Origin: a virus
Virus record (IMG/VR): IMGVR_UViG_3300032401_000690
Coordinates: 1 to 64,000 of that record
Length of the DNA: 64,000 bases
Direction: 5' to 3' (one strand)
Both the position numbers and the translations under genes were made by a program. Positions 1 to 64,000 of this stretch are shown in pieces (positions within the stretch are counted from its first letter, which is position 1; every line of letters starts with the position of its first letter). Under the pieces are notes generated by a model. The model did no database searches. It worked only from the letters and a program-made list of their open reading frames with translations, and was not told where the DNA came from.

Positions 1-429
1 TATATTGAAAAATATGGGGAATATGATGGAAAAATAAAATATAATGGGTATTCTAAAGAACGAGTATCTAATATAATGGGGTTATCTATTTCGGCGTATT
101 CAAAAATATCTCAAGAATTGTTTTGGTTAATACATAATGAATTGTCTGATTATGAGATTTCTAGTTGTTATTTTAAAGAATTAAATAGAGAAGTATTTAT
201 AAATGGTAACAGTAAGACCTATATTCCTGATTTTATATATAAAAATAAAATTATAGAATATGATGGTTTATATTGGCATGATGAAATAAAAGACAACCGT
301 AGGAATCAATTTTATTTTGATAATGGTTATGAGTTGTTAGTAATAACCGACAATGACTTTAATCGTCAAAAAAAACCACAAGACGTGGTTAATAAATGTG
401 TTAAATTTTTAAGAAATGAAACAAAATGA
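1..429 (+). CDS. Free-standing homing endonuclease, Vsr/DUF559-like PD-(D/E)XK (5'-truncated by window edge)
   Basis: Frame is open from base 1 (YIEKYGEYDG...); C-terminal YIPDFIYKNKIIEYDGLYWH ... D..R ... GYELLVI motif of Vsr-like nucleases; overlaps the start of the terminase C-half. Confidence 0.8.
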   Translation, partial: YIEKYGEYDGKIKYNGYSKERVSNIMGLSISAYSKISQELFWLIHNELSDYEISSCYFKELNREVFINGNSKTYIPDFIYKNKIIEYDGLYWHDEIKDNRRNQFYFDNGYELLVITDNDFNRQKKPQDVVNKCVKFLRNETK

Positions 430-739
430 TCGTTATGAAATTTTAACACCGGAAGGTTTTGTGAAATTTGATGGAATACAAAAATTAATGAAAAAAACTA
501 GGGAAATATTTTTTGATAATAATATGACATTAAGGTGTAGTTATAACCATAAAATTTTTAATTATGATGGTGAAGAAGTATTAACTAAAAATATTAACGT
601 TAATGATAAAATTAAATCCCAAGATGGTTTTTTAACTGTTATTGATATTATCGATTACGATTACGAAACCGAAGTTTATGATATTATCAATGCTGGTGAA
701 TTACATTTATATTACACTAATGATATTGTGTCACATAAT
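416..739 (+). mobile_element. Atypical split intein, large C-fragment (AceL/GOS-TerL type)
   Basis: Begins with its own ATG, has no block A Cys1, carries blocks B, F and G, and ends His-Asn before Cys. Confidence 0.85.
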
Positions 740-1588
740 TGCAATTTTCTTGGATCTGGTGATAACGTATTTGATTCAAATATGTTGCAAACAATTCGTG
801 AAAATATGATAAAAGAACCCGCAAATAAAATGATGGGTAATTCTTTATGGATATGGAAGGAACCTGTTGTAGGACATAAATACATTATGGGTGTTGATGT
901 TAGTCGTGGTGATAGTGAGGATTTTAGTACAATACAAATTATTGATTTTGATGAACGGGAACAAGTATTAGAATATATTGGAAAAATCCCACCTGATGTA
1001 TTGGCAGAGATTGCATATAAATGGGGGAATATGTATTCTTGTTTTATTGTTATTGATATTACTGGTGGTATGGGAATTGCAACATCAAGAAAATTACAAG
1101 AACTTGGATATAAAAATATGTATGTTGATGGTATTGACCAAAATAATACTTGGAAATATGACCCAAAAGCGTTAGATAAAATACCGGGAATAAACTTTAA
1201 TAACAAACGAGTTCAAATAATTGCCGCCTTTGAAGAAGGTATGAGACATAAATTCAGAATTTATAGTTCAAGGTTGTTTAATGAGATGAATACCTTTGTT
1301 TATGTGAATGGAAGACCTGATCACCAAAAGGGTCATCACGATGATTTGATTATGTCTATATCAATTGCCTTATATGTTGGTGAATCATCCTTCTCTAGTC
1401 TTGAAAGGGTAACAGAACAAACTAAGGCGATGTTAGATTCTTGGACGGTTACCAATAATGAATCGGTTAAGGAGATAATAAACTTTAATCCACAAATGCC
1501 ACATTTTGGGTTTGATAATGGAAACAATAATTCGGGAGCATCTAGAAAGGATTATGAAACATATGGTTGGTTATTTGGTGGTAGATAG
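416..1588 (+). CDS. terL: Terminase large subunit C-terminal (nuclease) half fused to a 108-aa C-terminal split-intein fragment
   Basis: aa1-108 intein (LRCSYNHKIF block B, VYDI block F, ends SHN), +1 Cys at 740-742, then CNFLGSG, YIMGVDVSRGDSEDFS and HHDDLIMS motifs of the T4 gp17-like RNase H-fold domain; lies just upstream of the portal gene. Confidence 0.9.
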   Translation: MKQNDRYEILTPEGFVKFDGIQKLMKKTREIFFDNNMTLRCSYNHKIFNYDGEEVLTKNINVNDKIKSQDGFLTVIDIIDYDYETEVYDIINAGELHLYYTNDIVSHNCNFLGSGDNVFDSNMLQTIRENMIKEPANKMMGNSLWIWKEPVVGHKYIMGVDVSRGDSEDFSTIQIIDFDEREQVLEYIGKIPPDVLAEIAYKWGNMYSCFIVIDITGGMGIATSRKLQELGYKNMYVDGIDQNNTWKYDPKALDKIPGINFNNKRVQIIAAFEEGMRHKFRIYSSRLFNEMNTFVYVNGRPDHQKGHHDDLIMSISIALYVGESSFSSLERVTEQTKAMLDSWTVTNNESVKEIINFNPQMPHFGFDNGNNNSGASRKDYETYGWLFGGR

Positions 1589-1607
1589 TATTTATAAATA
1601 AAGTATA

Positions 1608-1859
1608 ATGGGTTTAAATCAAAGAAAAAGGTCTGGTAATATAATTGCGGGTAGTACAATGATTGTACCGGGGCAACCTGTGTTAAGTGCGAAAAGATTT
1701 CCCTTAACTTTTAACAAAAAGGGATCTTTACCTGACACAAATAGAGAACAAAATTATGTTCCACCAGCACCCCCAGTTATTATAACAAATTATATTTTAA
1801 CGGAAAATAACCAATCATTAATAACCCAATATGGGGATCATTTGGTATGGACTTATTAA
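1608..1859 (+). CDS. Small hypothetical protein with C-terminal YILTE..LITQ motif
   Basis: ORF between terminase and portal, preceded by TATTTATA at 1589-1596. Confidence 0.6.
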   Translation: MGLNQRKRSGNIIAGSTMIVPGQPVLSAKRFPLTFNKKGSLPDTNREQNYVPPAPPVIITNYILTENNQSLITQYGDHLVWTY

Positions 1860-1901
1860 ATAACTCAAGTAATATTATATAAAAAAAATTAAATAGTCAA
1901 C

Positions 1902-3737
1902 ATGGAACAAAATCAAAACAATCTAACAATTTGGCAAAGACTATCCCAAGCATTTGGGCCTAACTCACTGTTAAATCAAGATTATCCAACATATAAGTTT
2001 GATAAAAAAGAATTATTAAGAACCACAGATAAACAGGAATTTGAGAAGGAAAAACTTCAATCTCAACAAACTATGTATTTGTCAGGTCAATGGGCAAAAA
2101 TTGAGAATAACTTATATACTCAAGCGGTTTATTATGAACCAACAAGAATTGCAGCATTCTACGACTACGAATCAATGGAATTTACTCCTGAGATATCAAC
2201 TGCGTTAGATATATATTCTGAAGAATCAACAACTTCAGATCAAGATGGTTTTATTTTACAAATTTATTCAGAATCAAAAAGAATAAAAGGTATTCTTGCC
2301 GATTTATTTAATAATGTATTAGACATTAATACCAATTTGGCAATGTGGACAAGAAATACCTGTAAATATGGTGATAATTTTGTTTATTTAAAATTGGACC
2401 CAGAAAAAGGTATTGTTGGGTGTATGCAATTACCTAATATTGAGATTGAACGATTGGAAGGGGGTATGGCGGCAAAATCTGTCAATGCTGAGGTTGATCC
2501 TAAACAAAAAGGATTGAGATTCCATTGGAAAGTTAAAGACATGGAATTTAGTTCTTGGGAAATTGCTCACTTTAGATTGTTAGGTGATGACAGAAAATTA
2601 CCATATGGTACCTCTATGTTGGAAAAGGCGAGAAGAATATGGAAACAATTAATATTATCTGAAGATGCTATGTTAATTTATCGTACATCAAGAGCACCTG
2701 AACGAAGAGTGTTTAAGGTGTTTGTTGGGAATATGGATGATAAAGATGTTGAACCATATGTACAACGTGTTGCAAATAAATTCAAACGAGATCAGGTAGT
2801 TGATCCAAAAACAGGAAATGTTGATTTACGTTTTAATCAAATGGCGGTGGATCAAGATTACTTTGTCCCTGTTAGAGATGCCGCACAAACAATGCCTATT
2901 GAGACATTACCAGGAGCACAAAATTTATCGGAAATTGCGGATATTGAATACATCCAAAAGAAATTGGTTACCGCATTACGTGTACCAAAAGCACATTTAG
3001 GGTTTGAGGAAGTTGTTGGTGATGGTAAAAACTTATCATTACAGGATATCCGTTTTGCAAGAACCATACATAAAATACAAAAAAGTATGATTGCAGAAAT
3101 GAATAAAATTGCAATCATTCATTTATTCTTATTAGGGTTTGAAGATGAATTACAAAACTTTACATTAGGTCTTACTAATCCATCAAAACAAGCAGATCTA
3201 TTAATGGTTGATGTTTGGAAAGAAAAAGTATTACTTTATAAAGATCTTGTCAGTGAAATACCTAACACTCTTGCGCCGACATCAGCAACTTGGGCTAAAA
3301 AACATATTTTTGGATTCTCAGATGAAGATATTAAGTTAGATGTTCAACAAATGAGGTTAGAACGAGCAGTTGCTGCCGAACTTACAAATACTCCAACAAT
3401 AATCACACATACAGGTATGTTTGATACTGTGGATAAGTTATATAAAGTTAAGTCAGGATCAACTGAAACTGTACCACCGCCAGATGAAGGGGGTGATATG
3501 GGTGGATTACCACCGATGGGACCACCAATGGGGGGTTCAGAACCAATGGGACCACCGATGGGAGGACCTGAACCAGGTGGTGAGGCAGGTGGATTACCTG
3601 AAAATAATGAAAAAAATAACCTAAATATCCTATTAGAAAGTGATGATTTACAGGGTGATTCGTATATTGATTTATCCGGAGCAAGAAATTCTTTGGGTTC
3701 AATGGAAGAAGCTTTGAGCAAATTGCTAAGAGATTGA
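1902..3737 (+). CDS. Portal protein (T4 gp20-like)
   Basis: EDAMLIYRTSRAPERRVFKVFVGN, DYFVPVR, IETLPGAQNLSEIADIEY, ALRVP motifs; low-complexity MGPPMGG C-terminal tail. Confidence 0.95.
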   Translation: MEQNQNNLTIWQRLSQAFGPNSLLNQDYPTYKFDKKELLRTTDKQEFEKEKLQSQQTMYLSGQWAKIENNLYTQAVYYEPTRIAAFYDYESMEFTPEISTALDIYSEESTTSDQDGFILQIYSESKRIKGILADLFNNVLDINTNLAMWTRNTCKYGDNFVYLKLDPEKGIVGCMQLPNIEIERLEGGMAAKSVNAEVDPKQKGLRFHWKVKDMEFSSWEIAHFRLLGDDRKLPYGTSMLEKARRIWKQLILSEDAMLIYRTSRAPERRVFKVFVGNMDDKDVEPYVQRVANKFKRDQVVDPKTGNVDLRFNQMAVDQDYFVPVRDAAQTMPIETLPGAQNLSEIADIEYIQKKLVTALRVPKAHLGFEEVVGDGKNLSLQDIRFARTIHKIQKSMIAEMNKIAIIHLFLLGFEDELQNFTLGLTNPSKQADLLMVDVWKEKVLLYKDLVSEIPNTLAPTSATWAKKHIFGFSDEDIKLDVQQMRLERAVAAELTNTPTIITHTGMFDTVDKLYKVKSGSTETVPPPDEGGDMGGLPPMGPPMGGSEPMGPPMGGPEPGGEAGGLPENNEKNNLNILLESDDLQGDSYIDLSGARNSLGSMEEALSKLLRD

Positions 3738-3758
3738 TATTTATATATAAAAAACGAT

Positions 3759-4472
3759 ATGAAATTTGGTATATTAAAATCTAAAATAGAAAATGTGTTA
3801 ATTGAATCTTACAAGAAAAACACATTCAAGAAAGAAATGTTTATTTTTGAGGAACTAATCTTAAAGAATAAAAATGTTAGTAAATTGTTTTATTTGTATG
3901 GGGAATTAAGTTCTAATAAAGGACTTAACGAATCTGTGGCAAATGAATATATTAACCAAAGTATTATACTATACGAAAACTTAATAAATAAAATCCCAAC
4001 TTCACAATTAAAAGAAATTCAAATGTGGGTTGGTCATATCCAATGTGAAAATACTTATAACACAATAGATAATCTGTTTTCAAATGATGTTGTTAATCTT
4101 GAAGATAAAATCAATAGTAAAAATTCTATATTAGAATCAATTAAACTACCAAAAACTGAAAAGAAAACTGACATAGTTAATGTTCCAATTAAAGATATGG
4201 TGGAGATTGCAAATAAAACAATCACCAACTATATTGATAATTTAACAGAATCTGACAAAAAAGAATTAAAGTCTTTATTGTCGTCAAACGATGATACAAT
4301 TAAAGAATCATACTTTATGTTGAAAGGTAGTGTATTAACTAAATTGGAAAACCTACAAGAAAGTGATTCTGATGTTAATAACAAAATCACCGAAACAATT
4401 AATAAGATAAAGGACGAATCTTACGATAAGATTAATTACTTTAAATTACGAAAATTAAATGGGGAACTTTAA
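3759..4472 (+). CDS. Hypothetical protein, probable prohead core component
   Basis: 237-aa ORF in head module after TATTTATA (3738-3745); many L/I-x-E sites. Confidence 0.6.
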   Translation: MKFGILKSKIENVLIESYKKNTFKKEMFIFEELILKNKNVSKLFYLYGELSSNKGLNESVANEYINQSIILYENLINKIPTSQLKEIQMWVGHIQCENTYNTIDNLFSNDVVNLEDKINSKNSILESIKLPKTEKKTDIVNVPIKDMVEIANKTITNYIDNLTESDKKELKSLLSSNDDTIKESYFMLKGSVLTKLENLQESDSDVNNKITETINKIKDESYDKINYFKLRKLNGEL

Positions 4473-4654
4473 TCGTTAGAAATCATTTTTTGACGATAAA
4501 TCGCCCTATTTTTATTTGTTCTATTTAATACCGACTTTTTAGTATATTGCTTTCTATCATTAAGTAATGAACTTTGTCTTGTTTTTATTACCTTACTTTT
4601 TAATTCTTTTAGGGATTTTTCTATATTCCCGTGTTTTACAACTACTATTAACAT
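4469..4654 (-). CDS. rpsU: Phage-encoded ribosomal protein bS21
   Basis: 61 aa, basic; MLIVVVKHGNIEKSLKELKSKV...RKQYTKKSV..R fits the bS21 pattern (V.V...IE.AL..FK.K......E.R....F.KPS..R); antisense within the head module. Confidence 0.8.
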   Translation of the reverse strand: MLIVVVKHGNIEKSLKELKSKVIKTRQSSLLNDRKQYTKKSVLNRTNKNRAIYRQKMISND

Positions 4655-4680
4655 CTGATATTTTTACGAATTTATTGTAT

Positions 4681-4709
4681 TTGATATATATCACAAATAT
4701 ACCTATTAT
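4681..4709 (+). promoter_or_regulatory. Sigma70-like promoter TTGATA-N17-TATTAT, overlapping a minus-strand TATATTTG (Bacteroidota -7-like) element at 4694-4701
   Basis: Exact 17-nt spacing; located in the divergent gap between rpsU and the 4741 ORF. Confidence 0.4.
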
Positions 4710-4740
4710 TTTAAAAATAAACGTGATAACATGAAAAAAA

Positions 4741-5211
4741 TTGATGAAAAAAGGAAAAACTTCCAAATTAATTGGTTATAGATCCTCAAAGGTGATATAC
4801 GGAACAGTAAACTCCAAAGATTTTAAATCCCTATACCTTAACTTACAAACTTGGGTGGAACCCAAAATTGATCCAGAATCTTGGTCAAGAATTGTACTAA
4901 ATATGGGTAGATCTATTAAACATTCAGTATATGAACATATAGATAAAACATTGTTTGACGACAAATTTATTGTTGATATGGACCTAAGAACAAGCGGACT
5001 ACAACCAAAGAAAAAATCGTTTATGAACCTTGAAATTAATTTGTTCCTAATAGATGAATTAGACTTTAAAGATACAAAACTAAAGAGAAAATTAAAAACT
5101 ATCGTCAAAGGAATATATGATGATGTTCTTATCAAAAACGAAAACTTTAAGTTTTCTTTAACAAAAAATGGAAATGTGAAACCAAATAAGGTAAAAATAG
5201 AAAAAGTTTAA
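4741..5211 (+). CDS. Hypothetical protein
   Basis: 156-aa ORF divergent from bS21. Confidence 0.65.
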   Translation: MMKKGKTSKLIGYRSSKVIYGTVNSKDFKSLYLNLQTWVEPKIDPESWSRIVLNMGRSIKHSVYEHIDKTLFDDKFIVDMDLRTSGLQPKKKSFMNLEINLFLIDELDFKDTKLKRKLKTIVKGIYDDVLIKNENFKFSLTKNGNVKPNKVKIEKV

Positions 5212-5234
5212 TATTTATATATAAAACTTTTGAT

Positions 5235-5963
5235 ATGAACGAAAATAGAATATTAGGGCCAAATGAAACGGGACGCGGGATTCTTGTTGAATACGATGCC
5301 GGTTACATCAACCCAACAGATAAATATAACTCAGAAATACTTAAAGAATCTAAGAATTTTTTAGACCACTCAAAACCATTTGAATTTTATGCCGTATTAC
5401 AAAAATACGACACACCAAATAGAAATGGTAGAGTATACCCTAAAAAGATTCTTGAACGAGAAGCTCAGAACTATAAGAAGATGATTGAGAAGGGAACTTC
5501 CCTTTCGGAGTTAAACCACCCTGAATCATCACTTATTGATCTTGATCGTGTTTCACACATCATCACTGAAGTGTTTTGGGAAGGTCCTGTTCTATTGGGT
5601 AAATTAAAACTATTAACAAGTCCTGGGTTTCACCAAAGTGGTGTATGTTCCACTAAAGGAGATTTGGCGGCAAACTACCTAAGACAAGGTGTAACATTAG
5701 GAATATCTTCTCGTGGTGTTGGATCACTTAAAAAAGTGGGAGAACAAAATGAAGTACAAGAAGATTTTGAGTTAATTTGTTTTGACCTTGTATCTTCACC
5801 ATCTACGCCAGGAGCATATCTTTTCTTAAATAGAGATGATAGACACAAATATGATGAGAACTTAGAAGAAGAGAAAAAAATTACCGTTGATCGTCATGTT
5901 GGGGAATCTGGAAACAAATCACTTGACTTAATGAAAAGATTATCCGATTATTTGGATAAATAA
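5235..5963 (+). CDS. Prohead protease (T4 gp21-like)
   Basis: NRNGRVYP, ELNHP, GISSRGVGS, FDLVSSPSTPGA motifs. Confidence 0.95.
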   Translation: MNENRILGPNETGRGILVEYDAGYINPTDKYNSEILKESKNFLDHSKPFEFYAVLQKYDTPNRNGRVYPKKILEREAQNYKKMIEKGTSLSELNHPESSLIDLDRVSHIITEVFWEGPVLLGKLKLLTSPGFHQSGVCSTKGDLAANYLRQGVTLGISSRGVGSLKKVGEQNEVQEDFELICFDLVSSPSTPGAYLFLNRDDRHKYDENLEEEKKITVDRHVGESGNKSLDLMKRLSDYLDK

Positions 5964-5969
5964 AATAAA

Positions 5970-6185
5970 ATGGAACAAGGAGAAAAGTATTTCGTAGCAA
6001 AAATTACATCAGACCTGTTAGATACAGAGTCAGGTAAAGTAAAAAAAATGAGAGAAGAAAAATTGGTAATGGGATATACCCCAACCGATGTTGAGGCTAA
6101 AGTCACTAAAGTATATGAAAATTATACGATGGATTGGAGAATCACTTCAATTACTGAAAGTAAAATTGATGAGGTTATTGACTAA
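5970..6185 (+). CDS. Small hypothetical protein
   Basis: 71-aa ORF followed by terminator. Confidence 0.7.
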   Translation: MEQGEKYFVAKITSDLLDTESGKVKKMREEKLVMGYTPTDVEAKVTKVYENYTMDWRITSITESKIDEVID

Positions 6186-6203
6186 CTAAATTAAAAATTT
6201 AAG

Positions 6204-6233
6204 AAAGGATGGACAAATGTTCATCCTTTTTTT
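6204..6233 (+). terminator. Rho-independent terminator
   Basis: aaaggatggac-aaat-gttcatccttt hairpin plus T run. Confidence 0.8.
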
Positions 6234-6326
6234 ATGCCCTATAATTTTTTATTTTAAATAAAAACAACTCTAAAAGTGAATTTTTTGAAATAGTCAAGTA
6301 TTTATCAATAAAACTATTCAAAAATA

Positions 6327-7682
6327 ATGAACAAAAAAGAATCATTAGTTGAGGACACATTCATCCAGTTAAGAAACTTGGAGAATGTGATCGCTGAAAA
6401 CGCACAAGGAATACTTGCATCTACAATGACGCAAGAAATCAAAGAATTAGTAAAAGAATCTCTCAACGAACAAGACGATGAGGAGATTGACCTAGAAGCT
6501 GAGGTTGATACCGACGCTGATAATGACGAAATGGATATGGATATGGACATGGGTATGGATGATGAAATGGATATGGATTCTGATGACGAAATGGATATGG
6601 ACATGGATATGGATGTTGATGACGATACAATCGATCTAACAGGTGCTTCTGACGAAGAAATTCTTCGTGTATTTAAAGCGATGAAAGATGAGGATGGTAT
6701 TATCGTAAAAAAGGAAAACGATATGTTGCATTTATCAGATGAAAATGAAAACGTAGATTACCTAATTCAACTTGGAGAATCATATGATGAATTCGAAGAT
6801 GAAGATGAATTCGGATCTGAAGAAGAAGAAAATGAAGGTGTAATTTATGAATTACATATTGATTCTGACGAAGATGAAGATGAAGATCTTTCTTTTGATG
6901 ATTTTGATGAAGATGAATTTGAATTTGAAGAAGAAGAAGAAGTTGAAGAAGAAGACGAATATGTTATGGAATCTTCAAAATTCAAATCTAAAGGAATTGG
7001 TATGGGTAACGCTTCAAAATTCAAATACGGAAAAAAACCTAACCAAGATGGTGGTTTCGATGTTAAGAAAAAACAAGGAACAAGAGGTGTTGGAATGGGT
7101 AAAGCAAAATTCGAATATAAGGAGGAAGTTAACACAGGAAAAGAAACTAAAAGACCAGTTAGAAAACCAACAGTTAAAAAAGTGGAGACTAAAGAGGCTT
7201 CAAGAACTTATGGTAATGGATCTAAATCAGGTCGTGGTTTAAGAAAAGGTATTACACCTAATAGAAACTTAAACTTAGAATCTAAAAACGAAGAGTTAAA
7301 CTTACTTAGAGAAAAAAATGAAGAGTATAGAAAAGCACTTAATCTTTTCAGAACTAAATTGAATGAGGTTGCGGTATTCAACTCAAACTTAGCTTACGCT
7401 ACTCGTTTGTTTACTGAACACTCTACAACAAAACAAGAAAAGATCAATGTATTAAGACGATTTGATGGTGTTGAAACTATTAAAGAATCTAAAAATCTAT
7501 ACAAAACAATTAAAGACGAACTTTCAACTACAACAAGTACGGATAATACAATTAACGAATCTTTCGAAAGAAATCTGATTAAAACACCTACAAGTGGATC
7601 AGCAGCAAACTTGATCGAATCTAAAACGTATGAAAATCCTCAATTTATGAGAATGAAAGATTTAATGTCAAAATTAAAATAA
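6327..7682 (+). CDS. Prohead scaffold/core protein (gp22-like)
   Basis: Directly before major capsid gene; highly acidic (DMDMDM, poly-E/D) N-half, coiled-coil C-half. Confidence 0.8.
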   Translation: MNKKESLVEDTFIQLRNLENVIAENAQGILASTMTQEIKELVKESLNEQDDEEIDLEAEVDTDADNDEMDMDMDMGMDDEMDMDSDDEMDMDMDMDVDDDTIDLTGASDEEILRVFKAMKDEDGIIVKKENDMLHLSDENENVDYLIQLGESYDEFEDEDEFGSEEEENEGVIYELHIDSDEDEDEDLSFDDFDEDEFEFEEEEEVEEEDEYVMESSKFKSKGIGMGNASKFKYGKKPNQDGGFDVKKKQGTRGVGMGKAKFEYKEEVNTGKETKRPVRKPTVKKVETKEASRTYGNGSKSGRGLRKGITPNRNLNLESKNEELNLLREKNEEYRKALNLFRTKLNEVAVFNSNLAYATRLFTEHSTTKQEKINVLRRFDGVETIKESKNLYKTIKDELSTTTSTDNTINESFERNLIKTPTSGSAANLIESKTYENPQFMRMKDLMSKLK

Positions 7683-7715
7683 AAATAAACTAAAAACAAA
7701 TAAAAAACCAAAAAA

Positions 7716-9584
7716 ATGGGAGCATTATTAGAATCAGGTCTTGTTGGTAACATCGGGTTAAAACACCTTAAAGTTATCAAAGAAGATACTATAAACAAAT
7801 GGGATAAATTAGGATTCCTTGAAGGCCTTAAAGGTCACCTAAAAGAAAACGTTGCACAGTTATATGAAAACCAAGCATCTTTCTTGATTAACGAAGCAAC
7901 TTCTGAAGGTTCTAACGGAGCATTCGAAACTGTTGTTTTCCCAATCGTAAGAAGAGTTTTCTCTAAATTATTGGCAAACGAAATCGTTTCTGTACAAGCA
8001 ATGAACTTACCAATCGGTAAATTGTTCTTCTTCGTACCTCGTATCCAAGGATATCAATCTGGACAAGACCAAACACCAGCAAATGATTATGTTGGTGGTG
8101 GAACACATTATGCGCCAGTAGGGTCACCTAACAACGCAACAATTGATTCATCTACCATTGGTGCAGGTTACCCACCTAATTCAAACGCATTTTCAAAAAA
8201 TCTTTATGATTTATTCTATGAAGGTTCTGAAGGTCAATTAGATCCTCCAGGATTGTTTGATTACTCAAAAGGTAAATGGTCGGCAATCACTACTGATGCA
8301 ACTATGTTACAATGGGTTAACGGAACTATTGATAACGGACTTAATATTACTGAAACAACTAACGTTAGAAAAGTAATTGTTAAAATGTGTGGTTTCAGAG
8401 ATCTTGGTGTTGGTAAATTAATCGGACCTGATGGAAATGAGATTGATACTGAAAGTTTCTTATCTGACTTGAGAGTATTCCAAAAATCAGGTAATGGAAT
8501 GTCAGCATCTACAACACCTTGTAATGTATTGAGAGATACAAATGGTGATCCTAATTCTTTATTATTTAGAGTTGTAACTCAACAATATGGTAAAGGTATT
8601 GTTGCTCCAACATCTAACCAAGCATCTACTAGTTTCCCAAGTACAGGTAATGGTGGATCTTACAATAATATCTGTTCTCAAGATGGTTGTATCTATCTTG
8701 AAGTAGATTTATCTTGTCCAGCATGTGTTACTTGTGGTGAGACTATGGATGGTTACACAGGAACTACAATTTTTTCTGCGGCATCTGCAACATCATTCTC
8801 AACTGTTTATAGATCATACGCTAATATGGAATTTGAAGACCAAATTGGTGAGGTTTCTTTTGACTTAGAGTCTGTAACAGTTTCTGTAACTGAAAGAAAA
8901 TTAAGAGCACAATGGTCTCCAGAAATGGCACAAGACGTTGCGGCATTCCACAACATTGATGCTGAGGCTGAATTAACGGCTTTATTATCAGAACAAGTTG
9001 CGGCTGAAATTGACCGTGAGATCCTTCGTGACTTACGTAAAGGTGCGGCTTGGAACTTACGTTGGGATTATAATGGATGGAGAAGATTGTCTTTAACAAC
9101 TTCTTACACTCAAAAAGATTGGAATCAAACATTGATTACTGCAATCAACCAATTATCGGCACAAATCCACAAATCTACATTGAGAGGTGGAGCTAACTGG
9201 ATCGTTGTTTCTTCTGAGATTTCTGCAATCTTTGACGATTTAGAATACTTCCACGTATCTAATGCGTCTCCTGAACAAGACCAATACAATATGGGTATTG
9301 AAAGAGTTGGGACATTAGCAGGACGTTACCAAGTTTTCCGTGACCCTTACTTCCCACCAAACACAGTTTTGTTAGGACATAAAGGAACGTCATTGTTAGA
9401 CACAGGTTACATCTACGCACCGTATGTACCATTACAATTAACACCTACAATGTATAATCCGTTCAACTTTACTCCGATTAAAGGAATAATGACGAGATAC
9501 GCGAAAAAAATGGTAAATAATCGCTTTTATGGCAAAATTACCGTAGATGGTGTTCGTACATTTGATTTAAGAGAATTGAGATAA
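7716..9584 (+). CDS. Major capsid protein (T4 gp23-like) with a central insertion
   Basis: PIVRRVF, VSVQAMNLPIG, RKLRAQWSPEMAQDVAAFHNIDAEAELT, EIDREI, YAPYVPL, GIMTRYA motifs. Confidence 0.97.
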   Translation: MGALLESGLVGNIGLKHLKVIKEDTINKWDKLGFLEGLKGHLKENVAQLYENQASFLINEATSEGSNGAFETVVFPIVRRVFSKLLANEIVSVQAMNLPIGKLFFFVPRIQGYQSGQDQTPANDYVGGGTHYAPVGSPNNATIDSSTIGAGYPPNSNAFSKNLYDLFYEGSEGQLDPPGLFDYSKGKWSAITTDATMLQWVNGTIDNGLNITETTNVRKVIVKMCGFRDLGVGKLIGPDGNEIDTESFLSDLRVFQKSGNGMSASTTPCNVLRDTNGDPNSLLFRVVTQQYGKGIVAPTSNQASTSFPSTGNGGSYNNICSQDGCIYLEVDLSCPACVTCGETMDGYTGTTIFSAASATSFSTVYRSYANMEFEDQIGEVSFDLESVTVSVTERKLRAQWSPEMAQDVAAFHNIDAEAELTALLSEQVAAEIDREILRDLRKGAAWNLRWDYNGWRRLSLTTSYTQKDWNQTLITAINQLSAQIHKSTLRGGANWIVVSSEISAIFDDLEYFHVSNASPEQDQYNMGIERVGTLAGRYQVFRDPYFPPNTVLLGHKGTSLLDTGYIYAPYVPLQLTPTMYNPFNFTPIKGIMTRYAKKMVNNRFYGKITVDGVRTFDLRELR

Positions 9585-9606
9585 TCAAAATCTTAAATAA
9601 TACTAC

Positions 9607-9635
9607 AAAAGGGACAAGGAATTGTCCCTTTTTTT
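9607..9635 (+). terminator. Rho-independent terminator after capsid gene
   Basis: aaaagggacaa-ggaa-ttgtccctttt hairpin plus T run. Confidence 0.85.
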
Positions 9636-9678
9636 ATGCGTATTTACAAACAATAGGGAAAATGAGAGTATTTATAGT

Positions 9679-10359
9679 ATGAGAAAAATTATATTTAATG
9701 AGGAACAAATAAAAGATATGATATCATTATATGTTAATAATATTTGGGGAACTAGACAGATTGGTGAAAAGTATTCAGTTTCTGAAAAAACAATTAATAG
9801 AGTATTAAAAGAAAATGAAGTTAAGATGGATACTCCTGGTAGACGATATTTTGGAGGGAAAAAAACATCTGATAAAAAATATTACGAATCCAATAAAGAA
9901 AAAATATCAGAATACTATTCTGATTGGAGAGAAGATAAGAAAGAATACTTAAAAGAATATCAAAAAAAATGGAGAGAAGAAAATCGTGATAAATTACGAA
10001 AAATAAAACGAGATTACGAAAGAAATCGTAAAGCGAGAGACCCCCTTTATAAATTAATTAGTAATTTCAGGACTGCAATTTACACCGTATTAAAAGAAAG
10101 TAATGTGGAAAAAAACAAACATTACTTTGACATACTACAATACACACCTGAACAATTAATAACACATTTAGAATTACAATTCAAGGACACAATGAACTGG
10201 GATAATTATGGTGAATGGCATGTCGACCATAAGTTACCTATAACATCATTTGATATACAGGAGATGGGAGATAAAGAATTTATGTCTTGTTGGTCCTTAG
10301 ATAACCTTCAACCAATGTGGGGTATTGAGAATATACGTAAATCAAATAAAACAGAATAG
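9679..10359 (+). CDS. HNH-type homing endonuclease with N-terminal HTH
   Basis: WHVDHKLP...CWSLDNLQPMWGIENIRKSNK; the ATG at 9679 is more plausible than the TTG at 9622, which lies inside the terminator. Confidence 0.8.
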   Translation: MRKIIFNEEQIKDMISLYVNNIWGTRQIGEKYSVSEKTINRVLKENEVKMDTPGRRYFGGKKTSDKKYYESNKEKISEYYSDWREDKKEYLKEYQKKWREENRDKLRKIKRDYERNRKARDPLYKLISNFRTAIYTVLKESNVEKNKHYFDILQYTPEQLITHLELQFKDTMNWDNYGEWHVDHKLPITSFDIQEMGDKEFMSCWSLDNLQPMWGIENIRKSNKTE

Positions 10360-10362
10360 GGG

Positions 10363-10391
10363 AAAGGAGACAAGAAATTGTCTCTTTTTTT
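10363..10391 (+). terminator. Rho-independent terminator, near-copy of 9607-9635
   Basis: gagacaa-gaaa-ttgtctc hairpin plus T run. Confidence 0.8.
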
Positions 10392-10487
10392 ATGTTTGCT
10401 AATTTATAATACCAATATACACAAACAATTTAATTAACGATTGACAATAAATAATTTCATAGGTATTTATTAATAAAATGACCACTT

Positions 10488-12932
10488 ATGAAAAATTCAC
10501 TATTTATTTTATTCATTATACTAACAAGTTTTTTTGTTAAATCACAAGTTAGTTCCTACACATTTGGAACGTCAACAGGAACCTATACACCAATAGTTGG
10601 GGGTAGTAATTACGATAACTTTACAAGTTGGTCAAACACAAACTTTTTAGACGATAATAATTCAACCGCATTAGAATCTATAGGATTTAACTTTGTTTAT
10701 AATGGAACAACCTATACACAATTTGCGGTTAACACTAATGGATTTATAACATTAGGATCATTACCAACCAATAGTTATCTTCCACTATCAACAGGAACGT
10801 CAAATAATGTTATATCGGCAATGGGTAATGATATAATAGGTCGTGGTTCATTATTGGCAAATAGAACTTCAGGTAGTGCGGTAATTACAATAACTGGTGG
10901 TGATATATCTTTAATATCAGTTGGTGATAAAGTAAGTGGTACAGGTATTCCTGCAGGTGCTACGGTACTATCTAAAACCGCAACTACTGTGACAATTTCT
11001 GCAAATGCAACAAGTGCAGGTACCGGATTTCATTTTAGATTTAGTAGGTCAACCTTCGGTATTAGATTTCAAACAATAGGTACATCCCCTAATAGAACTT
11101 TAGTTGTACAATGGACGGGGTGGCAAAGATATACCACAACAGGTGGTTTTGGTGAATTATATAACTTTCAGATAAGATTAAATGAGACCACAAATACAAT
11201 CAACGTGGTCTATAATATACAAGGACCAACAAGTACTACCTCAACAACATTTCAGGTAGGTTTAAGAGGAAGTACGAACACTGATTTTAATAATAGATTA
11301 ACAACAACAAATTGGTCATCAACAACCGCAGGGACATTAAACAGTTCAACTGTGACACTTTCAAGTACAGTTAAACCAACTTCAGGATTAACATATACTT
11401 GGACTCCCCCATCTTGTACCGCCCCATCATCATTATTGGTGACTTACACATCACCAACATCCGCCAACTTATCTTGGGCGGCATCACCATCATTACCAAC
11501 AAATGGATATGAATGGGAAATTAGAACTTCAGGTTTAGGGGGAAGTGGAGCAACGGGATTAGTTGCTAGTGGTAGTGTTGGTGCTGGTGTTACATCTTCT
11601 TCTACCTCATCACTAACTCAAAATACCACATATATATTATATGTTAGAAGTAATTGTGGAGGATTATATAGTTCTTGGAACGCATCTGCAAGTTCAACAT
11701 CACCAGTACCAGCACCCTCAAATGATAACTGTTCAAATGCAACATCACTTCCTTGTGGGACATCAGGACTTGCGGGAACAACTGTTGGTTCTGTTTCAGA
11801 AACCGCACCTTTAGGATATTCATCACCTTACGGTGTATGGTATAGTTTTGTTGGTGATGGTCAAAATACAACTATTACTTCAGTTGCAGGAACAGGATTT
11901 GATCACGAAATGGTTATTATGAGTGGAACCATATGTGGTGCAACATATACGTTAGTGACTGACCAAGATGTTGGTTTTTCAGGTGGTACTGAAACTTATA
12001 CGTTCACAACAGTAAACGGTACTCAGTATTATGTGTATATAGCTTATTATAGTACCACAGGTTTGTCAACTAATACAGGAACCTTTACAATGACAAGAAC
12101 CTGTGTCGCACCACCAACACCACCAGTTAACGATAATCCGTCAGGTGCAATATCAATAACCCTTAATACTGGAACATATTCAACATACACAAACGTAAAT
12201 GCAACATCAACATCAGAAGCAACACCAAGTTGTGCTAGTTATACGGGTGAAGACGTTTGGTTTAGTGTTGTTGTCCCATCAAATGGTATTGTGGAGATAG
12301 ATTTGATACAGGGGGTTATTACTGATGGTGGTATGTCAGTATATACAGGTTCTATTGGTTCTTTAACTCAAGTTGCTTGTGATGATGATAATAGCGTTAA
12401 TGGTTTAATGCCTTACTTATATTTAACAGGATTACCTGTGGGTCAAACAATATATATTAGAGTTTGGGAATATGGTGGAGGAACCACAGGAACTTTTGGT
12501 ATCCTTGCAAATTCACCTATTGGATTACCTGTAGAGTTATTATATTTTGAAGGTTATGGTTATCCATCTTACAACAATTTAAAGTGGTCAACCGCATCGG
12601 AACATAACTCAGATTACTTTTTACTTGAAAGAAGTGTCGACGGTGAACAATGGAATTACGTAGGCACTACAAAGGCAATGGGTAATAGTACTCAAGTAGT
12701 TAATTACTTATATGTGGATAATTTTAGATTTAATGGGTTTATTTATTATAGATTAACACAAGTTGATTATGATGGTAATTTTAAACAGTATGGTCCAATA
12801 TCAATTGATAATAGAATAACAAAAAACATTGTTAAGTGTTTTAATTTAATGGGTCAAGAAGTTAATGAATATGAAAGGGGATTAATTATCCTACAATATG
12901 AGGATGGGACAGTAGAAAAGGTGATTAGATAA
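10488..12932 (+). CDS. Secreted Bacteroidota-type surface protein (signal peptide, FN3, two PxNDxC/P beta-sandwich modules, LPVELLYF linker, T9SS-like C-terminal domain)
   Basis: MKNSLFILFIILTSFFVKSQ signal peptide; YVRSNC FN3 end; PSNDNCSNA and PVNDNPSGA; LPVELLYF..WSTASEHNSDYF.LERS.DG..YYRLTQVDYDG; C-term FNLMGQEV...GLIIL...K. Confidence 0.8.
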   Translation: MKNSLFILFIILTSFFVKSQVSSYTFGTSTGTYTPIVGGSNYDNFTSWSNTNFLDDNNSTALESIGFNFVYNGTTYTQFAVNTNGFITLGSLPTNSYLPLSTGTSNNVISAMGNDIIGRGSLLANRTSGSAVITITGGDISLISVGDKVSGTGIPAGATVLSKTATTVTISANATSAGTGFHFRFSRSTFGIRFQTIGTSPNRTLVVQWTGWQRYTTTGGFGELYNFQIRLNETTNTINVVYNIQGPTSTTSTTFQVGLRGSTNTDFNNRLTTTNWSSTTAGTLNSSTVTLSSTVKPTSGLTYTWTPPSCTAPSSLLVTYTSPTSANLSWAASPSLPTNGYEWEIRTSGLGGSGATGLVASGSVGAGVTSSSTSSLTQNTTYILYVRSNCGGLYSSWNASASSTSPVPAPSNDNCSNATSLPCGTSGLAGTTVGSVSETAPLGYSSPYGVWYSFVGDGQNTTITSVAGTGFDHEMVIMSGTICGATYTLVTDQDVGFSGGTETYTFTTVNGTQYYVYIAYYSTTGLSTNTGTFTMTRTCVAPPTPPVNDNPSGAISITLNTGTYSTYTNVNATSTSEATPSCASYTGEDVWFSVVVPSNGIVEIDLIQGVITDGGMSVYTGSIGSLTQVACDDDNSVNGLMPYLYLTGLPVGQTIYIRVWEYGGGTTGTFGILANSPIGLPVELLYFEGYGYPSYNNLKWSTASEHNSDYFLLERSVDGEQWNYVGTTKAMGNSTQVVNYLYVDNFRFNGFIYYRLTQVDYDGNFKQYGPISIDNRITKNIVKCFNLMGQEVNEYERGLIILQYEDGTVEKVIR

Positions 12933-12944
12933 TCACCTTTTTTT
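12916..12944. terminator. Bidirectional terminator between convergent genes
   Basis: aaaaggtgatta-ga-taatcacctttt inverted repeat. Confidence 0.75.
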
Positions 12945-13164
12945 ATTTAGATAAAACTCTAATTGATTTTGATATAATTTCTGATTCACCTATACTAAAG
13001 GCACCTCTCTTATGTGCTGATTTTACCGCTTCCACCAAATAATATATTGAGTGTTCTTTATCCATTGTTGATAATAGTAGATCTAAATGATCTTCTGTTA
13101 ATAAATTAATTGTTCCGAATAGGTTACCGAATAACTCTTCTTTTTTTTCTTCTTCCATTTCCAA
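12943..13164 (-). CDS. Hypothetical protein
   Basis: 73-aa ORF. Confidence 0.6.
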   Translation of the reverse strand: MEMEEEKKEELFGNLFGTINLLTEDHLDLLLSTMDKEHSIYYLVEAVKSAHKRGAFSIGESEIISKSIRVLSK

Positions 13165-13202
13165 AATATTTGATATTTATAATAGTAAGTAATTATTGGA
13201 TA

Positions 13203-13892
13203 ATGTTAAAGGATATCATAAAAAAAGTATTAAGGGAAGCAACTTCTGAATCGGGAAGTAGGGGGTCATATATCGCACCACTACAACCGGGTATTAGAAT
13301 CTTCAAGAAGAACGAAATGGGACCGTTTACAATACCCGTTTCCAAATATGATAGTCCTATGTTAGAATTTGATAGTTATGACGGGAAAATGGACGAAACA
13401 AAGAAACAAATCAAGAAGATAGAATCTAAGGCTAAGAAAGTTTCCAATTATATTAAAAATCATCCAGAATCAACTAATAGTGATGATGATGGTAACAGTA
13501 TTAATCAAACTCCTGGTAAAAATTTAAAGATAGTTCCAATCAAAGAAGATTTGGGGGTTTGGTTTGGTAAAAAGAAATCACCTAAAGGATCTTCACAACC
13601 CCAAGGACCGTGGGTTAATATTTGTCGTAAAAACGAAGGTGGTGGACATCCCCCTTGTGGTAGACCTGATGCTGACCCAAAAGGTTATCCTAAGTGTAGA
13701 GCAAAGAGTGTTGCATCTAAAATGAGTGATAATCAAAAAAGAAATGCGTGTTCTCAAAAAAGAAATGCAGAAAAGAAGGATACTCAAACGGGTAAGGGAC
13801 AAAAACCTGTTATGACATCATATAAAACAAAAAAAGAATCAATTGATTCCTTGATTGGTAAGATTATATCAGAGATTAGAAATTTTATCTAA
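13203..13892 (+). CDS. Hypothetical protein, probable internal head protein with Cys-containing basic domain
   Basis: Likely ATG 13203 (MLKDIIKKVLREA) after TATTTATA at 13174; WVNIC..PCGR..YPKC..AC domain. Confidence 0.6.
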   Translation: MLKDIIKKVLREATSESGSRGSYIAPLQPGIRIFKKNEMGPFTIPVSKYDSPMLEFDSYDGKMDETKKQIKKIESKAKKVSNYIKNHPESTNSDDDGNSINQTPGKNLKIVPIKEDLGVWFGKKKSPKGSSQPQGPWVNICRKNEGGGHPPCGRPDADPKGYPKCRAKSVASKMSDNQKRNACSQKRNAEKKDTQTGKGQKPVMTSYKTKKESIDSLIGKIISEIRNFI

Positions 13893-14291
13893 CACATCGG
13901 TCAAGGAGTTTTTGATCTGGGAGTTTACCTGAGTTTCCATATCAATTCTACGTTTGTCGGTTTCTTTATCAAATATAAAATTTAATCTTGTCCAATCTCT
14001 ATCGCTTAATTTTACGTTATAGTGGTATACGTGGTTTGTGATATCAACTCTACGATCAGAAAATGTAATGAAAATATCTAATTCATCATTTTTTAAATAT
14101 TTTTTATCTGATAGGGGAGCAATCATAAAATCTGTGGATTTATGATTAATAATTTTTAAACAAATTTTAAAACAAGTTTTTTCATAAGAAGAAACATCTT
14201 CTTTATATGATGGTATAATATTGTTTCTTTGTGTCCACAAAAAAAACTTCATTTTTAATCTTTTAAAAAACCTTATAATTCTTATTCTCAT
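13869..14291 (-). CDS. Hypothetical protein
   Basis: 140-aa ORF; upstream TTGTCT-N17-TATCAT on the minus strand (14310-14338). Confidence 0.6.
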   Translation of the reverse strand: MRIRIIRFFKRLKMKFFLWTQRNNIIPSYKEDVSSYEKTCFKICLKIINHKSTDFMIAPLSDKKYLKNDELDIFITFSDRRVDITNHVYHYNVKLSDRDWTRLNFIFDKETDKRRIDMETQVNSQIKNSLTDVLDKISNL

Positions 14292-14341
14292 TTTTACTTA
14301 TTTATGTGAATGATAAGTAAGTTTTTTTAATAAGACAAATG

Positions 14342-14833
14342 TTAAATTAATAGATTATGCTTTAAAACATCAATAAAATCTAACCAAGTATCCAAATCAT
14401 TTTCATTTCTACCAATATTTGCGGAATAACAACACAACACAACATTATCTTTAGTATATCCTTTATTTCCATCTAGTCTATCTAATGAAGGTTGTTGTGG
14501 GTGTTTAGATCTATTAGATGGTATTAAAGGGACTTTAAACCAATAACATAAACCATTTTGATTATCAAACATTTCATTAACGTCTCCTATCGTTAAAGTA
14601 TGTTCTATTTTTCTGTGTTTAGAATCATGTAGTAGCGTGTTTTGCCATAACCTAACTCTTCTTTCTTTTTGTTTTAGTCCTTCTTTTTTTCTTTGTTCAG
14701 GGTCTAATCTTTTTTTTCTTTTATAATCTCTGGTTTTTTTTAAAACACACTCTTTACATCTGTGACCTCTTTGGTTTTCATAAAAATCAGTTTCTAATTT
14801 TATTTCACCACATTTACTACATTGTTTATCCAT
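14342..14833 (-). CDS. HNH/endonuclease VII-like homing endonuclease with N-terminal zinc ribbon
   Basis: CSKC...CKEC; SLDRLDGNKGYTKDNVVLCC..AN motif; ATG at 14833 preferred. Confidence 0.75.
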   Translation of the reverse strand: MDKQCSKCGEIKLETDFYENQRGHRCKECVLKKTRDYKRKKRLDPEQRKKEGLKQKERRVRLWQNTLLHDSKHRKIEHTLTIGDVNEMFDNQNGLCYWFKVPLIPSNRSKHPQQPSLDRLDGNKGYTKDNVVLCCYSANIGRNENDLDTWLDFIDVLKHNLLI

Positions 14834-14882
14834 ATTATTAAATATACGGATAAACAAAATAAATTAAAAAAAAAGAATATTT

Positions 14883-15347
14883 CTATTCTTTTTTCCATTT
14901 ACCCCCTTTTGAATTATATCTTTTAACTGCGGCACCATTACAATAGGCACTAGGACATACGTCATATTTTGTTTTAGCCCAAGATAATGATTGTTGCCAT
15001 AAATCTTTATTAGTTGCAACATTTTTATTTTTTTTACCTTCCATCATGACCATATCTTTATCATCAATATTCATAGGCATTTCACCACTTTCGGTTTCAT
15101 TCATTAAGAAATCAAATACTTGATCCATATTGTTTTTTGCTTCAGAGATATGATCTTGAGCCCAATCGTGACCGTTCTCTAAAATTTCCTCAACCATAGA
15201 ATGATCCATATCTAACAACATTTCACATTGTCTTTTCATTTGTTCAAGATTAGAGAAGAACATATATCTACTAGACTCTTGTTCATTAATAACTCGTTTA
15301 ATGATTCTACTTAAATCTGATTCGTTTAATTTAATTACTCTTTCCAT
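14883..15347 (-). CDS. Hypothetical protein, probable internal head protein
   Basis: N-terminal KLNESDLSRIIKRVINE helix; C-terminal KYDVCPSAYCNG...KGGKW module. Confidence 0.65.
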   Translation of the reverse strand: MERVIKLNESDLSRIIKRVINEQESSRYMFFSNLEQMKRQCEMLLDMDHSMVEEILENGHDWAQDHISEAKNNMDQVFDFLMNETESGEMPMNIDDKDMVMMEGKKNKNVATNKDLWQQSLSWAKTKYDVCPSAYCNGAAVKRYNSKGGKWKKE

Positions 15348-15350
15348 CTT

Positions 15351-15740
15351 TTAATTATTTAATCCGTTAGGACCACCTAATGCGATCATATTTAATTGTG
15401 TAACTTGTGTTCCATAACCATCTGTCCATTCAGGGTGTGGTGGTATAAAGGTTGTTACTGTTGTTCCTGAAACATCACACGTTTCTTGACAAATAGTTAC
15501 TTCTGTTCCCGCACTTCTTGGTGGTTCAACACAACTTGTACAACCTGTGTATTCTACACTCAAAGAATCTATTGTGTCGATTGTAGATTCTTCACTTTCA
15601 GAATCAACTAAAAAACATCCAGGATTTGTTGTTCCGGTGAATGTTATATAATATGTTGAACCTGTGTTAGCAGTAAATGATCCCGAATCAACAACAATTT
15701 GTCCCGTACCATCACAAGGTGTTAATAATATAATTGCCAT
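15351..15740 (-). CDS. Small Cys-rich putative virion protein
   Basis: One CxxC repeat unit plus a C-terminal tail shared with the neighbouring gene. Confidence 0.65.
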   Translation of the reverse strand: MAIILLTPCDGTGQIVVDSGSFTANTGSTYYITFTGTTNPGCFLVDSESEESTIDTIDSLSVEYTGCTSCVEPPRSAGTEVTICQETCDVSGTTVTTFIPPHPEWTDGYGTQVTQLNMIALGGPNGLNN

Positions 15741-15771
15741 AATAAGTTTTTTTTATTTATAAATATCTCGT

Positions 15772-18048
15772 TTAATTATTTAATCCGTCTGGACCACCCA
15801 AAGTTATCATATTTAATTGTGTTACTGAGGTTCCGTATCCGTCCGTCCATATTGGATGGGGTGGTGAAACTTGTGTTACCGTTGTTCCACTTGGACCGCA
15901 AACTTCCATACAAAATAATGTTTCAGGTCCGGAATTTCTTGGGAACCTAGTGTTATCGTTATAACATTCAATACAGTTATAGTAAAATGTTAGTGGGGTT
16001 ATTTCCCTAAATGATCGGTCAATCTCTAATGGGCAAGAATTAATTAATCTATAACATTTTCCATAATGTTCTAAATTAAAAACATTTTGTGGTGTTTCAT
16101 AGTATCCTGTTAGTGTATACCAATCTTGTAATGTAACACTAACATATTCTTGGTTTGACCCATCACATTCAGAAATTGATACACCAATTCGTGTGTTTAA
16201 AGAACAATCCTCACAAGTATCGTAAGGTGAAGTATCTAAACTATTCCACACTTCATAAGTACCCATATATGTTTCATATGGTGTGTCTAAATAAAAACAT
16301 TGGAAGTCAGATGTCCCATATTTTACTTTAACATAATCTCCAGTGGTAAAACCATTTGATGTTGTTATTATCCCGTAATTTCCAGAATCACAATTATATC
16401 CTAACCATACAAAGTTATCCGTCGTAAGACATTGTTCACAGTTTAGTGATGAATTAAAACTATATATATAATTATAACCGGTGCCTTCAGAATAATCTGT
16501 AATCTCAACACAATCATCCACCCAAGGATTATAAAGTGTTGTCCCAATTGAGTTATTCACATATTGATAAGATGTAAATATTCCTGTGTTTGTTACCTCT
16601 GTGACCGTAATCGTAATATCGTCAATCCCACTTATTCCACCAAATGAACTACCATCTATGATTATAGTGTCATCAACACCATATCTAACACCATATTGTA
16701 CTGTTACTGTTGAGGTAAATGCTGATGAGGAATCAAAAACAACATAAAATGATGCACCGTAACCATCATTATCGGTTACTCCAGTGAAAGGACCGTAGGT
16801 TCCTTCAACGATTCCACTTCCGGAATATGATGGAGTAATTGAAACAATTGGACCCGTATTGGTACAACTTGAATACGCATAATTGACCCCAAAACACTGA
16901 ATACAAGATTGGCAATCTGGTTGTGGATCAAAATTTAGAAATGAATTTAATGTTACCGCGGAAGTGGTTAAATCACCAATTAAAAAACAACCATCATCTC
17001 CCGATAAATTTGATGATGAACCATATTCAAGTAATGTGGATGCCCATACAACCTCATCGGAATTTGTTAAACAATTTGTTATGATTTTTTTATCGGCAAC
17101 TTGATCTACACAATCCTCACATTGTTGTGGGTCAAGATATTCACCTAAGTCGGCAATAAAGGTAACGTCAGGTGTGGTTGACTCTATTGCGGTGACAATC
17201 CCACAAAACTGTTGATTAAGAAAAGTATCAAAATATGTTATTAAATGGTTTACATAATTATCATTTGGTAATGAAACATATACAATATCACCACTAATAC
17301 AAGATGAAACAGAATATATAAACGGATTATCTGCATAACAGGTAGCACAATCCGTTTGTTCCGATTGGTTAATTAAAACTGAAATATCTCTTGGTATATT
17401 ATTACCAAAATCGGAAACATAAAAACAACCATTAATTGGTTTTTCAAAATAAGTAAAATCAATATAAAATGTATCTCCGGTTGTTGTACCTGACGGTAAA
17501 TCTCCAATATTAAATGGGTAAAGATCTCCTGGAAGATCACAACTAGTTAGATATAGTATATTACTATTATTAATTAAACATTCAGTACAAGATAATTCTG
17601 AAATTGGAGTTTCATTTAAAATTGAAAATTCTTGTGGGGGTGTAAAACTAAAATCAACAATATAATAACAACCGATTAATGGTCTACCATTCCCCGTAAA
17701 ATTCATATAAAACGTATCTCCCGTTGTTATTCCCGATGTAAAATCACTAACATTAAAAGTGTATAGTCCTTGAGAACCATCACAATTTGATAGAGTAACA
17801 TAAGGAGAATTATTAGATATACAATCAATACAATCGGTATATGGTCCGGTAAATGTTGCAACTGACCCAGAAGGATCTGGTACTGGTTTACTATCAACAG
17901 TAAAACAATTTGATCCTATTCTTGGGTCATTAAAAACAAAGAAATATGTTTCACCAGAGGTTATTGCCGATAATGGGTCGTCAACAACAATCTGTATAGG
18001 TGGTTTACCATCACATCTTACAATATTAATTTTTACATTATTTGCCAT
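15772..18048 (-). CDS. Large Cys-rich repeat putative virion protein
   Basis: Repeated units ending in CxxC (CIDC, CTEC, CATC, CEDC, CQSC, CEQC, CEDC, CIEC). Confidence 0.7.
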   Translation of the reverse strand: MANNVKINIVRCDGKPPIQIVVDDPLSAITSGETYFFVFNDPRIGSNCFTVDSKPVPDPSGSVATFTGPYTDCIDCISNNSPYVTLSNCDGSQGLYTFNVSDFTSGITTGDTFYMNFTGNGRPLIGCYYIVDFSFTPPQEFSILNETPISELSCTECLINNSNILYLTSCDLPGDLYPFNIGDLPSGTTTGDTFYIDFTYFEKPINGCFYVSDFGNNIPRDISVLINQSEQTDCATCYADNPFIYSVSSCISGDIVYVSLPNDNYVNHLITYFDTFLNQQFCGIVTAIESTTPDVTFIADLGEYLDPQQCEDCVDQVADKKIITNCLTNSDEVVWASTLLEYGSSSNLSGDDGCFLIGDLTTSAVTLNSFLNFDPQPDCQSCIQCFGVNYAYSSCTNTGPIVSITPSYSGSGIVEGTYGPFTGVTDNDGYGASFYVVFDSSSAFTSTVTVQYGVRYGVDDTIIIDGSSFGGISGIDDITITVTEVTNTGIFTSYQYVNNSIGTTLYNPWVDDCVEITDYSEGTGYNYIYSFNSSLNCEQCLTTDNFVWLGYNCDSGNYGIITTSNGFTTGDYVKVKYGTSDFQCFYLDTPYETYMGTYEVWNSLDTSPYDTCEDCSLNTRIGVSISECDGSNQEYVSVTLQDWYTLTGYYETPQNVFNLEHYGKCYRLINSCPLEIDRSFREITPLTFYYNCIECYNDNTRFPRNSGPETLFCMEVCGPSGTTVTQVSPPHPIWTDGYGTSVTQLNMITLGGPDGLNN

Positions 18049-19514
18049 TATTTTTTATTTACGATTTGAAATTTTATTTGTCTCTTATAAGTATTTATTT
18101 CCCCACTTGAAACCACCTTTAAATCAATATAATATTCGTTAGGTATTTTATCTCTAGTATCAAATATGAAATAATATTCATTAGATGAACGGTTAATCTT
18201 AGTCCAATCTTGAACTTGAACTTCCGTTTGACCTTCTCGTACATACACTCTATAGAAGGCATCCACATTAGGTTGTAATTGATTTGTGGTATACGCCTTT
18301 TTAATAACAACACCAATTTTTCTAACATCCGTATTTAAAATTTTCTCATCTTGTTTTACACCATAAAAATCAAAACCATAGATTGATGGTTCTTGAGATG
18401 TAATACCAATTTGGATTGATTTCTTTAATGGATAAATAACAAATTCATTCTCAACGTTCGGTAATGAAAAACCATTCAACACAATACCACTCCAAGTATC
18501 TGTAAACATACACGGAGTATGATATCCCCCAGGAGGAAATGCGGGTATGGTAATTTCATAAACACCTTTAGTTCTTCTACAAGAAGTTAAACCCGTTAAT
18601 CCAAATATTGGATCCCCGTTTTGGTCGCTAATTGTTACCGTTGGGTTATTGTCTAAATTTTGGAAGTCACCATCTTCATAGATATATAAATACAATTTAT
18701 TAACTTTACCTAAAGAGAAACTATTTCTATCATCCTCAATTAAGTCATTATAATTTGTTTCTAAAAATGGTTCATAAAATGTTTGTGTATGACGAGTAAA
18801 GAACCCAACTTCATATGTTCCTGTTGTTCCCGTTAAGTTTTCAACTTGAGGTAAGTATGCAATACCCCAACCAGAGACATCTAAACCAAATTGTAATATA
18901 TTATTAATTTCTGAGGTCATATCAAATTCAACATTTTCATCACCAAATTCAAAATGTTGTGTTGCAACAATTGTTAATGCAGAAAATGGATATAACCCTA
19001 AATTGTTGTTATTATAAATTCCTGGTTGTCCCCAATTTTGAATGGTTGTTGTTGCCGACCAATTTGACGGTCTATCAGAATAATTCTTATCCGTTGGGAT
19101 TTGTGTTGCAAGATCAGCAAAATCATAACCAACTCCTTCATCCCAATATTGTTTTGTATAAGGGTCCACTTCTAAATTTGGTATTCTAAATAATATAAGA
19201 TCAAATGATGTTGCCCTTAATCTACCCGATGAGGTTGATGTATTTAACAAATCTCTATCAAAGAAAGATGTGTTGGTCATCCTTAAGGTGTGGGTCATCC
19301 CATTATTACAAGTGATTTCGGCAATGGTGCCTCCAGTATATTTTTCTCGTAATAAATTAAGATCTAAGTCAAAGATAAAACGACTAAACCCAATAGGGTT
19401 TGCAATACCACCATTACCATAAAATAGTTCAGTCACAGGGTTTTGTCCTGTGTTTGTAAAACTATTGGATATGATAGTATTATTCTTACTAAAATATGAA
19501 TTGTTGATTGACAT
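18048..19514 (-). CDS. Putative virion structural protein
   Basis: 488-aa beta-rich ORF between baseplate hub and Cys-rich genes; upstream late-type motif. Confidence 0.6.
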   Translation of the reverse strand: MSINNSYFSKNNTIISNSFTNTGQNPVTELFYGNGGIANPIGFSRFIFDLDLNLLREKYTGGTIAEITCNNGMTHTLRMTNTSFFDRDLLNTSTSSGRLRATSFDLILFRIPNLEVDPYTKQYWDEGVGYDFADLATQIPTDKNYSDRPSNWSATTTIQNWGQPGIYNNNNLGLYPFSALTIVATQHFEFGDENVEFDMTSEINNILQFGLDVSGWGIAYLPQVENLTGTTGTYEVGFFTRHTQTFYEPFLETNYNDLIEDDRNSFSLGKVNKLYLYIYEDGDFQNLDNNPTVTISDQNGDPIFGLTGLTSCRRTKGVYEITIPAFPPGGYHTPCMFTDTWSGIVLNGFSLPNVENEFVIYPLKKSIQIGITSQEPSIYGFDFYGVKQDEKILNTDVRKIGVVIKKAYTTNQLQPNVDAFYRVYVREGQTEVQVQDWTKINRSSNEYYFIFDTRDKIPNEYYIDLKVVSSGEINTYKRQIKFQIVNKK

Positions 19515-19535
19515 TTACAGTTTTTACTATAAATA

Positions 19536-21074
19536 TCAATTGATTCTAATATTTTTATTTAAAATTGTATTATCTGCGTTATTCAGTGTTGATGTTATTT
19601 GTGCAACCGTTACCCCATTAGTTGATGTTGGTATTGGTATACACCCAGGGAATGGATGAACGTGAGATATTAAAAACTTTGTTATTAAAGATAGGAATTT
19701 CATTAATTCCTCACCCCTAACCATAGAGTTTGTACTTGTTCCCTCACCTATAGACACTAATTTATCTTGTGGTATACCATATAATGTTTCCTTTAAATCC
19801 ACAGTAAATGCCCCTGAAGATCGGTGACTCAATAAAAATAATTTATCTGCCCCCATCACAGAATATGTAATTGGGTTTACAATATAATCTCGTTTATTAA
19901 CCTCCTCAATATTAACGTTAGATAAAATACCTAATCTTGGTGGTGTTTTAGCCCAAACTAAACCATACCCTTTTTCTTTATATCCATCACTTAATGTAAT
20001 TTTATTATACAAAATTGATGCCTTTGTGGTACCACCCAAATGATTAATTAAGTCAAATACATCACTAATGATATAACTATAAGTGTTTGAATCTGGACCA
20101 TAAAAGAATGGAAACTGATCCTCAATAAAATATGTGGTATATCCATCAATATTTATAACACCTTCATTAACCCCTTTAATAAAATTGTTTATCAATTCTG
20201 AAGTTTCAGATAAAGTTTTACCGGTAAAATCAATTTTATAGTTAGGTGAAAATGGTTGTCCCAATAATATATCAGTATTAACTGTTATATTTGATACTTT
20301 TATCAAATCACTATTTGTATTTGATAAGTTATAAAATTTAATAACCCCATCATATGTAAATCCAGTTGCATCTAAATTATTGATTGTCCATTGGACATAT
20401 GATTTTGTGTTTATATCTTTATATGTTTCTGTGGTTATAGTTTCGGTACCTGTTGAAACATTTTCTAATTCATAACTTGATAATTGTAAAAACGACCTAC
20501 CATCATTTTTTACAACAGGAACATTCTCATTACCTGAACTTATATATTTACCCGATCTAATCAGTGCCGTTGAATTATTATCACCTTCACTATCTACTAA
20601 AACAAAATCACTACTACCTCTTCCTAAGAATGCGTTATCTCCAGGTTTTGGATATACACCCTCAAGACCTATTTTTATTTTTCCTGTTGTTGGATCAACA
20701 GTTGATTCGGCTTGTTTAAAATTCTCCCCACTTGCCAAAACAGATTGAGAACTATTATAAGATTCAAATTTATTATTCCAAGGTCTTGATATTGGTCCTT
20801 GAGTATAAAATTTATTAGCGTCTTTTCTTTCATCTTTATTTACGTAAGTAATAAATACCAACTCACCTGTTTTAGGTATTTGTGAAATATAGTAAGGTAA
20901 AAGAGGTAAAAATATTAAAGGGTCTTTTGGTCCCCATTTATCGGCATCAGTCCAACCTGTAGGGTAAACAAATGCCATTTGTTCATCCTTAGGCATAATT
21001 CTAATTCTACCAATATGTAATGGATCATTAACATCCATTACTGTTCCAATAAACAACATTTTATTATTTTCCAT
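19536..21074 (-). CDS. Baseplate hub/central spike protein (gp5/gpV/VgrG-like)
   Basis: N-terminal OB-fold signature GTVMDVNDPLHIGRIRI...PKTGELVFI; C-terminal HVH metal-binding spike-tip motif. Confidence 0.7.
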   Translation of the reverse strand: MENNKMLFIGTVMDVNDPLHIGRIRIMPKDEQMAFVYPTGWTDADKWGPKDPLIFLPLLPYYISQIPKTGELVFITYVNKDERKDANKFYTQGPISRPWNNKFESYNSSQSVLASGENFKQAESTVDPTTGKIKIGLEGVYPKPGDNAFLGRGSSDFVLVDSEGDNNSTALIRSGKYISSGNENVPVVKNDGRSFLQLSSYELENVSTGTETITTETYKDINTKSYVQWTINNLDATGFTYDGVIKFYNLSNTNSDLIKVSNITVNTDILLGQPFSPNYKIDFTGKTLSETSELINNFIKGVNEGVINIDGYTTYFIEDQFPFFYGPDSNTYSYIISDVFDLINHLGGTTKASILYNKITLSDGYKEKGYGLVWAKTPPRLGILSNVNIEEVNKRDYIVNPITYSVMGADKLFLLSHRSSGAFTVDLKETLYGIPQDKLVSIGEGTSTNSMVRGEELMKFLSLITKFLISHVHPFPGCIPIPTSTNGVTVAQITSTLNNADNTILNKNIRIN

Positions 21075-21276
21075 TTCGTGATTGATACTCTTTTAATATA
21101 GTATCATAACTTAATTCTAATTTATCAATATGATTTGTCAACTTAATAAGTGTTTCTTTTGTTAAGTCAAAATCTTTTTGTATAAAATCCATTGCCAATT
21201 TCAAGTCTTTATTGGGGCTTGTTTTATAATTTTTAATGATCTCAACAATTTCTGATGATTGTATTTTATTTTCCAT
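21064..21276 (-). CDS. Hypothetical coiled-coil protein
   Basis: 70-aa ORF in operon. Confidence 0.65.
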   Translation of the reverse strand: MENKIQSSEIVEIIKNYKTSPNKDLKLAMDFIQKDFDLTKETLIKLTNHIDKLELSYDTILKEYQSRNGK

Positions 21277-21279
21277 ATC

Positions 21280-23202
21280 TTACATTACTAATCCAAATGC
21301 CGTATCTGGTATGGTTTGATTTGTTGGTAATACACTTAAGATCCCAATACCAATATCAACTCTAGCATTTTCTGTCATTTCTTTATCCATACCATCAATA
21401 ATTCCTTTTATTGCTGCCAACATTAAATTAGGGCTTCCATCCGGCATAGGACCTGTTGGTAAACCAAGACTTTCAAATTCACTAATTACATTTAAAAACG
21501 CCCCTGTTTTAGAATAACCTTTTCTTAATTTACTTGCCAATAATAACGGTAATGGTAGTTGTTTTGTTTTACTTTGTATCTGGGATAACAACATTTGTAA
21601 ATCATTTAGAATTGATTTACATTCCCTAAAATCTTTAATTAATTTAGCAATTGACATAATAAGTGCAACTAATGACAAAATCATATCCGCATATTTTTTT
21701 GTTTTTTCCTTAGCGATATCCGCAATGATTCCAGCGATCAATATTTTAATATCCTTCTTAATTATGTTAAATATAATTTTAATAAATAACGACGTAATTT
21801 TTGAAACAAGTTCTGAAAAATATGTTTTTAATTTTTCGGCAAAATCCATAAATGAATTTATTTCATCAACAAATGTTTGACCTAAAGATTTTGCCATTAT
21901 CATAATTGGTAAAACAACTTTTGGTGATAATATTGACATTACCAATGCCTTTGGAAATTCTTTAAGGAAACTTAAATCAATGTTAATTTCTAATGGAAAA
22001 AACCCATTTGTTATTGTTTCTGTTATATTTGCCGCATCATTTATTGTGTTATTATTATTTTTACCATCAATATAGTTTAATGTTGCAACAGAATTAATAA
22101 TTGCATCGGCATCAACAGGTAATTTTACCGTCCCACATTCCTCAAATTCAGAAACACCCAATTTAATATCTGATATTTTTTGATCTATCGTTCTTAAATC
22201 TATTTCCGAAAATTCAAAAAATGATTTATCAATATTATCAAATTCGGATACTTTGGAAATACCACTAACATCAATCTCAGTTGTTGAATCAAAACATAAA
22301 CCCAAGATTCGTTTAAGTATTAATAATATTTTATTTAAATCACCCAAATTTATATCCCCATCACCTCTTTTAATTGATAATGCTCCGGTAAGTTGGTTAA
22401 TTAAATTTGCGAACATATTCTTAAAATCAAAGATTTCAATTGTACTATAATAATCCTCAAGAAATTCAACAACTTTAGTTACCTCTCTAGTTTTTAAATC
22501 TACTTTATAAAAATTTCCTTGAATAAGACCATTTATAGGATCATTATATGATTCAACATATGTGATATCAAAAAGTTCTTGACCTGACGTTCCAAGATAA
22601 CTTAATGTTGCCGGAACGGAATATGGTTGGTTAATGTTTTGCATCCGATCATACAAAGATCTATTTAACGAAAAGGGGAAAGTCCCATATTGAATACTTT
22701 CTTTTTCATATGTGATTTTACCAACATCACTATCTGGATCCTCCTTTAAGAAGTTTACCAAATCAAATGATTTAACTCTTAAATAAATTGATTGATTTGC
22801 AACAAATTCTTGATCCTGAGCACAACCAATTGCACTAGTACCTAAACTATTTAGAATATCTTTTATTTGGGGTTTTAATTCTGTTAATGCGGTAACAAAA
22901 ACTCTTTTCAAATATTTTACAGTTTTTGTGGTTCCACTTTTTTCTTTACCATTTGACAATAATTTATTTATATCTAAAAGTTCGTCAAATTGAGTTTTCC
23001 TTTTTTCTATTTTTTTTTCAAAATCCTTCGCTTTTTGCGTTAAACTTGATAATTGTTCTGTTTTTTCTTTTTTTGGAGTTTCAAAAGATTCTCCTTTTCT
23101 TTTTTTAAGGTCGTCAGTGTCTTTTTTTATGTCCTTATACTTTTGCGTTGCAGATACTTTCTTTTGAACCGCCTTATATCCGTCATTTAAATCTAATGCC
23201 AT
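21280..23202 (-). CDS. Large hypothetical protein (possibly baseplate/tail associated)
   Basis: 640-aa ORF upstream of hub gene. Confidence 0.6.
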   Translation of the reverse strand: MALDLNDGYKAVQKKVSATQKYKDIKKDTDDLKKRKGESFETPKKEKTEQLSSLTQKAKDFEKKIEKRKTQFDELLDINKLLSNGKEKSGTTKTVKYLKRVFVTALTELKPQIKDILNSLGTSAIGCAQDQEFVANQSIYLRVKSFDLVNFLKEDPDSDVGKITYEKESIQYGTFPFSLNRSLYDRMQNINQPYSVPATLSYLGTSGQELFDITYVESYNDPINGLIQGNFYKVDLKTREVTKVVEFLEDYYSTIEIFDFKNMFANLINQLTGALSIKRGDGDINLGDLNKILLILKRILGLCFDSTTEIDVSGISKVSEFDNIDKSFFEFSEIDLRTIDQKISDIKLGVSEFEECGTVKLPVDADAIINSVATLNYIDGKNNNNTINDAANITETITNGFFPLEINIDLSFLKEFPKALVMSILSPKVVLPIMIMAKSLGQTFVDEINSFMDFAEKLKTYFSELVSKITSLFIKIIFNIIKKDIKILIAGIIADIAKEKTKKYADMILSLVALIMSIAKLIKDFRECKSILNDLQMLLSQIQSKTKQLPLPLLLASKLRKGYSKTGAFLNVISEFESLGLPTGPMPDGSPNLMLAAIKGIIDGMDKEMTENARVDIGIGILSVLPTNQTIPDTAFGLVM

Positions 23203-23207
23203 AATTA

Positions 23208-23573
23208 TTATAATTTATAATTTTTATCTTCAGATATATCCTTCTCAATTAAATTTTTAATTATATCATCATCTAAATCAATATCCGAAAGGGTAAAGTC
23301 ATCTTGTTTCTCAGTTGACTTTTGCCACATTTGGGATTGTAATTTTGAAAGGGTTAATTTTTTATCAACACAATCGTTTATGATTTTTTGTTGTTTTTCA
23401 ATAACAGGGCCAATAAGTTGCATATCTTCTGGTTCCTTCATCATTGTAAGCATTTTATTTTGAATCCTAATTGCGGTATTTCTTTGTTCCACAAGTTCAT
23501 TGTAGATCTCTTGCATCAATGATAACATTGATTCTTTGGTTAAATTAATTTGTTTTTTTTGTGGTCTTGCCAT
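23208..23573 (-). CDS. Hypothetical helical protein
   Basis: 121-aa ORF with upstream TATTTAT. Confidence 0.65.
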   Translation of the reverse strand: MARPQKKQINLTKESMLSLMQEIYNELVEQRNTAIRIQNKMLTMMKEPEDMQLIGPVIEKQQKIINDCVDKKLTLSKLQSQMWQKSTEKQDDFTLSDIDLDDDIIKNLIEKDISEDKNYKL

Positions 23574-23593
23574 AACAATAAATAGTGAAAACT

Positions 23594-24340
23594 TTATTTT
23601 AACATATCTTGAATTAGTTGAAAATACATTTTCTTATATCTTTTAATAGAACTTCTAATTTCCTTCGTTGATAAATTTGTCATTTCCCTCAATTCAAAAA
23701 GGATAACATTTTTATTAAATTTATTATTGGTTGTATCTAAAAATATGTTTTTATAATTTTCAAACATATCATAAAGGGCTTGACCTAACTTAATTTCCTG
23801 TTCAGTGATTTGTTTATCACCCATAGTGTCAGTTAACTTTTTAAGGAAATTTTTAATTATTTCCTCAGTTGTTATACCATCATTCTCAATATAATAGATC
23901 ATATCGGGACTATGTTGTAAGTCCGAAGATATGTCCTCATATGAGATTTTTCTATTTGTTTCTTTTTGGTCTTTCATTATTTGACCCATCAAATAGTTTT
24001 TACAAATTGTCCCAAAATACGAATAAGCCTTTTTTTCTTTTGCCGGCTTAAACTTGTCTATTTTAGTCATTAAGAATGAGTGTGTATCTACATGAACTTC
24101 TTCAAAGTTCATATCTTTTCTATACAATTTGTATCTTCGTATTATTGATGATATCATTTTGTCTAAAGGATGTTTTAAAAACTCGTTGTAAATTTTATTC
24201 TTCTCTTCAAAAGTCTCTGCGGTTAGATACATTCTAACCGCATTTTCCTCTCTTTCGTCAAAATAATTATTAGGTTTTGGTTTTCTTCCTTTCTTTTTTA
24301 CATCATTTGTGTCGTTTAAAATGGTTTCATTTTCGGTCAT
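23594..24340 (-). CDS. Phage sigma factor for late transcription (T4 gp55-like)
   Basis: KIDKFKPAKEKKAYSYFGTICKNYL matches sigma region 2 pattern (KF.P....AFSYFT.I..N); N-terminal NYF motif. Confidence 0.65.
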   Translation of the reverse strand: MTENETILNDTNDVKKKGRKPKPNNYFDEREENAVRMYLTAETFEEKNKIYNEFLKHPLDKMISSIIRRYKLYRKDMNFEEVHVDTHSFLMTKIDKFKPAKEKKAYSYFGTICKNYLMGQIMKDQKETNRKISYEDISSDLQHSPDMIYYIENDGITTEEIIKNFLKKLTDTMGDKQITEQEIKLGQALYDMFENYKNIFLDTTNNKFNKNVILFELREMTNLSTKEIRSSIKRYKKMYFQLIQDMLK

Positions 24341-25143
24341 TAAACTTCTTGAGGTTCATACTTTATCTCTCTTTGATTAATAAACAAATATTCTTTCTTT
24401 GCCAAATCAATCCAAAATCTTACCTCATCCTCACTTAATCTGTTATCACCATTTTTATAATTCCAGAATATAGATCCTTCTCTTAAATTGGTGTGTTTAT
24501 AACCGATCTTAGGTATAGTCATAAAATTAACAGAGTTTTGTGTCATTCTTAATAAGAACTCGTAACCAAATGTTAATTTAAACGATGTCTTCATCATACC
24601 ATAATCAATAAACGATTCTTTTTTAATCATCATACCTGATATTTGGAAATTCTGATAAGACAATAATGTCTCATTAGTTAAGACACCCATCTCTTCTGAG
24701 AAATTTGCCGCGAATGTTGCCTCATTTGTGAATCCAACAAATACACCTTTTTCATCAACATCAACTACGATAGGTAGAAACGCATCAACTTTAGGGTAGA
24801 TATCCGCATAACTCTTAAAGTTCTTTACCCAAATGTTTGAGAATTCATCATCAAATTCAAGGATTGATACCCATTTAGATGTTGCAACTTTAACTCCGTG
24901 ATTTACTTGACCACAGAAGTTAGGTTCCTTTGCCCAATTTTCAAACTTTACGTTCATACCCTCAAAGTCATAAGACTCCAAATGGTTCTTTAAGAATGTT
25001 TCATCAGTATGGACGATAACCAATTCATCGATTGAGACCTTCTGATTTTTAATTGATGTGATTGCTTTGTCGAAATAGTCCTCAAAGAATCCATTATTTC
25101 CTGATTTAATTGGTAGGATTACCGAAACTGTATTATTTTCCAT
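24340..25143 (-). CDS. Glycosyltransferase family 2
   Basis: VSVILP start, LEFDD acidic motif. Confidence 0.75.
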   Translation of the reverse strand: MENNTVSVILPIKSGNNGFFEDYFDKAITSIKNQKVSIDELVIVHTDETFLKNHLESYDFEGMNVKFENWAKEPNFCGQVNHGVKVATSKWVSILEFDDEFSNIWVKNFKSYADIYPKVDAFLPIVVDVDEKGVFVGFTNEATFAANFSEEMGVLTNETLLSYQNFQISGMMIKKESFIDYGMMKTSFKLTFGYEFLLRMTQNSVNFMTIPKIGYKHTNLREGSIFWNYKNGDNRLSEDEVRFWIDLAKKEYLFINQREIKYEPQEV

Positions 25144-25144
25144 A

Positions 25145-26206
25145 TTATTCAATTGTTTCAAATTTTATTAGTTGATCTTCAAAAGAAGTTAATCTTGTTT
25201 TAATCATTTTTTCAAATAACGAGATTACGTTGTTATCAAATTCTTCCTTATTAGAATAATTCAAAATAGTTTTTTCCATTTCATCATAAATGACTGGGTT
25301 AATATTGTCCTCTAACCAATTTTGAATATAATCAGCAACAACGTCAACCATCATATTTGGGTTATTGATCCAAATACCATTATCTTCTGTCATCCATTCT
25401 GGTTGTAGGTTAGGAACTAAACCAATCACAGGTATTCCCATCTTAAATGATTCCAATGGGAATGTCCCAAATCCACTTGTTTGGTCAATCCAAACTGAAC
25501 AGAAACTTTCTTTCATTGCATTTGCAAATTCAACTTCCGATAAACCTCTTAAATCTCTAAATGTGATCCAACGATATTGTGGGAATTTAGAATAAAAAGA
25601 TTTAATCATATTAACCGTATCTCTATGGTCTCTTGTATGAACTGAAATTACAGTTTTTGGTGGGAGTACTTGTTTTTCAAATACCTCAGAAATAACAGGT
25701 GAAATAACCTCAGATGAAATTCCTCTCATTACTGACTCAACATATTCCTTTTGTCTTTCTGATGTTGTGATACATTTGTAAAAACCTAATTTTGTCCAAG
25801 TATCACCAGGGTTTAAAGTTTCAAAGATGTGATCATATGCTTGACATAAAACAATTTTACCACAAGGTAATTTTGTTATTTGATCCATAACAAAACCATA
25901 AACTTCAGGGATGATTATAAGATCTTCAGGGGATATTGCCAAATTTGTTCCCTCAATTGCACTATGTGGTAAATGAGTCATATAGTCTTCAGACAACCAA
26001 CTACCAACACCGAAATAATCAGGTTTCTCATGCAAGATCATTGCATTATAACCATTTGTTTTTAGTGTCATTGCCATTTGATAAATGTATCTAACTGAAG
26101 CTTTTGCGTTACCTTTTGTGTCTTGCACCAAAAAGTAGATTCTTGATGATTTGTCCTTCATATTTTGAACGGACTTTTCAAGTTTTAATATTTGTTCTTG
26201 ATTCAT
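25145..26206 (-). CDS. GT-B fold glycosyltransferase (GT4-like)
   Basis: IIIPE; SGFGTFPLESFKMGIPVIG donor-binding motif. Confidence 0.75.
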   Translation of the reverse strand: MNQEQILKLEKSVQNMKDKSSRIYFLVQDTKGNAKASVRYIYQMAMTLKTNGYNAMILHEKPDYFGVGSWLSEDYMTHLPHSAIEGTNLAISPEDLIIIPEVYGFVMDQITKLPCGKIVLCQAYDHIFETLNPGDTWTKLGFYKCITTSERQKEYVESVMRGISSEVISPVISEVFEKQVLPPKTVISVHTRDHRDTVNMIKSFYSKFPQYRWITFRDLRGLSEVEFANAMKESFCSVWIDQTSGFGTFPLESFKMGIPVIGLVPNLQPEWMTEDNGIWINNPNMMVDVVADYIQNWLEDNINPVIYDEMEKTILNYSNKEEFDNNVISLFEKMIKTRLTSFEDQLIKFETIE

Positions 26207-26210
26207 ATTG

Positions 26211-26471
26211 TTATAGTTTATTTATTATTTTCTTAATTAATAGTGTATTAAATGCCAATTTAAAGGGTAAAGGTAATTCACTTGAGTTCATTCCTAATTT
26301 TTCATCAATTTCGTCTGGATGTTCCATTACGATTTCTAACATAAATTTAACAGTTTCGTACTTCACCAAATGTATTTGATTATCCGTTTCACCCGATACT
26401 GGATCAATTGTTGTATAATCCTCAATAGCGTCTAAGTCAATGTAATAATGTTCGCCTAAAATTTTAAACAT
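26211..26471 (-). CDS. Hypothetical protein
   Basis: 86-aa ORF in operon. Confidence 0.65.
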   Translation of the reverse strand: MFKILGEHYYIDLDAIEDYTTIDPVSGETDNQIHLVKYETVKFMLEIVMEHPDEIDEKLGMNSSELPLPFKLAFNTLLIKKIINKL

Positions 26472-27150
26472 ATTCTTTAATTTTTTTAATCAATTCCTCA
26501 AATTCAGATAACGATGAAATTTGATGTTCGGAATTTATTTGTTTATTGTAGTCAGTGTTAAATTTTATTACCATTTTATCTGACGGATGGTTTAATAATA
26601 AGTCAGGGTTTGCCGTAAGTAAAATGTCTACATTATCCCACATTGAATTTTTTGTTTGATTACTGTAAAAAAATACTTGTTCAACCAAACACCCAAATTT
26701 AGATAAGAAAAATAGTGATGAAGGTTTTGATCTACCAATCTCATCAGAAACAATTATGATATCGTTTTCTTCTCTTAAGTTGTGATATAATTCATTTAAA
26801 TAATTGAAGGTTGATGTTTCGGTGGATGAGGCATGACCAAATAATTCCATCGTATATTCCTCAAACATAAATGAATATAATTCTTCTTTTGATTGGAAAG
26901 AAAAATGTTTTTCCAAATCCAACGAATCAACATCACTTAACACTTCATATTTAAAATAATTAACATCCACATTTTCAGTTAGACCCAAAACCACTTCAGT
27001 ATCTCCCGAAAACGTTAATTCATATGTTTTATCTACAGAAATATACGCAAGAGAGTCCAATAAATGTTTTTCGTATAATTGTTTGAATTTACCAATGGTG
27101 TCTCTTAAAACACCATTAATCTCAATCCCTATTCTCTTTGTCATATTCAA
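26464..27150 (-). CDS. 5'(3')-deoxyribonucleotidase-like HAD-fold protein with degenerate motif I
   Basis: RIGIEINGVLRD in place of RIGIDxDGVLxD; C-terminal YN...I..L.E pattern. Confidence 0.55.
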   Translation of the reverse strand: MNMTKRIGIEINGVLRDTIGKFKQLYEKHLLDSLAYISVDKTYELTFSGDTEVVLGLTENVDVNYFKYEVLSDVDSLDLEKHFSFQSKEELYSFMFEEYTMELFGHASSTETSTFNYLNELYHNLREENDIIIVSDEIGRSKPSSLFFLSKFGCLVEQVFFYSNQTKNSMWDNVDILLTANPDLLLNHPSDKMVIKFNTDYNKQINSEHQISSLSEFEELIKKIKEYV

Positions 27151-27865
27151 ATAATATTTTGGTGATTAATGGGTTTCTAACGTTCTTAGCGTCTCTAAAA
27201 TCGTAAACACCGATATCAGAAACATTCTTAAATTTTTGTATTGCGTCGTATAGTCCCGATTGTTTTTTATCTTTATATCTGTCCGTTTGTTCAAGATCTC
27301 CCGAAATAAAGAATTTACTGTTATAACCAATTCTTGTTAATAACAATTTCATTTGGTTAGGTGTTGAATTTTGTGCTTCCTCAAAAATAAGAATTGAGTT
27401 ATCAATATTCATTCCTCTCATATATGCCAAAGCAAATACCTCAATAATTTCAGCCTTCTTTAATTCTTCCCTTGCTTCTTTACCAATAATTTTATTTAAT
27501 AAATAATACGAGGGGAAGATATAAGGATCCAGTTTCTCTTCAAGATTTCCCGGTAATGATCCCAACTTTTCTTCAGCTTCAACTGCCGGTCTAACAATAA
27601 TAATTTTTTCATATGAATTGTTTGGATCCATTAATAAATCTACTGCCGCCTTCATTGCGATAAAACTTTTACCAACACCCGCAGGACCTGAAGCGACCGT
27701 AATTTGATTATTCTTTAAAATGTTATAATAATCTTCTTGGTGTTCAGATAAAAATTTGTTTTTTTGTTTTCGTTTAATTACCGAGTTAATGAAGTCCTTT
27801 CTTGAAAAGGGTTTAGAGTCTACGGTATCTGTGTTAATTGATGGATCTAATTTTTTTCTTGTCAT
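27122..27865 (-). CDS. phoH: PhoH-like ATPase
   Basis: GPAGVGKS, RPAVEAEEKLGSLPG, AYMRG, EAQN, LTRIG, GDLEQTD. Confidence 0.95.
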   Translation of the reverse strand: MTRKKLDPSINTDTVDSKPFSRKDFINSVIKRKQKNKFLSEHQEDYYNILKNNQITVASGPAGVGKSFIAMKAAVDLLMDPNNSYEKIIIVRPAVEAEEKLGSLPGNLEEKLDPYIFPSYYLLNKIIGKEAREELKKAEIIEVFALAYMRGMNIDNSILIFEEAQNSTPNQMKLLLTRIGYNSKFFISGDLEQTDRYKDKKQSGLYDAIQKFKNVSDIGVYDFRDAKNVRNPLITKILFEYDKENRD

Positions 27866-27871
27866 ACTTAT

Positions 27872-28867
27872 TTATTTTTGTGTGTTAGTATTTAGTTTAG
27901 TCATCCACCCATCAATCATATCATCCATTAAAGTTTCAAATGAATATTCAGGACTCCATCCTAATGTCGTTCTTATTTTTGTTGAGTCTCCCTTTAAATA
28001 TTTTAACTCTTCAGCTCTTAAAAATTTTTCATTTTGAGAAACATATTTTGTGTAATCTAAATCTAATTTTTTAAAAACGTATTCAACCATTTCCCTCACT
28101 GAATGAGTTGTCATTGTTGATACAACAAAATCATCGGGTTGGGTATGATTGGTCATCATATGTATTGCTTTAACATAATCTTTAGAATGCCCCCAATCAC
28201 GATAAGAATCCATATTCCCCAATTCCAATTTATTTGATAGACCAAGTTTAATTTCAACGGCAGTTTTAACAACTTTGTTTGTTACAAAATTAGATGCTCT
28301 TCTAGGTGATTCGTGATTAAACAATATTCCGTTACAAGCGTGTAACCCATATGCATTTCTATAATTTCTAACAATATTATAAGCAAAAACTTTTGAACAT
28401 CCGTAAGGACTAACAGGAGTCATAGGTGTTGTTTCTCTTTGGAAACCGTCCTCATCAACTGAATTACCAAACATTTCTGAAGAACTCGCTTGATAAAATT
28501 TAGCGTTAGGACAAGATCTTCTATATGCTTCTAATATATTTAAAACTCCTATTGCGTTTGTTTGTACGGTAAATTGTGGTATATCAAAACTAATTCTAAC
28601 GTGACTTTGTGCTGCTAAATTATAAATTTCATCAGGTTGTATAATATCCAATAATTTTTCTAAACCTCCCTGATCTAATAAATCACCATAATGAATATTT
28701 AAATTATTCCTAACGTCTTCGGTAAATCTACTTTGTTGGGACTCAACCGTTGAATTCCTTCTTATAATTCCGTGTACTTCATATCCAAGATCAAGTAAAT
28801 ATTCGGCCAAATATGATCCATCTTGTCCATTAATTCCTGTTATAAAAGCTTTTTTTTGTTTGCTCAT
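27872..28867 (-). CDS. gmd: GDP-mannose 4,6-dehydratase
   Basis: ITGINGQDGSYLAE, YNLAAQSHV, FYQASSSEMFG, SPYGCSK, LFNHESPRR, RDWGH. Confidence 0.97.
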   Translation of the reverse strand: MSKQKKAFITGINGQDGSYLAEYLLDLGYEVHGIIRRNSTVESQQSRFTEDVRNNLNIHYGDLLDQGGLEKLLDIIQPDEIYNLAAQSHVRISFDIPQFTVQTNAIGVLNILEAYRRSCPNAKFYQASSSEMFGNSVDEDGFQRETTPMTPVSPYGCSKVFAYNIVRNYRNAYGLHACNGILFNHESPRRASNFVTNKVVKTAVEIKLGLSNKLELGNMDSYRDWGHSKDYVKAIHMMTNHTQPDDFVVSTMTTHSVREMVEYVFKKLDLDYTKYVSQNEKFLRAEELKYLKGDSTKIRTTLGWSPEYSFETLMDDMIDGWMTKLNTNTQK

Positions 28868-28881
28868 TTTTATTTATTTTA

Positions 28882-29490
28882 TTATTTATTTGATGTTTTA
28901 AAAATATCCATTTGTGTTAAATCAGGCCAATCAATTACTGACCATTTTCTTGGCGGTGTATCTATTGCTAATTGTAATTTTTCTAAACCTAATTGTGCGG
29001 TTTCAGGTGTCATATAATAATGAAAACCAATAGTATTAATATTTTGATCTCTCCAAGGAGTATCGGGTAATCTACCGTCATATGACATTTTTTTTAAGGT
29101 AAAATAATCGTCTTCATTATCAAGTAAAATAATCCCACCTCTACCTAATGAAAGATGTTTTTGGTATTGGAAACTGATACACATAAATGTATTTGATATG
29201 TAACTATCTTTTCTCCAAAGAACTGCGGCATCAATAATTCTTTTATCTCCGTAATTTAATGTGTAATAATCTTCCCATTCTTCATCTCTCCATTCTCGGT
29301 CTAAACCCATTTTTTCCGATAAGAATGGAACAGATAAATAAGTCCTTTTAGGGACATTTATTTTAGTTTCTTTAGTATACCTTAAACACAATTCAATTCC
29401 GTGAGTACAACTATCAACCGCCACGGCGTATTTTGATCCAAAAAAATTCGCAATTAACTCTTCAAAATTTTTAATTGACTGAAACGACAT
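28882..29490 (-). CDS. Short DegT/DnrJ-family PLP-dependent sugar aminotransferase
   Basis: FE..IA.F.G.KYAVAVDSCT; IIDAA; SFQYQKHLSLGRGG (PLP lysine). Confidence 0.8.
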   Translation of the reverse strand: MSFQSIKNFEELIANFFGSKYAVAVDSCTHGIELCLRYTKETKINVPKRTYLSVPFLSEKMGLDREWRDEEWEDYYTLNYGDKRIIDAAVLWRKDSYISNTFMCISFQYQKHLSLGRGGIILLDNEDDYFTLKKMSYDGRLPDTPWRDQNINTIGFHYYMTPETAQLGLEKLQLAIDTPPRKWSVIDWPDLTQMDIFKTSNK

Positions 29491-29509
29491 AATATTTCAT
29501 TTTTAATTT

Positions 29510-30313
29510 TTATTTACCCTCAATAAAGGTTTTAAAAATGTAGTCCTCGGCAAGAGAAAAGTCAATTGATCTTTTAAAGTTATCATTTACCGAATCCATT
29601 TTACTATAATATAATTCAAATGATAAATCTTCAATTTTAAATTTATTATCTAACATTATTATCCCATTAGTATTAAAATAATCACCAATATTACTAATAC
29701 CATAATAAATTGGAATCGTTCCTGTCATAAAACAATCTGTAATTTTTTCCGTAAACATATTTGAATATGTTGCGTTCTCCATTGCAAATGAAAAACAATA
29801 ATCTTTTAACCCATCTTCTTTATTATTTATGGGGTTATAACCTCTACCAAAATGATCACAGTCTTTAGAAAATTTATGAATCATTTGTTGTCTATAAATG
29901 TGTTCCGAACACATAGTTTTGTTTGATGCAATCATAGAAACCAATTTAGTTTTTGGATATATTTCACCGTGGGAAAAATATGATTTACCACTACATAATG
30001 TCAATTCAAAAATATCTGATAATTTTGATAATTCAACGTCGTGAGTAAAAACTTTTATAAATTTATTTTTTAATGTATTAATATTTTTTGAACACCAATC
30101 ATATAAATGTGGTATTATCGTTTTTGATTCACATAACCACCCATAATTTTTAGTTTGATGATTAAATGGTGAGTGTAAACCATTATCGATATGTATTGAT
30201 ATTGAAGCTGATCCGTCTTTAATCCACTCAATAAATTTTGGGGGTAAATCGTTTGTTGAGATACTATGTTGGAAACCTCCACCTATCATATTAATTTTTA
30301 CTCTGTCAATCAT
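29510..30313 (-). CDS. Glycosyltransferase family 10 (alpha-1,3-fucosyltransferase-like)
   Basis: FSFAMEN...FTEKITDCFMTGTIPIYYG. Confidence 0.8.
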   Translation of the reverse strand: MIDRVKINMIGGGFQHSISTNDLPPKFIEWIKDGSASISIHIDNGLHSPFNHQTKNYGWLCESKTIIPHLYDWCSKNINTLKNKFIKVFTHDVELSKLSDIFELTLCSGKSYFSHGEIYPKTKLVSMIASNKTMCSEHIYRQQMIHKFSKDCDHFGRGYNPINNKEDGLKDYCFSFAMENATYSNMFTEKITDCFMTGTIPIYYGISNIGDYFNTNGIIMLDNKFKIEDLSFELYYSKMDSVNDNFKRSIDFSLAEDYIFKTFIEGK

Positions 30314-31131
30314 ATTCTATAAACCTTTTTAATGTTTTCAGATAAAATAACAGAAGTTAATGATAATGATGATACATCTGCTTTTAGTAGATAATTGCAT
30401 TTAGATAATGTTAAAATTTCTAATAGACATTCTAACCCCATACGATACATATGATGTTCTCCACCATTTTTGTATCTATCATATGGATTTAAATTAGGTG
30501 AGTTTGAATCAGCTCTAGACATTCCATCATGATAAATGATGGGAATTGAAATATTTTCTTTTAATGTTTCAATGATTGAACCATCATCAGTGGATAAAAA
30601 AATTTGTTTAATATCATTATTATTTGATAAAATTTGATTAATTTTTTTAATGTAACTATTTAAAGGTGAAACCCTATGGTTATGTACCATGTCAGTTAAC
30701 CTAACTTGAACACCAAGCGTTATTTTATTTTCTAAATTATTCTGGTAGTATTCGTTTATTTTTTCAACTATGTAAGGTTTTATTTGAAATGAGTCATAGA
30801 ATTTTTTTTTTAAATCAATGAAAATTTCTGTGTTTATAAAAGCATCTTTATTTTCATAACTAAGTACTGATGGTGTATAAAAATTCATGTTTTTATAATC
30901 TTCTGTTAGTGTTGTTTGGTTAAAATAGTATTCCCAACAATTTTTAGTACTATAAATAGTAGGTCCTTTTTCAGTACACACACAATCATTTGTTTCCATA
31001 TCAACAAATAATCTATCGTCATCGCTTAAATAGGTAAGTGCGTTTAAAATAATAAAGATGTTACCAGCAAACTCAACTCCAGCAAATTCGTTTTCTGGTG
31101 ATATTTTTTCAAAAGTAAATTTATAATTCAT
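30310..31131 (-). CDS. NodZ/GT23-like fucosyltransferase-fold protein
   Basis: LGVQVRLTD, IFLSTDD, LSKCNYLL...SS motifs. Confidence 0.7.
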   Translation of the reverse strand: MNYKFTFEKISPENEFAGVEFAGNIFIILNALTYLSDDDRLFVDMETNDCVCTEKGPTIYSTKNCWEYYFNQTTLTEDYKNMNFYTPSVLSYENKDAFINTEIFIDLKKKFYDSFQIKPYIVEKINEYYQNNLENKITLGVQVRLTDMVHNHRVSPLNSYIKKINQILSNNNDIKQIFLSTDDGSIIETLKENISIPIIYHDGMSRADSNSPNLNPYDRYKNGGEHHMYRMGLECLLEILTLSKCNYLLKADVSSLSLTSVILSENIKKVYRI

Positions 31132-31648
31132 CGTAACCTAATTTTTTAGCGTTTTCAATTATTTTTATTGGATTTATTTTTTTAACCAAAATAGCTGGGT
31201 TACCCTTATAAACACCCCATTCTTCGGTGTCTCCAATCAGTAAACTTCCGGAGGTTAATAACACGCCTTTTCTAAGTATTGATCCTGGTAAAACAATTGC
31301 ATTTGTCCCAATATTTGAAAATTCCTCCATTACAACAGGTTCAATAATTTGAGTTCCTTTTAATTCATTTGGGATCATTGCTCCAAATAACCCACTATCA
31401 TCAAATCTATCTGACCCACAAATAATTCTAGCTCCGGCCATTATATTATTAAATCCTTTTGCGGTAAAATAACTATTTTTACCACCAATAATTGTTACGT
31501 ATGGGCTTATATGAACATAATCGCCAATAGTAACATTTGTTGAACAATAAACCCCTTTATCAATTGCCACGTGCGAACCGATTATTGTCAAATCTTGTTT
31601 TGACACTACATCATCGTGAACAACAATATCTTTACCGATTATTTTCAT
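31121..31648 (-). CDS. Hexapeptide-repeat acetyltransferase
   Basis: VTIGDYVHISPYVTI, IGTNAIVLPG, YKGNPA. Confidence 0.85.
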   Translation of the reverse strand: MKIIGKDIVVHDDVVSKQDLTIIGSHVAIDKGVYCSTNVTIGDYVHISPYVTIIGGKNSYFTAKGFNNIMAGARIICGSDRFDDSGLFGAMIPNELKGTQIIEPVVMEEFSNIGTNAIVLPGSILRKGVLLTSGSLLIGDTEEWGVYKGNPAILVKKINPIKIIENAKKLGYDEL

Positions 31649-32259
31649 TATAATAAATCGTTAAATTTAGAATTAATCATTTCATCAATGTTAATCTCAT
31701 TTGATTTTGTTTTAAACATGCCAGAGTTTAAGTGAATATTATCAATTGAATAATAATTATCGTAGTTGTTCATGTCACTAACAATGAAATAAAAAAGTGT
31801 TTTAAATTCAAAATTTTTAATTTTAGACATTTTTTCTAATTTGTCATTAAATAATTGTGTGATTATATTTCTTTCATTTTTGGTTTTATAGCTCATGGCT
31901 CCATTTCCTTGTATACCATTATTAGACCCTGAAGGTATTGGACCCCAAACACCTACTTTATACCCTGAATTTATAAAGTGGTCTAAAAATAAACAATATC
32001 TATCAACACATTCTATAACAACATCTTCATATGTTCTATTATTATTATCGGCAACAAATCCTAAATGACACCTAGCATCAATTTCACCAAAAGAAAAGAA
32101 TATATAATCCGAATTTTTGTTGATTGGGTTAGACAATAAAAAACTATCTATTTGTGAAATTTTTTTTATGTTTTGATATGCCGTTGGTGCCGTCAACCAC
32201 AATTTAACATATGAATCATTAAATGATTGTACGTGGCTATCACCTACTAAATAAATCAT
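31648..32259 (-). CDS. SGNH/GDSL-fold hydrolase or acyltransferase
   Basis: GDSH at N-terminus, GEIDAR, DNIH near C-terminus. Confidence 0.75.
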   Translation of the reverse strand: MIYLVGDSHVQSFNDSYVKLWLTAPTAYQNIKKISQIDSFLLSNPINKNSDYIFFSFGEIDARCHLGFVADNNNRTYEDVVIECVDRYCLFLDHFINSGYKVGVWGPIPSGSNNGIQGNGAMSYKTKNERNIITQLFNDKLEKMSKIKNFEFKTLFYFIVSDMNNYDNYYSIDNIHLNSGMFKTKSNEINIDEMINSKFNDLL

Positions 32260-32284
32260 AATTTTTTTTATTTTTTTTTATTTT

Positions 32285-32887
32285 TTATTTACCCCAAGAT
32301 TCCCATACAAATGGATAATCAAAATTTATTTTAAATCCATTATCCAATAAATTATTACGGATTTTTTCTCTTCTTTCTATATCCCCCTCAATCCCCAAAT
32401 GAAATTGTATTTGTATGTTTTTAAATTTGTTAATCGACCCTGTTAATATCATATTTTCTAAAAGTGGGTATTCATCACCTTCAATATTAATCTGTATAAG
32501 ATCAACGTATTCTAAACCAAAATTATTTAGGATAGTATCAATGGTATTAAATTTAACATTTATCCCATTCCCATTAATTAAATTAGATGAACTACCATCT
32601 CCTCCCATATAAATAATACCATCTTTATCTTCAATTCCAACACCAACATTTAATAATCTAACTTTGGAGTTATTCTCAAATTTGGAGACCATACCACCAT
32701 AAAAACTATGAACAGGTTCTAAAATATAAACGTTTGGGTTATATTTTTCAATCATTTGTTGAGCCCAAACACCAGTGTATCCACCCAAATCCATAATGAT
32801 TGAGTTTTCATTTAAATCATATGTTATGTTATGGGTATAATCTCCCCTATCATTAAACCATCTACCTATCTCATTACTATTACTCAT
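32285..32887 (-). CDS. FkbM-family methyltransferase
   Basis: MDLGGYTG, EP, IQINIEGDEY, QFH. Confidence 0.85.
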   Translation of the reverse strand: MSNSNEIGRWFNDRGDYTHNITYDLNENSIIMDLGGYTGVWAQQMIEKYNPNVYILEPVHSFYGGMVSKFENNSKVRLLNVGVGIEDKDGIIYMGGDGSSSNLINGNGINVKFNTIDTILNNFGLEYVDLIQINIEGDEYPLLENMILTGSINKFKNIQIQFHLGIEGDIERREKIRNNLLDNGFKINFDYPFVWESWGK

Positions 32888-33299
32888 TTGTTATAAATTT
32901 TTTATCAAGTGATTGACCCTCATATGGTCCTGTTTTATATTCATAAACAATCGTATCTTCCTCAAGTATTTCATATGTGTGACCACCATAAAGGGTAAAA
33001 CTCGCATCTCCAGCATATAAAATTGGAGTTGCTATAATTTGATCATCAATATCAAACAAAATACATTTAACACTACCTTTAATAACAACCCAAGATTCTT
33101 GAGCTATTTGTTCCGCATAGTGCCTATCTTTAGTAATATGTTTATGTGGTGGAAATGTTTTATCTTTTTCCATCTTTAATGTTGCACATTGAATAAAATT
33201 ATTTTCAGGTATAACTTCTGTTCTACCATTAATATCATCCAATCTATTAATTACGTGTAATAGTTTTTTTGTTTCTACTTTTGAGTATATTTTTTCCAT
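32880..33299 (-). CDS. Cupin-fold protein (WbuC-like, sugar-locus associated)
   Basis: PHKH...QESW...GGHTY...EYKTGPY. Confidence 0.7.
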   Translation of the reverse strand: MEKIYSKVETKKLLHVINRLDDINGRTEVIPENNFIQCATLKMEKDKTFPPHKHITKDRHYAEQIAQESWVVIKGSVKCILFDIDDQIIATPILYAGDASFTLYGGHTYEILEEDTIVYEYKTGPYEGQSLDKKFITNE

Positions 33300-33302
33300 C
33301 TT

Positions 33303-34103
33303 TTAAATTTTAATCCAACTCTCAGGTATTATATCGTTGGTGTTATGTTGTATGTTTGATCCAAACCATTTTTTTGGTCCAACCACTATTTTATTATCAT
33401 TATTATTTAACCATGCTCCCCACCAAGAAAATGATGAATTAGATATTATATTATTATTACATAACGACATTAAATATAACTCAATGTAATCTTTTTCATT
33501 TTCAATGTAAATAATATTATCTAAAATTAGATTGTCTTTACACCATTGAATGTCGTCACTAAAAACAATAAAAATATCAGTTTTATCATTTAACATTTTA
33601 ATACTTTTTTTGTAATATTCTATAGATTGTGTTGGGTGATGATTTGGATAATTAATATAATCACCTCTCCTAACGTGGATACTGGTCGTTTTTTTATTTT
33701 GGTCAAAATTGTATTTTTTTTGTATATAATCTTCAGGTATAAAATTAAAATCTAAAAATTCTAAAATTGATTCTCTATTATGTTTGAAATATTTTTCACT
33801 TTGGAAAAACCCATCAATTTGTATATCCCCATTTATTAATGGGGTGTCAACGTATTCAAATGGATACACTCTTAAGGGAATACTTTTAGTGATTGGTGAT
33901 GTTATAATATTTTTAAATAATTTTAAATATTCGTGACTATAATCCAAAATAGGGTTATGGGTTTTATCTGAATTCAAATAATTTAAATGTGTAATAAGAT
34001 TAGGAAAACTACATTCAGTATTATTATCTATTGATAACGATTTTGTCGCCGCAATTTGAAATAGCACATTACCTATGCCTCCTTTTAAATTACAATAAAT
34101 CAT
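33303..34103 (-). CDS. Glycosyltransferase family 11 (alpha-1,2-fucosyltransferase-like)
   Basis: GGIGNVLFQ, GFFQSEKYF, SIHVRRGDY, FSDD, NSSFSWWGAWL. Confidence 0.92.
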   Translation of the reverse strand: MIYCNLKGGIGNVLFQIAATKSLSIDNNTECSFPNLITHLNYLNSDKTHNPILDYSHEYLKLFKNIITSPITKSIPLRVYPFEYVDTPLINGDIQIDGFFQSEKYFKHNRESILEFLDFNFIPEDYIQKKYNFDQNKKTTSIHVRRGDYINYPNHHPTQSIEYYKKSIKMLNDKTDIFIVFSDDIQWCKDNLILDNIIYIENEKDYIELYLMSLCNNNIISNSSFSWWGAWLNNNDNKIVVGPKKWFGSNIQHNTNDIIPESWIKI

Positions 34104-34827
34104 TTTTATTTAATTTATCATATGGTTTATACGACCTGATTTTGTTTACGACATTACTGATTTTATCCATATTAACTTTGTGATCATTGATTGGGTTACC
34201 TTCATTATATATGTAATTAATTTCAGTCATAAATTTATAATTGGTTGGTCCACACATTTCAACCATAGGATACATAAACGCAACATCTCCCGCAACAGAC
34301 CAATAATTACCGTTTTCATCTTTTAAATCGTCAACTTTAATTTTCTTCCATAAAAAAGATTTCCAAGTTCTTAAATGAGTTAAAGTAAATGGTTGGTACC
34401 TAATATTTTCAAAAGTTGTATGAGGTTTTGCAAATCCAATCCTACCATCGTGATATAAAAAACTACCATTTGCCAACCAAATATCACCACTATTATATGT
34501 TTTAATTACTCTATCAAAAACCTCATTGTCGGGTAACCAATCGTCACCATCAACCTCAATACAAATATCTTCGTCTAAAACATTATAATTACCTCTAATT
34601 ACTTGATCGTAATTTCCAGGTTGATACATTTTTAATTTATTTTCAATTAAAATAAATCTATCATCATTTTTTATAAAATCTTTAATTTTATTTACGGTAT
34701 TGTCGGTTGACATATCATCAGTTATAAAACATCTAAAATTTTTATATTTTTGATTCATAATTGATGACAGGCATTTTTCAATATAATTTTCACAATTATA
34801 GGATGTTGTTAATATAATTAAGTTCAT
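34090..34827 (-). CDS. Glycosyltransferase family 2
   Basis: YNCENYIEKCLSSIMNQ, DDMSTD, VDGDD. Confidence 0.88.
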   Translation of the reverse strand: MNLIILTTSYNCENYIEKCLSSIMNQKYKNFRCFITDDMSTDNTVNKIKDFIKNDDRFILIENKLKMYQPGNYDQVIRGNYNVLDEDICIEVDGDDWLPDNEVFDRVIKTYNSGDIWLANGSFLYHDGRIGFAKPHTTFENIRYQPFTLTHLRTWKSFLWKKIKVDDLKDENGNYWSVAGDVAFMYPMVEMCGPTNYKFMTEINYIYNEGNPINDHKVNMDKISNVVNKIRSYKPYDKLNKNDLL

Positions 34828-35702
34828 AATATTTTTATATATTCTTCTTTTATTTTTTTTGCCACTTCCATACCATCAAATTTACTTATGTCGGAAGGTA
34901 CCTCAAAACGATCTTTACTAATTATTTCCCCAAGTGAATTTACATTATAAATCCATCCAGGTTTTCCACACATCCACCCCTCAATAGTTGTTCTACCTAA
35001 AAGGATACCTGCAGTCTCACTACAATTTTTAACAAAATCCTCAACATTATATGTGTCTTCGTAATACTTAACGTGAGAATTTTCTAACAGACCAGACAAA
35101 TAATATGATGAGTTTTTACCTACTAACCATAATTCTTTACCAATATTTTTTGTATACTCTACCAAATCTTCAATTGATTTTTGTCTTAAATAATCAATTG
35201 TCCCTACAAATAGAACATAACCATTATCTGTAGTATTGGTTGGGTTAAATCTATTAGAATCAATAGGGTTATAAATAACTTCAATTTTATCTTTTGGTAT
35301 GTTAAAATTATTTATTAAATGGTCTTTAATTTCAGGTCTAATGGCAATGTATTTTAGAATACTATTATCCATTACAGGATTTTCTAAAGATATCACTTCA
35401 GAATGGATTGTAGTTATTTTTTTAATATTTGGAAATGCTTTAACCAACGCTTCTGTGATTGGTTTATGTTGTGTATGTATTATATCAAATATTTGAGTAA
35501 GAAGTTGTGTGTCAAAATTATGTATTTTTATACCATTTTTTTGAGCTAATGAAACTAAAGGATCTCCAAGATTTGGTGATGTTATAGTGACATCACAATC
35601 AAGTTGTGTTAAATATTTAGATAATTCGTAAATATACATTTCAGATCCCGTGAAATTTTTAAAGGATAAACACCCAATTAATATTTTTATTTTATTTGAC
35701 AT
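34824..35702 (-). CDS. GT4-like glycosyltransferase
   Basis: TGSEMY, VIYNPID, GRTTIEGWMCGKP. Confidence 0.75.
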   Translation of the reverse strand: MSNKIKILIGCLSFKNFTGSEMYIYELSKYLTQLDCDVTITSPNLGDPLVSLAQKNGIKIHNFDTQLLTQIFDIIHTQHKPITEALVKAFPNIKKITTIHSEVISLENPVMDNSILKYIAIRPEIKDHLINNFNIPKDKIEVIYNPIDSNRFNPTNTTDNGYVLFVGTIDYLRQKSIEDLVEYTKNIGKELWLVGKNSSYYLSGLLENSHVKYYEDTYNVEDFVKNCSETAGILLGRTTIEGWMCGKPGWIYNVNSLGEIISKDRFEVPSDISKFDGMEVAKKIKEEYIKIL

Positions 35703-35714
35703 CAGTTTTATTTA

Positions 35715-37223
35715 TTAAATGTAATAAAGGTTATTTTTTATTTTATCAAAATTTAATTTAATTAATGGTAATAAAATTTTATTGTATTCCATAATAATTT
35801 CCCCCATTTCTAAATCAATATTTCTTGTTTTAGATTCATAATGGTACGCAACACAATTACTACTAATAATGTTATTGTAATCTTTAATTTTAAATTGTAA
35901 ATTAAGTTCAACATCCTCCCAACAATATTTATAATTTTCACTAAACATTCCAAGTTTATTAAAAATATCTTTTCTAACCATCATTAAAGCCGCGGTATTA
36001 CCAACCACATTTGATTGATCACTAGTATAGTTAAAATACGACTCTTTATTTTTATGTGTTACACTTATTGATTTATTTGTTTGATTAACATATATAGATA
36101 TTCCATCATGTTGTAGTGTGTTATTTGGATAATGTAGTCTAGCACCAACTGTCCCAACTTTATTTGTTGTTTTAAAAATTCTTAACATTTCATAAATAAC
36201 ATTGTTAAGAACTTTAATATCGTTATTACAAAACAATAAAAATTCGTAATCATCATTTATGTGATTTTTAACAACATCGTTATTAATTTTTGCAAAATTA
36301 TAATAATCGTATTCAATTAATCTTATGTTGTTATTTAGTTGGATATAACTTTTTATGATTTCCTTTTCATCATCTGTTGATCCCGTATCCGCAATAAAAA
36401 TATCAAATAGTTTTTCATTACAATGTTCATAAAATGAATTAATACAATCCAATAACATTTCCACATTACCTTTTGTTGGGATTATAATTGCAACCTTACC
36501 AATATTTTTTAAAGGTTTTTCTTTAATTACCGGAACATAAACCGATTCAGGTTTTAAATCTAATGGTAATTCACTTCCCCATTTCTCAACGAACTTATCT
36601 TTGCTTTCCCAAAACTCTTGGTTTGGTCTACCAACAGATTGATGTGTTATCTCAAATGATGAGGTTACACCAATCTTAACTCCCGATAAGTAATTTGGTA
36701 CACAGAATAGATGATCGTAGAAGTGGAACTTACCAATGGTTGTATCAAACATATGATTACATTTTGTTTTATCAAACGACATAAACAAACCATCAATTGT
36801 TACAACTGGAACTAAAAAAGGTAATTTTGGAGAATATTTACTTAAGAATTTTTTTTGACCATCAGGGTGATGATAAACTTGCCCGACCATTGTTTGGTTC
36901 ATTCTGTCCCAATAAACTCCTGACTCGGGAAAATAACAAGAACCTGCTTTGCCTATAATACCATAGTCGGGATTATCCTCAAAATCTTTTAATAATTTTT
37001 TACCCCAATTTTTCTCAAGTTTAATATCGTTATGACAACAAACAATTATATTATAAATTGATTCAGTAATTCCGGAGTTATAAACATTTGATAATGAATG
37101 TTCATTATGATTTTCATATTCTAATATCTGAGGATCTTTAACCCCAACAGTTTGTAACAAATGTTGTCTAAATTTGTTATTATATTCTTGATCTTTATGT
37201 GTTGAATATATTATTGTTATCAT
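35715..37223 (-). CDS. Two-domain glycosyltransferase family 2
   Basis: N-domain CHND..FHFYD; C-domain IIIPT, DTGS, CNND, EDVEL, YHYESKTR. Confidence 0.85.
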   Translation of the reverse strand: MITIIYSTHKDQEYNNKFRQHLLQTVGVKDPQILEYENHNEHSLSNVYNSGITESIYNIIVCCHNDIKLEKNWGKKLLKDFEDNPDYGIIGKAGSCYFPESGVYWDRMNQTMVGQVYHHPDGQKKFLSKYSPKLPFLVPVVTIDGLFMSFDKTKCNHMFDTTIGKFHFYDHLFCVPNYLSGVKIGVTSSFEITHQSVGRPNQEFWESKDKFVEKWGSELPLDLKPESVYVPVIKEKPLKNIGKVAIIIPTKGNVEMLLDCINSFYEHCNEKLFDIFIADTGSTDDEKEIIKSYIQLNNNIRLIEYDYYNFAKINNDVVKNHINDDYEFLLFCNNDIKVLNNVIYEMLRIFKTTNKVGTVGARLHYPNNTLQHDGISIYVNQTNKSISVTHKNKESYFNYTSDQSNVVGNTAALMMVRKDIFNKLGMFSENYKYCWEDVELNLQFKIKDYNNIISSNCVAYHYESKTRNIDLEMGEIIMEYNKILLPLIKLNFDKIKNNLYYI

Positions 37224-37522
37224 ATCCCAGTACTCCCGAATCCTTTCTCTCCTCGGTCTTTATTGTTTATGTTATCAACCTTTGTTAATTTAATCCACTT
37301 ACCTGAAACCACGGGTGAAATAACTGCTTGTGCGATTTTCTGACCTTTTTTAATTATAACATTATTTTTTGTTGTATTAAATAGTATAACTTGAATTTCT
37401 CCTGTATATCCACAATTATGTATTAGATGGTCATTACAAAAAAAGTTATGATTATTAGATACCGTAATATCATAAGTTTGGTTTTTTGATTTTGAGATTT
37501 TTTTTATTTTAGTTGTTTTCAT
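37220..37522 (-). CDS. dut: Split-intein C-fragment (36 aa) fused to dUTPase C-terminal part (64 aa)
   Basis: TYDITVSNNHNFFCNDHLIHN|CGYTGEIQV...KIAQAV...RGEKGFGSTG (dUTPase motifs 3-end, 4 and 5). Confidence 0.92.
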   Translation of the reverse strand: MKTTKIKKISKSKNQTYDITVSNNHNFFCNDHLIHNCGYTGEIQVILFNTTKNNVIIKKGQKIAQAVISPVVSGKWIKLTKVDNINNKDRGEKGFGSTGI

Positions 37523-38393
37523 TTATAAAAGTTTTTAAATCATTAACACTATAAAATATTTTATAGTTTTTATATATCTGTTTTGTATAATATTCCTTAA
37601 CGTCAACCTCTTCAGTATTCCACCCCTTCATTTCAATAATATAGGATAATCCGTTATTAAATTCAACCAAAAAATCAGGAACATAGTGTCTATTTATGTC
37701 GTTATAAAAATATTTTATTCTAATCCCATGTTTATTTGTCCATGTTTTTACTAAAGTAGAGGAATCGAATAATTTCATAGACTCTAATTCGTAAGAGGAT
37801 GCGTACATAAAAATTTCATTATTTTTTGAAGTATATTTACCGGTCTTATATTTATTAGATTGATTACTGATTATTCCATCGGCATATAGTTGAGATATTT
37901 TTTTAGACATATTTTCTCTATATTCTAATGATTTCTCACATCTTCCGTCGTTTAACGACTTTTTTATTGATTCTATTGTTTTTTCTCTATACTCATTATT
38001 TTTCCACTTTTCTTTTGACGTTTTAGATATTTTTTCAATTCTTTCGTCAGATATTACCCATTTTTTAAACTCTTCCGACGATTTCCAATTCGTAAATCCA
38101 GAAAAAATTTCAGGAGTTTCCTTATGAATTTTTTTAATCTTTTCAGACATACTTTTCCTAAATTCAGGATTTTTATGTGTTATATTTCTAATTTTTATTT
38201 GTTTGTCTCTATAGTCGGGGTCTGACCAATTTTTTTTTGATCTTTCCGATATTTTTTTTAACTCATCATTTGATTTCACTTGAGAACCTACAAACATTAA
38301 TTTATAGTCCGAACTATTCATTTTATGTTCAAATTTTAAGTGCTCAACAATTGAACACTTTTTTTCCACACCACAAATTAAACATTTCACCAT
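37509..38393 (-). CDS. Free-standing endonuclease between the dUTPase halves (zinc finger, helical DNA-binding repeats, TnsA-like PD-(D/E)XK domain)
   Basis: CLICG...HLKFEH; repeated E.R.K.S motifs; YASSYE, YVPDFLV, IIEMKG. Confidence 0.8.
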   Translation of the reverse strand: MVKCLICGVEKKCSIVEHLKFEHKMNSSDYKLMFVGSQVKSNDELKKISERSKKNWSDPDYRDKQIKIRNITHKNPEFRKSMSEKIKKIHKETPEIFSGFTNWKSSEEFKKWVISDERIEKISKTSKEKWKNNEYREKTIESIKKSLNDGRCEKSLEYRENMSKKISQLYADGIISNQSNKYKTGKYTSKNNEIFMYASSYELESMKLFDSSTLVKTWTNKHGIRIKYFYNDINRHYVPDFLVEFNNGLSYIIEMKGWNTEEVDVKEYYTKQIYKNYKIFYSVNDLKTFINENN

Positions 38394-38431
38394 AATACCC
38401 CTTATCTATATTGATAAATAGTATGCTGGTG

Positions 38432-39124
38432 TTAAAAAATTATGATTTCATCGTTTTCGGTTAAATTTTTTGCCAACTTAATCCCGTCTTTAGTGTAAAC
38501 CTCACTATTAAGGGTAACCTCAAGAATTCCATGTTCGGTGTCAATTAATAATATTTCTTGGACTCCAGTATCAAAAATGGATGATATGACATCTTTCTCA
38601 ATCTCTAAAGAATCTTCATTAAATGAATAAACGATATCCCCAATCCTCAGTTCTTTGATTGTCTTATCTCCGTCAATGGTTAATATCTTCATGTTTTCAG
38701 AAAAACAATCCACCGTCCCCGGAGAATTTAATACCATAAGCCCTTGTTTTAAAGCCAAACCACTCTTAGGCCTCACCTGTACCTCATACCCGTCAGGAAT
38801 ATCAATATGTAACCCCGTTGGAATTAATGATCTACCAAACGATTCTATTTCAATTTCTTCAGTTGAAAACAAATCAAATCCAGAATCTGTTGGGTAAGCA
38901 TATGATGGGTCAATAGAATCAACGTTGGATTGAGAATACTCAACTTTCATTTTTTGTTCAAAGTTTGCCATATCTCGTTCAAGTTCGGCAACATCAACAC
39001 CAAAAATATCCATTATGTTTTGGTAGTCAGGTTCTTCATCACCAAACATATCCTCAAGTTCTTGGAGATTTTCTAGTTGATTAAGTAAGTCCCCAAGATT
39101 TTCTTCTTCTTCCTCGTTAATCAT
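38432..39124 (-). CDS. dut: dUTPase N-terminal part (139 aa) fused to split-intein N-fragment (91 aa)
   Basis: DSGFDL (motif 1), IPTGL, RPKSGLA (motif 2), NSPGTVD|CFSENMKILT (intein block A starting at 38707). Confidence 0.92.
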   Translation of the reverse strand: MINEEEEENLGDLLNQLENLQELEDMFGDEEPDYQNIMDIFGVDVAELERDMANFEQKMKVEYSQSNVDSIDPSYAYPTDSGFDLFSTEEIEIESFGRSLIPTGLHIDIPDGYEVQVRPKSGLALKQGLMVLNSPGTVDCFSENMKILTIDGDKTIKELRIGDIVYSFNEDSLEIEKDVISSIFDTGVQEILLIDTEHGILEVTLNSEVYTKDGIKLAKNLTENDEIIIF

Positions 39125-39840
39125 TTTAATTCCTTTAATTTTTTAATAGTATCAACCAATACCACAACATCTTTTTCACAGTAATCTGATATCTCTTTTA
39201 ACATATTTTTATTCCAATAGTAGTCGTGAACTTTATCTCCCGTCACTTCACCATCTTTTGGTGTTGGTATATCCAAACAAGTACACATAAGATCCAACGA
39301 TCCGATGGAAGTATAAGAACCATATTGCCAAATCTCTTTGGTATCAATTGCCTTAACTTCCCAAGGTTTTGTATCATACGATGGTAAAAGTTTTGATGGC
39401 ATAATCCCATTTATAATCATTCGTTTTGCCATCATCGGTATATCAAAATTCTTTAGGTTATGACCACAAAGATAAAAATCTAATTTTTGGCAACGATCCA
39501 ATAGATTTCTTACTTGTAATAAAACTTCTTTTTCATCATCACCTGAGAATGTTTGTTTCTTGATATCACCATTGTCCATAACGAACGCCAATGAAACACA
39601 AACAATCTTTGCAAATTCAGGAACAAGTGCCGCCCTTTTCTTAAACACCTCATTTTTCCATTCCATTTCAGATTCCCCAATCATAGTATCTTCGGGAAAT
39701 CTTTTTAGGAACCAATCAAAGTATTTATTAAACTGATCGGCAACTGAACTATTTAAAGTTTGGCATACCTCAAAGTCAGGACAACAACCTACAGTTTCTA
39801 TATCAAGAAACAAAATTTTTGTAATTGGAATATTAATCAT
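39121..39840 (-). CDS. DEDD 3'-5' exonuclease (PolB-exonuclease-like, standalone)
   Basis: LFLDIET, GHNLKNFDIP, YCEKDV. Confidence 0.85.
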   Translation of the reverse strand: MINIPITKILFLDIETVGCCPDFEVCQTLNSSVADQFNKYFDWFLKRFPEDTMIGESEMEWKNEVFKKRAALVPEFAKIVCVSLAFVMDNGDIKKQTFSGDDEKEVLLQVRNLLDRCQKLDFYLCGHNLKNFDIPMMAKRMIINGIMPSKLLPSYDTKPWEVKAIDTKEIWQYGSYTSIGSLDLMCTCLDIPTPKDGEVTGDKVHDYYWNKNMLKEISDYCEKDVVVLVDTIKKLKELK

Positions 39841-39845
39841 ATTAT

Positions 39846-40679
39846 TTAATTATTTTTTATTTTATCTACAACTTCCCACCCTTTATTTTTTCCATAAGAT
39901 TTCAAAGTAGTAACACTAACTAATAGGTTATTTTTTTTTACGTAATCTTTAAATGAATTATAACCTAAAAAATTTAAAATATCACCTTTAGGTGTTTTTA
40001 TTATCCAAATCATTTTATTTGATTCAGATTGTTTTTTCTTTGATAACTCACTTCTTTTATACCCAACCTTACTTATTGACATTTTTTTTCTTATGTCTTC
40101 ATTATATTTTTTACCTTTATTTGGTGATGGAACCCCTTTTTTAATTTTAGATAATTTTAATTTAGTTTCATCATTCATAGGAATTCTTTTTTTACCTTTA
40201 AGTGACTCGCTTATTTTTTTTCTTGTATTGTCACTAACAATTCTACCTTTAGATGTTTCACTAATTTTTTTTCTAAAATTTTCAGACATTTTTAACCCCC
40301 TATTCCATCCACCTAAAGTCCTATTTTGTTTTTTCGCAGTTTCGGACATTTTAAGTTTTGTTTTACTACTATGATTTTTCCCAAACATAGGAGATCCCCC
40401 ATCACCACCATTGGTTAAATTAACCAATTTAAATCCCCATACTTTAAATTGAGATATCCAATACATTTCAACCTCATTTGAGTCTTTATCGTCACATACA
40501 TCTAAAATTTCTATAATAATTTTTCCCCCATTTAATAAAGTATTATTAATCCATTTTTCTTTATATGTTTTTTTATTTTTACTTTGATTTATATGTGCAG
40601 AGTATCTTTTATTTATTGATTTAGTTTTACCAATATAACGAATTTTAATCTCATCACTAAGTGTGTAAATATATGTCAT
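39846..40679 (-). CDS. GIY-YIG homing endonuclease with NUMOD3 repeats
   Basis: YIYTL...RYIGKT...R...H; E..WI; NLTNGGDG; repeated HS..TK.KMS/KIS motifs. Confidence 0.9.
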   Translation of the reverse strand: MTYIYTLSDEIKIRYIGKTKSINKRYSAHINQSKNKKTYKEKWINNTLLNGGKIIIEILDVCDDKDSNEVEMYWISQFKVWGFKLVNLTNGGDGGSPMFGKNHSSKTKLKMSETAKKQNRTLGGWNRGLKMSENFRKKISETSKGRIVSDNTRKKISESLKGKKRIPMNDETKLKLSKIKKGVPSPNKGKKYNEDIRKKMSISKVGYKRSELSKKKQSESNKMIWIIKTPKGDILNFLGYNSFKDYVKKNNLLVSVTTLKSYGKNKGWEVVDKIKNN

Positions 40680-40707
40680 AATAATAAATATTACGACATT
40701 AATAAAG

Positions 40708-41925
40708 TTACCTAATAATACTCAAATAAAAATCTTTTCGGTCAATGGTTACTTTATTAAGGTCGTAACGATCCTTTACCGTTTCATATAGTCTTTCACC
40801 CATATCGGTAATCATATTTGGGTTATCAACCAACTTCTTAATATATTTTGCCCAATCACTATGGTTATTATTTTTATTAACCAATAACGCATTACCATCA
40901 GTAAAATTACCATTATTTAACGAATGTTTCAAATCAATCGTGTATGGTCCAACATTAGATGCAATCAATGCCTTTTTATAAAATCCTGCTTCAATAACTT
41001 TAAGTTGTGATTTCATTCTGTTAAATACGTGATCAACAATTGGTGATAAAGAAATATCAAACTTAGAATAGTTCTTAGCGTATGTTGTTGTTGGTTTTGT
41101 CCATACTCTAACATAGTTTTCATTTTGCCACCCAGGATATTCACCATCCTCAAACTTATCCAAATATTCCTTATATTTTGGTGTAACGATTTTATATTTG
41201 TCGGTAAAAATTTCTTCATACTTAACCCAAACAGTTTCTTCAGGTTTAATTGCCCGTTTTGTTTCTTGATTTGTTTGTTTGTTAATTTCGGTAACTGTAC
41301 CTCTTGTATCAAAACCACAAACATAATATTGTAGTTTATCTTTAACGGACGATAATTTTGAAACCATACCATCTAACAATTTTAAATCGTGTAAATGTGA
41401 TGATCCACCCAACCAACCAACTCTTACTTTATCAGATGGTAATGTTGGTTCATTAAATTGAGCCTCCCTTGGGTCAATAGCGTTTGGAAACACAAAAACA
41501 TTTTTATTAAATTTTTTAATTTCAAATGCAAAAATATCAGTTGTTGTTGTAACGTAAGAAGCAACTTTAAGATTTGCAATAATTTTTTCGTGAATTTTGT
41601 TATTTAAAATCAATTGTTGAATTGGATGTTCCTTTGTTGGTAACCAATAATCGTCAATGTCTGCAACAACAATAATTCCCATAGATTTAAGTTTCTCAAT
41701 CAATGCAGGACATTTATCATAATCATTTCCAATTGTTCTATGGAAATGAACAATATGATATTGTGACCAATAATTCATATCATCCACCTTTGGTGCATAG
41801 TCAATATCAACGTGAAAATCATCAGGATATAGATTTTGTAGTTTAACATGGGGGTCGACAGATCTATACCGACCAACTCCTGACGAATCTGAGGGGGCGA
41901 CTAATACTCTAATTTTTTCTTTCAT
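40708..41925 (-). CDS. GT-B glycosyltransferase (GT4-like)
   Basis: GVGRYR, DIDDYW, PNAID, GWLGGSSH, FNRMKSQLKVIEAG, ASNVGPY. Confidence 0.85.
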   Translation of the reverse strand: MKEKIRVLVAPSDSSGVGRYRSVDPHVKLQNLYPDDFHVDIDYAPKVDDMNYWSQYHIVHFHRTIGNDYDKCPALIEKLKSMGIIVVADIDDYWLPTKEHPIQQLILNNKIHEKIIANLKVASYVTTTTDIFAFEIKKFNKNVFVFPNAIDPREAQFNEPTLPSDKVRVGWLGGSSHLHDLKLLDGMVSKLSSVKDKLQYYVCGFDTRGTVTEINKQTNQETKRAIKPEETVWVKYEEIFTDKYKIVTPKYKEYLDKFEDGEYPGWQNENYVRVWTKPTTTYAKNYSKFDISLSPIVDHVFNRMKSQLKVIEAGFYKKALIASNVGPYTIDLKHSLNNGNFTDGNALLVNKNNNHSDWAKYIKKLVDNPNMITDMGERLYETVKDRYDLNKVTIDRKDFYLSIIR

Positions 41926-42673
41926 ATTTTTTTATAATTTTTTTTAAATAGGTAAGATCGTAAAAATCACTTTCCCATATTACTTCTAAATTATAACCAT
42001 ATTCTTTTATTTTATCAACTCTAAATTTATCCTCATCCCAAATATTCTTTGCGGTTTTTTTTTTATGGGGGTGAAAATAATCACTATCGTATTTTAATGG
42101 GTTACAATGCCAATAATCACCATTAAATTCTATAATTAAATTATATTTTTCAATATAAATGTCACAAACATATCTACCAACAGAAAAAGATCCTTTAGGG
42201 TTTTGTTTCATTTTTTTTAATTCTGTTAAAAGTTTTTTTTCTTTTTTAGAGACAGGTCCTTGTTTTGGAAAATTATTAGATATTTTTTCAGATATTTTTT
42301 TTAATGTTTCTTTAGTGTGTTTTTTACCAAAAAATGGATTTGATTCCCCCTTTTGTTGGTCATTACTACATTTTTTACATAACGAATCTTTTAATTTGTA
42401 ATAATTTCTACAAGTAATTGATGAGTTATTTGATGACACAACCACATCAGTCCCACATTTAGGGCATTTCCTCATAATAACATATTTATCATCATTTTTA
42501 ATAATCTTTAAAGATTTACATCTATCTCGTTTCCTGATAAGATTATGTTTGTTTAAAATGGTAAGTATTGTTGGTTTTGAAACATTTAACATTTTTCCAA
42601 TCTCTATGGAGCTTTTTCCTTTATTATATTCACTAATAATAAAATTTTCATTAAGGGTTAATTTTGGTGGCAT
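41909..42673 (-). CDS. Vsr-like homing endonuclease with HTH, zinc ribbon and NUMOD3
   Basis: CPKC...CKKC; NPFFGKKHTKET; DIY...IIEFNGDYWH; GYNLEVIWE. Confidence 0.85.
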   Translation of the reverse strand: MPPKLTLNENFIISEYNKGKSSIEIGKMLNVSKPTILTILNKHNLIRKRDRCKSLKIIKNDDKYVIMRKCPKCGTDVVVSSNNSSITCRNYYKLKDSLCKKCSNDQQKGESNPFFGKKHTKETLKKISEKISNNFPKQGPVSKKEKKLLTELKKMKQNPKGSFSVGRYVCDIYIEKYNLIIEFNGDYWHCNPLKYDSDYFHPHKKKTAKNIWDEDKFRVDKIKEYGYNLEVIWESDFYDLTYLKKIIKKYERKN

Positions 42674-42729
42674 AAAGAACAGTTTAATATAAATATCATA
42701 GGTCCTATCAAAAGGTAAAATATCAATAA

Positions 42730-42760
42730 CAAAAAACCCCCAATCTTAAGAATGGAGGTT
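42730..42760 (-). terminator. Probable rho-independent terminator
   Basis: Minus strand aacctcca...tgggggtt stem followed by T run. Confidence 0.6.
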
Positions 42761-42792
42761 AGCCGATGTAATAAAATACAAAGGGGTGCGTA

Positions 42793-43413
42793 TTATTCTG
42801 AAACTTTACGAACTCTTAAAAGTTTTCCCTCAAATATATGTTGGCCAACTCTAAATTTAAAAACCTCATTTGATTTTTTTGTGGATTCTACTAACAGACC
42901 ATTTTCTTTAAGAACGTCTTGTACTGTTTCTCTAACGATACTTCTAATATCATCTGCAGATATTGATACTGATGGTTGTGTTTGTTGTGTTTGTTGTGTT
43001 TGTTGTGTTCTTTTTGGAACGTTTTCATTAATTAAATCACCATTTGCCTTTGTGTTCATTAAACGAGATGCTTTCTCAATTAGATCACTTGATAACACTG
43101 AACTATTTACCGATGAGTTTGGTTGTTGTATTGGGTGTTCCATCATTAACCTTTTAATTTCATCTGGTAGTTTTGAATTTGCTATTCTATCTGCCGATGG
43201 AACTTCTGTATTCATTTTTTGTATTGGAGCTTCTGTTAGGTATTCCTGTGGTAAATTATAATTTGCCGATACTGGTGCGAAGTCCTCAACCATTGGTGAT
43301 GACATTGATTGTGATGGAATTGATTGTGATCCACCTCTACCCATTGTATCATGCTTTTGCATGATTTGTTTGGATATAATTAACTTATTTATTAAATCTT
43401 GTTCTGCTGACAT
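42793..43413 (-). CDS. Hypothetical protein
   Basis: 206 aa; contains TQQ repeat. Confidence 0.7.
   Translation of the reverse strand: MSAEQDLINKLIISKQIMQKHDTMGRGGSQSIPSQSMSSPMVEDFAPVSANYNLPQEYLTEAPIQKMNTEVPSADRIANSKLPDEIKRLMMEHPIQQPNSSVNSSVLSSDLIEKASRLMNTKANGDLINENVPKRTQQTQQTQQTQPSVSISADDIRSIVRETVQDVLKENGLLVESTKKSNEVFKFRVGQHIFEGKLLRVRKVSE
42975..43008. repeat. 9-bp tandem repeat (ttgtgtttg)n encoding TQQ repeats
   Basis: Seen directly, between three and four copies. Confidence 0.8.
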
Positions 43414-43414
43414 A

Positions 43415-43822
43415 TTAAACTATATTTTGTTCTTCATTATTATCAAAGACTGCGTTAACGATAACACTATTCATACTTTTATCCCCATTTGGGTTATACC
43501 CTTGTCTTGGTTCGTTAAATGTATCTGCGGTTGGTCTAAAGGAAACAATTTTATCTACTCTAAAAAATCTCCAACTTGGTAGAGGTTTTTTACCTAAATA
43601 CGCTTTATGTGAAGCTCCTTCTAAATCCCACGCTCTTAACACAGGATTACCCGCTTTACTATAACCAAAACACACAGGTTCTATGGTTCTTAACCCATTT
43701 CCCCCAGGTTCATCACCTTGGTAATATATTACAACCTTTTGTCTTTTCTTAATTGCATCAACGATTGAGTCTATTGATGCTACCTCAAGAATAAGTTTTT
43801 TTAAAGAGTTGTAAAGTTTCAT
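43415..43822 (-). CDS. Standalone WYL-domain protein
   Basis: AIKKRQKVVIYY...RTIEP..FG......LRAW...WRFFRVDKI. Confidence 0.8.
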   Translation of the reverse strand: MKLYNSLKKLILEVASIDSIVDAIKKRQKVVIYYQGDEPGGNGLRTIEPVCFGYSKAGNPVLRAWDLEGASHKAYLGKKPLPSWRFFRVDKIVSFRPTADTFNEPRQGYNPNGDKSMNSVIVNAVFDNNEEQNIV

Positions 43823-44109
43823 TATACTGAAGGTGTGGTATAAGGTTTATCTATTTGGAATTCATTAATTTTAATTTCATTTTTTCTTTCCAAAGTATCT
43901 ACCGATGAACCACCTTTGCTTGTATCCAAGAAAGATCCTGTTCCTTTACCGAACTCATCACCATCTGACATTGCATCTTTGTTTGTTGATGAATATTGGT
44001 TAACGGTTTTATAATCATTTTTTGGGATTAATTTTTGTCTTTGTTGTTCTGCTATTTGAGATAATTCATTATCTGGTTGTGCAAAATCTAATCTTTCTGT
44101 TTGTGCCAT
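43822..44109 (-). CDS. Hypothetical protein
   Basis: 95-aa ORF in operon. Confidence 0.65.
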   Translation of the reverse strand: MAQTERLDFAQPDNELSQIAEQQRQKLIPKNDYKTVNQYSSTNKDAMSDGDEFGKGTGSFLDTSKGGSSVDTLERKNEIKINEFQIDKPYTTPSV

Positions 44110-44110
44110 A

Positions 44111-44578
44111 TTAAATTAATTTTTTCATTATTTCGTTTATTCTTTTAAGGCTTTCCGTGATTTTAATATCATCATTATAACCCGAATGACTTTTGGCGTC
44201 TCTATTCATATTTGACAACCATCCCATATCATCAACCAATTGGTCGTTTATATCTTCTGGCATTACATCTTTAACTTCTTGATTTGTATGAGTATTGTTT
44301 CTCATATGGTCAATTGTTGTTGTGATCCAATTGCTCATATAATCACCACCATTTAATATAAATGGGGCATCTTCCTTTTCTCCCTCATAATGTTTAAACC
44401 AATTCTGTATTCTTTCTAACTGTTGGAAGGTAACTTTGCCATTATCTCTTAAGAAATTATTTCTTTTGTGTCCTTCAATTGTTGCATCAGAATTTGGAAC
44501 TTGATCAAAGCAATGATGTAAATGTTTAATTACTTCTTCTGGTAATTCAACAACTTGTCCGTATAATTCTTTATTCAC
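44111..44578 (-). CDS. Hypothetical protein
   Basis: 155 aa; C-terminal ITESLKRINEIM helix. Confidence 0.65.
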   Translation of the reverse strand: MNKELYGQVVELPEEVIKHLHHCFDQVPNSDATIEGHKRNNFLRDNGKVTFQQLERIQNWFKHYEGEKEDAPFILNGGDYMSNWITTTIDHMRNNTHTNQEVKDVMPEDINDQLVDDMGWLSNMNRDAKSHSGYNDDIKITESLKRINEIMKKLI

Positions 44579-45548
44579 CTACTTTAAGTATTTTAATTAA
44601 TTGATTTATATTGATCCCTTCTTTTTCTGCAATTCTTTTAATTGATTGTAAGTTTCTTTTCAATATTTTTGTTACGGGTGTTTCATCATCACCATCTTTA
44701 TTTATAACGTCTTCAGAATTCTTTTTTTTCTTTAAAAGAATTTCATCAATCATTTTAATCATTTTTTCTTTTTCAACTTCGGACAATCTTCTTTTGGTGA
44801 AACAATTTTTACATATTCCTCGTTTCTTTTCTCTTTTCAATTGATCGTCAAGTTTTGGATCAAATCCCATCGTTTCCAATCTATCGTTTCTTTCAAACGG
44901 ATCTTCAATACCCATTTGTTGTAATACCTCATCGGCATCATCATATGTTTCTAAATCTTCTGTTTCTTCATATCCAAACGCATCGGACATATTAATTTCG
45001 TCAAGTAATTTTTCATCTTCACCTTCAAGTGACTCACCATAAAAAACTCTATAACCACGAACAAAAGGATTGTTTGTTTGTCTTGTTGCTATTACGGTTT
45101 GATCTTGAGTTTTTCTTGGGTGTAAACCTAATTGTAAAATAGGAATTGCTGAACCACCAAAGGTACCATCTGAATCAACAAGTTCGGTCATTTCACCATC
45201 CGTTGTCTCTTCTCCCTTATTTTTATATTTTTCAGGTATTTTTGTATTTAATTTCATTCCCAATTTTTCACCTAACTTCACAATAAATGGTGTTGCAATT
45301 GTTGAACCTGGTATGATTTGAAAGGCAATAAGTGGTATTAATTTTAAAAGGTCGGATGATTGATCTTTAATAAATTCTTTATCCTCCTTATCTATTCTAA
45401 AATCTTTATTTTTTAAATATTCTTTTGCCGAAGACATTAGTATTCTTACTAATAGTCTTGTTTGTTTTACCTCACTAACGGCAATATTTTTATACCTCTT
45501 AATATCAGAAGTAACCTTATCTGTTGTTTTATTTTTTGTTTCGTCCAA
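44571..45548 (-). CDS. Hypothetical protein with LETM1-like hydrophobic segment
   Basis: KEFIKDQSSDLLKLIPLIAFQIIPGSTIATPFIVKL; start uncertain. Confidence 0.55.
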   Translation of the reverse strand: MDETKNKTTDKVTSDIKRYKNIAVSEVKQTRLLVRILMSSAKEYLKNKDFRIDKEDKEFIKDQSSDLLKLIPLIAFQIIPGSTIATPFIVKLGEKLGMKLNTKIPEKYKNKGEETTDGEMTELVDSDGTFGGSAIPILQLGLHPRKTQDQTVIATRQTNNPFVRGYRVFYGESLEGEDEKLLDEINMSDAFGYEETEDLETYDDADEVLQQMGIEDPFERNDRLETMGFDPKLDDQLKREKKRGICKNCFTKRRLSEVEKEKMIKMIDEILLKKKKNSEDVINKDGDDETPVTKILKRNLQSIKRIAEKEGININQLIKILKVGE

Positions 45549-45641
45549 AATGTCGTAGGTTTTATTCCATTTTTAATTATGAATAATCATAAGTTATTTT
45601 TACAATAAATACTTTGTTTTGTTGTATTTATTTAAAAAAAG

Positions 45642-47864
45642 ATGGCTCAACAGAATATTAATCAATACGTGTATCCGAAATTACGATTAAATGTCGTAAA
45701 TGAGTGTATGGATATGTCCTTGGCGTCCGATGAGGTGAATTATAATCAAGAGGTAGTTTTCTCACCATATTTGATTGCAGAAACTTTTGGAGATAGATTA
45801 CCAATAAATATAGATATTAATAATTCGGGAACAACCCAACCATTAAATCTATTTTATAAACAATATGATTATAATAATATTTTTGTTTCTCAAAACTATT
45901 ATAACCCAGATAATTTAGATTTATCTTGTTTTTCCTCATCAACGGCTTGTGATATTGGTTTAACGGGTATTGATAATGGTTTGGTAACTTCTATGACGGG
46001 AGAGACGATTTATTTTACAAATGGGTTATACGATGAAAGTTTAAAATTTGAACGATTATATTTTGATAGAAGATTTAAAATGTTCCAAGTAACGGGATAT
46101 ACATCTCAAAATGAAAGATTTTCGGCAATACCTGACACAACACTATATGAAGTGGTTAGTAAGTCGGGAACAACTGTTGGTAGATATCACGAATTATATG
46201 GTGGGTTCTACCAAGGATTTTATAAATTATTTGGATATGATTACAATATTTTTCCTGAACGGATGAATAAAGGTTGGGCAGTTGAGATGTTATTAAAACC
46301 AAGATTAATTAATGAATATTTTCCATCGTCAGGTGAAACAACTCTAAATGAAATATACCCACAAAATAAGGACATTTTCTTTTATTTTGGTGCAAGGGCT
46401 GAGAATAAATTTTATCATCACGCTGACGGAAATCCAAATTGTTTTACGGGATATACTAGGGTTACCAGTGGTTTAGAGAATTGTGTTGAAACTTGTGGTT
46501 GTTGTAATAGAACAGTTACAAATAGTAGATGTATATATGTTTATCCACCAAGATCTGTAAATAATCAACACGATCCTCATTTAAATTATGGTTGTGATAT
46601 CTGTGGTGGAACTACGGGTAAGACAATGACTTGTGGGTGTGATTGTAATGAACAACCTTGTGAGATATGTGGGTGGGAATGTTTTACACATACTTGTGGA
46701 ACAATAATAGAACCAACACCAACACCGGTTCCAACACCTGAACCAACACCAACGTGCAATACTTTAACTCCTGTTTGTACTCCAACTGTTTGTGTTACTT
46801 GTACGGGGTGTACTGAATGTATTGATTGTGTAACGACAGGATTTACATCGGTTGAGAATACTTGTGAGACAGATCCATTATTTGATTCAATATCAAATGC
46901 TTTATCCGTAAAATTATGTGGTGATCATAACAACCCACAGATTGGTGTTAAAGTTTTAAGATGGACTGGTGAATGTGAAACAACAGGAACTTGCGTTACA
47001 GGACAAACTTATGTTACCGGATATACGATAGATGAATATTGTTCTCCTCCGATATATCCTTACTGTTTATTAAAAAATCCTCCGTATTTGTTATTGGAAC
47101 ATTGGTTTCAAGTTGATGTGGTATGGGAAAGATATACTTGGTTGGATATTTGTGATTTATGGTGGAGAGGTGGTCTTGGAGATATTACCAAAACGGAATA
47201 TTTGGATTCACTTTCAAACAATACTGTTGCATTAATTAAACCACCGATCACTAATGGTAAGGAAGTTGCTGAAACAATTGACCTTGTTAATTTGGATCAA
47301 CCTTGGTTAAATGATGTTAATTTTAGAATGGGTAGATTAAAAATCTATGTTAATGGAAAGATACATTATACGATAGAGAATTTTGAGGAGATTATACCTA
47401 GAGCGTTAAGTACCGATAAGGAAAGACAATTGGGTGTTCCATTTAACATATCTTGGGGTGGTGGAACTCAGGGTCTTCGTGAGAATTTAACATTCTCTGC
47501 TTGTTCTGCAACCACGGGTCAATACATTCAAGATCCTGAATCATTTCCAAATAATGTGTTAAGTGGTTCATCGTTATCAGGACTTAATACCAATATTTTA
47601 ATTGAACAAAATTTTGCCGGAACATTTGAAGGTGGAATCTCACAATTTAGAATGTATACAACACCTTTATCAGCACCTGAAGTTAAACATAATTTTCTTT
47701 TATTAAAAGAAAAATTTAATATGTTTAACCCTGATTGTCCTGATTGTAGTACAACAATATGTCTTCCTAACGATTTTACATACGTTTTGGTTGATCTTAA
47801 CTATTTAATAACTCAACAAGGTTTTTACATAACAACACAAAATTATGAGAATTTAGTTGCATAA
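45642..47864 (+). CDS. Putative virion structural protein with LamG/ConA-like fold interrupted by a Cys-rich and PT-rich insert
   Basis: LKIYVNG, FEGGISQFRMY..PLS..EV..NF LamG-like end; dense Cys cluster and PTPTP linker. Confidence 0.65.
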   Translation: MAQQNINQYVYPKLRLNVVNECMDMSLASDEVNYNQEVVFSPYLIAETFGDRLPINIDINNSGTTQPLNLFYKQYDYNNIFVSQNYYNPDNLDLSCFSSSTACDIGLTGIDNGLVTSMTGETIYFTNGLYDESLKFERLYFDRRFKMFQVTGYTSQNERFSAIPDTTLYEVVSKSGTTVGRYHELYGGFYQGFYKLFGYDYNIFPERMNKGWAVEMLLKPRLINEYFPSSGETTLNEIYPQNKDIFFYFGARAENKFYHHADGNPNCFTGYTRVTSGLENCVETCGCCNRTVTNSRCIYVYPPRSVNNQHDPHLNYGCDICGGTTGKTMTCGCDCNEQPCEICGWECFTHTCGTIIEPTPTPVPTPEPTPTCNTLTPVCTPTVCVTCTGCTECIDCVTTGFTSVENTCETDPLFDSISNALSVKLCGDHNNPQIGVKVLRWTGECETTGTCVTGQTYVTGYTIDEYCSPPIYPYCLLKNPPYLLLEHWFQVDVVWERYTWLDICDLWWRGGLGDITKTEYLDSLSNNTVALIKPPITNGKEVAETIDLVNLDQPWLNDVNFRMGRLKIYVNGKIHYTIENFEEIIPRALSTDKERQLGVPFNISWGGGTQGLRENLTFSACSATTGQYIQDPESFPNNVLSGSSLSGLNTNILIEQNFAGTFEGGISQFRMYTTPLSAPEVKHNFLLLKEKFNMFNPDCPDCSTTICLPNDFTYVLVDLNYLITQQGFYITTQNYENLVA

Positions 47865-47900
47865 CTAAAAATGTAAATATTTATAAAAAAAAACAAAATT

Positions 47901-50414
47901 ATGTCAGACGCTAGAATAACCGATTTACCATTAATATTATCAGGAGATATTAGATCTAATAACGTCCTACCAATTGTTGATATTGATAATGATATCACAG
48001 ATAAAATCACATTAGACCAACTTAGAACTTATGTTAATAGTGGTGAAACATTTTTATATGAAGTGGGTTCAGGAACTTGCTCAACTCAAAGAGTTGGTGT
48101 TAGTGGATCCGCAATTGGTGATTATTCTATAGTTGCCGGGGGATTAAATAACACATCAAGTGCGCCTTATTCAACCGTAAGTGGTGGTTATTATAATACA
48201 AGTTCGTCTGACTACGGATCAATCGGAGGTGGGGCAAACAATACAATATCAACATATTCTCGTTATGCTACAATTGGTGGTGGTGACGATAACACAATAC
48301 TTCCAAATAGTGAGGTAGGAACAATATCAGGTGGTGAAAATAATACACTTAGCGGTTGTTACTCATTTATTGGTGGGGGGTATAATAACAACATATTTGG
48401 CAATTATTCAACCGTAAGTGGGGGTTATAGAAACACATCAAGTGGAAATAATTCAACCGTAAGTGGGGGTTATAATAACACATCAAGTGGTTATAACTCA
48501 ACAATAAGTGGAGGTTATAATAACACATCAAGTGGTAATTATTCAACCGTAAGTGGTGGATATTATAACACATCAAGTTCTTACCAATCAACGGTAGGTG
48601 GAGGTTATAGAAACACAATTAATCAATTCTCAACTTGTTCTGGAAAATATATTATTGCCGGTAATACAGTTGGTGGTGGAAATAATAACTTAATTAATTC
48701 AAATAGTGCATATTATGGAGATGCTGGTGGTGTAACAATTAATGGTGGTTACCTTAATAGAACAAACTCAGGTTATTACGGATTTAACACAATAGGTGGT
48801 GGTGTAGGTAATGATGCAAACCTTGAATACTCAACAGTAGGTGGGGGAACGTTTAACTCATCAACACAATCATTTACAACAGTAGGTGGTGGAGCGTTTA
48901 ACACTAACTCATCATATGTTTCTACAATTAGTGGTGGTTATTGTAATACAATCGGAACTTTATCTTCTTATTATGGTCCTATTATAGGTCAAACTATTGG
49001 TGGTGGTTCTTGTAATACAATTTCATCATATAGTGGGCAATATTGTAATGGTGGGTCAACAATAAGTGGTGGATATAGAAACACAACAGTTTCTTCTTAT
49101 TATGGTGGACAAACAATTGCCGGGGGATGGTGTAATGTAACGTCAAGTAATTATTCAACCGTAAGTGGTGGTCGTCTTAACACATCAAGTGGTCGTTATT
49201 CAACGGTAAGTGGTGGTGGTGGAAACACATCAAGTGGTTATAATTCAACAGTAAGTGGTGGTTATAGAAACACATCTAGTGGTCGTTATTCAACCGTTGG
49301 TGGTGGTAGAAATAATTTGGTGGAAAACACACTTGATACAATTGGTGGTGGTTGTTGTAATACAACAATGTTAAGTGGTGGTTTTGTCGGAGCATCAACA
49401 GTATCTGGTGGTTATAGAAACACATCAGGAAATTATTATACATTTAATGGTGGTGGTATTAATAATATTACACTTGGAGAATATTCATCAATAGTTGGTG
49501 GACAAAATAACGTAAACTATGGTGGATATGTTACCTCCATTAGTTTTAATTCTGGTAGTTTATCTGGTATCACAGATAACACATATACCGTTAACCCAAC
49601 TAATTTAGGTGGTTATGGGTTAAACTTACAAATTAGTTTTGATGTTAATAGTGGTGTTTTAAGTAACATAATAATTTTAAATTCAGGTGTTAAATATGAA
49701 AATGGACAACAAGTTTTAGTTTCTGGTAACACTATTGGTGGTTCTTCACCAGAAAATGATTTAACTTTTAATATAGACGTTGCTGTTTATTCAGATTACT
49801 CAACCATTGGTGGTGGTCAAAATAACACATCAATTGGAAATTATACAACTATTGGTGGGGGTTCATTTAATATTGTTAATGGTAATGGGGCTACTGTTGG
49901 TGGTGGTGGTGGATCTTGTTCATTGTTTGGTAATAAGGCTTTGGGGGATTATTCAACTGTGGGTGGAGGTCGTAGTAACACATCAAGTGGGGATACCTCA
50001 ACCATAGGTGGAGGTCGTAGTAACACATCAATTGGGGATTATTCAACCGTAAGTGGAGGGATTTTTAACACATCAAGTTGTGATCTTTCAACGGTAAGTG
50101 GTGGATATAGAAACACATCAAGTGGGTTTAGTTCAACCGTAAGTGGTGGTTTAAATAACACATCAAGTGGTCGTTATTCAACGGTAAGTGGTGGTCGTCT
50201 TAACACATCAATTGGTTTATACTCAAGTGTTTTAGGTGGTTCTGGAAATACAGTTTCAAATGACTGTTCATTTATTGTTGGAGATAGTATTATATCCAAT
50301 AGAATTTGTTCAACATTTGTTAATAATTTATCAATTATGAATATACCAACAAGTTCCGCTGGATTACCAACAGGTTCAGTTTGGAGTAATCTTGGGATAT
50401 TAAATATTGTTTAA
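47901..50414 (+). CDS. Tail fibre/adhesin with 14-aa Gly/Ser/Thr repeats (beta-roll/beta-helix)
   Basis: Many STVSGGYxNTSSGxY repeats; N-terminal MSDARITDLP; C-terminal LPTGSVW..G.LNIV. Confidence 0.75.
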   Translation: MSDARITDLPLILSGDIRSNNVLPIVDIDNDITDKITLDQLRTYVNSGETFLYEVGSGTCSTQRVGVSGSAIGDYSIVAGGLNNTSSAPYSTVSGGYYNTSSSDYGSIGGGANNTISTYSRYATIGGGDDNTILPNSEVGTISGGENNTLSGCYSFIGGGYNNNIFGNYSTVSGGYRNTSSGNNSTVSGGYNNTSSGYNSTISGGYNNTSSGNYSTVSGGYYNTSSSYQSTVGGGYRNTINQFSTCSGKYIIAGNTVGGGNNNLINSNSAYYGDAGGVTINGGYLNRTNSGYYGFNTIGGGVGNDANLEYSTVGGGTFNSSTQSFTTVGGGAFNTNSSYVSTISGGYCNTIGTLSSYYGPIIGQTIGGGSCNTISSYSGQYCNGGSTISGGYRNTTVSSYYGGQTIAGGWCNVTSSNYSTVSGGRLNTSSGRYSTVSGGGGNTSSGYNSTVSGGYRNTSSGRYSTVGGGRNNLVENTLDTIGGGCCNTTMLSGGFVGASTVSGGYRNTSGNYYTFNGGGINNITLGEYSSIVGGQNNVNYGGYVTSISFNSGSLSGITDNTYTVNPTNLGGYGLNLQISFDVNSGVLSNIIILNSGVKYENGQQVLVSGNTIGGSSPENDLTFNIDVAVYSDYSTIGGGQNNTSIGNYTTIGGGSFNIVNGNGATVGGGGGSCSLFGNKALGDYSTVGGGRSNTSSGDTSTIGGGRSNTSIGDYSTVSGGIFNTSSCDLSTVSGGYRNTSSGFSSTVSGGLNNTSSGRYSTVSGGRLNTSIGLYSSVLGGSGNTVSNDCSFIVGDSIISNRICSTFVNNLSIMNIPTSSAGLPTGSVWSNLGILNIV
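48120..50260 (+). repeat. 42-bp coding repeats (tcaaccgtaagtggtggt...aacacatcaagtgg) in three clusters
   Basis: Near-identical units around 48400-48620, 49140-49310 and 49950-50230. Confidence 0.8.
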
Positions 50415-50426
50415 TATATTTTTAAT

Positions 50427-50888
50427 GTGAAAAGAATTGTTAAATACGACGGTAATGATGAATTACGTAAAAAAATAATTGAGTTTTGGGTTAGTGAGAA
50501 TGCAATTAACTTAGAAGAATCTGAACGTAGAGTTGATAATGTTATTTTTGTTGATTTTTATAATGATGAGATTATTGGGTTATGTTCTGGAATCCAAATG
50601 AATGTCCCTGAGTTATCCGGTAATTTTTTATATTACCGAACATACACTTCACCCAAATGGAGGAATCTGAAAATAGCACAAGGATTATTTAATGAGACGT
50701 ATAATTTATTAAACAATTCTGAAACAAATTTATCGGGAATATATGTGGTATTTGAAAGTCCGATCTTGAATGAGTTTAATAAAGAATATGTTCTTAAGGG
50801 TTATTCTAACTTAACATTAATTAAAATTAACGAACAAGGTCAACAAGTTAGGGTATCATATTTTGATAATAAAACCATAACACAATAG
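50427..50888 (+). CDS. GNAT-like protein
   Basis: EIIGLC; YTSPKWRNLKIAQGL resembles acetyl-CoA-binding motif A. Confidence 0.5.
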   Translation: MKRIVKYDGNDELRKKIIEFWVSENAINLEESERRVDNVIFVDFYNDEIIGLCSGIQMNVPELSGNFLYYRTYTSPKWRNLKIAQGLFNETYNLLNNSETNLSGIYVVFESPILNEFNKEYVLKGYSNLTLIKINEQGQQVRVSYFDNKTITQ

Positions 50889-50928
50889 GTTCAATTCACT
50901 TTAACAAATATCTTAATATATTTCAAAT

Positions 50929-51675
50929 ATGTTTGTAACTGTTTGTAATAAAGAATATCTTATTGGGTTTGAGGTGATGTTAAAATCATTAATTGATAAT
51001 AACCCAAGGGTTGTGAATGAAAATATACCAATCACAATTATAAGTAATGATATTAGTGAGGACGATTTGTTTGTTAGTAAACAAATTCATAACAACATCA
51101 CCCTTAAAAATTTCAATCAAACAAAATATTATGAAATTGATGGATTAAAGAAACAACAAAACTTTTTCGGAGATTATTTTAAATATGAAATTTTTTCTAT
51201 TGATGGTGTTGATAAGATAATATATTTGGATTCCGATGTTGTTATTTTGGGAAACATAGATTACTTAATTGATTATGATGGAGATTTTGGTGGAGTTAGA
51301 GATTTATATATTGACCAATACAATACCGGGGTTTTACTAATTGGCAAAAAATACTTGAACACAAATATCACAAATGATCTTATCAGTCAGACATTAATTT
51401 ATGGAATTACAGAACATTCGGATCAAGATATTATAAATAAATATTTTTATGACGTAATAACCGAAATCCCAATTTCTTATAATTATTTAAAGACATATTC
51501 AAAATCTTTATTCCAAAACACCGGATTACCAAACCATATTAAGATTTTACATTTTATTGTTAAAAAACCTTGGCAAAATAAACCATTAGTTTTATTGGAA
51601 GAAGGAACATTATGGCAAGAAAGATATTGGTTTGAATACCACTCAAAGATATTAAAATTAAAATATAATGGTTAA
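50929..51675 (+). CDS. Glycosyltransferase family 8
   Basis: IIYLDSD, YNTGVLL, DQDIIN, YN, ILHF...KPW. Confidence 0.9.
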   Translation: MFVTVCNKEYLIGFEVMLKSLIDNNPRVVNENIPITIISNDISEDDLFVSKQIHNNITLKNFNQTKYYEIDGLKKQQNFFGDYFKYEIFSIDGVDKIIYLDSDVVILGNIDYLIDYDGDFGGVRDLYIDQYNTGVLLIGKKYLNTNITNDLISQTLIYGITEHSDQDIINKYFYDVITEIPISYNYLKTYSKSLFQNTGLPNHIKILHFIVKKPWQNKPLVLLEEGTLWQERYWFEYHSKILKLKYNG

Positions 51676-52579
51676 ACGACATTATGATGAAAGTGAGTTG
51701 TTGGATTATGTTGAGTTGGAACCAAAGACGGAAACATTAGTTGATAAAACAATCTTACTTCATTTTGATTCTTTTTGTTTGGGCGATACAATTTGTTTTG
51801 CTTCATTAATAGAACCATTTATTGATTTCCACAAACCAAAAAAAGTTTTAATCTCAACATTTTTTCCCCATCTTTTAAAATCAACCAACTTAAGTTATGA
51901 ATTTATTAATGCAAATCAAAAGAAAAAGATTGTTGTAGATAAACTTATTAATGTTGGGTATGATAAGGGTAGTTTATCTCATACATTAGGTGGAATGTTT
52001 TATGCGGCAAAGGAAAAGTTAATGATACCCCAAAACACAAAACCCGTTAAACCACCGATGATATTAAAATTTAGGAACCCAAAACCTAATAAAATAACAA
52101 TTGCACCTGAATCATTAAAAGATATTGCCAAATGGACGAAGGATGGTTGGCAATCGGTTGTTAATAAATTGGTTGATCATAAGTATGATGTTTATAATGT
52201 ATCATATGAGAATACGATGAACTTACAAAATGTAACACCAATTCACGGAAATGATGATATTAATATTTCAATAGACCATATTTTGGATTCAAAATTTTTT
52301 ATTGGTTTATCTTCTGGTCTTGCTTGGGTTGCATGGGCATATGGTGTTCCCGTTGTTATGATCTCAGGTTTTACAAAAGACCATAACGAGTTTGATTGTT
52401 TTAGGGTTAGAAACCACAATGTTTGTAATGGTTGTTTTAACGTTGTTCAAAATATAAAAACAAAATGTCCGATATTTTTGGGAACAAACCGGGAAAATGA
52501 ATGTCATAAGACAATAACATCTGATATGGTTATAGATCAAATTAATAATGCAATCAAGTTTACAAACAACGAAAAATAA
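51668..52579 (+). CDS. Autotransporter O-heptosyltransferase-like protein (TibC/Aah, GT9-related)
   Basis: LGDTI; FFIGLSSGLAWVAWAYGVPVVMISGFT...EF; four-Cys VCNGCFN...CP...ECHKTI. Confidence 0.8.
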   Translation: MVKRHYDESELLDYVELEPKTETLVDKTILLHFDSFCLGDTICFASLIEPFIDFHKPKKVLISTFFPHLLKSTNLSYEFINANQKKKIVVDKLINVGYDKGSLSHTLGGMFYAAKEKLMIPQNTKPVKPPMILKFRNPKPNKITIAPESLKDIAKWTKDGWQSVVNKLVDHKYDVYNVSYENTMNLQNVTPIHGNDDINISIDHILDSKFFIGLSSGLAWVAWAYGVPVVMISGFTKDHNEFDCFRVRNHNVCNGCFNVVQNIKTKCPIFLGTNRENECHKTITSDMVIDQINNAIKFTNNEK

Positions 52580-52593
52580 CTATAATTTTTTAT

Positions 52594-53481
52594 ATGGAAA
52601 AAAAATATTCATTATTTCATATTGAGGGTGGTTTAGGTAAACACGTTTGTGCAACGGCAGTTGCTAAATGTATTAAAAATAATCACCCCGATAGAGAATT
52701 GATTGTTGTATGTGCATATCCTGAAATATTTTTAAATCTACCATTTGTTGATAGAGTTTATCGGATTGGTATTACCCCTTATTTTTATGAAGATTATGTT
52801 GAGGGTAAGGATACTTTAATTTTTAAACACGAACCTTATTTCACGGACGAACATATACACAAAACATTACCACTTATTGAGAGTTGGTCAAAATTGTTTA
52901 ATTTAAACTACCAAGGAGAAACACCTGAACTTGTTTTTAATGTAAGACAAAAACAGATTGGATACAATAAATGGAAGAGGGAGAGACCAATTATGGTTAT
53001 CCAAACCAATGGTGGTCCGTTAAATGAACAACCATACCCTTATTCTTGGACTAGAGACATCCCTTATGAAGTTGCCGAACAACTTGTTAAAACTTTTGAG
53101 AATGATTACCACATCATCCAAATTTGTAGAGACAAGTCAAATGGAATACCAGGAACTGAAGTAATAACAGAACAAATGTCCAATATGGAATTGTTTTGGT
53201 TGCTAGCAATGTCAGATAAAAGAATTTTAATTGACTCTTGTTTGCAACACGCATCAATGGCAATGGGATTACCATCAACGGTATTGTGGGTTGGAACATC
53301 ACCAAAAACATTTGGATATAACATCCATAAAAACATCATTGCAAATATTCCTAAAACCGTTAAGTCACCAGATAGTTATCTTTTTGATTTTAATTTTAAT
53401 GGACTGACTCACGAATGTCCGTTATTAGATTTTAACATATTTGATATTAATGAAATAATTTACGAAACAAAAACAACTTAA
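52594..53481 (+). CDS. GT9-like glycosyltransferase
   Basis: GGLGK, PFVDRVY, IDSCLQHASMAMGLPSTVLW. Confidence 0.75.
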   Translation: MEKKYSLFHIEGGLGKHVCATAVAKCIKNNHPDRELIVVCAYPEIFLNLPFVDRVYRIGITPYFYEDYVEGKDTLIFKHEPYFTDEHIHKTLPLIESWSKLFNLNYQGETPELVFNVRQKQIGYNKWKRERPIMVIQTNGGPLNEQPYPYSWTRDIPYEVAEQLVKTFENDYHIIQICRDKSNGIPGTEVITEQMSNMELFWLLAMSDKRILIDSCLQHASMAMGLPSTVLWVGTSPKTFGYNIHKNIIANIPKTVKSPDSYLFDFNFNGLTHECPLLDFNIFDINEIIYETKTT

Positions 53482-53482
53482 T

Positions 53483-54301
53483 ATGGTACAAAAGATATTC
53501 TTTCAAAGTTCCCTACCAAGAGCGGGATCAACATTACTACAAAATGTTATGGGACAAAATCCTGACTTCTATGTAACCCCAACATCGGGTGTTTTAGAGT
53601 TGGTATATGCGGCAAGAAACAATTATACAAATTCACCTGAATTTAAAGCTCAAGACACAGATCTAATGAAAGACGGGTTCCTTTCTTTTTGTAAGAATGG
53701 GATGGAAGGGTTTTTTAATGGTGTAACAGATAAACCTTATGTTATAGATAAAAGTAGAGGTTGGGGAGTTCATTATGGATTTTTAAATTCATTTTATCCA
53801 AACCCTAAGATCATTTGTATGATTAGAGATTTAAGAGGAGTTTTTGCTTCTATGGAAAAAAACTTCAGAAAAAATCAACATATGGATTCAGGTTTGGTAA
53901 ATCATGCAACTATGGTTGGTACCACAACAGAAAAAAGAATTGATACTTGGGCTCAAAGTCAACCCGTTGGTATGGCAATTGAGAGATTACAACAAATGTT
54001 TAAAGAGGGTGTTGATAAAAAAGTGTTGTTTGTTAAGTTTGAAGATTTCACTTCCAACCCGGCAAGTGAGATGAGAAGAATATATGAATATTTGGAACTT
54101 CCTTATTTTGAACACGACTTTAATAATGTTGAACAGATGACCAAAGAAGATGATAGTGTTTATGGTATCTATGGTGATCACAAGATAAAAAACAAAATAG
54201 AACCATTAAGAAATGATTTTAACGATGTTTTGGGTATTAATGCTAGTAACTGGATTAAAACAAACTATAAATGGTATTACGATCAATTTTTATATTTTTA
54301 A
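53483..54301 (+). CDS. Sulfotransferase
   Basis: SLPRAGSTLL (5'-PSB loop), DKSR, MIRD...FAS (3'-PB), VKFEDF..NP. Confidence 0.9.
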   Translation: MVQKIFFQSSLPRAGSTLLQNVMGQNPDFYVTPTSGVLELVYAARNNYTNSPEFKAQDTDLMKDGFLSFCKNGMEGFFNGVTDKPYVIDKSRGWGVHYGFLNSFYPNPKIICMIRDLRGVFASMEKNFRKNQHMDSGLVNHATMVGTTTEKRIDTWAQSQPVGMAIERLQQMFKEGVDKKVLFVKFEDFTSNPASEMRRIYEYLELPYFEHDFNNVEQMTKEDDSVYGIYGDHKIKNKIEPLRNDFNDVLGINASNWIKTNYKWYYDQFLYF

Positions 54302-54304
54302 TTT

Positions 54305-54745
54305 ATGATTTATTGGTTTACAGGACAACCGTCCCATGGAAAAACAGTTTTGGGTGAAATGATGAAAAATCATCTTGAGAAAACACAAGAACAACCATAT
54401 AGAATTGATGGTGATGATCTTAGAGATTTATTTACAAATAAAGATTATTCTATGAAAGGTAGGGTAACAAATGTGGATGCCGCTCAAAAGATTGCACATT
54501 ATTTACATAACCAAGGATATACTGTAATCGTAACTTTGGTTTCACCTTATTTAGATCAACGAGAAGAGTTTAAACAAATGCTCGGTGAAGATATTAAGGA
54601 AATTTACATTCATTGTAATGAACCAAGAGAGAGAGATAGTTTTGCGGTTGAAGGTTATCAACCACCACAAAAAAATTTTATTGATATTGATACAACAAAC
54701 GACACACCTGAAGAATCATTAAAACTAATATTAAAAAATATATGA
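54305..54745 (+). CDS. cysC: Adenylyl-sulfate (APS) kinase
   Basis: WFTGQPSHGKT P-loop, IDGDDLR, DYS..GR..N, LVSPY, YQPP. Confidence 0.85.
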   Translation: MIYWFTGQPSHGKTVLGEMMKNHLEKTQEQPYRIDGDDLRDLFTNKDYSMKGRVTNVDAAQKIAHYLHNQGYTVIVTLVSPYLDQREEFKQMLGEDIKEIYIHCNEPRERDSFAVEGYQPPQKNFIDIDTTNDTPEESLKLILKNI

Positions 54746-55206
54746 ATTGGGAAGTAAAAAATCACGGTGGGGAACCAACAAATAATTCGGATAAAAAATA
54801 TGCGATTTTTATTGGGAGATATCAACCACCACATTTTGGGCATTTAAATCTTATAGACCAAAAATTAAATGAAGGTATTCCGGCACTTATAATGGTTAGA
54901 GATATTGCTCCTGACGATAAAAATCCTTTTACCACAGAACAAACTGTTTCTATGTTAGAGAAATATTATCATTCAAAGAATAAAGATGTTAAGGTTATGG
55001 TTATTCCTGATATTGAGTCCGTTAATTATGGTAGAGGTGTTGGTTATGAAATAAATGAATTTACACCACCAGACAATATCGGGTTTATTTCAGCAACAAA
55101 GGTGAGAGAATCAATAAAAAATGGTGATGATGGGTGGAGATCAATGATTGATGAGTCCATTCAAGACGATGTTATTAATTATTTATCATATGAAATCACA
55201 AAGTAA
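54742..55206 (+). CDS. HxGH-superfamily nucleotidyltransferase
   Basis: FIGRYQPPHFGH, NPF, ISATKVRE. Confidence 0.8.
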   Translation: MNWEVKNHGGEPTNNSDKKYAIFIGRYQPPHFGHLNLIDQKLNEGIPALIMVRDIAPDDKNPFTTEQTVSMLEKYYHSKNKDVKVMVIPDIESVNYGRGVGYEINEFTPPDNIGFISATKVRESIKNGDDGWRSMIDESIQDDVINYLSYEITK

Positions 55207-55630
55207 AACTTATCAAATAAGATTCAATACCGTATCAATAGGTGAAAACGATAGATGGAGATTAATTGAGAACGGAAATGAGACATTAGTTTCTGACGTT
55301 TATATTGATGGTCGCACTTACACAACAAAAGATTGGATAGAAGATATTCAAGATTATAAATGGCACATCAGTTGTATTGGTCATTGTAAAGTTAGAAGTA
55401 ATTGTGCCTACATTACAACAATAAAAGAAGAGTCAGTATTATTAAGACATATTTTAAAAACAATTAGTTATAGATTGTTAGGGACATTAACTACTGTTAT
55501 TGTTGCTTTAAGTTTGGGGGTAACCACAGAAGTATCCACATTATTAGGTGTTGGTGAATTGTTAATTAAACCTGTAATTTATTTCTTCCACGAAAGACTA
55601 TGGTATAAGTTTATTAAGATTAAAAAATGA
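55190..55630 (+). CDS. Protein with C-terminal DUF2061-like membrane domain
   Basis: RHILKTISYRLLGT...K..IYFFHERLW; ATG at 55190 preferred. Confidence 0.7.
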   Translation: MKSQSKTYQIRFNTVSIGENDRWRLIENGNETLVSDVYIDGRTYTTKDWIEDIQDYKWHISCIGHCKVRSNCAYITTIKEESVLLRHILKTISYRLLGTLTTVIVALSLGVTTEVSTLLGVGELLIKPVIYFFHERLWYKFIKIKK

Positions 55631-55659
55631 TTTGAGGTTGTATTTATAGTCTAAGAACT

Positions 55660-56439
55660 ATGGATCAAACAATAACAATTCAAAGTATAAATTATTCTGG
55701 TGAAAGTGCTGAAATAATTTTTAATCCTGACAATGAAACTATTGTCATTAATCTGGGTGCACATATATTACCTTACGCTTTTGATTCATCATTATTGGAT
55801 CCACCAAGAGAAATTTACGGCACTTATACGATATTAGTTAATAATTGTCCATACTTCCTTAACGTTCCAAGGTTAACACCAACACCTACACCGACGAGAA
55901 CTCCAACGAGAACTCCGACACCAACAGTTACACCAACACCAACGGTAACACCAACATATGATCCGTGTTCGGTAACACAAACACCATCGGTTACTCCGAC
56001 GAAAACACCAACAAGAACTCCAACGAGAACTCCGACTCCAACACCAACAATAACGTGTTATGCGACACCTACACCAACACCAACGGTGACACCATCATCG
56101 TTACCGTCATTACCTGGTGTTTATTACGGTAAATTTAATAGTACGTTAATAACTTCTGCAGATACGTCATCATTAACATTTGTAACAACAAATGATATAA
56201 CAAATACGTATGTGACGTTCTCTGCGGGGACTGGTTTTGGATATGTATTAATACCACCATCTTTACCTCAACCTATTAACTTTAAAGATAGTGATACTGG
56301 ATGTACGGGTAATGATGTCCCTGTTAATAACATAGGTACTGTGGTTGTATTGGATACAAATGGATTTGCAATAACATATAACATATATAGAACATTCTTC
56401 CCATTCAATGGACAATTATTCTGTTGGTTGTGTGGTTAA
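55660..56439 (+). CDS. Pro/Thr-repeat putative virion protein
   Basis: About 70 aa of PTPTRTPT repeats between two beta domains; upstream TATTTATA. Confidence 0.7.
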   Translation: MDQTITIQSINYSGESAEIIFNPDNETIVINLGAHILPYAFDSSLLDPPREIYGTYTILVNNCPYFLNVPRLTPTPTPTRTPTRTPTPTVTPTPTVTPTYDPCSVTQTPSVTPTKTPTRTPTRTPTPTPTITCYATPTPTPTVTPSSLPSLPGVYYGKFNSTLITSADTSSLTFVTTNDITNTYVTFSAGTGFGYVLIPPSLPQPINFKDSDTGCTGNDVPVNNIGTVVVLDTNGFAITYNIYRTFFPFNGQLFCWLCG

Positions 56440-56455
56440 AAACAAATAAATAATT

Positions 56456-59400
56456 ATGATGAGTTTTAGTCTTTCAGGGGGAGTTGAAGTTTTCGGGTTT
56501 ATATCACCATCGGAACCAACTGATACATATCCCGTTATAGATCCAATATATGGTATTGACGGTTTAAGAAACGTGGATACCCTTTCAGATTTAGACAATA
56601 TTCCTGAACTACGAAGACGTGCAGGTATGGTTGTGGGGGTTAGTGGTGGAACTGAATATTATAAACTAAATCCTCCTCCGTGGAATCTTGATTTTACCGA
56701 TTGGTCTGTTTTTAATTCTGGTGGTAGTGGTTTATCTTCATACACATATAATAACAATACTTTCACAATTTTAGATCTTACAGGTGGAACATATAGTGCA
56801 ACAATTAATGAAGTGACTGGATTAACCGTTAATGGAATTTTATCGGCAATGACATATGAAAACTTACCTATTGATGTTTTTGTTACGGGGGGAACTTATT
56901 CTGCGGGAACAAGTACTTTTGTTAATAACACCGGAGGAACATTTGATGTCACGGGATTCTATACAGGTGACACCGATGATAACACATATATCACAGGTTT
57001 TACATATTCGGCAAACACATTTACTATATCCGACAATTCAGGAACTACATTTAATTCAACTATTAATGAAGTAACAGGACTAACAGTTAATGGTATATTA
57101 TCGGCAACAACATATGAGAATTTACCTACCGATGTTTATGTGACTGGAGGGACTTATAATAACGGAACAAGTACCTTCACAAATAATACCGGAGGTACAT
57201 TTAATGTTAATGGGTTCTATACGGGAGCAACAGATGTTTTTGTTACGGGAGGAACATATAATAATGGGACAAGTACTTTTACGAATAATACCGGAGGAAC
57301 ATTTGATGTTACTGGGTTCTATACTGGAGAAACTGATGATAATCAATATGTTACAGGTTTTACATATTCCGCAAATACATTTACAATATCAGACAATTCA
57401 GGTAATACGTTTAATTCAACAATAAATGACGTTACAGGGTTAACCGTTAACGGAATATTATCTGCAACCACAATAAGTGGTGGGACATTCTACGGTAATG
57501 GTCTTGAACTAACAAGGGTTGAGAATTTAGTAACCGTTGGTTTAAATGGTACTAATTGTGACTTTGGGTCAATTAACTCTGCAGTTGATTATTTAATATC
57601 TTCGGGTAATACTTCATCAACAAATAGATATGTTATTACCGTTGGGCCTGGTGTATTTTATGAAAATGAAATTGATTTAACAAATATACCATATGTTAGT
57701 ATTGTCGGTAGTAGTGTCCAAACAACACAAATCCTACCAAACACCAATACCCAACATATTGTTAAAATAGGGGCTAATAATGAAATATCGTTTTTAACTT
57801 TTAGTGGGGCACCTTTAGGGTATTCGGCAATTTATTGTTACGATATTGGAGATTATGCTCAAGCTCATAAAATTTCATTTTACGATTGTGATATAAATGT
57901 GTGGGTTGAATCTAATAGTCAGGACACAAAATTCTATGGTGAATATTTAGATTATAATGGTACATATACTTATGGAACAAAAGTTATAGGAAACAATGGT
58001 TATGAGGCGTTAGCCAATATGGAGAACTATTATAACTTCCCAACGGGAGGAAATATAACTTATTGTAATTATGCGACAGGTAGTGGGGCAACATTAAGTG
58101 TTTTTGTTGGTGATAATCAAAGTAATGGAGTTTCAGGTAGTACTGCATACTTTGCTCAAGATGGTGCTGGATTATATTGTAGTACAATTACGATAAATGG
58201 TTTCACATATGGTATTAGAAATCCAAATGTGGGAGATCCGATTAGATTTGATATTGATAATGCTAGTATTGTAGGTGGAGAATGGGATTTATATATTGAA
58301 CGTATTACCACCTTTGGTACATTTGGAGGTAGTGCCAATAGCCAAAAAACATATTCGGTTAGTCCTGACATATATTGGGCATTTTTAGATATTGAGGATG
58401 GTCAGTTTGATATAACAAGAAAGGCTTCTGTAACATTTACCGATGGATCACATACCGACTTTACTACTTTAATTTTTGATGGGGGACCCATGGGTCTTTT
58501 AAGTGGTGGTACACTTACAACCGTTAGTGGAACAACAATCCAAACCGATAGGGGTTTCGGGTATGTTGAGAAATCAGATAATAGTGGGATTGTTAGAAGA
58601 ATTAATTGGGACAATAGTGAAATAACTCTATCTGAAAATACTAACACCTATATCTTTATTAACGAAAATGGTAATTTAGGGGGTTCAGGAACTAGACCAA
58701 ACTCTTTTTATAACATAATTTTAGGTAGGGTTGTTACTAATTCTACCGAGGTATCATTTATTGATTTAACACCATTTAATGCCGAACACACATCAAATAG
58801 GTTTGGTAGTTTGTTTAGAGAAGCCTTAGGACCAATATATTCATTAGGGTCAATAGTAACAGAAGGAACACCAACATACACCTTGGATGTAACTGATGGG
58901 GAGTATTATTTCTCAACCACAGAAATTTTACCTTCAGGTGGAACAGGAATAACATTTAACCAATATTATAGAAACGGTTCTGGTGGTTGGATAACAAGTG
59001 GAACAACAACCGTAGTTAACGGTTATGACGATAATAGTGGTACAATATCACCACTACCTTTATCTGCATATACAAAACATACATTATATTTAGTTGGTGA
59101 TGGAATTTACGAGAACTATTTTTTAGTATTAGGTCAAAACCAATATTCAACTTTAATTGAGGCTGAATTAGGTCTTTTACCAACACCACCAACATATTTT
59201 ACAGATTCTGTAGTTCAGGTTGCAAACATTTATATACGACAAGGATCATCAGGAATAACCCAAATTGAGGACATTAGACCTATTATTGGTTTTAAATCTG
59301 GTGGTGTAAACGCATCCTCAGTTCACGGTAATCTTTTAGGATTATCTGCCGATGACCATATCCAATACTTGTTGGTTAATGGTGGTAGACCTATGAGTGG

Positions 59401-60457
59401 GAACCTTGATATGGGAACTAACAACATTACGAATGTTGGGACTGTTGATGGTGTTACGGTATCCGCACACGCAACAAGACATCAGTTTGGTGGTTTAGAC
59501 CCTGTTGGTTCAACAACTCCAGGACCTAATTACATTCCATATGCTGACGTTAGTGGAACATTAAATGATTGGGTATCAACCGCATCAACCACAACATTTG
59601 GTAAAGTAATAACATCAAGTTCAAGTACTACAGTTGTTAGTGATAATGACCCAAGATTTTTAAATTCATTTACGGGTGGAACATATTCGGGAGGGACGTT
59701 ATCTTTAAATAATAATAGTGGGGGGACTTATAATATATTAGGATTTTATACGGGAGCAACTGATGTATTTGTTACGGGGGGAACTTATAATAATGGGACA
59801 AGTACATTTACAAATAACACCGGAGGAACATTTAATGTGTCGGGGTTTTTGTCTAATGCAACAACGGCAGTTACATTATCATCTAATGTGTTAAGTGTAA
59901 CTTCAAGTGGTGGAACACCAACAACAACTACGATTAATGCGGCAACGGGAGGAACATATTCAAACGGTACAATAACACTTGATGGTACAGGAACGTTATC
60001 AACAATAACTGGGTTATATACAGGAAGTACTGATGTTTTCGTAACTGGAGGAACTTACTCTAATGGAACAAGTATTTTTACAAATAATACCGGAGGTACA
60101 TTTAATGTCACAGGGTTCTTATCTACAGACACATACGTGACAGGTGTTACATATTCGGCAAATACTTTAACGGTACAACAAAATCAAGGTCAATCAAACA
60201 TAACAACAACGATTGGTTTAAATATAAAATCTAACACAATTACTGCGGGAAGTTTCGCAGGTAACCCCAAGAAAAATACCGTCACATTTACAACCGCGTA
60301 CCCTACCGATAATTATACTATTGGTATTACAGGTTCTGATAATAGAACTTTTACTTACGAATCAAAAACCGTTAATGGGTTTACAATAAACACAAATGCA
60401 AATACCGTACTAACAGGAAATGTGGATTGGCAAACTACCCAAATAGGTGAATCATAA
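56456..60457 (+). CDS. Large tail fibre/tailspike-like protein with internal Thr/Gly repeats
   Basis: 1333 aa; repeated DVFVTGGTY..GTSTFTNNTGGTF and TIN.VTGLTVNGILSA; beta-helix start SINSAVDY...ITVGPGVFYE; H-type-lectin-like C-terminus. Confidence 0.75.
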   Translation: MMSFSLSGGVEVFGFISPSEPTDTYPVIDPIYGIDGLRNVDTLSDLDNIPELRRRAGMVVGVSGGTEYYKLNPPPWNLDFTDWSVFNSGGSGLSSYTYNNNTFTILDLTGGTYSATINEVTGLTVNGILSAMTYENLPIDVFVTGGTYSAGTSTFVNNTGGTFDVTGFYTGDTDDNTYITGFTYSANTFTISDNSGTTFNSTINEVTGLTVNGILSATTYENLPTDVYVTGGTYNNGTSTFTNNTGGTFNVNGFYTGATDVFVTGGTYNNGTSTFTNNTGGTFDVTGFYTGETDDNQYVTGFTYSANTFTISDNSGNTFNSTINDVTGLTVNGILSATTISGGTFYGNGLELTRVENLVTVGLNGTNCDFGSINSAVDYLISSGNTSSTNRYVITVGPGVFYENEIDLTNIPYVSIVGSSVQTTQILPNTNTQHIVKIGANNEISFLTFSGAPLGYSAIYCYDIGDYAQAHKISFYDCDINVWVESNSQDTKFYGEYLDYNGTYTYGTKVIGNNGYEALANMENYYNFPTGGNITYCNYATGSGATLSVFVGDNQSNGVSGSTAYFAQDGAGLYCSTITINGFTYGIRNPNVGDPIRFDIDNASIVGGEWDLYIERITTFGTFGGSANSQKTYSVSPDIYWAFLDIEDGQFDITRKASVTFTDGSHTDFTTLIFDGGPMGLLSGGTLTTVSGTTIQTDRGFGYVEKSDNSGIVRRINWDNSEITLSENTNTYIFINENGNLGGSGTRPNSFYNIILGRVVTNSTEVSFIDLTPFNAEHTSNRFGSLFREALGPIYSLGSIVTEGTPTYTLDVTDGEYYFSTTEILPSGGTGITFNQYYRNGSGGWITSGTTTVVNGYDDNSGTISPLPLSAYTKHTLYLVGDGIYENYFLVLGQNQYSTLIEAELGLLPTPPTYFTDSVVQVANIYIRQGSSGITQIEDIRPIIGFKSGGVNASSVHGNLLGLSADDHIQYLLVNGGRPMSGNLDMGTNNITNVGTVDGVTVSAHATRHQFGGLDPVGSTTPGPNYIPYADVSGTLNDWVSTASTTTFGKVITSSSSTTVVSDNDPRFLNSFTGGTYSGGTLSLNNNSGGTYNILGFYTGATDVFVTGGTYNNGTSTFTNNTGGTFNVSGFLSNATTAVTLSSNVLSVTSSGGTPTTTTINAATGGTYSNGTITLDGTGTLSTITGLYTGSTDVFVTGGTYSNGTSIFTNNTGGTFNVTGFLSTDTYVTGVTYSANTLTVQQNQGQSNITTTIGLNIKSNTITAGSFAGNPKKNTVTFTTAYPTDNYTIGITGSDNRTFTYESKTVNGFTINTNANTVLTGNVDWQTTQIGES

Positions 60458-60469
60458 TAATTATATATA

Positions 60470-60928
60470 ATGGGAAATTTTATAACAGATAATATAATAT
60501 CCGAAGGTAGTATATCAGGAGTTACCATAAGTGGTAATACATTTTACGGTAATGGATCAGGACTTACAAATGTTTCTGCAACATTTTCTAAATCGTGGGA
60601 TGCTGGTGGAGGATTTATTACAACAGGTAATACACGATATTTAATATCTAATACTACTTGTACAATCAATCGATGGAGTATAATTGCAACAGGAACAAAT
60701 CCCACCTGTACGATTGATATATGGAAGGTAGGTACAGGAACATCTTTACCTACAGTATCTAACACTATAATGGGAACTAAACCTATACTATCAACAGGAA
60801 ATGCGGTTCGTTCAACTATTACAACTGGTTGGACTACATTATCAATTACTGAAGGAGATATCATTGCATTTAATATTGATAGTGTAAGTAACACATTAAC
60901 ATTAACATTCACATTAGAAGTTGCTTAA
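60470..60928 (+). CDS. Putative fibre-associated protein
   Basis: 152 aa; shares ISG.TFYGNG..LT motif with the upstream fibre. Confidence 0.6.
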   Translation: MGNFITDNIISEGSISGVTISGNTFYGNGSGLTNVSATFSKSWDAGGGFITTGNTRYLISNTTCTINRWSIIATGTNPTCTIDIWKVGTGTSLPTVSNTIMGTKPILSTGNAVRSTITTGWTTLSITEGDIIAFNIDSVSNTLTLTFTLEVA

Positions 60929-60959
60929 ATATAAAAAAATAAATTAAAAATAATCAATT

Positions 60960-63089
60960 ATGCCTATAATAACAGTATCAAATACAGGAGGAAATTGGAA
61001 CGCAGGAACAACTTGGGTTGGTGGGGTAGTTCCTAGTGCTACATTAGATACTGTGGCATTTACATCTACATCGGGACAATTAACAGTTAACGTTCCATCA
61101 ACTTGTATTGGGATAAGATTTACCAACTATGTAAATACAATTACATTTACAACTACACTTACTATAAATGGTCCAATAAATCTAGGTACGGGTGGATATA
61201 CACAAGCAGGTGCAAGTGGATTAATAGCAGGTGCAACATCAACATTAACATCGGGAGGAGTAACTTGGTCTAGATTATTTACATTTGCGGGTGCATCCCA
61301 AACTTTTACATTAGCAGATAACTGGACGATAAGTGGGAATATAACAATAAATGGTACAACATCAGTTATTATAAATGGTAATACTTTAAATATTGGTGGT
61401 AACTTAACCCAAACCACAACTGCAATTGTTTCAGGAACAACGGCATTCAACTTTAACGGTACAGGCACTTGGAGTAATTCAAGTACTGGATCAATTAGAA
61501 ATAATACCACAATAAACACTACAGGTACTTTAACTATAGGAACCAATGTTTATTACGATACAGGTACATTAACTAGAACATCTGGAACTGTAATAACCAC
61601 AGGTTCAACATTAAATATTGGAGCCGCAACAACATTAACTACTAATGGTATTACTTGGAATAATATTAATACAACCACAGGAGTAGTTATAACATTAGGA
61701 AGTAACTTAACTTTAACAGGAACATTAAGTTTAGGAAATGGTGTAACAAGTTTTACTTTAGGTGGATTTAATTTAATAAGTACAAATGCTAATTTAACTA
61801 TGTTGGGAGTAAATGCAATTTTTACAATGCCAGCAAATCAAACGTTTAAATCATTAACTATAACAGGTACAAATGCAACTCTGAATGCAAATACTTTAAC
61901 TATAACAGGAAATCTCACAATTAATGCTGGTGTATCTGGAACAACTACAATAGTTTATGGTGGTACTGGTACTTGGACTGCTTTAAATACTACTTCTTTA
62001 ATAAGTAATATTCTAACTATTAACACACCAGGAACACTTACTATTTCGGGAATAGTTTATAAACAATTAGGACTTTTTACTTATACGACTGGAACAATTA
62101 TAGACACAACGGGTACTGTATCTGTGCAATCAATAACTTTAAACTTATCAGGATTTACATTCAGAAAATTACTTGTAAATAATACAATTACTTTAACGAG
62201 TAATATCAACGCAACTACTTTTGGTACTTGGGGTGCTAATGTAATAACCTTTACATTAGGTGCTTTTTCACTTAATTTTACAAATCTTGAATTGGGTAAT
62301 ACAGGTATAACCACATTACCAACCGCTTGGGTATGCCAAAATATAGAATTTGCAAATGGTGGAACTGGTACATTAAATACTAATTCTATTACTATTAACG
62401 GTAATATTTTACAATCATCTATTGGTATTTATGGAGGAACTACAACTTTTACATATGCAGGAACTGGTAGTTGGACATCAACGAGTACAGGATATTTTAG
62501 TAATACGTTTAATATCAACACTGCCGGTACATTAACTTTTATAAGTGGTAATATTGGAGGTGGGACATTTACTTACACATCAGGTACCGTTGTAACTACG
62601 AGTTCAACTTTGACTATTAACGTATCAACAACATTAAATACTAATGGTATTACTTGGAATAATGTAACTTTATCTAATACAGCAATATATACATATACAA
62701 TAAATTCTCCATTTGTTGGGACAGGGACTTTAACCATAGGAACAAGTACATCAACAATATTTGCAGGTACTGCAGGATTTACTTTTGGGATATTAACTAA
62801 TGCATCAACCGTGGCAACATCAGTAACACTTGTTAATGGATTAACATACACCATAACATCATCATTAAATTGTTTTACAACTCGTAATGGGTCTTCATTA
62901 TTATTTACATCTAATCACGCTACATTAACATCTAATTTAATATTTTCTGGGGGTGCTACTTGTAATGTCTTAGCAAATTTTACACGAATAAATGCAAGTG
63001 GTGGAAGACCTATAATGACTTTTAATGGAACATTAGTAGGTTGTTCTAATATTATTGAAAGACACGATTTTGTAACATATGGATATTAA
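60960..63089 (+). CDS. Thr/Gly/Asn-rich beta-helix putative virion protein
   Basis: 709 aa with very few charged residues; GGNWN..TWVGGVVP...D.V.F start; repeated GTGTW...INT.GTLT units. Confidence 0.7.
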   Translation: MPIITVSNTGGNWNAGTTWVGGVVPSATLDTVAFTSTSGQLTVNVPSTCIGIRFTNYVNTITFTTTLTINGPINLGTGGYTQAGASGLIAGATSTLTSGGVTWSRLFTFAGASQTFTLADNWTISGNITINGTTSVIINGNTLNIGGNLTQTTTAIVSGTTAFNFNGTGTWSNSSTGSIRNNTTINTTGTLTIGTNVYYDTGTLTRTSGTVITTGSTLNIGAATTLTTNGITWNNINTTTGVVITLGSNLTLTGTLSLGNGVTSFTLGGFNLISTNANLTMLGVNAIFTMPANQTFKSLTITGTNATLNANTLTITGNLTINAGVSGTTTIVYGGTGTWTALNTTSLISNILTINTPGTLTISGIVYKQLGLFTYTTGTIIDTTGTVSVQSITLNLSGFTFRKLLVNNTITLTSNINATTFGTWGANVITFTLGAFSLNFTNLELGNTGITTLPTAWVCQNIEFANGGTGTLNTNSITINGNILQSSIGIYGGTTTFTYAGTGSWTSTSTGYFSNTFNINTAGTLTFISGNIGGGTFTYTSGTVVTTSSTLTINVSTTLNTNGITWNNVTLSNTAIYTYTINSPFVGTGTLTIGTSTSTIFAGTAGFTFGILTNASTVATSVTLVNGLTYTITSSLNCFTTRNGSSLLFTSNHATLTSNLIFSGGATCNVLANFTRINASGGRPIMTFNGTLVGCSNIIERHDFVTYGY

Positions 63090-63125
63090 AATATATGTGT
63101 GATTCAACATTCACGTATTTTATGT

Positions 63126-63240
63126 TTGACCTTAATTTTTTAATAACACAAAATTATGTATATTTTGTTATATAACTTAAAATGTAAATATTTATAACAA
63201 AACAAAATTATGTCAGACATTTTATTGTTGTTGATAATTT
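63126..63240 (+). repeat. Degenerate copy of 47791-47990 (gene end, promoter, fibre start)
   Basis: ataacttaaaatgtaaatatttataacaaaacaaaattatgtcagac (63172-63218) versus ataactaaaaatgtaaatatttataaaaaaaaacaaaattatgtcagac (47861-47909). Confidence 0.8.
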
Positions 63241-63293
63241 TATTGATTTACTTAAAAGATTAACTAATTTATAAGAGTATAGTATAAATTAAA

Positions 63294-64000
63294 ATGCCAC
63301 ACACAATAGAAATAACAGGAGCAACCGGAACACCACCATATTCAGTATATGTGTGTGATTCAACATTCACGTATTGTTATGTAGTAACAGGATCAACAAT
63401 GATCCCCCCAACATTTATCTTTGATGTTCCATCACCATTAGATGTTGCTTCTTCAGTTATTGTTAAAATTGTTGATGCGAATGGTTGTGAAACGTTTGAA
63501 CCATATTCTTGTCCTCCGACACCAACACCAACACCAACAATTACACCAACACCATCATCAACACCAACGGATCTGTGTTATTGTTTAATGGCAGTTAATT
63601 CGTCTATGGTTGCCGGTTCGTTTGATTATATTGATTGTGATGGTGTTTTACAAAAAAATATACCAGTACCAATTGGTGTGACGTATTATGCGTGTGGTTG
63701 GGCACCTACCAATTTGGTTAATGTGAGTGTTGGAATTGGGAACTTATGTTCTTTGAGTAGTTGTGTTCCCCCATTACCAAGTATGTCGGCAACACCTACA
63801 CCTACACCAACACCTACACAAACACCATTACCTGTTGCCTTTGTAAGTCTTTGGAGAACATCAAATACGTCAGCAGGATCAAGTACAAGTACTCAAGTAA
63901 CATTACCGTTAAACTCGTCAGGAACATATAACTTTGTTGTTGATTGGGGTGATGGTGGTCCAACAGACACAATTACCGTTTGGAATGATCTTGCAACAAC
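63294..64000 (+). CDS. PT-repeat, Cys-containing surface/virion protein running off the window end
   Basis: Translated by hand from ATG 63294 with no stop: MPHTIEITGATGTPPY...VDANGC...PTPTPT...FVSLWRT...TYNFVVDWGDG. Confidence 0.75.
   Translation, partial: MPHTIEITGATGTPPYSVYVCDSTFTYCYVVTGSTMIPPTFIFDVPSPLDVASSVIVKIVDANGCETFEPYSCPPTPTPTPTITPTPSSTPTDLCYCLMAVNSSMVAGSFDYIDCDGVLQKNIPVPIGVTYYACGWAPTNLVNVSVGIGNLCSLSSCVPPLPSMSATPTPTPTPTQTPLPVAFVSLWRTSNTSAGSSTSTQVTLPLNSSGTYNFVVDWGDGGPTDTITVWNDLAT

What the first reader, a model, noticed from the sequence alone, without database searches (positions are those of the whole stretch)
37220..39124. Fractured dUTPase rebuilt by protein trans-splicing
Seen: dUTPase is in two ORFs. 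The first ends ...NSPGTVD|C + 91-aa intein N-fragment + stop; the second is a 36-aa intein C-fragment ending HN followed by CGYTGEI... A 294-aa endonuclease ORF sits between them. Splicing would restore motif 3 as GTVD-C-GYTGEI, right after the catalytic Asp, giving a 203-aa enzyme. IntN is acidic (20 D/E vs 8 K/R) and IntC basic (6 K vs 2 D), the charge complementarity typical of natural split inteins. Known: this fractured-gene layout is described for phage helicase, IMPDH, RNR, ligase and terminase genes. I do not recall a split intein in a dUTPase, so this may be a new host protein and a new split-intein pair; novelty is unverified.
Basis: partly seen in the sequence, partly recalled or inferred. 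Interest (0 to 1): 0.88.

Follow-up and report, generated by a model that had tools for sequence, protein, structure and literature searches.

The report
Phage dUTPase split by mobile intein
An uncultured T4-like phage encodes its dUTPase as two half-genes that carry the two halves of a self-splicing intein, with a selfish nuclease gene between them; the layout is a known kind, but this host enzyme, this nuclease type and the intein's missing "essential" histidine were in no paper I could search.

Summary
On the minus strand lie three ORFs: dUTPase N-part plus a 91-aa IntN (39124-38432), a 294-aa endonuclease (38393-37509), and a 36-aa IntC plus dUTPase C-part (37522-37220). It is not an artefact, because contigs from independent runs reproduce it without indels. 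More than 100 protein clusters and 38 IMG/VR contigs share the layout. Cys1, the terminal His-Asn and Cys+1 are invariant. All five segments are under purifying selection (dN/dS about 0.1-0.3).

The cassette is mobile. A syntenic intein-less 203-aa allele differs at the site only by the 1293-nt cassette and CAA to TGT. The extein tree needs at least 7 gains or losses. The cassette is 90-95% identical to one sitting in a dUTPase only 70-75% identical.

Three features are not in the searched literature. dUTPase is a new host. The endonuclease is a Ros-type zinc finger plus a TnsA-like PD-(D/E)XK domain, not GIY-YIG or Vsr-like. The whole intein clade lacks the block-B histidine (Ser/Thr in 104 of 105 clusters).

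Trans-splicing itself is inferred, not shown. This scan has already met the same arrangement on other DNA, in at least 7 genomes. I class it as a new variant of a known kind (the fractured genes of Dassa et al. 2009).

The parts
38708..39124 (-). dUTPase N-extein, 139 aa. It has an acidic ~65-aa N-terminal extension and motifs I-II, then motif III up to the catalytic Asp (...NSPGTVD). Its ATG overlaps the stop of the upstream 3'-5' exonuclease gene (ATGA).
   Evidence: Pfam PF00692 positions 4-64, E 2.8e-9. 94% nt identity to the intein-less allele L087.
38432..38707 (-). IntN, 91 aa (38707-38435), plus the TAA stop (38434-38432). Block A starts at Cys1 (CFSENMKILT). Block B reads T-L-N-S where canonical inteins read T-x-x-H. 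Net charge is acidic.
   Evidence: phmmer hit to the Npu DnaB mini-intein 4O1R, E 6.5e-5, aligning TLNS with TGNH. Family alignment of 105 clusters. The fold of the N ORF model matches Npu/Ssp DnaE, NrdJ-1 and DnaB inteins.
38388..38431 (-). RNA hairpin in the 38-nt spacer. It pairs the Shine-Dalgarno (AAGGGG) and the AUG of the endonuclease gene. It is a candidate translational brake on the endonuclease.
   Evidence: dG -15.9 kcal/mol, z -4.85 against shuffles. The same element is conserved in 10 close loci without covariation. Hairpins of different sequence stand at the same place in L045 (z -6.5) and L096 (z -3.6). Dassa et al. describe such hairpins.
37509..38393 (-). Free-standing endonuclease gene, 294 aa. 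It has an N-terminal Ros/MucR-type C2H2 zinc finger (C4, C7, H18, H23), helical NUMOD-like repeats, and a C-terminal TnsA-like PD-(D/E)XK nuclease domain (E202, P239-D240, E254-x-K256).
   Evidence: Alignment A2 invariants. Profile hits to Ros 2JSP (E 0.013) and T7 endonuclease I 1M0D (E 0.035). Pfam by member: TnsA-like_N 19/34, ROS_MUCR 11/34. AF2 model pLDDT 87. TnsA is the top hit: Foldseek E 1.4e-4, VIA Z 10.2. dN/dS 0.09-0.35.
37415..37522 (-). IntC, 36 aa, basic. It carries block F (TYDITV..NNHNFF) and block G (LIHN). Its ATG lies inside the last codons of the endonuclease gene (14-nt overlap).
   Evidence: Pfam Intein_splicing positions 121-155. gp41-1 intein 6QAZ, E 1e-4. D18, H25, H35 and N36 are invariant in 108/108 clusters. 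The overlap is conserved in all loci.
37220..37414 (-). dUTPase C-extein, 64 aa plus stop. It has Cys+1 (TGT, 37414-37412), the rest of motif III (GYTGE), motif IV and motif V (RGEKGFGSTG). Its stop overlaps the ATG of the downstream glycosyltransferase gene (ATGA).
   Evidence: Pfam PF00692 positions 71-129, E 2e-14. Solved dUTPases match down to E 1.2e-10.

Best explanation
This is a fractured dUTPase gene of an uncultured T4-like myophage. A mobile cassette sits in motif III, directly after the catalytic Asp. The cassette is IntN, a free-standing homing-type endonuclease gene, and IntC, 1293 nt in all (38707-37415).

Proposed mechanism:
1. The two half-genes are co-transcribed with their neighbours and translated separately.
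2. The acidic 91-aa IntN and the basic 36-aa IntC associate into one HINT domain.
3. Cys1 makes the thioester, Cys+1 takes over the N-extein, and Asn36 (helped by His35 and block-F Asp18/His25) cyclises.
4. A peptide bond joins Asp139 to Cys. The product is a 203-aa dUTPase with motif III reading GTVD-C-GYTGE, which then trimerises.
5. The N-S acyl shift runs without the usual block-B His. Ser/Thr stands there in the whole clade. The shift is presumably helped by the conserved block-B Thr/Asn and the non-Gly -1 residue.
6. The endonuclease (zinc finger plus TnsA-like PD-(D/E)XK) cuts intein-less dUTPase alleles of co-infecting relatives. Repair then copies in the cassette together with the Cys+1 codon.
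7. Translation of the endonuclease is held down by a hairpin over its ribosome-binding site.

Shown: the anatomy, conservation, selection, the empty site and lateral transfer. Inferred: association, splicing chemistry, enzyme activity, the endonuclease target and the role of the hairpin.
For: Anatomy and domain assignment.

The phage is T4-like: gp20 portal and gp23 capsid in the window.

The layout is reproduced in independent runs. It occurs in at least 35 IMG/VR loci with gaps of 906-938 nt and in 38 IMG/VR contigs by pattern.

Catalytic residues are invariant. Cys1 is 105/105. D18, H25, H35, N36 and C+1 are 108/108. One distant locus has +1 Ser, which is still a nucleophile. Intein-less alleles carry Q, N or S at that position.

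Cys at this position is tolerated by dUTPase: 65 bacterial dUTPases read GTVD-C-DYRGE without any intein.

dN/dS is 0.1-0.3 in N-extein, IntN, endonuclease, IntC and C-extein. A decayed copy (L020) shows what loss of function looks like.

The empty site is known. The syntenic allele L087 is 94% identical in the exteins and differs at the site by the cassette and CAA to TGT.

Lateral transfer is supported by several results:
- Window against L003, exteins have dS 1.2-1.5 and 70-75% nt identity. The cassette has dS 0.32-0.39 and 90-95% identity, with breaks at the intein ends.
- The extein tree needs at least 7 changes of state.
- The AU test rejects one clade of split alleles (p 8e-49) and rejects window+L003 as sisters (p 2.5e-12).

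Endonuclease fold and motifs. Three endonuclease relatives at 33-35% identity also sit between dUTPase halves.

Hairpin and overlap. Dassa et al. describe the same features.

There is precedent for splicing without the block-B His. A small natural group (Tko CDC21-1 orthologues) lacks it, and larger -1 side chains rescue the H73A mutant of the Ssp DnaB M86 intein (PMC6333167).
Against: No protein-level evidence exists: no spliced product, no activity, no cleavage assay.

The block-B His is essential in many inteins. It is absent from the entire clade, and IntN has no conserved His at all. Splicing could therefore be slow, conditional or absent.

No RNA data were available. The co-folding test of the two halves could not be run.

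The hairpin shows no covariation within the close set and is missing in two loci with short spacers.

The co-conversion tract is almost nil. Homing is thus inferred from the pattern, not from a mapped cut site.
Confidence: 0.8

Rival explanations
1. The intein halves no longer splice. They act only as a non-covalent zipper that brings the two dUTPase halves together, or the N-half undergoes N-cleavage only.
For: The block-B His is missing in all 105 clusters. It is essential in many inteins. Charge complementarity would also serve plain association.
Against: A zipper needs no nucleophiles. Yet Cys1, Asn36, His35 and the +1 Cys/Ser are invariant, while intein-less alleles have mostly Gln at +1. 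A 127-aa HINT domain left inside motif III, next to the catalytic Asp, would sit in the active site of a trimer. Natural and engineered inteins can splice without this His.
Confidence: 0.08
2. The dUTPase has been killed by a selfish insertion. The two halves are non-functional remnants, and the phage relies on the host's Dut.
For: G000 holds no second dUTPase, but the record is only about 49% complete. One relative (L020) does carry a truncated C-extein and an internally deleted endonuclease. The fractured form is a minority allele (38 against at least 120 IMG/VR contigs).
Against: dN/dS is 0.12-0.3 in both exteins at saturated dS. All five dUTPase motifs are kept. The ORF ends are conserved in more than 100 clusters down to 40-55% identity and in distant phage types, including contigs of 278-364 kb.
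Confidence: 0.05
3. The halves are joined at the nucleic-acid or translation level, giving a cis mini-intein. Candidates are a group I intron that carries the endonuclease ORF, ribosomal bypass, or an alternative genetic code.
For: The N and C ORFs are in the same frame. Endonuclease ORFs of several kinds do live in phage group I introns.
Against: No Rfam family reaches threshold in the window, and none matches at E up to 10 apart from chance snoRNA hits. The endonuclease ORF fills 885 of the 907 nt between the halves, which leaves no room for an intron core. 27 stops of all three kinds lie in the frame. IntN's stop and IntC's ATG are conserved across the family. No fused form turned up in the near-length or longer-length searches.
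Confidence: 0.02

Closest known systems
Fractured genes of Dassa, London, Stoddard, Schueler-Furman and Pietrokovski 2009 (PMC2677866). Hosts: gp41 helicase, IMPDH, DnaE, NrdA, NrdJ, DNA ligase, terminase.
   Same: A co-directional N-half+IntN, a free-standing endonuclease gene, and IntC+C-half. A hairpin stands over the endonuclease start. The endonuclease 3' end overlaps the downstream ORF. The arrangement is found in phage from aquatic metagenomes. The host is a nucleotide-metabolism enzyme. The split is at the canonical endonuclease-insertion point (91/36 aa)..
   Different: dUTPase is not among the listed hosts. The endonuclease is neither GIY-YIG nor Vsr-like. The intein lacks the block-B His. 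Lateral transfer and the empty site are documented here at nucleotide level.
gp41-1 and NrdJ-1 natural split inteins (PDB 6QAZ, 8UBS), and the Npu/Ssp DnaB mini-inteins (4O1R, 1MI8).
   Same: Class 1 HINT fold with Cys1 and terminal HN. IntC is similar to gp41-1 (E 1e-4). IntN is similar to DnaB mini-inteins (E 6.5e-5, block B T-x-N aligned).
   Different: By BLAST/HMMER the similarity is marginal to any solved or GenBank-phage intein: 31-36% identity to helicase inteins. Ser/Thr replaces the block-B His. The +1 residue is Cys. The -1 residue is the host's catalytic Asp.
Inteins that work without the block-B histidine: the Tko CDC21-1 orthologues, and the Ssp DnaB M86 H73A mutant with bulky -1 residues (Friedel et al. 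2018, PMC6333167).
   Same: Class 1 chemistry with the His missing. The -1 residue is not Gly..
   Different: Those are cis inteins, natural archaeal or engineered. Here a whole, abundant clade of naturally split phage inteins has Ser/Thr at that place. The compensating residue is unknown.
TnsA of Tn7 (1F1Z, 1T0F), the homing endonuclease I-Bth0305I (3R3P, the Vsr-like family of Dassa et al.), and I-Ssp6803I (PD-(D/E)XK).
   Same: Restriction-endonuclease-like core. TnsA is the best structural match (Z 10.2, 127 residues aligned). I-Bth0305I shares the core (Z 5.7). The modular build, DNA-binding repeats plus a C-terminal nuclease, is like I-Bth0305I.
   Different: The motif is the canonical E...PD...ExK rather than the His-using Vsr-like site. 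An N-terminal Ros/MucR-type zinc finger is present. No cleavage has been shown.
AceL-TerL-type atypically split terminase inteins (consensus 'Cat' intein, PDB 6DSL).
   Same: One sits in the same phage, at window 1-1588, with a DUF559/Vsr-like endonuclease gene upstream. The genome therefore carries at least two fractured genes.
   Different: It is split near the intein's N end (long IntC of about 108 aa), keeps the block-B His (CSYNH), and has a different endonuclease family.

Membership tests
Fractured gene (split intein + free-standing endonuclease; Dassa et al. 2009) | A conserved enzyme gene is broken into two co-directional ORFs. The first ends in an intein N-part and the second starts with an intein C-part. 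| tested here: met
   Pfam dUTPase positions 4-64 and 71-129 fall on the two ORFs.
Fractured gene (split intein + free-standing endonuclease; Dassa et al. 2009) | A separate endonuclease ORF lies between the halves, with its own start, a 5' hairpin, and a 3' overlap with the downstream ORF. | tested here: met
   The features are described.
Fractured gene (split intein + free-standing endonuclease; Dassa et al. 2009) | The endonuclease is of the GIY-YIG or Vsr-like type. | tested here: not met
   It is a zinc finger plus a TnsA-like PD-(D/E)XK domain with E202, D240, E254 and K256. This feature describes the published set. It is not a requirement of the arrangement.
Fractured gene (split intein + free-standing endonuclease; Dassa et al. 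2009) | The halves are ligated by protein trans-splicing. | not testable with these tools
No proteomic data were at hand.
Class 1 intein (HINT domain) | A nucleophile at position 1 and at +1, and a C-terminal His-Asn. | tested here: met
   Cys1 105/105. H35, N36 and C+1 108/108.
Class 1 intein (HINT domain) | Block B TxxH, with the catalytic His. | tested here: not met
   Thr is present. His is replaced by Ser 80, Thr 24 and Phe 1 of 105 clusters. Distant loci read TPNT, TPTT and TPGT.
Class 1 intein (HINT domain) | Block F Asp and His; the HINT fold. | tested here: met
   D18 and H25 are invariant. The N ORF model matches split and mini-intein structures (modest E-values, model pLDDT 75).
Class 3 intein | No position-1 nucleophile, and the Trp-Cys-Thr motif with Cys at block F position 4. 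| tested here: not met
   Cys1 is present. Block F position 4 is Asp18.
Homotrimeric dUTPase (PF00692) | Five conserved motifs, including motif III G-x-x-D-x-x-Y-x-G-E and motif V R-G-x-x-G-F-G-S-T-G. | tested here: met
   Motif III is complete only after joining. The intein-less alleles are 202-203 aa.
Homotrimeric dUTPase (PF00692) | dUTP hydrolysis. | not testable with these tools
   It needs an enzyme assay.
Vsr-like (I-Bth0305I-type) homing endonucleases | A Vsr-type active site that uses a conserved His, and sequence similarity to Vsr/DUF559. | tested here: not met
   No Vsr or DUF559 Pfam hit in 34 members. The invariant residues are E, D, E, K. 3R3P aligns only at Z 5.7, against 10.2 for TnsA. 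The shared superfamily fold is not in doubt.
PD-(D/E)XK nuclease superfamily | An alpha-beta-beta-beta-alpha-beta core with E...(P)D...(D/E)xK. | tested here: met
Homing endonuclease (functional class) | It cleaves the cassette-less allele and drives copying of its own gene. | tested here: inconclusive
   The pattern fits: an empty site, at least 7 gains or losses, and a cassette much younger than the exteins. Cleavage is not tested.
Group I intron with an endonuclease ORF | The intron core structure. | tested here: not met
   There is no Rfam match at gathering score, and none at E up to 10.

The most novel reading that the evidence does not exclude
The dUTPase split-intein clade may use a splicing chemistry in which the host's own residue does part of the intein's work. 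The invariant -1 residue is the catalytic Asp of dUTPase motif III. Together with the clade-specific block-B Ser/Thr (and perhaps the invariant IntC Cys29), it could replace the block-B histidine in activating the N-terminal scissile bond. That would make this an extein-assisted, possibly ligand- or redox-conditional, natural split intein. It is coupled to a so far undescribed TnsA-like, zinc-finger homing endonuclease family that appears dedicated to this one site.
Probability: 0.2. Interest if true: 0.75.

Novelty: new variant of a known kind. Interest (0 to 1): 0.55.

Why it matters
If the two halves splice, this is an abundant, naturally split Cys1/Cys+1 intein family of small size (91 + 36 aa). 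It is only distantly related to gp41-1, NrdJ-1 or DnaE, so it is a candidate orthogonal tool for protein ligation.

It is also a natural test case for how the N-S acyl shift is catalysed without the most conserved intein histidine.

It adds a nucleotide-pool enzyme, split exactly at its catalytic Asp, to the list of fractured phage genes. It links a TnsA-like PD-(D/E)XK nuclease with a Ros-type zinc finger to homing.

The data set holds near-identical occupied and empty alleles and a recently transferred cassette. That makes the homing step directly testable in vitro.

For annotation, the practical point is that these two 'partial dUTPase' ORFs should not be called pseudogenes.

Tried and rejected
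- Complex prediction for IntN + IntC was busy four times and then declared not available. There is therefore no co-folding test.
- A search for longer proteins carrying a relative of IntN (a cis form with a nested endonuclease) found none. The tool itself rates this as weak evidence.
- No RNA holder was listed among the public runs, so nothing can be said on expression.
- Rfam found nothing at gathering score, and only chance snoRNA-like matches at E 3-10.
- BLASTN of the 5-kb region against GenBank phages gave only a 188-nt hit in the neighbouring GIY-YIG gene.
- The conserved CTAT(A)TTTAT motif in the spacer is not enriched in the window (2 found, 3 expected). I do not call it a promoter. 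Its reverse complement reads TATAAATA in L045 and L096, but on the wrong strand.
- The generic promoter/terminator scan was at chance level.
- RNAalifold on 10 close spacers gave no covariation. Support for the hairpin rests on z-scores and on different sequences folding alike in distant loci.
- The co-conversion tract search found that apart from the +1 codon, only one or two flanking sites look donor-like.
- The genome-contig scan found no intein-bearing dUTPase in cellular genomes. It found only bacterial enzymes with a natural Cys at the site. The scan is limited to two peptide patterns.
- I considered a giant-virus origin (low GC, glycosyltransferases). I rejected it after finding T4 gp20 and gp23.


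Full report
**What is there.** On the minus strand the window holds three tightly packed ORFs.
- ORF 39124-38432 (230 aa) is the N-part of a homotrimeric-type dUTPase, followed after ...NSPGTVD by a 91-aa intein N-fragment and TAA.
- ORF 38393-37509 (294 aa) is an endonuclease in another frame.
- ORF 37522-37220 (100 aa) is a 36-aa intein C-fragment ending LIHN, followed by CGYTGEI and the rest of the enzyme.

Pfam puts dUTPase profile positions 4-64 on the first ORF and 71-129 on the third. It gives Hint/intein hits to the junction-side ends. Solved dUTPases match the C-part down to E 1.2e-10, and the gp41-1 split intein matches IntC (E 1e-4). IntN matches the Npu and Ssp DnaB mini-inteins (E 6.5e-5).

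Between the halves the N/C frame holds 27 stops of all three kinds. The genome is a T4-like myophage (gp20 portal, gp23 capsid). It is an IMG/VR record of 144 kb rated about 49% complete, with no other dUTPase piece.

**Not an artefact, not a one-off.** Contigs from other public runs cover the IntN stop, the endonuclease start and the IntC start with no indels. One contig from a different study spans the whole stretch with 40 substitutions and no gap.

The N-fragment with its IntN occurs in more than 100 protein clusters at 53-99% identity. The C-fragment occurs in 108 clusters. In IMG/VR, about 35 of the best 80 related loci have the same three-gene layout with a gap of 906-938 nt. A back-translated junction pattern finds 38 contigs with the fractured form, against at least 120 with the intact form.

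The layout also occurs in quite different phages and dUTPase lineages:
- L045 has no acidic N-extension and has +1 Ser.
- L072/L078 lie on a 278-kb contig.
- L096 lies on a 364-kb contig next to RNR and PolB.

One copy (L020) is visibly decayed, with an internally deleted endonuclease and a truncated C-extein. No cellular genome in the GTDB representative set carried the fractured form under the two patterns used.

**Selection and chemistry.**
- In 105 IntN clusters Cys1 is invariant.
- In 108 IntC clusters block-F Asp18 and His25, His35, Asn36 and Cys+1 are invariant.
- Intein-less alleles have Gln (mostly), Asn or Ser at the +1 position.
- Cys there is compatible with the enzyme, because 65 bacterial dUTPases read GTVD-C-DYRGE with no intein.
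- Nei-Gojobori dN/dS is about 0.1-0.3 for N-extein, IntN, endonuclease, IntC and C-extein alike.

These facts are what one expects if ligation is needed for a working enzyme. They are hard to square with a dead gene or a mere zipper.

**The missing histidine.** Block B reads T-x-N-S/T. The position of the canonical His is Ser in 80, Thr in 24 and Phe in 1 of 105 clusters, and IntN has no conserved His at all. The alignment to DnaB inteins (TGNH/TANH) fixes the register. Distant loci read TPNT, TPTT and TPGT. A related split intein in a DExH helicase (L006) keeps TGNH.

The literature says this His is essential in many inteins. It also says that a very small natural group lacks it, and that side chains larger than Ala at -1 can rescue an H73A DnaB intein (PMC6333167). 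Here -1 is always the catalytic Asp of motif III. I therefore take splicing as likely, but I flag this step as the weakest inferred link.

**Mobility.** A syntenic intein-less allele (L087) is 94% identical in the exteins. At the site it reads GGGACGGTAGAT CAA GGATATACAGG. The window reads GGGACGGTGGAT, then the 1293-nt cassette, then TGT GGATATACAGG. Another empty allele differs in the 51 nt around the site by one synonymous change plus CAA to TGT.

Against L003 the exteins are 70-75% identical (dS 1.2-1.5). The cassette is 90-95% identical (dS 0.32-0.39), and the switch falls at the intein ends. Informative sites show an L087-like extein backbone with a donor-like +1 codon.

On an extein tree of 40 alleles (with the +1 residue masked) the split state needs at least 7 changes, 6 of them forced by well-supported branches. 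The window groups at 99% support with two intein-less alleles. AU tests reject one clade of split alleles (p 8e-49) and reject window+L003 as sisters (p 2.5e-12). The second group was named after seeing the tree.

**The endonuclease.** It has 901 relatives at E 1e-3 among cluster representatives, about 30 of them full-length. Three of these, at 33-35% identity, also sit between dUTPase halves.

Invariant residues are C4, C7, H18 and H23, and E202, P239-D240 and E254-x-K256. Profile hits go to the Ros zinc finger (E 0.013) and T7 endonuclease I (E 0.035). Member-wise Pfam gives TnsA-like_N in 19/34 and ROS_MUCR in 11/34, and the Atlas look-alikes agree.

The AlphaFold model (pLDDT 87) matches TnsA best: Foldseek E 1.4e-4, Z 10.2 over 127 residues. 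I-Bth0305I, the solved member of Dassa's Vsr-like family, reaches only Z 5.7. So it belongs to the PD-(D/E)XK superfamily but not to either endonuclease type reported for fractured genes.

**Control elements.** The 38-nt spacer folds into a hairpin (dG -15.9, z -4.85) that pairs the endonuclease's Shine-Dalgarno and AUG. The element is conserved in close loci without covariation. Hairpins of unrelated sequence occupy the same place in L045 and L096. IntC's ATG lies inside the last codons of the endonuclease gene in all loci. Both features are described for the published fractured genes. The outer ends are coupled to the neighbouring genes by ATGA overlaps.

**Rivals.**
- A group I intron or other RNA-level joining is not supported.
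- No fused cis form was found.
- A dead gene is contradicted by selection.
- Non-covalent complementation is contradicted by the invariant nucleophiles.

**Novelty.** Dassa et al. list gp41, IMPDH, DnaE, NrdA, NrdJ, ligase and terminase, not dUTPase. No paper in the library combines split intein or intein with dUTPase in this sense. In 50,697 GenBank phage records the nearest IntN relatives are 31-36% identical inteins in helicases. This scan has already noted the same arrangement on other DNA, in at least 7 genomes, with three follow-ups reaching the same reading. I file it as a new variant of a known kind.

**Limits.** There is no protein or RNA evidence. The N-ORF model is of middling confidence (pLDDT 75). 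The literature library lacks most subscription journals.

Noticed in passing
window 1-1588 (+): A second fractured gene sits at the contig start. ORF 1-429 is the C-part of a DUF559/Vsr-like endonuclease (EYDG..WH). ORF 416-1588 starts with a long IntC of about 108 aa (block B CSYNH, ending VSHN|C). That IntC matches the consensus atypical split intein CatC (6DSL_B, E 6.5e-14). A T4-type terminase nuclease domain follows (3C6A, E 1.3e-8). This is an AceL-TerL-type atypically split terminase intein. The N-half lies off the contig.
   Followed up: partly
window 39846-40679 (-): A free-standing GIY-YIG + NUMOD3 endonuclease gene lies between the 405-aa glycosyltransferase-like gene and the 3'-5' exonuclease gene. 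It is absent from the syntenic intein-less relative L087, where those two genes abut. It is probably a second, independent mobile insertion within 1 kb of the dUTPase cassette.
   Followed up: partly
L006:3422-5351: A DExH-box helicase is split exactly inside motif II (MVDE|C ... SN|CH) by a related split intein. Its IntN ends KNLTENDEIISFF and its block B TGNH has the His. No endonuclease gene lies between the halves (46-nt gap). It looks like the 'endonuclease lost' stage of Dassa's model. GenBank Salmonella S16-like phages annotate 'uvsW_1' at their matching intein.
   Followed up: no
L020:542-2246: A decayed fractured dUTPase. The endonuclease has an internal deletion (277 aa). The C-fragment is cut down to 56 aa (IntC, then CSY, then only motif V). 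It is an example of the arrangement degenerating.
   Followed up: no
L090:97-711 (protein P0119): An intein-less 204-aa phage dUTPase with Cys (TGT) at the insertion site (GTVD-C-GYTGE). It is either a scar of precise cassette loss or a pre-adapted target. It rests on a single 740-nt contig.
   Followed up: partly
window 38705 (run X2, loose end): One contig of an independent run matches the cassette up to the Cys1 codon and then continues upstream with unrelated sequence. It may be the same intein cassette in another gene or allele, or a chimeric contig.
   Followed up: no
window 7716-9584 (+): The gp23-type major capsid protein is 622 aa. The Pfam Gp23 match falls in two stretches, and the best covers only residues 348-609. 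The N-terminal third has no explained domain.
   Followed up: no
IntC residue 29 (window 37438-37436): A Cys inside block F (NFFCN) is invariant in 108/108 IntC clusters of the main clade, but is Ala in L045. gp41-1 and NrdJ-1 have Ala there (from memory). It could be a redox partner of Cys1 or Cys+1.
   Followed up: no

Follow-up and report, generated by a model that had tools for sequence, protein, structure and literature searches.

A candidate ATP sulfurylase of nucleotidyltransferase descent in a putative fibre-sulfation module of a large uncultured phage

A large uncultured T4-like phage was found to carry a compact module of four genes, encoding a PAPS-type sulfotransferase, an APS kinase, a 154-aa HxGH nucleotidyltransferase (NT) and a DUF2061 protein, within the 64,000-nucleotide stretch of its DNA analysed here as a whole (the window). 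Judged by its genomic context, NT is probably an ATP sulfurylase of an undescribed class, and the locus as a whole is best explained, with reasonable though not high confidence, as a fibre-modification unit in which NT makes APS for the kinase and the sulfotransferase. In textbook biochemistry, sulfate is activated by one of two known types of enzyme, Sat or CysDN. A wider proposal, to which we give an even chance, has three parts: that an NMNAT-derived NT of about 130 residues constitutes a third and independent ATP sulfurylase class replacing Sat or CysDN in jumbo phages, DPANN archaea and some bacteria; that DUF2061 serves sulfate activation generally, as a membrane component; and that phage-made PAPS sulfates fibres or fibre glycans, a virion modification new for phages. 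Nothing relevant was found in the literature on phage cysC with a sulfotransferase or on a nucleotidyltransferase-type ATP sulfurylase. If true, a third and so small (about 130 residues) type of ATP sulfurylase would alter the annotation of sulfur metabolism in streamlined microbes and viruses that seemingly lack sulfate activation, and would offer a very small enzyme for enzymatic PAPS production.

The virus gave no DNA match to known phages, and its portal protein shared at most 39% identity with that of any cultured phage. The idea of a described pelagimyophage feature was dropped; the pelagimyophage literature examined was silent on the module genes. The features of the locus are as follows.

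47878-47885, + strand: copy of the promoter-like motif TATTTATA, located 16 nt ahead of the fibre gene (47901)
47901-50414, + strand: repeat-rich fibre or adhesin-like protein of 837 aa with a UspA1 match; candidate acceptor of modifications
50427-50888, + strand: weak GNAT-like acetyltransferase (PF00583 at 0.0031, below cut-off)
50929-51675, + strand: GT8 glycosyltransferase (PF01501 at 5.9e-21)
51668-52579, + strand: relative of TibC/Aah-like protein O-heptosyltransferases (TIGR04414, 2.8e-33; PF01075, 5.6e-4)
52594-53481, + strand: conserved 295-aa protein, probably a GT9-like glycosyltransferase, which travels with the sulfotransferase
53483-54301, + strand: PAPS-type sulfotransferase, 272 aa (PF13469, 2.1e-22; PF00685, 2.9e-13)
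54305-54745, + strand: short-form APS kinase, 146 aa (PF01583 at 2.5e-18)
54742-55206, + strand: HxGH nucleotidyltransferase (NT), 154 aa; candidate ATP sulfurylase (PF01467, 2.9e-7)
55190-55630, + strand: DUF2061 protein, 146 aa (PF09834 at 3.5e-12); the ORF extends from 55148
55641-55648, + strand: next + strand copy of TATTTATA, 12 nt ahead of a gene that begins at 55660; the unit probably ends here

A preliminary description of this DNA had reported the four module genes as tightly coupled, and all four ORFs were confirmed. From the 295-aa gene through the DUF2061 gene they are spaced by a 1-nt gap, a 3-nt gap, a 4-nt overlap and a 17-nt overlap. The arrangement is not due to chance, since dozens of independent viral contigs contain this set of genes together. 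Upstream lie the UspA1-like fibre gene and then three glycosyltransferase-like genes. The motif TATTTATA sits 12-18 nt upstream of the start codons of seven genes (four on the + strand, three on the - strand) and is a putative promoter. Since its next + strand copy occurs only at 55641, a single transcription unit may extend from the fibre gene to the DUF2061 gene.

The sulfotransferase, the sole one in the 144-kb record, fell clearly within the PAPS-dependent families, scoring 80.9 bits against Sulfotransfer_3 (cut-off 27) and 50.3 bits against Sulfotransfer_1 (cut-off 22). Its only solved relatives were structures of protein-tyrosine sulfotransferase 1 (TPST1), at 2e-6, and the acceptor could therefore also be a protein tyrosine. 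The kinase passed the PF01583 test with 67 bits (cut-off 21.1), and all 21 of its PDB matches were APS kinases, the best being 2gks (8.6e-11). Its sequence shows the P-loop GQPSHGKT, DGDDLR and VSP as well as a shortened lid, and under NCBIfam it remained below the cut-off (70.9 vs 127).

NT passed the PF01467 (CTP_transf_like) test with 31.2 bits against a gathering cut-off of 21. Both catalytic motifs, HxGH and ISxT, are intact, as PHFGH at residues 30-34 (within GRYQPPHFGH) and ISATKVR at residues 116-122, and the invariants of the family are GR26, H31, H34, R53, R98 and S117/R122. The AlphaFold2 model of NT (pLDDT 93.9) was nearest to archaeal NMNAT (TM 0.64-0.68), with a Foldseek probability of 1.00 to both NMNAT and PPAT; by sequence as well as by fold, its nearest kin are NMN and phosphopantetheine adenylyltransferases and not Sat. 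The closest of all were the archaeal/NadM NMNATs (PDB 1ej2, 1f9a; TIGR01527, NF002243; E = 1.5e-5), with which NT has GRxQPxHxGH and ISxTxxR in common. On these alignments and the model, NT derives from an archaeal-type NMN adenylyltransferase and is no relative of Sat or CysD.

Such kinship, together with the fact that phages with NadM-type enzymes are known, might suggest that NT simply adenylylates NMN for NAD salvage by the phage and stands here by chance, the first counter-reading named in the preliminary description. We consider this extremely improbable. NT scored far under the family cut-offs for archaeal/NadM NMNAT (47.3 vs 127 bits for NF002243, 38.2 vs 181 for TIGR01527), it has a deletion of about 28 residues relative to NMNAT between query positions 110 and 115, and its GRGVG aligns with a differing NMNAT sequence. 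GRGVG and VRD are family-specific invariants of NT, and so are Arg53 and Arg98, positions at which archaeal NMNAT has no Arg. No NAD-salvage partner (NadV or Nudix) was found in the record, more than 100 relatives of NT are fused to APS kinase, and what accompanies NT in genomes is not NAD genes but APS kinase, sulfotransferases and CysQ.

A second counter-reading has NT making an activated sugar or polyol for the neighbouring glycosyltransferases, either ADP-heptose for the TibC-like transferase or CDP-glycerol. PF01467 does include such enzymes, and a heptosyltransferase relative lies three genes upstream of NT. Nevertheless, neither the RfaE/HldE adenylyltransferase domain nor glycerol-3-phosphate cytidylyltransferase was among the 15 NCBIfam families that matched NT at E <= 0.01, a heptose-pathway partner was not apparent among the annotated neighbours, and the constant partner of NT in viruses, archaea and bacteria is APS kinase and not a heptosyltransferase. 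An ADP-heptose or CDP-glycerol enzyme is thus very unlikely.

The preliminary description had also proposed NT as a minimal ATP sulfurylase completing the path from sulfate via APS to PAPS. As a candidate function this survived every refuting test run, but a Sat origin did not hold. PF01467 was the sole Pfam family matched by NT, with no match to PF01747 (Sat), and a PF01747 search of the whole record gave nothing. When the NT family was compared with four Sat sequences by hhalign, the probability was 16.7% and only the ISxTxxR region was covered. The Sat motifs QxRNPxHxxH and GRDHAG and the N-terminal PUA-like domain are absent from NT, which has GRYQPPHFGH and GRGVGY, whereas Sat sequences from the same archaeal sample carry QTRNPxHRAH and GRDHAG. 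As NT descends from archaeal-type NMNAT, its place within the superfamily would be that of an analogue and not of a "minimal Sat".

Sat-type enzymes share the HxGH motif, and the human one requires it (PMC11697783). PAPS synthases and Sat-CysC pairs (human PAPSS1/2; Aquifex aeolicus, PDB 2gks) likewise combine an HxGH-type adenylyltransferase with a P-loop APS kinase, the two parts often being fused in either order, and it is to the kinase domain of 2gks that the kinase of the window aligns best. They differ in that the NT core has about 130 residues without the PUA-like domain, QxRNP, GRDHAG or significant similarity to the Sat profile, and in that NT and the kinase of the window are separate, overlapping genes.

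The gene-neighbourhood check called for in the preliminary description linked NT strongly to APS kinase, sulfotransferases, CysQ and sulfate-related membrane proteins. Among 120 long relatives of NT, the order APS kinase-NT was found in 103, NT-APS kinase in 7 and Sulfotransfer_2-NT in 1. Of 34 related viral loci, 31 have the triad of APS kinase, NT and DUF2061, with the kinase adjoining or fused to NT and DUF2061 downstream, and 17 yielded a sulfotransferase; further viral loci contain Sulfotransfer_2 or an APS kinase-HAD fusion, and in one phage NT-APS kinase is followed by a TauE anion permease. Between the window and a related locus (L002), identity is about 79% for NT and 70% for the DUF2061 protein, but only 23% for the kinase, whose counterpart there is a canonical APS kinase partnering the same NT, and 32% for the sulfotransferase, which points to partner swapping. 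Neither Sat nor PAPS_reduct domains were found in the record of the window or in two related phage genomes of 304 and 385 kb (completeness 95% or higher), and the CysD-type test gave no PF01507 match in the phage's own record or in five related phage records.

In cellular genomes, NT is anticorrelated with Sat and CysD. Of 46 Nanoarchaeota genomes that encode APS kinase, 4 of 13 NT carriers versus 27 of 33 non-carriers have Sat or CysD (Fisher p = 0.0017, a value that overstates independence because the sampled genomes are related and may be incomplete). The other nine carriers have neither Sat nor CysD and yet keep APS kinase, CysQ and sulfotransferases; one genome (G001) has at least four sulfotransferases and no Sat or CysD. 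The gene order in bacteria is CysQ-(DUF2061)-CysC-CysD-CysN, and in Nanoarchaeota it is CysQ-[NT fused to an APS-kinase domain]-CysC. The CysDN operons of Bacteroidota and other bacteria have the same accessory set of CysQ, DUF2061 and CysC, with NT in the position of CysDN. The catalytic parts differ: CysD, which the CysN GTPase drives, is an ATP pyrophosphatase of the PP-loop type, whereas the fold of NT is unrelated and no GTPase partner accompanies it. The NT family was not found in a sample of 251 Bacteroidota genomes.

In the Nanoarchaeota fusions, DGDN of the kinase domain is changed to DSKI, and a true kinase then follows. Fungal ATP sulfurylase (Penicillium chrysogenum) has a C-terminal regulatory APS-kinase-like domain. 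These fusions, with their APS-kinase domain lacking DGDN next to a true APS kinase, resemble it, although the catalytic family differs, the genes of the window are unfused and its kinase keeps DGD.

CysD and CysN also occur in 4 of the 13 carriers, in the same locus as NT in one genome (G225) and about 5 kb away in another (G290), so NT is not strictly alternative to CysDN. In the genome where CysDN adjoins NT, the GRGVG motif of NT reads GHDVG. This coexistence, as well as the absence of Sat-like sulfate motifs from NT, would suit another role in PAPS metabolism, such as a different APS/PAPS-linked adenylyl transfer or regulation, with APS coming from the Sat or CysDN of the host and the phage adding only the kinase and the sulfotransferase. 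Direct reduction of APS, without CysC, is common among bacteria, and in these a phage would therefore need the kinase only; a host making APS would render a phage sulfurylase unnecessary. Still, we regard such a role as unlikely. To our knowledge, no alternative reaction requires an HxGH adenylyltransferase beside APS kinase, the nine carriers without Sat and CysD retain the remaining sulfation genes, and the layout of a fused pseudo-kinase plus a true kinase suits a sulfurylase.

With NT as an ATP sulfurylase, the locus would work as a late, co-transcribed fibre-modification unit that begins with the 837-aa fibre gene and ends with the DUF2061 gene. NT, with sulfate as its putative second substrate, would adenylylate sulfate (ATP + sulfate -> APS + PPi), the short APS kinase would phosphorylate APS to PAPS, and the sulfotransferase would use PAPS to sulfate either the fibre or a product that the neighbouring glycosyltransferases make. 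Gene position and the shared promoter-like motif suggest a virion component as the acceptor. If true, phage cysC could be taken to belong to a pathway for sulfating virions or surfaces and not to sulfur assimilation.

The placement of the module in a fibre region was also put forward in the preliminary description. It does follow glycosyltransferases, with the UspA1-like ORF upstream, and residues 631-786 of the 837-aa protein matched the trimeric adhesin UspA1 (PDB 3pr7) at 2.4e-18, besides a weak beta-roll match. The large ORFs flanking the module, including this one, had no phage-family (PHROG) match. On account of the UspA1 match, a "fibre region" is plausible, though inferred.

The target could be a different one, for the module might sulfate a host envelope component (e.g. 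against superinfection) or divert host sulfur metabolism instead of decorating the virion. The usual reading of phage cysC is that of a metabolic gene, and the predicted membrane hairpin of the DUF2061 protein means that the pathway may act at the host membrane. We hold such a target to be possible but rather doubtful. The module is set between fibre-like genes and glycosyltransferases, both here and in those relatives in which it lies beside Laminin_G_3 giant proteins, and one promoter-like motif is apparently common to the module and the fibre gene. Moreover, the PAPS consumer is a sulfotransferase, and neither PAPS reductase nor sulfite reductase was found in the record.

As regards the glycosyltransferases that might supply the sulfated product, the 51668-52579 protein scored 115 bits against TIGR04414, under the equivalog cut-off of 200. 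The 295-aa protein is 36% identical to the product of a sulfotransferase-adjacent gene in L002, and its family is present in 14 of the 34 viral loci. Glyco_transf_9 matches were weak and found in 5 of 12 members of this family (best 0.0013), sequence and profile searches of the 295-aa protein against the PDB found none, and its BLASTP comparison with the TibC-like neighbour was not significant.

The DUF2061 protein matched PF09834 with 47 bits (cut-off 23.1) over profile positions 1-51 of 52. Judged against 145-aa relatives with 70% identity, the ATG at 55190 is likelier than 55148 to be the real start. Its AlphaFold2 model shows an all-beta N-terminal domain (strands 6-76) and a helical hairpin (80-108, 113-141), predicted to be a membrane hairpin; the model is confident, and the fold had no PDB match at E <= 0.001. 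Literature mentions of DUF2061 were incidental, mostly in metal-regulon papers. We infer that the protein is a membrane partner of sulfate activation; as a component generally accompanying that process, it may serve in sulfate supply or tethering, which, if true, would be the first functional context for DUF2061. In Bacteroidota, DUF2061 adjoins CysD, CysC or CysQ at 17 of 25 loci, and a word-based search for long DUF2061 protein fusions gave a single one.

The sequence derives from an uncultured T4-like phage (gp20 portal, 1902-3737; gp23 capsid protein, 7716-9584) with a G+C content of about 31%; no cultured phage has a portal more than 39% identical to its own. The IMG/VR record is 144 kb long, with a completeness estimate of 49%. 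The four ORFs previously described as a self-contained sulfation module are real and gave the domain matches listed below. They lie in a closely packed run of + strand genes (45642-63089).

47901-50414, +, upstream of the module: fibre-like protein of 837 aa, part of which resembles the trimeric adhesin UspA1 (2.4e-18); termed the fibre gene
51668-52579, +, upstream of the module: relative of TibC/Aah-like O-heptosyltransferases (TIGR04414, 2.8e-33)
53483-54301, +: sulfotransferase (PF13469, 2.1e-22)
54305-54745, +: APS kinase, 146 aa (PF01583, 2.5e-18)
54742-55206, +: HxGH nucleotidyltransferase, 154 aa, termed NT (PF01467, 2.9e-7)
55190-55630, +: DUF2061 protein (PF09834, 3.5e-12)

For the DUF2061 gene, the most likely start is the ATG at 55190, which gives a 17-nt overlap with the 3' end of the NT gene and a predicted product that matches 145-aa relatives (70% identical). 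A weak GNAT, a GT8 and a conserved protein of 295 aa that gives weak GT9 signals are also found 5' of the module.

The gene-neighbourhood analysis proposed in the preliminary description linked NT firmly to sulfate activation genes. In 34 IMG/VR loci, APS kinase adjoined or was fused to NT in 31, DUF2061 lay downstream in 31, and a sulfotransferase of the window type and the 295-aa protein were nearby in 17 and 14, respectively. Some other loci contained a family-2 sulfotransferase or an APS kinase-HAD hydrolase fusion amid GT2 and GT10 genes. Metagenomes yielded 4370 NT relatives of like length, mostly 75-96% identical. A further 120 relatives were longer proteins, including 103 APS kinase-NT fusions, 7 NT-APS kinase fusions and one family-2 sulfotransferase-NT protein. 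In a different phage with an intein-containing NrdD (L008:8001-9802), the slot of DUF2061, downstream of an NT-APS kinase fusion, is taken by an anion permease of the TauE/SafE family. Between the window and the related locus L002, identity was about 79% for NT and 70% for DUF2061, and only 23% for the kinase and 32% for the sulfotransferase. Thus, NT and DUF2061 form the conserved core, while kinase and transferase are exchanged. Neither Sat nor a PAPS_reduct/CysD domain was detected in the window's own record, in three further related records or in the genomes of two phage relatives (304 and 385 kb) with a completeness of 95% or more.

Several other occurrences were observed. Cultured siphophages KF626665 (Xylella phage Sano), KF626668 (Salvo) and LR743524 (Bacata), as well as Stenotrophomonas/Xanthomonas relatives, carry a 'kinase' (phrog_10255) that resembles NT in its C-terminal part (31-36% identity). 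The annotation of one record calls this protein adenylylsulfate kinase, and a DNA methyltransferase is its neighbour in one record. The NT relative P0236 (278 aa) joins an endonuclease VII domain to NT, which might reflect insertion of a mobile nuclease next to the NT gene or an artefact of gene calling. The module also occurs on metagenomic contigs L001 (658 kb) and L003 (411 kb), which are either phage genomes of very large size or assembled concatemers.

The top family and structure matches of NT were archaeal and NadM-type NMN adenylyltransferases (NMNATs), with scores far below the cut-offs of those families. Its AlphaFold2 model was confident (pLDDT 93.9), and Foldseek ranked archaeal NMNAT first (TM 0.64-0.68) and phosphopantetheine adenylyltransferases next, with no ATP sulfurylase among the best 48 matches. 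Profile comparison with four Sat sequences reached a probability of 16.7%, over the common ISxTxxR region only. As neither search revealed Sat likeness beyond ISxTxxR, a reduced Sat was ruled out. Compared with Methanobacterium NMNAT, about 28 residues are missing between NT positions 110 and 115, and NT carries a family-specific GRGVG where the NMNAT segment aligns. Across 49 diverse members, G25, R26, H31, H34, R53, P62, P89, D90, G97, R98, G101, S117 and R122 are near-invariant.

The NT family also occurs in cells. It was called at E < 1e-30 in 13 of 401 sampled Nanoarchaeota genomes, fused to or beside APS kinase in 11 of them; in G364 and G389 the kinase is on a separate contig. Fusions of NT and APS kinase were also present in Woesearchaeota and Nanoarchaeia MAGs, one Saccharibacteria MAG and one T9SS-bearing bacterium. 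At least five carriers have a CysQ-like phosphatase followed by NT fused to an APS-kinase domain, with a separate APS kinase next in three of these loci and likewise in MAG L076 (this cluster type: L007:8001-9505; also L030, L032, L033, L076 and L077). In this type, the fused domain has DSKI instead of DGDN and is probably a pseudo-kinase judging from its sequence, while the downstream kinase is canonical; the layout resembles that of a sulfurylase bearing a regulatory pseudo-kinase and accompanied by a true kinase. The genome G001 encodes CysQ, two APS-kinase domains and four or more sulfotransferases; neither Sat nor CysD was found in it.

Sat and CysD in 46 APS-kinase-positive Nanoarchaeota genomes (unpublished G360 left out)
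NT carriers (n = 13): Sat 0; CysD 4; Sat or CysD 4
Non-carriers (n = 33): Sat 17; CysD 12; Sat or CysD 27

Sat or CysD was thus present in 4/13 carriers versus 27/33 non-carriers (Fisher exact p = 0.0017, for related genomes whose completeness is not given). No conclusion draws on G244 or G360, both flagged as unpublished. The genuine CysD and CysN in four NT carriers are the main counter-evidence to the sulfurylase reading. In G225 (L028:6896-10038), true CysD and CysN divergently adjoin the NT-APS kinase gene, and in G290 they lie about 5 kb from NT. The otherwise invariant GRGVG reads GHDVG in G225 and SRKVG in G290, which is compatible, in these two genomes only, with an NT that is decaying or altered where CysDN is present.

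A minimal ATP sulfurylase, as proposed in the preliminary description, is the best-supported explanation of NT on its gene context, and we consider it somewhat favoured overall. The kinship with Sat did not stand: such an enzyme would be an NMNAT-derived analogue. No paper describing the NT enzyme was found in the literature searched.

DUF2061 was present in 22 of 251 Bacteroidota genomes, none of which encodes the NT family. CysD, APS kinase or CysQ lay within 1.5 kb in 17 of 25 distinct Bacteroidota DUF2061 loci, the usual order being CysQ-DUF2061-CysC-CysD. One DUF2061-APS kinase fusion occurred in this sample and another in a Spirochaetota MAG; the latter and an Auribacterota cluster display the same association with sulfate activation. 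Hence, DUF2061 belongs to sulfate activation generally, with any sulfurylase, and NT sits in the phage module in the slot that CysDN occupies in the bacterial clusters. Bacterial DUF2061 genes (L087, L096, L101, L110, L085, L079) often have a tandem double domain, and short forms without the N-domain exist. The window protein was confidently modelled as an all-beta N-domain plus a hairpin of two helices, and the basic residues predicted at the helix ends are invariant; the model had no PDB match. Its role might, as a guess, be sulfate supply or membrane tethering.

The window APS kinase aligned only with APS kinases among solved structures. It retains the P-loop, the DGDxxR motif and the VSP segment; in the human enzyme, mutations of the DGD aspartates abolish APS kinase activity (PMC11697783). 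The enzyme is of a short form whose lid is reduced, and it scores below NCBIfam cut-offs; the same form occurs in many related phages as a separate gene or fused. In some related phages (L044:7031-7996 and L058:7037-7996), APS kinase and a HAD-family hydrolase domain make up a single protein, with NT directly downstream; the HAD domain could be a PAP phosphatase or pyrophosphatase.

The 144-kb record has no sulfotransferase besides that of the module. Its solved sequence relatives are protein-tyrosine sulfotransferases only (human protein-tyrosine sulfotransferase 1, 2e-6), so either a sugar or tyrosine is possible as the acceptor. Sulfation of tyrosines in the Tyr-rich fibre repeats could therefore be an alternative to the glycan sulfation previously proposed.

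The octamer TATTTATA was found 12-18 nt 5' of seven start codons, always on the coding strand (3738, 5212, 47878 and 55641, +; 15765, 19535 and 42695, -), including genes after the portal gene. Its total in the window (23) is not above the shuffled expectation of 17.9. Its placement makes it a likely phage promoter element. The copy at 47878 precedes the fibre gene and the next is at 55641; if TATTTATA is a promoter, the entire sulfation module would form one unit with the fibre gene and the glycosyltransferase-like genes. Neither PAPS reductase nor CysQ was found in the 144-kb record, and in relatives the module lies beside giant Laminin_G_3 proteins. These observations favour the virion fibre or its glycan as the sulfation target, and gene position makes a virion target plausible. 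The UspA1-like fibre gene lies two genes before the relative of TibC/Aah-like autotransporter O-heptosyltransferases, which suggests O-heptosylation of the phage fibre protein. The glycosylation genes of this phage far outnumber those in the fibre/sulfation block: a large glycan-synthesis island spans 24340-41925 on the - strand, with a GDP-mannose 4,6-dehydratase (27872-28867) and a double GT2 protein (35715-37223).
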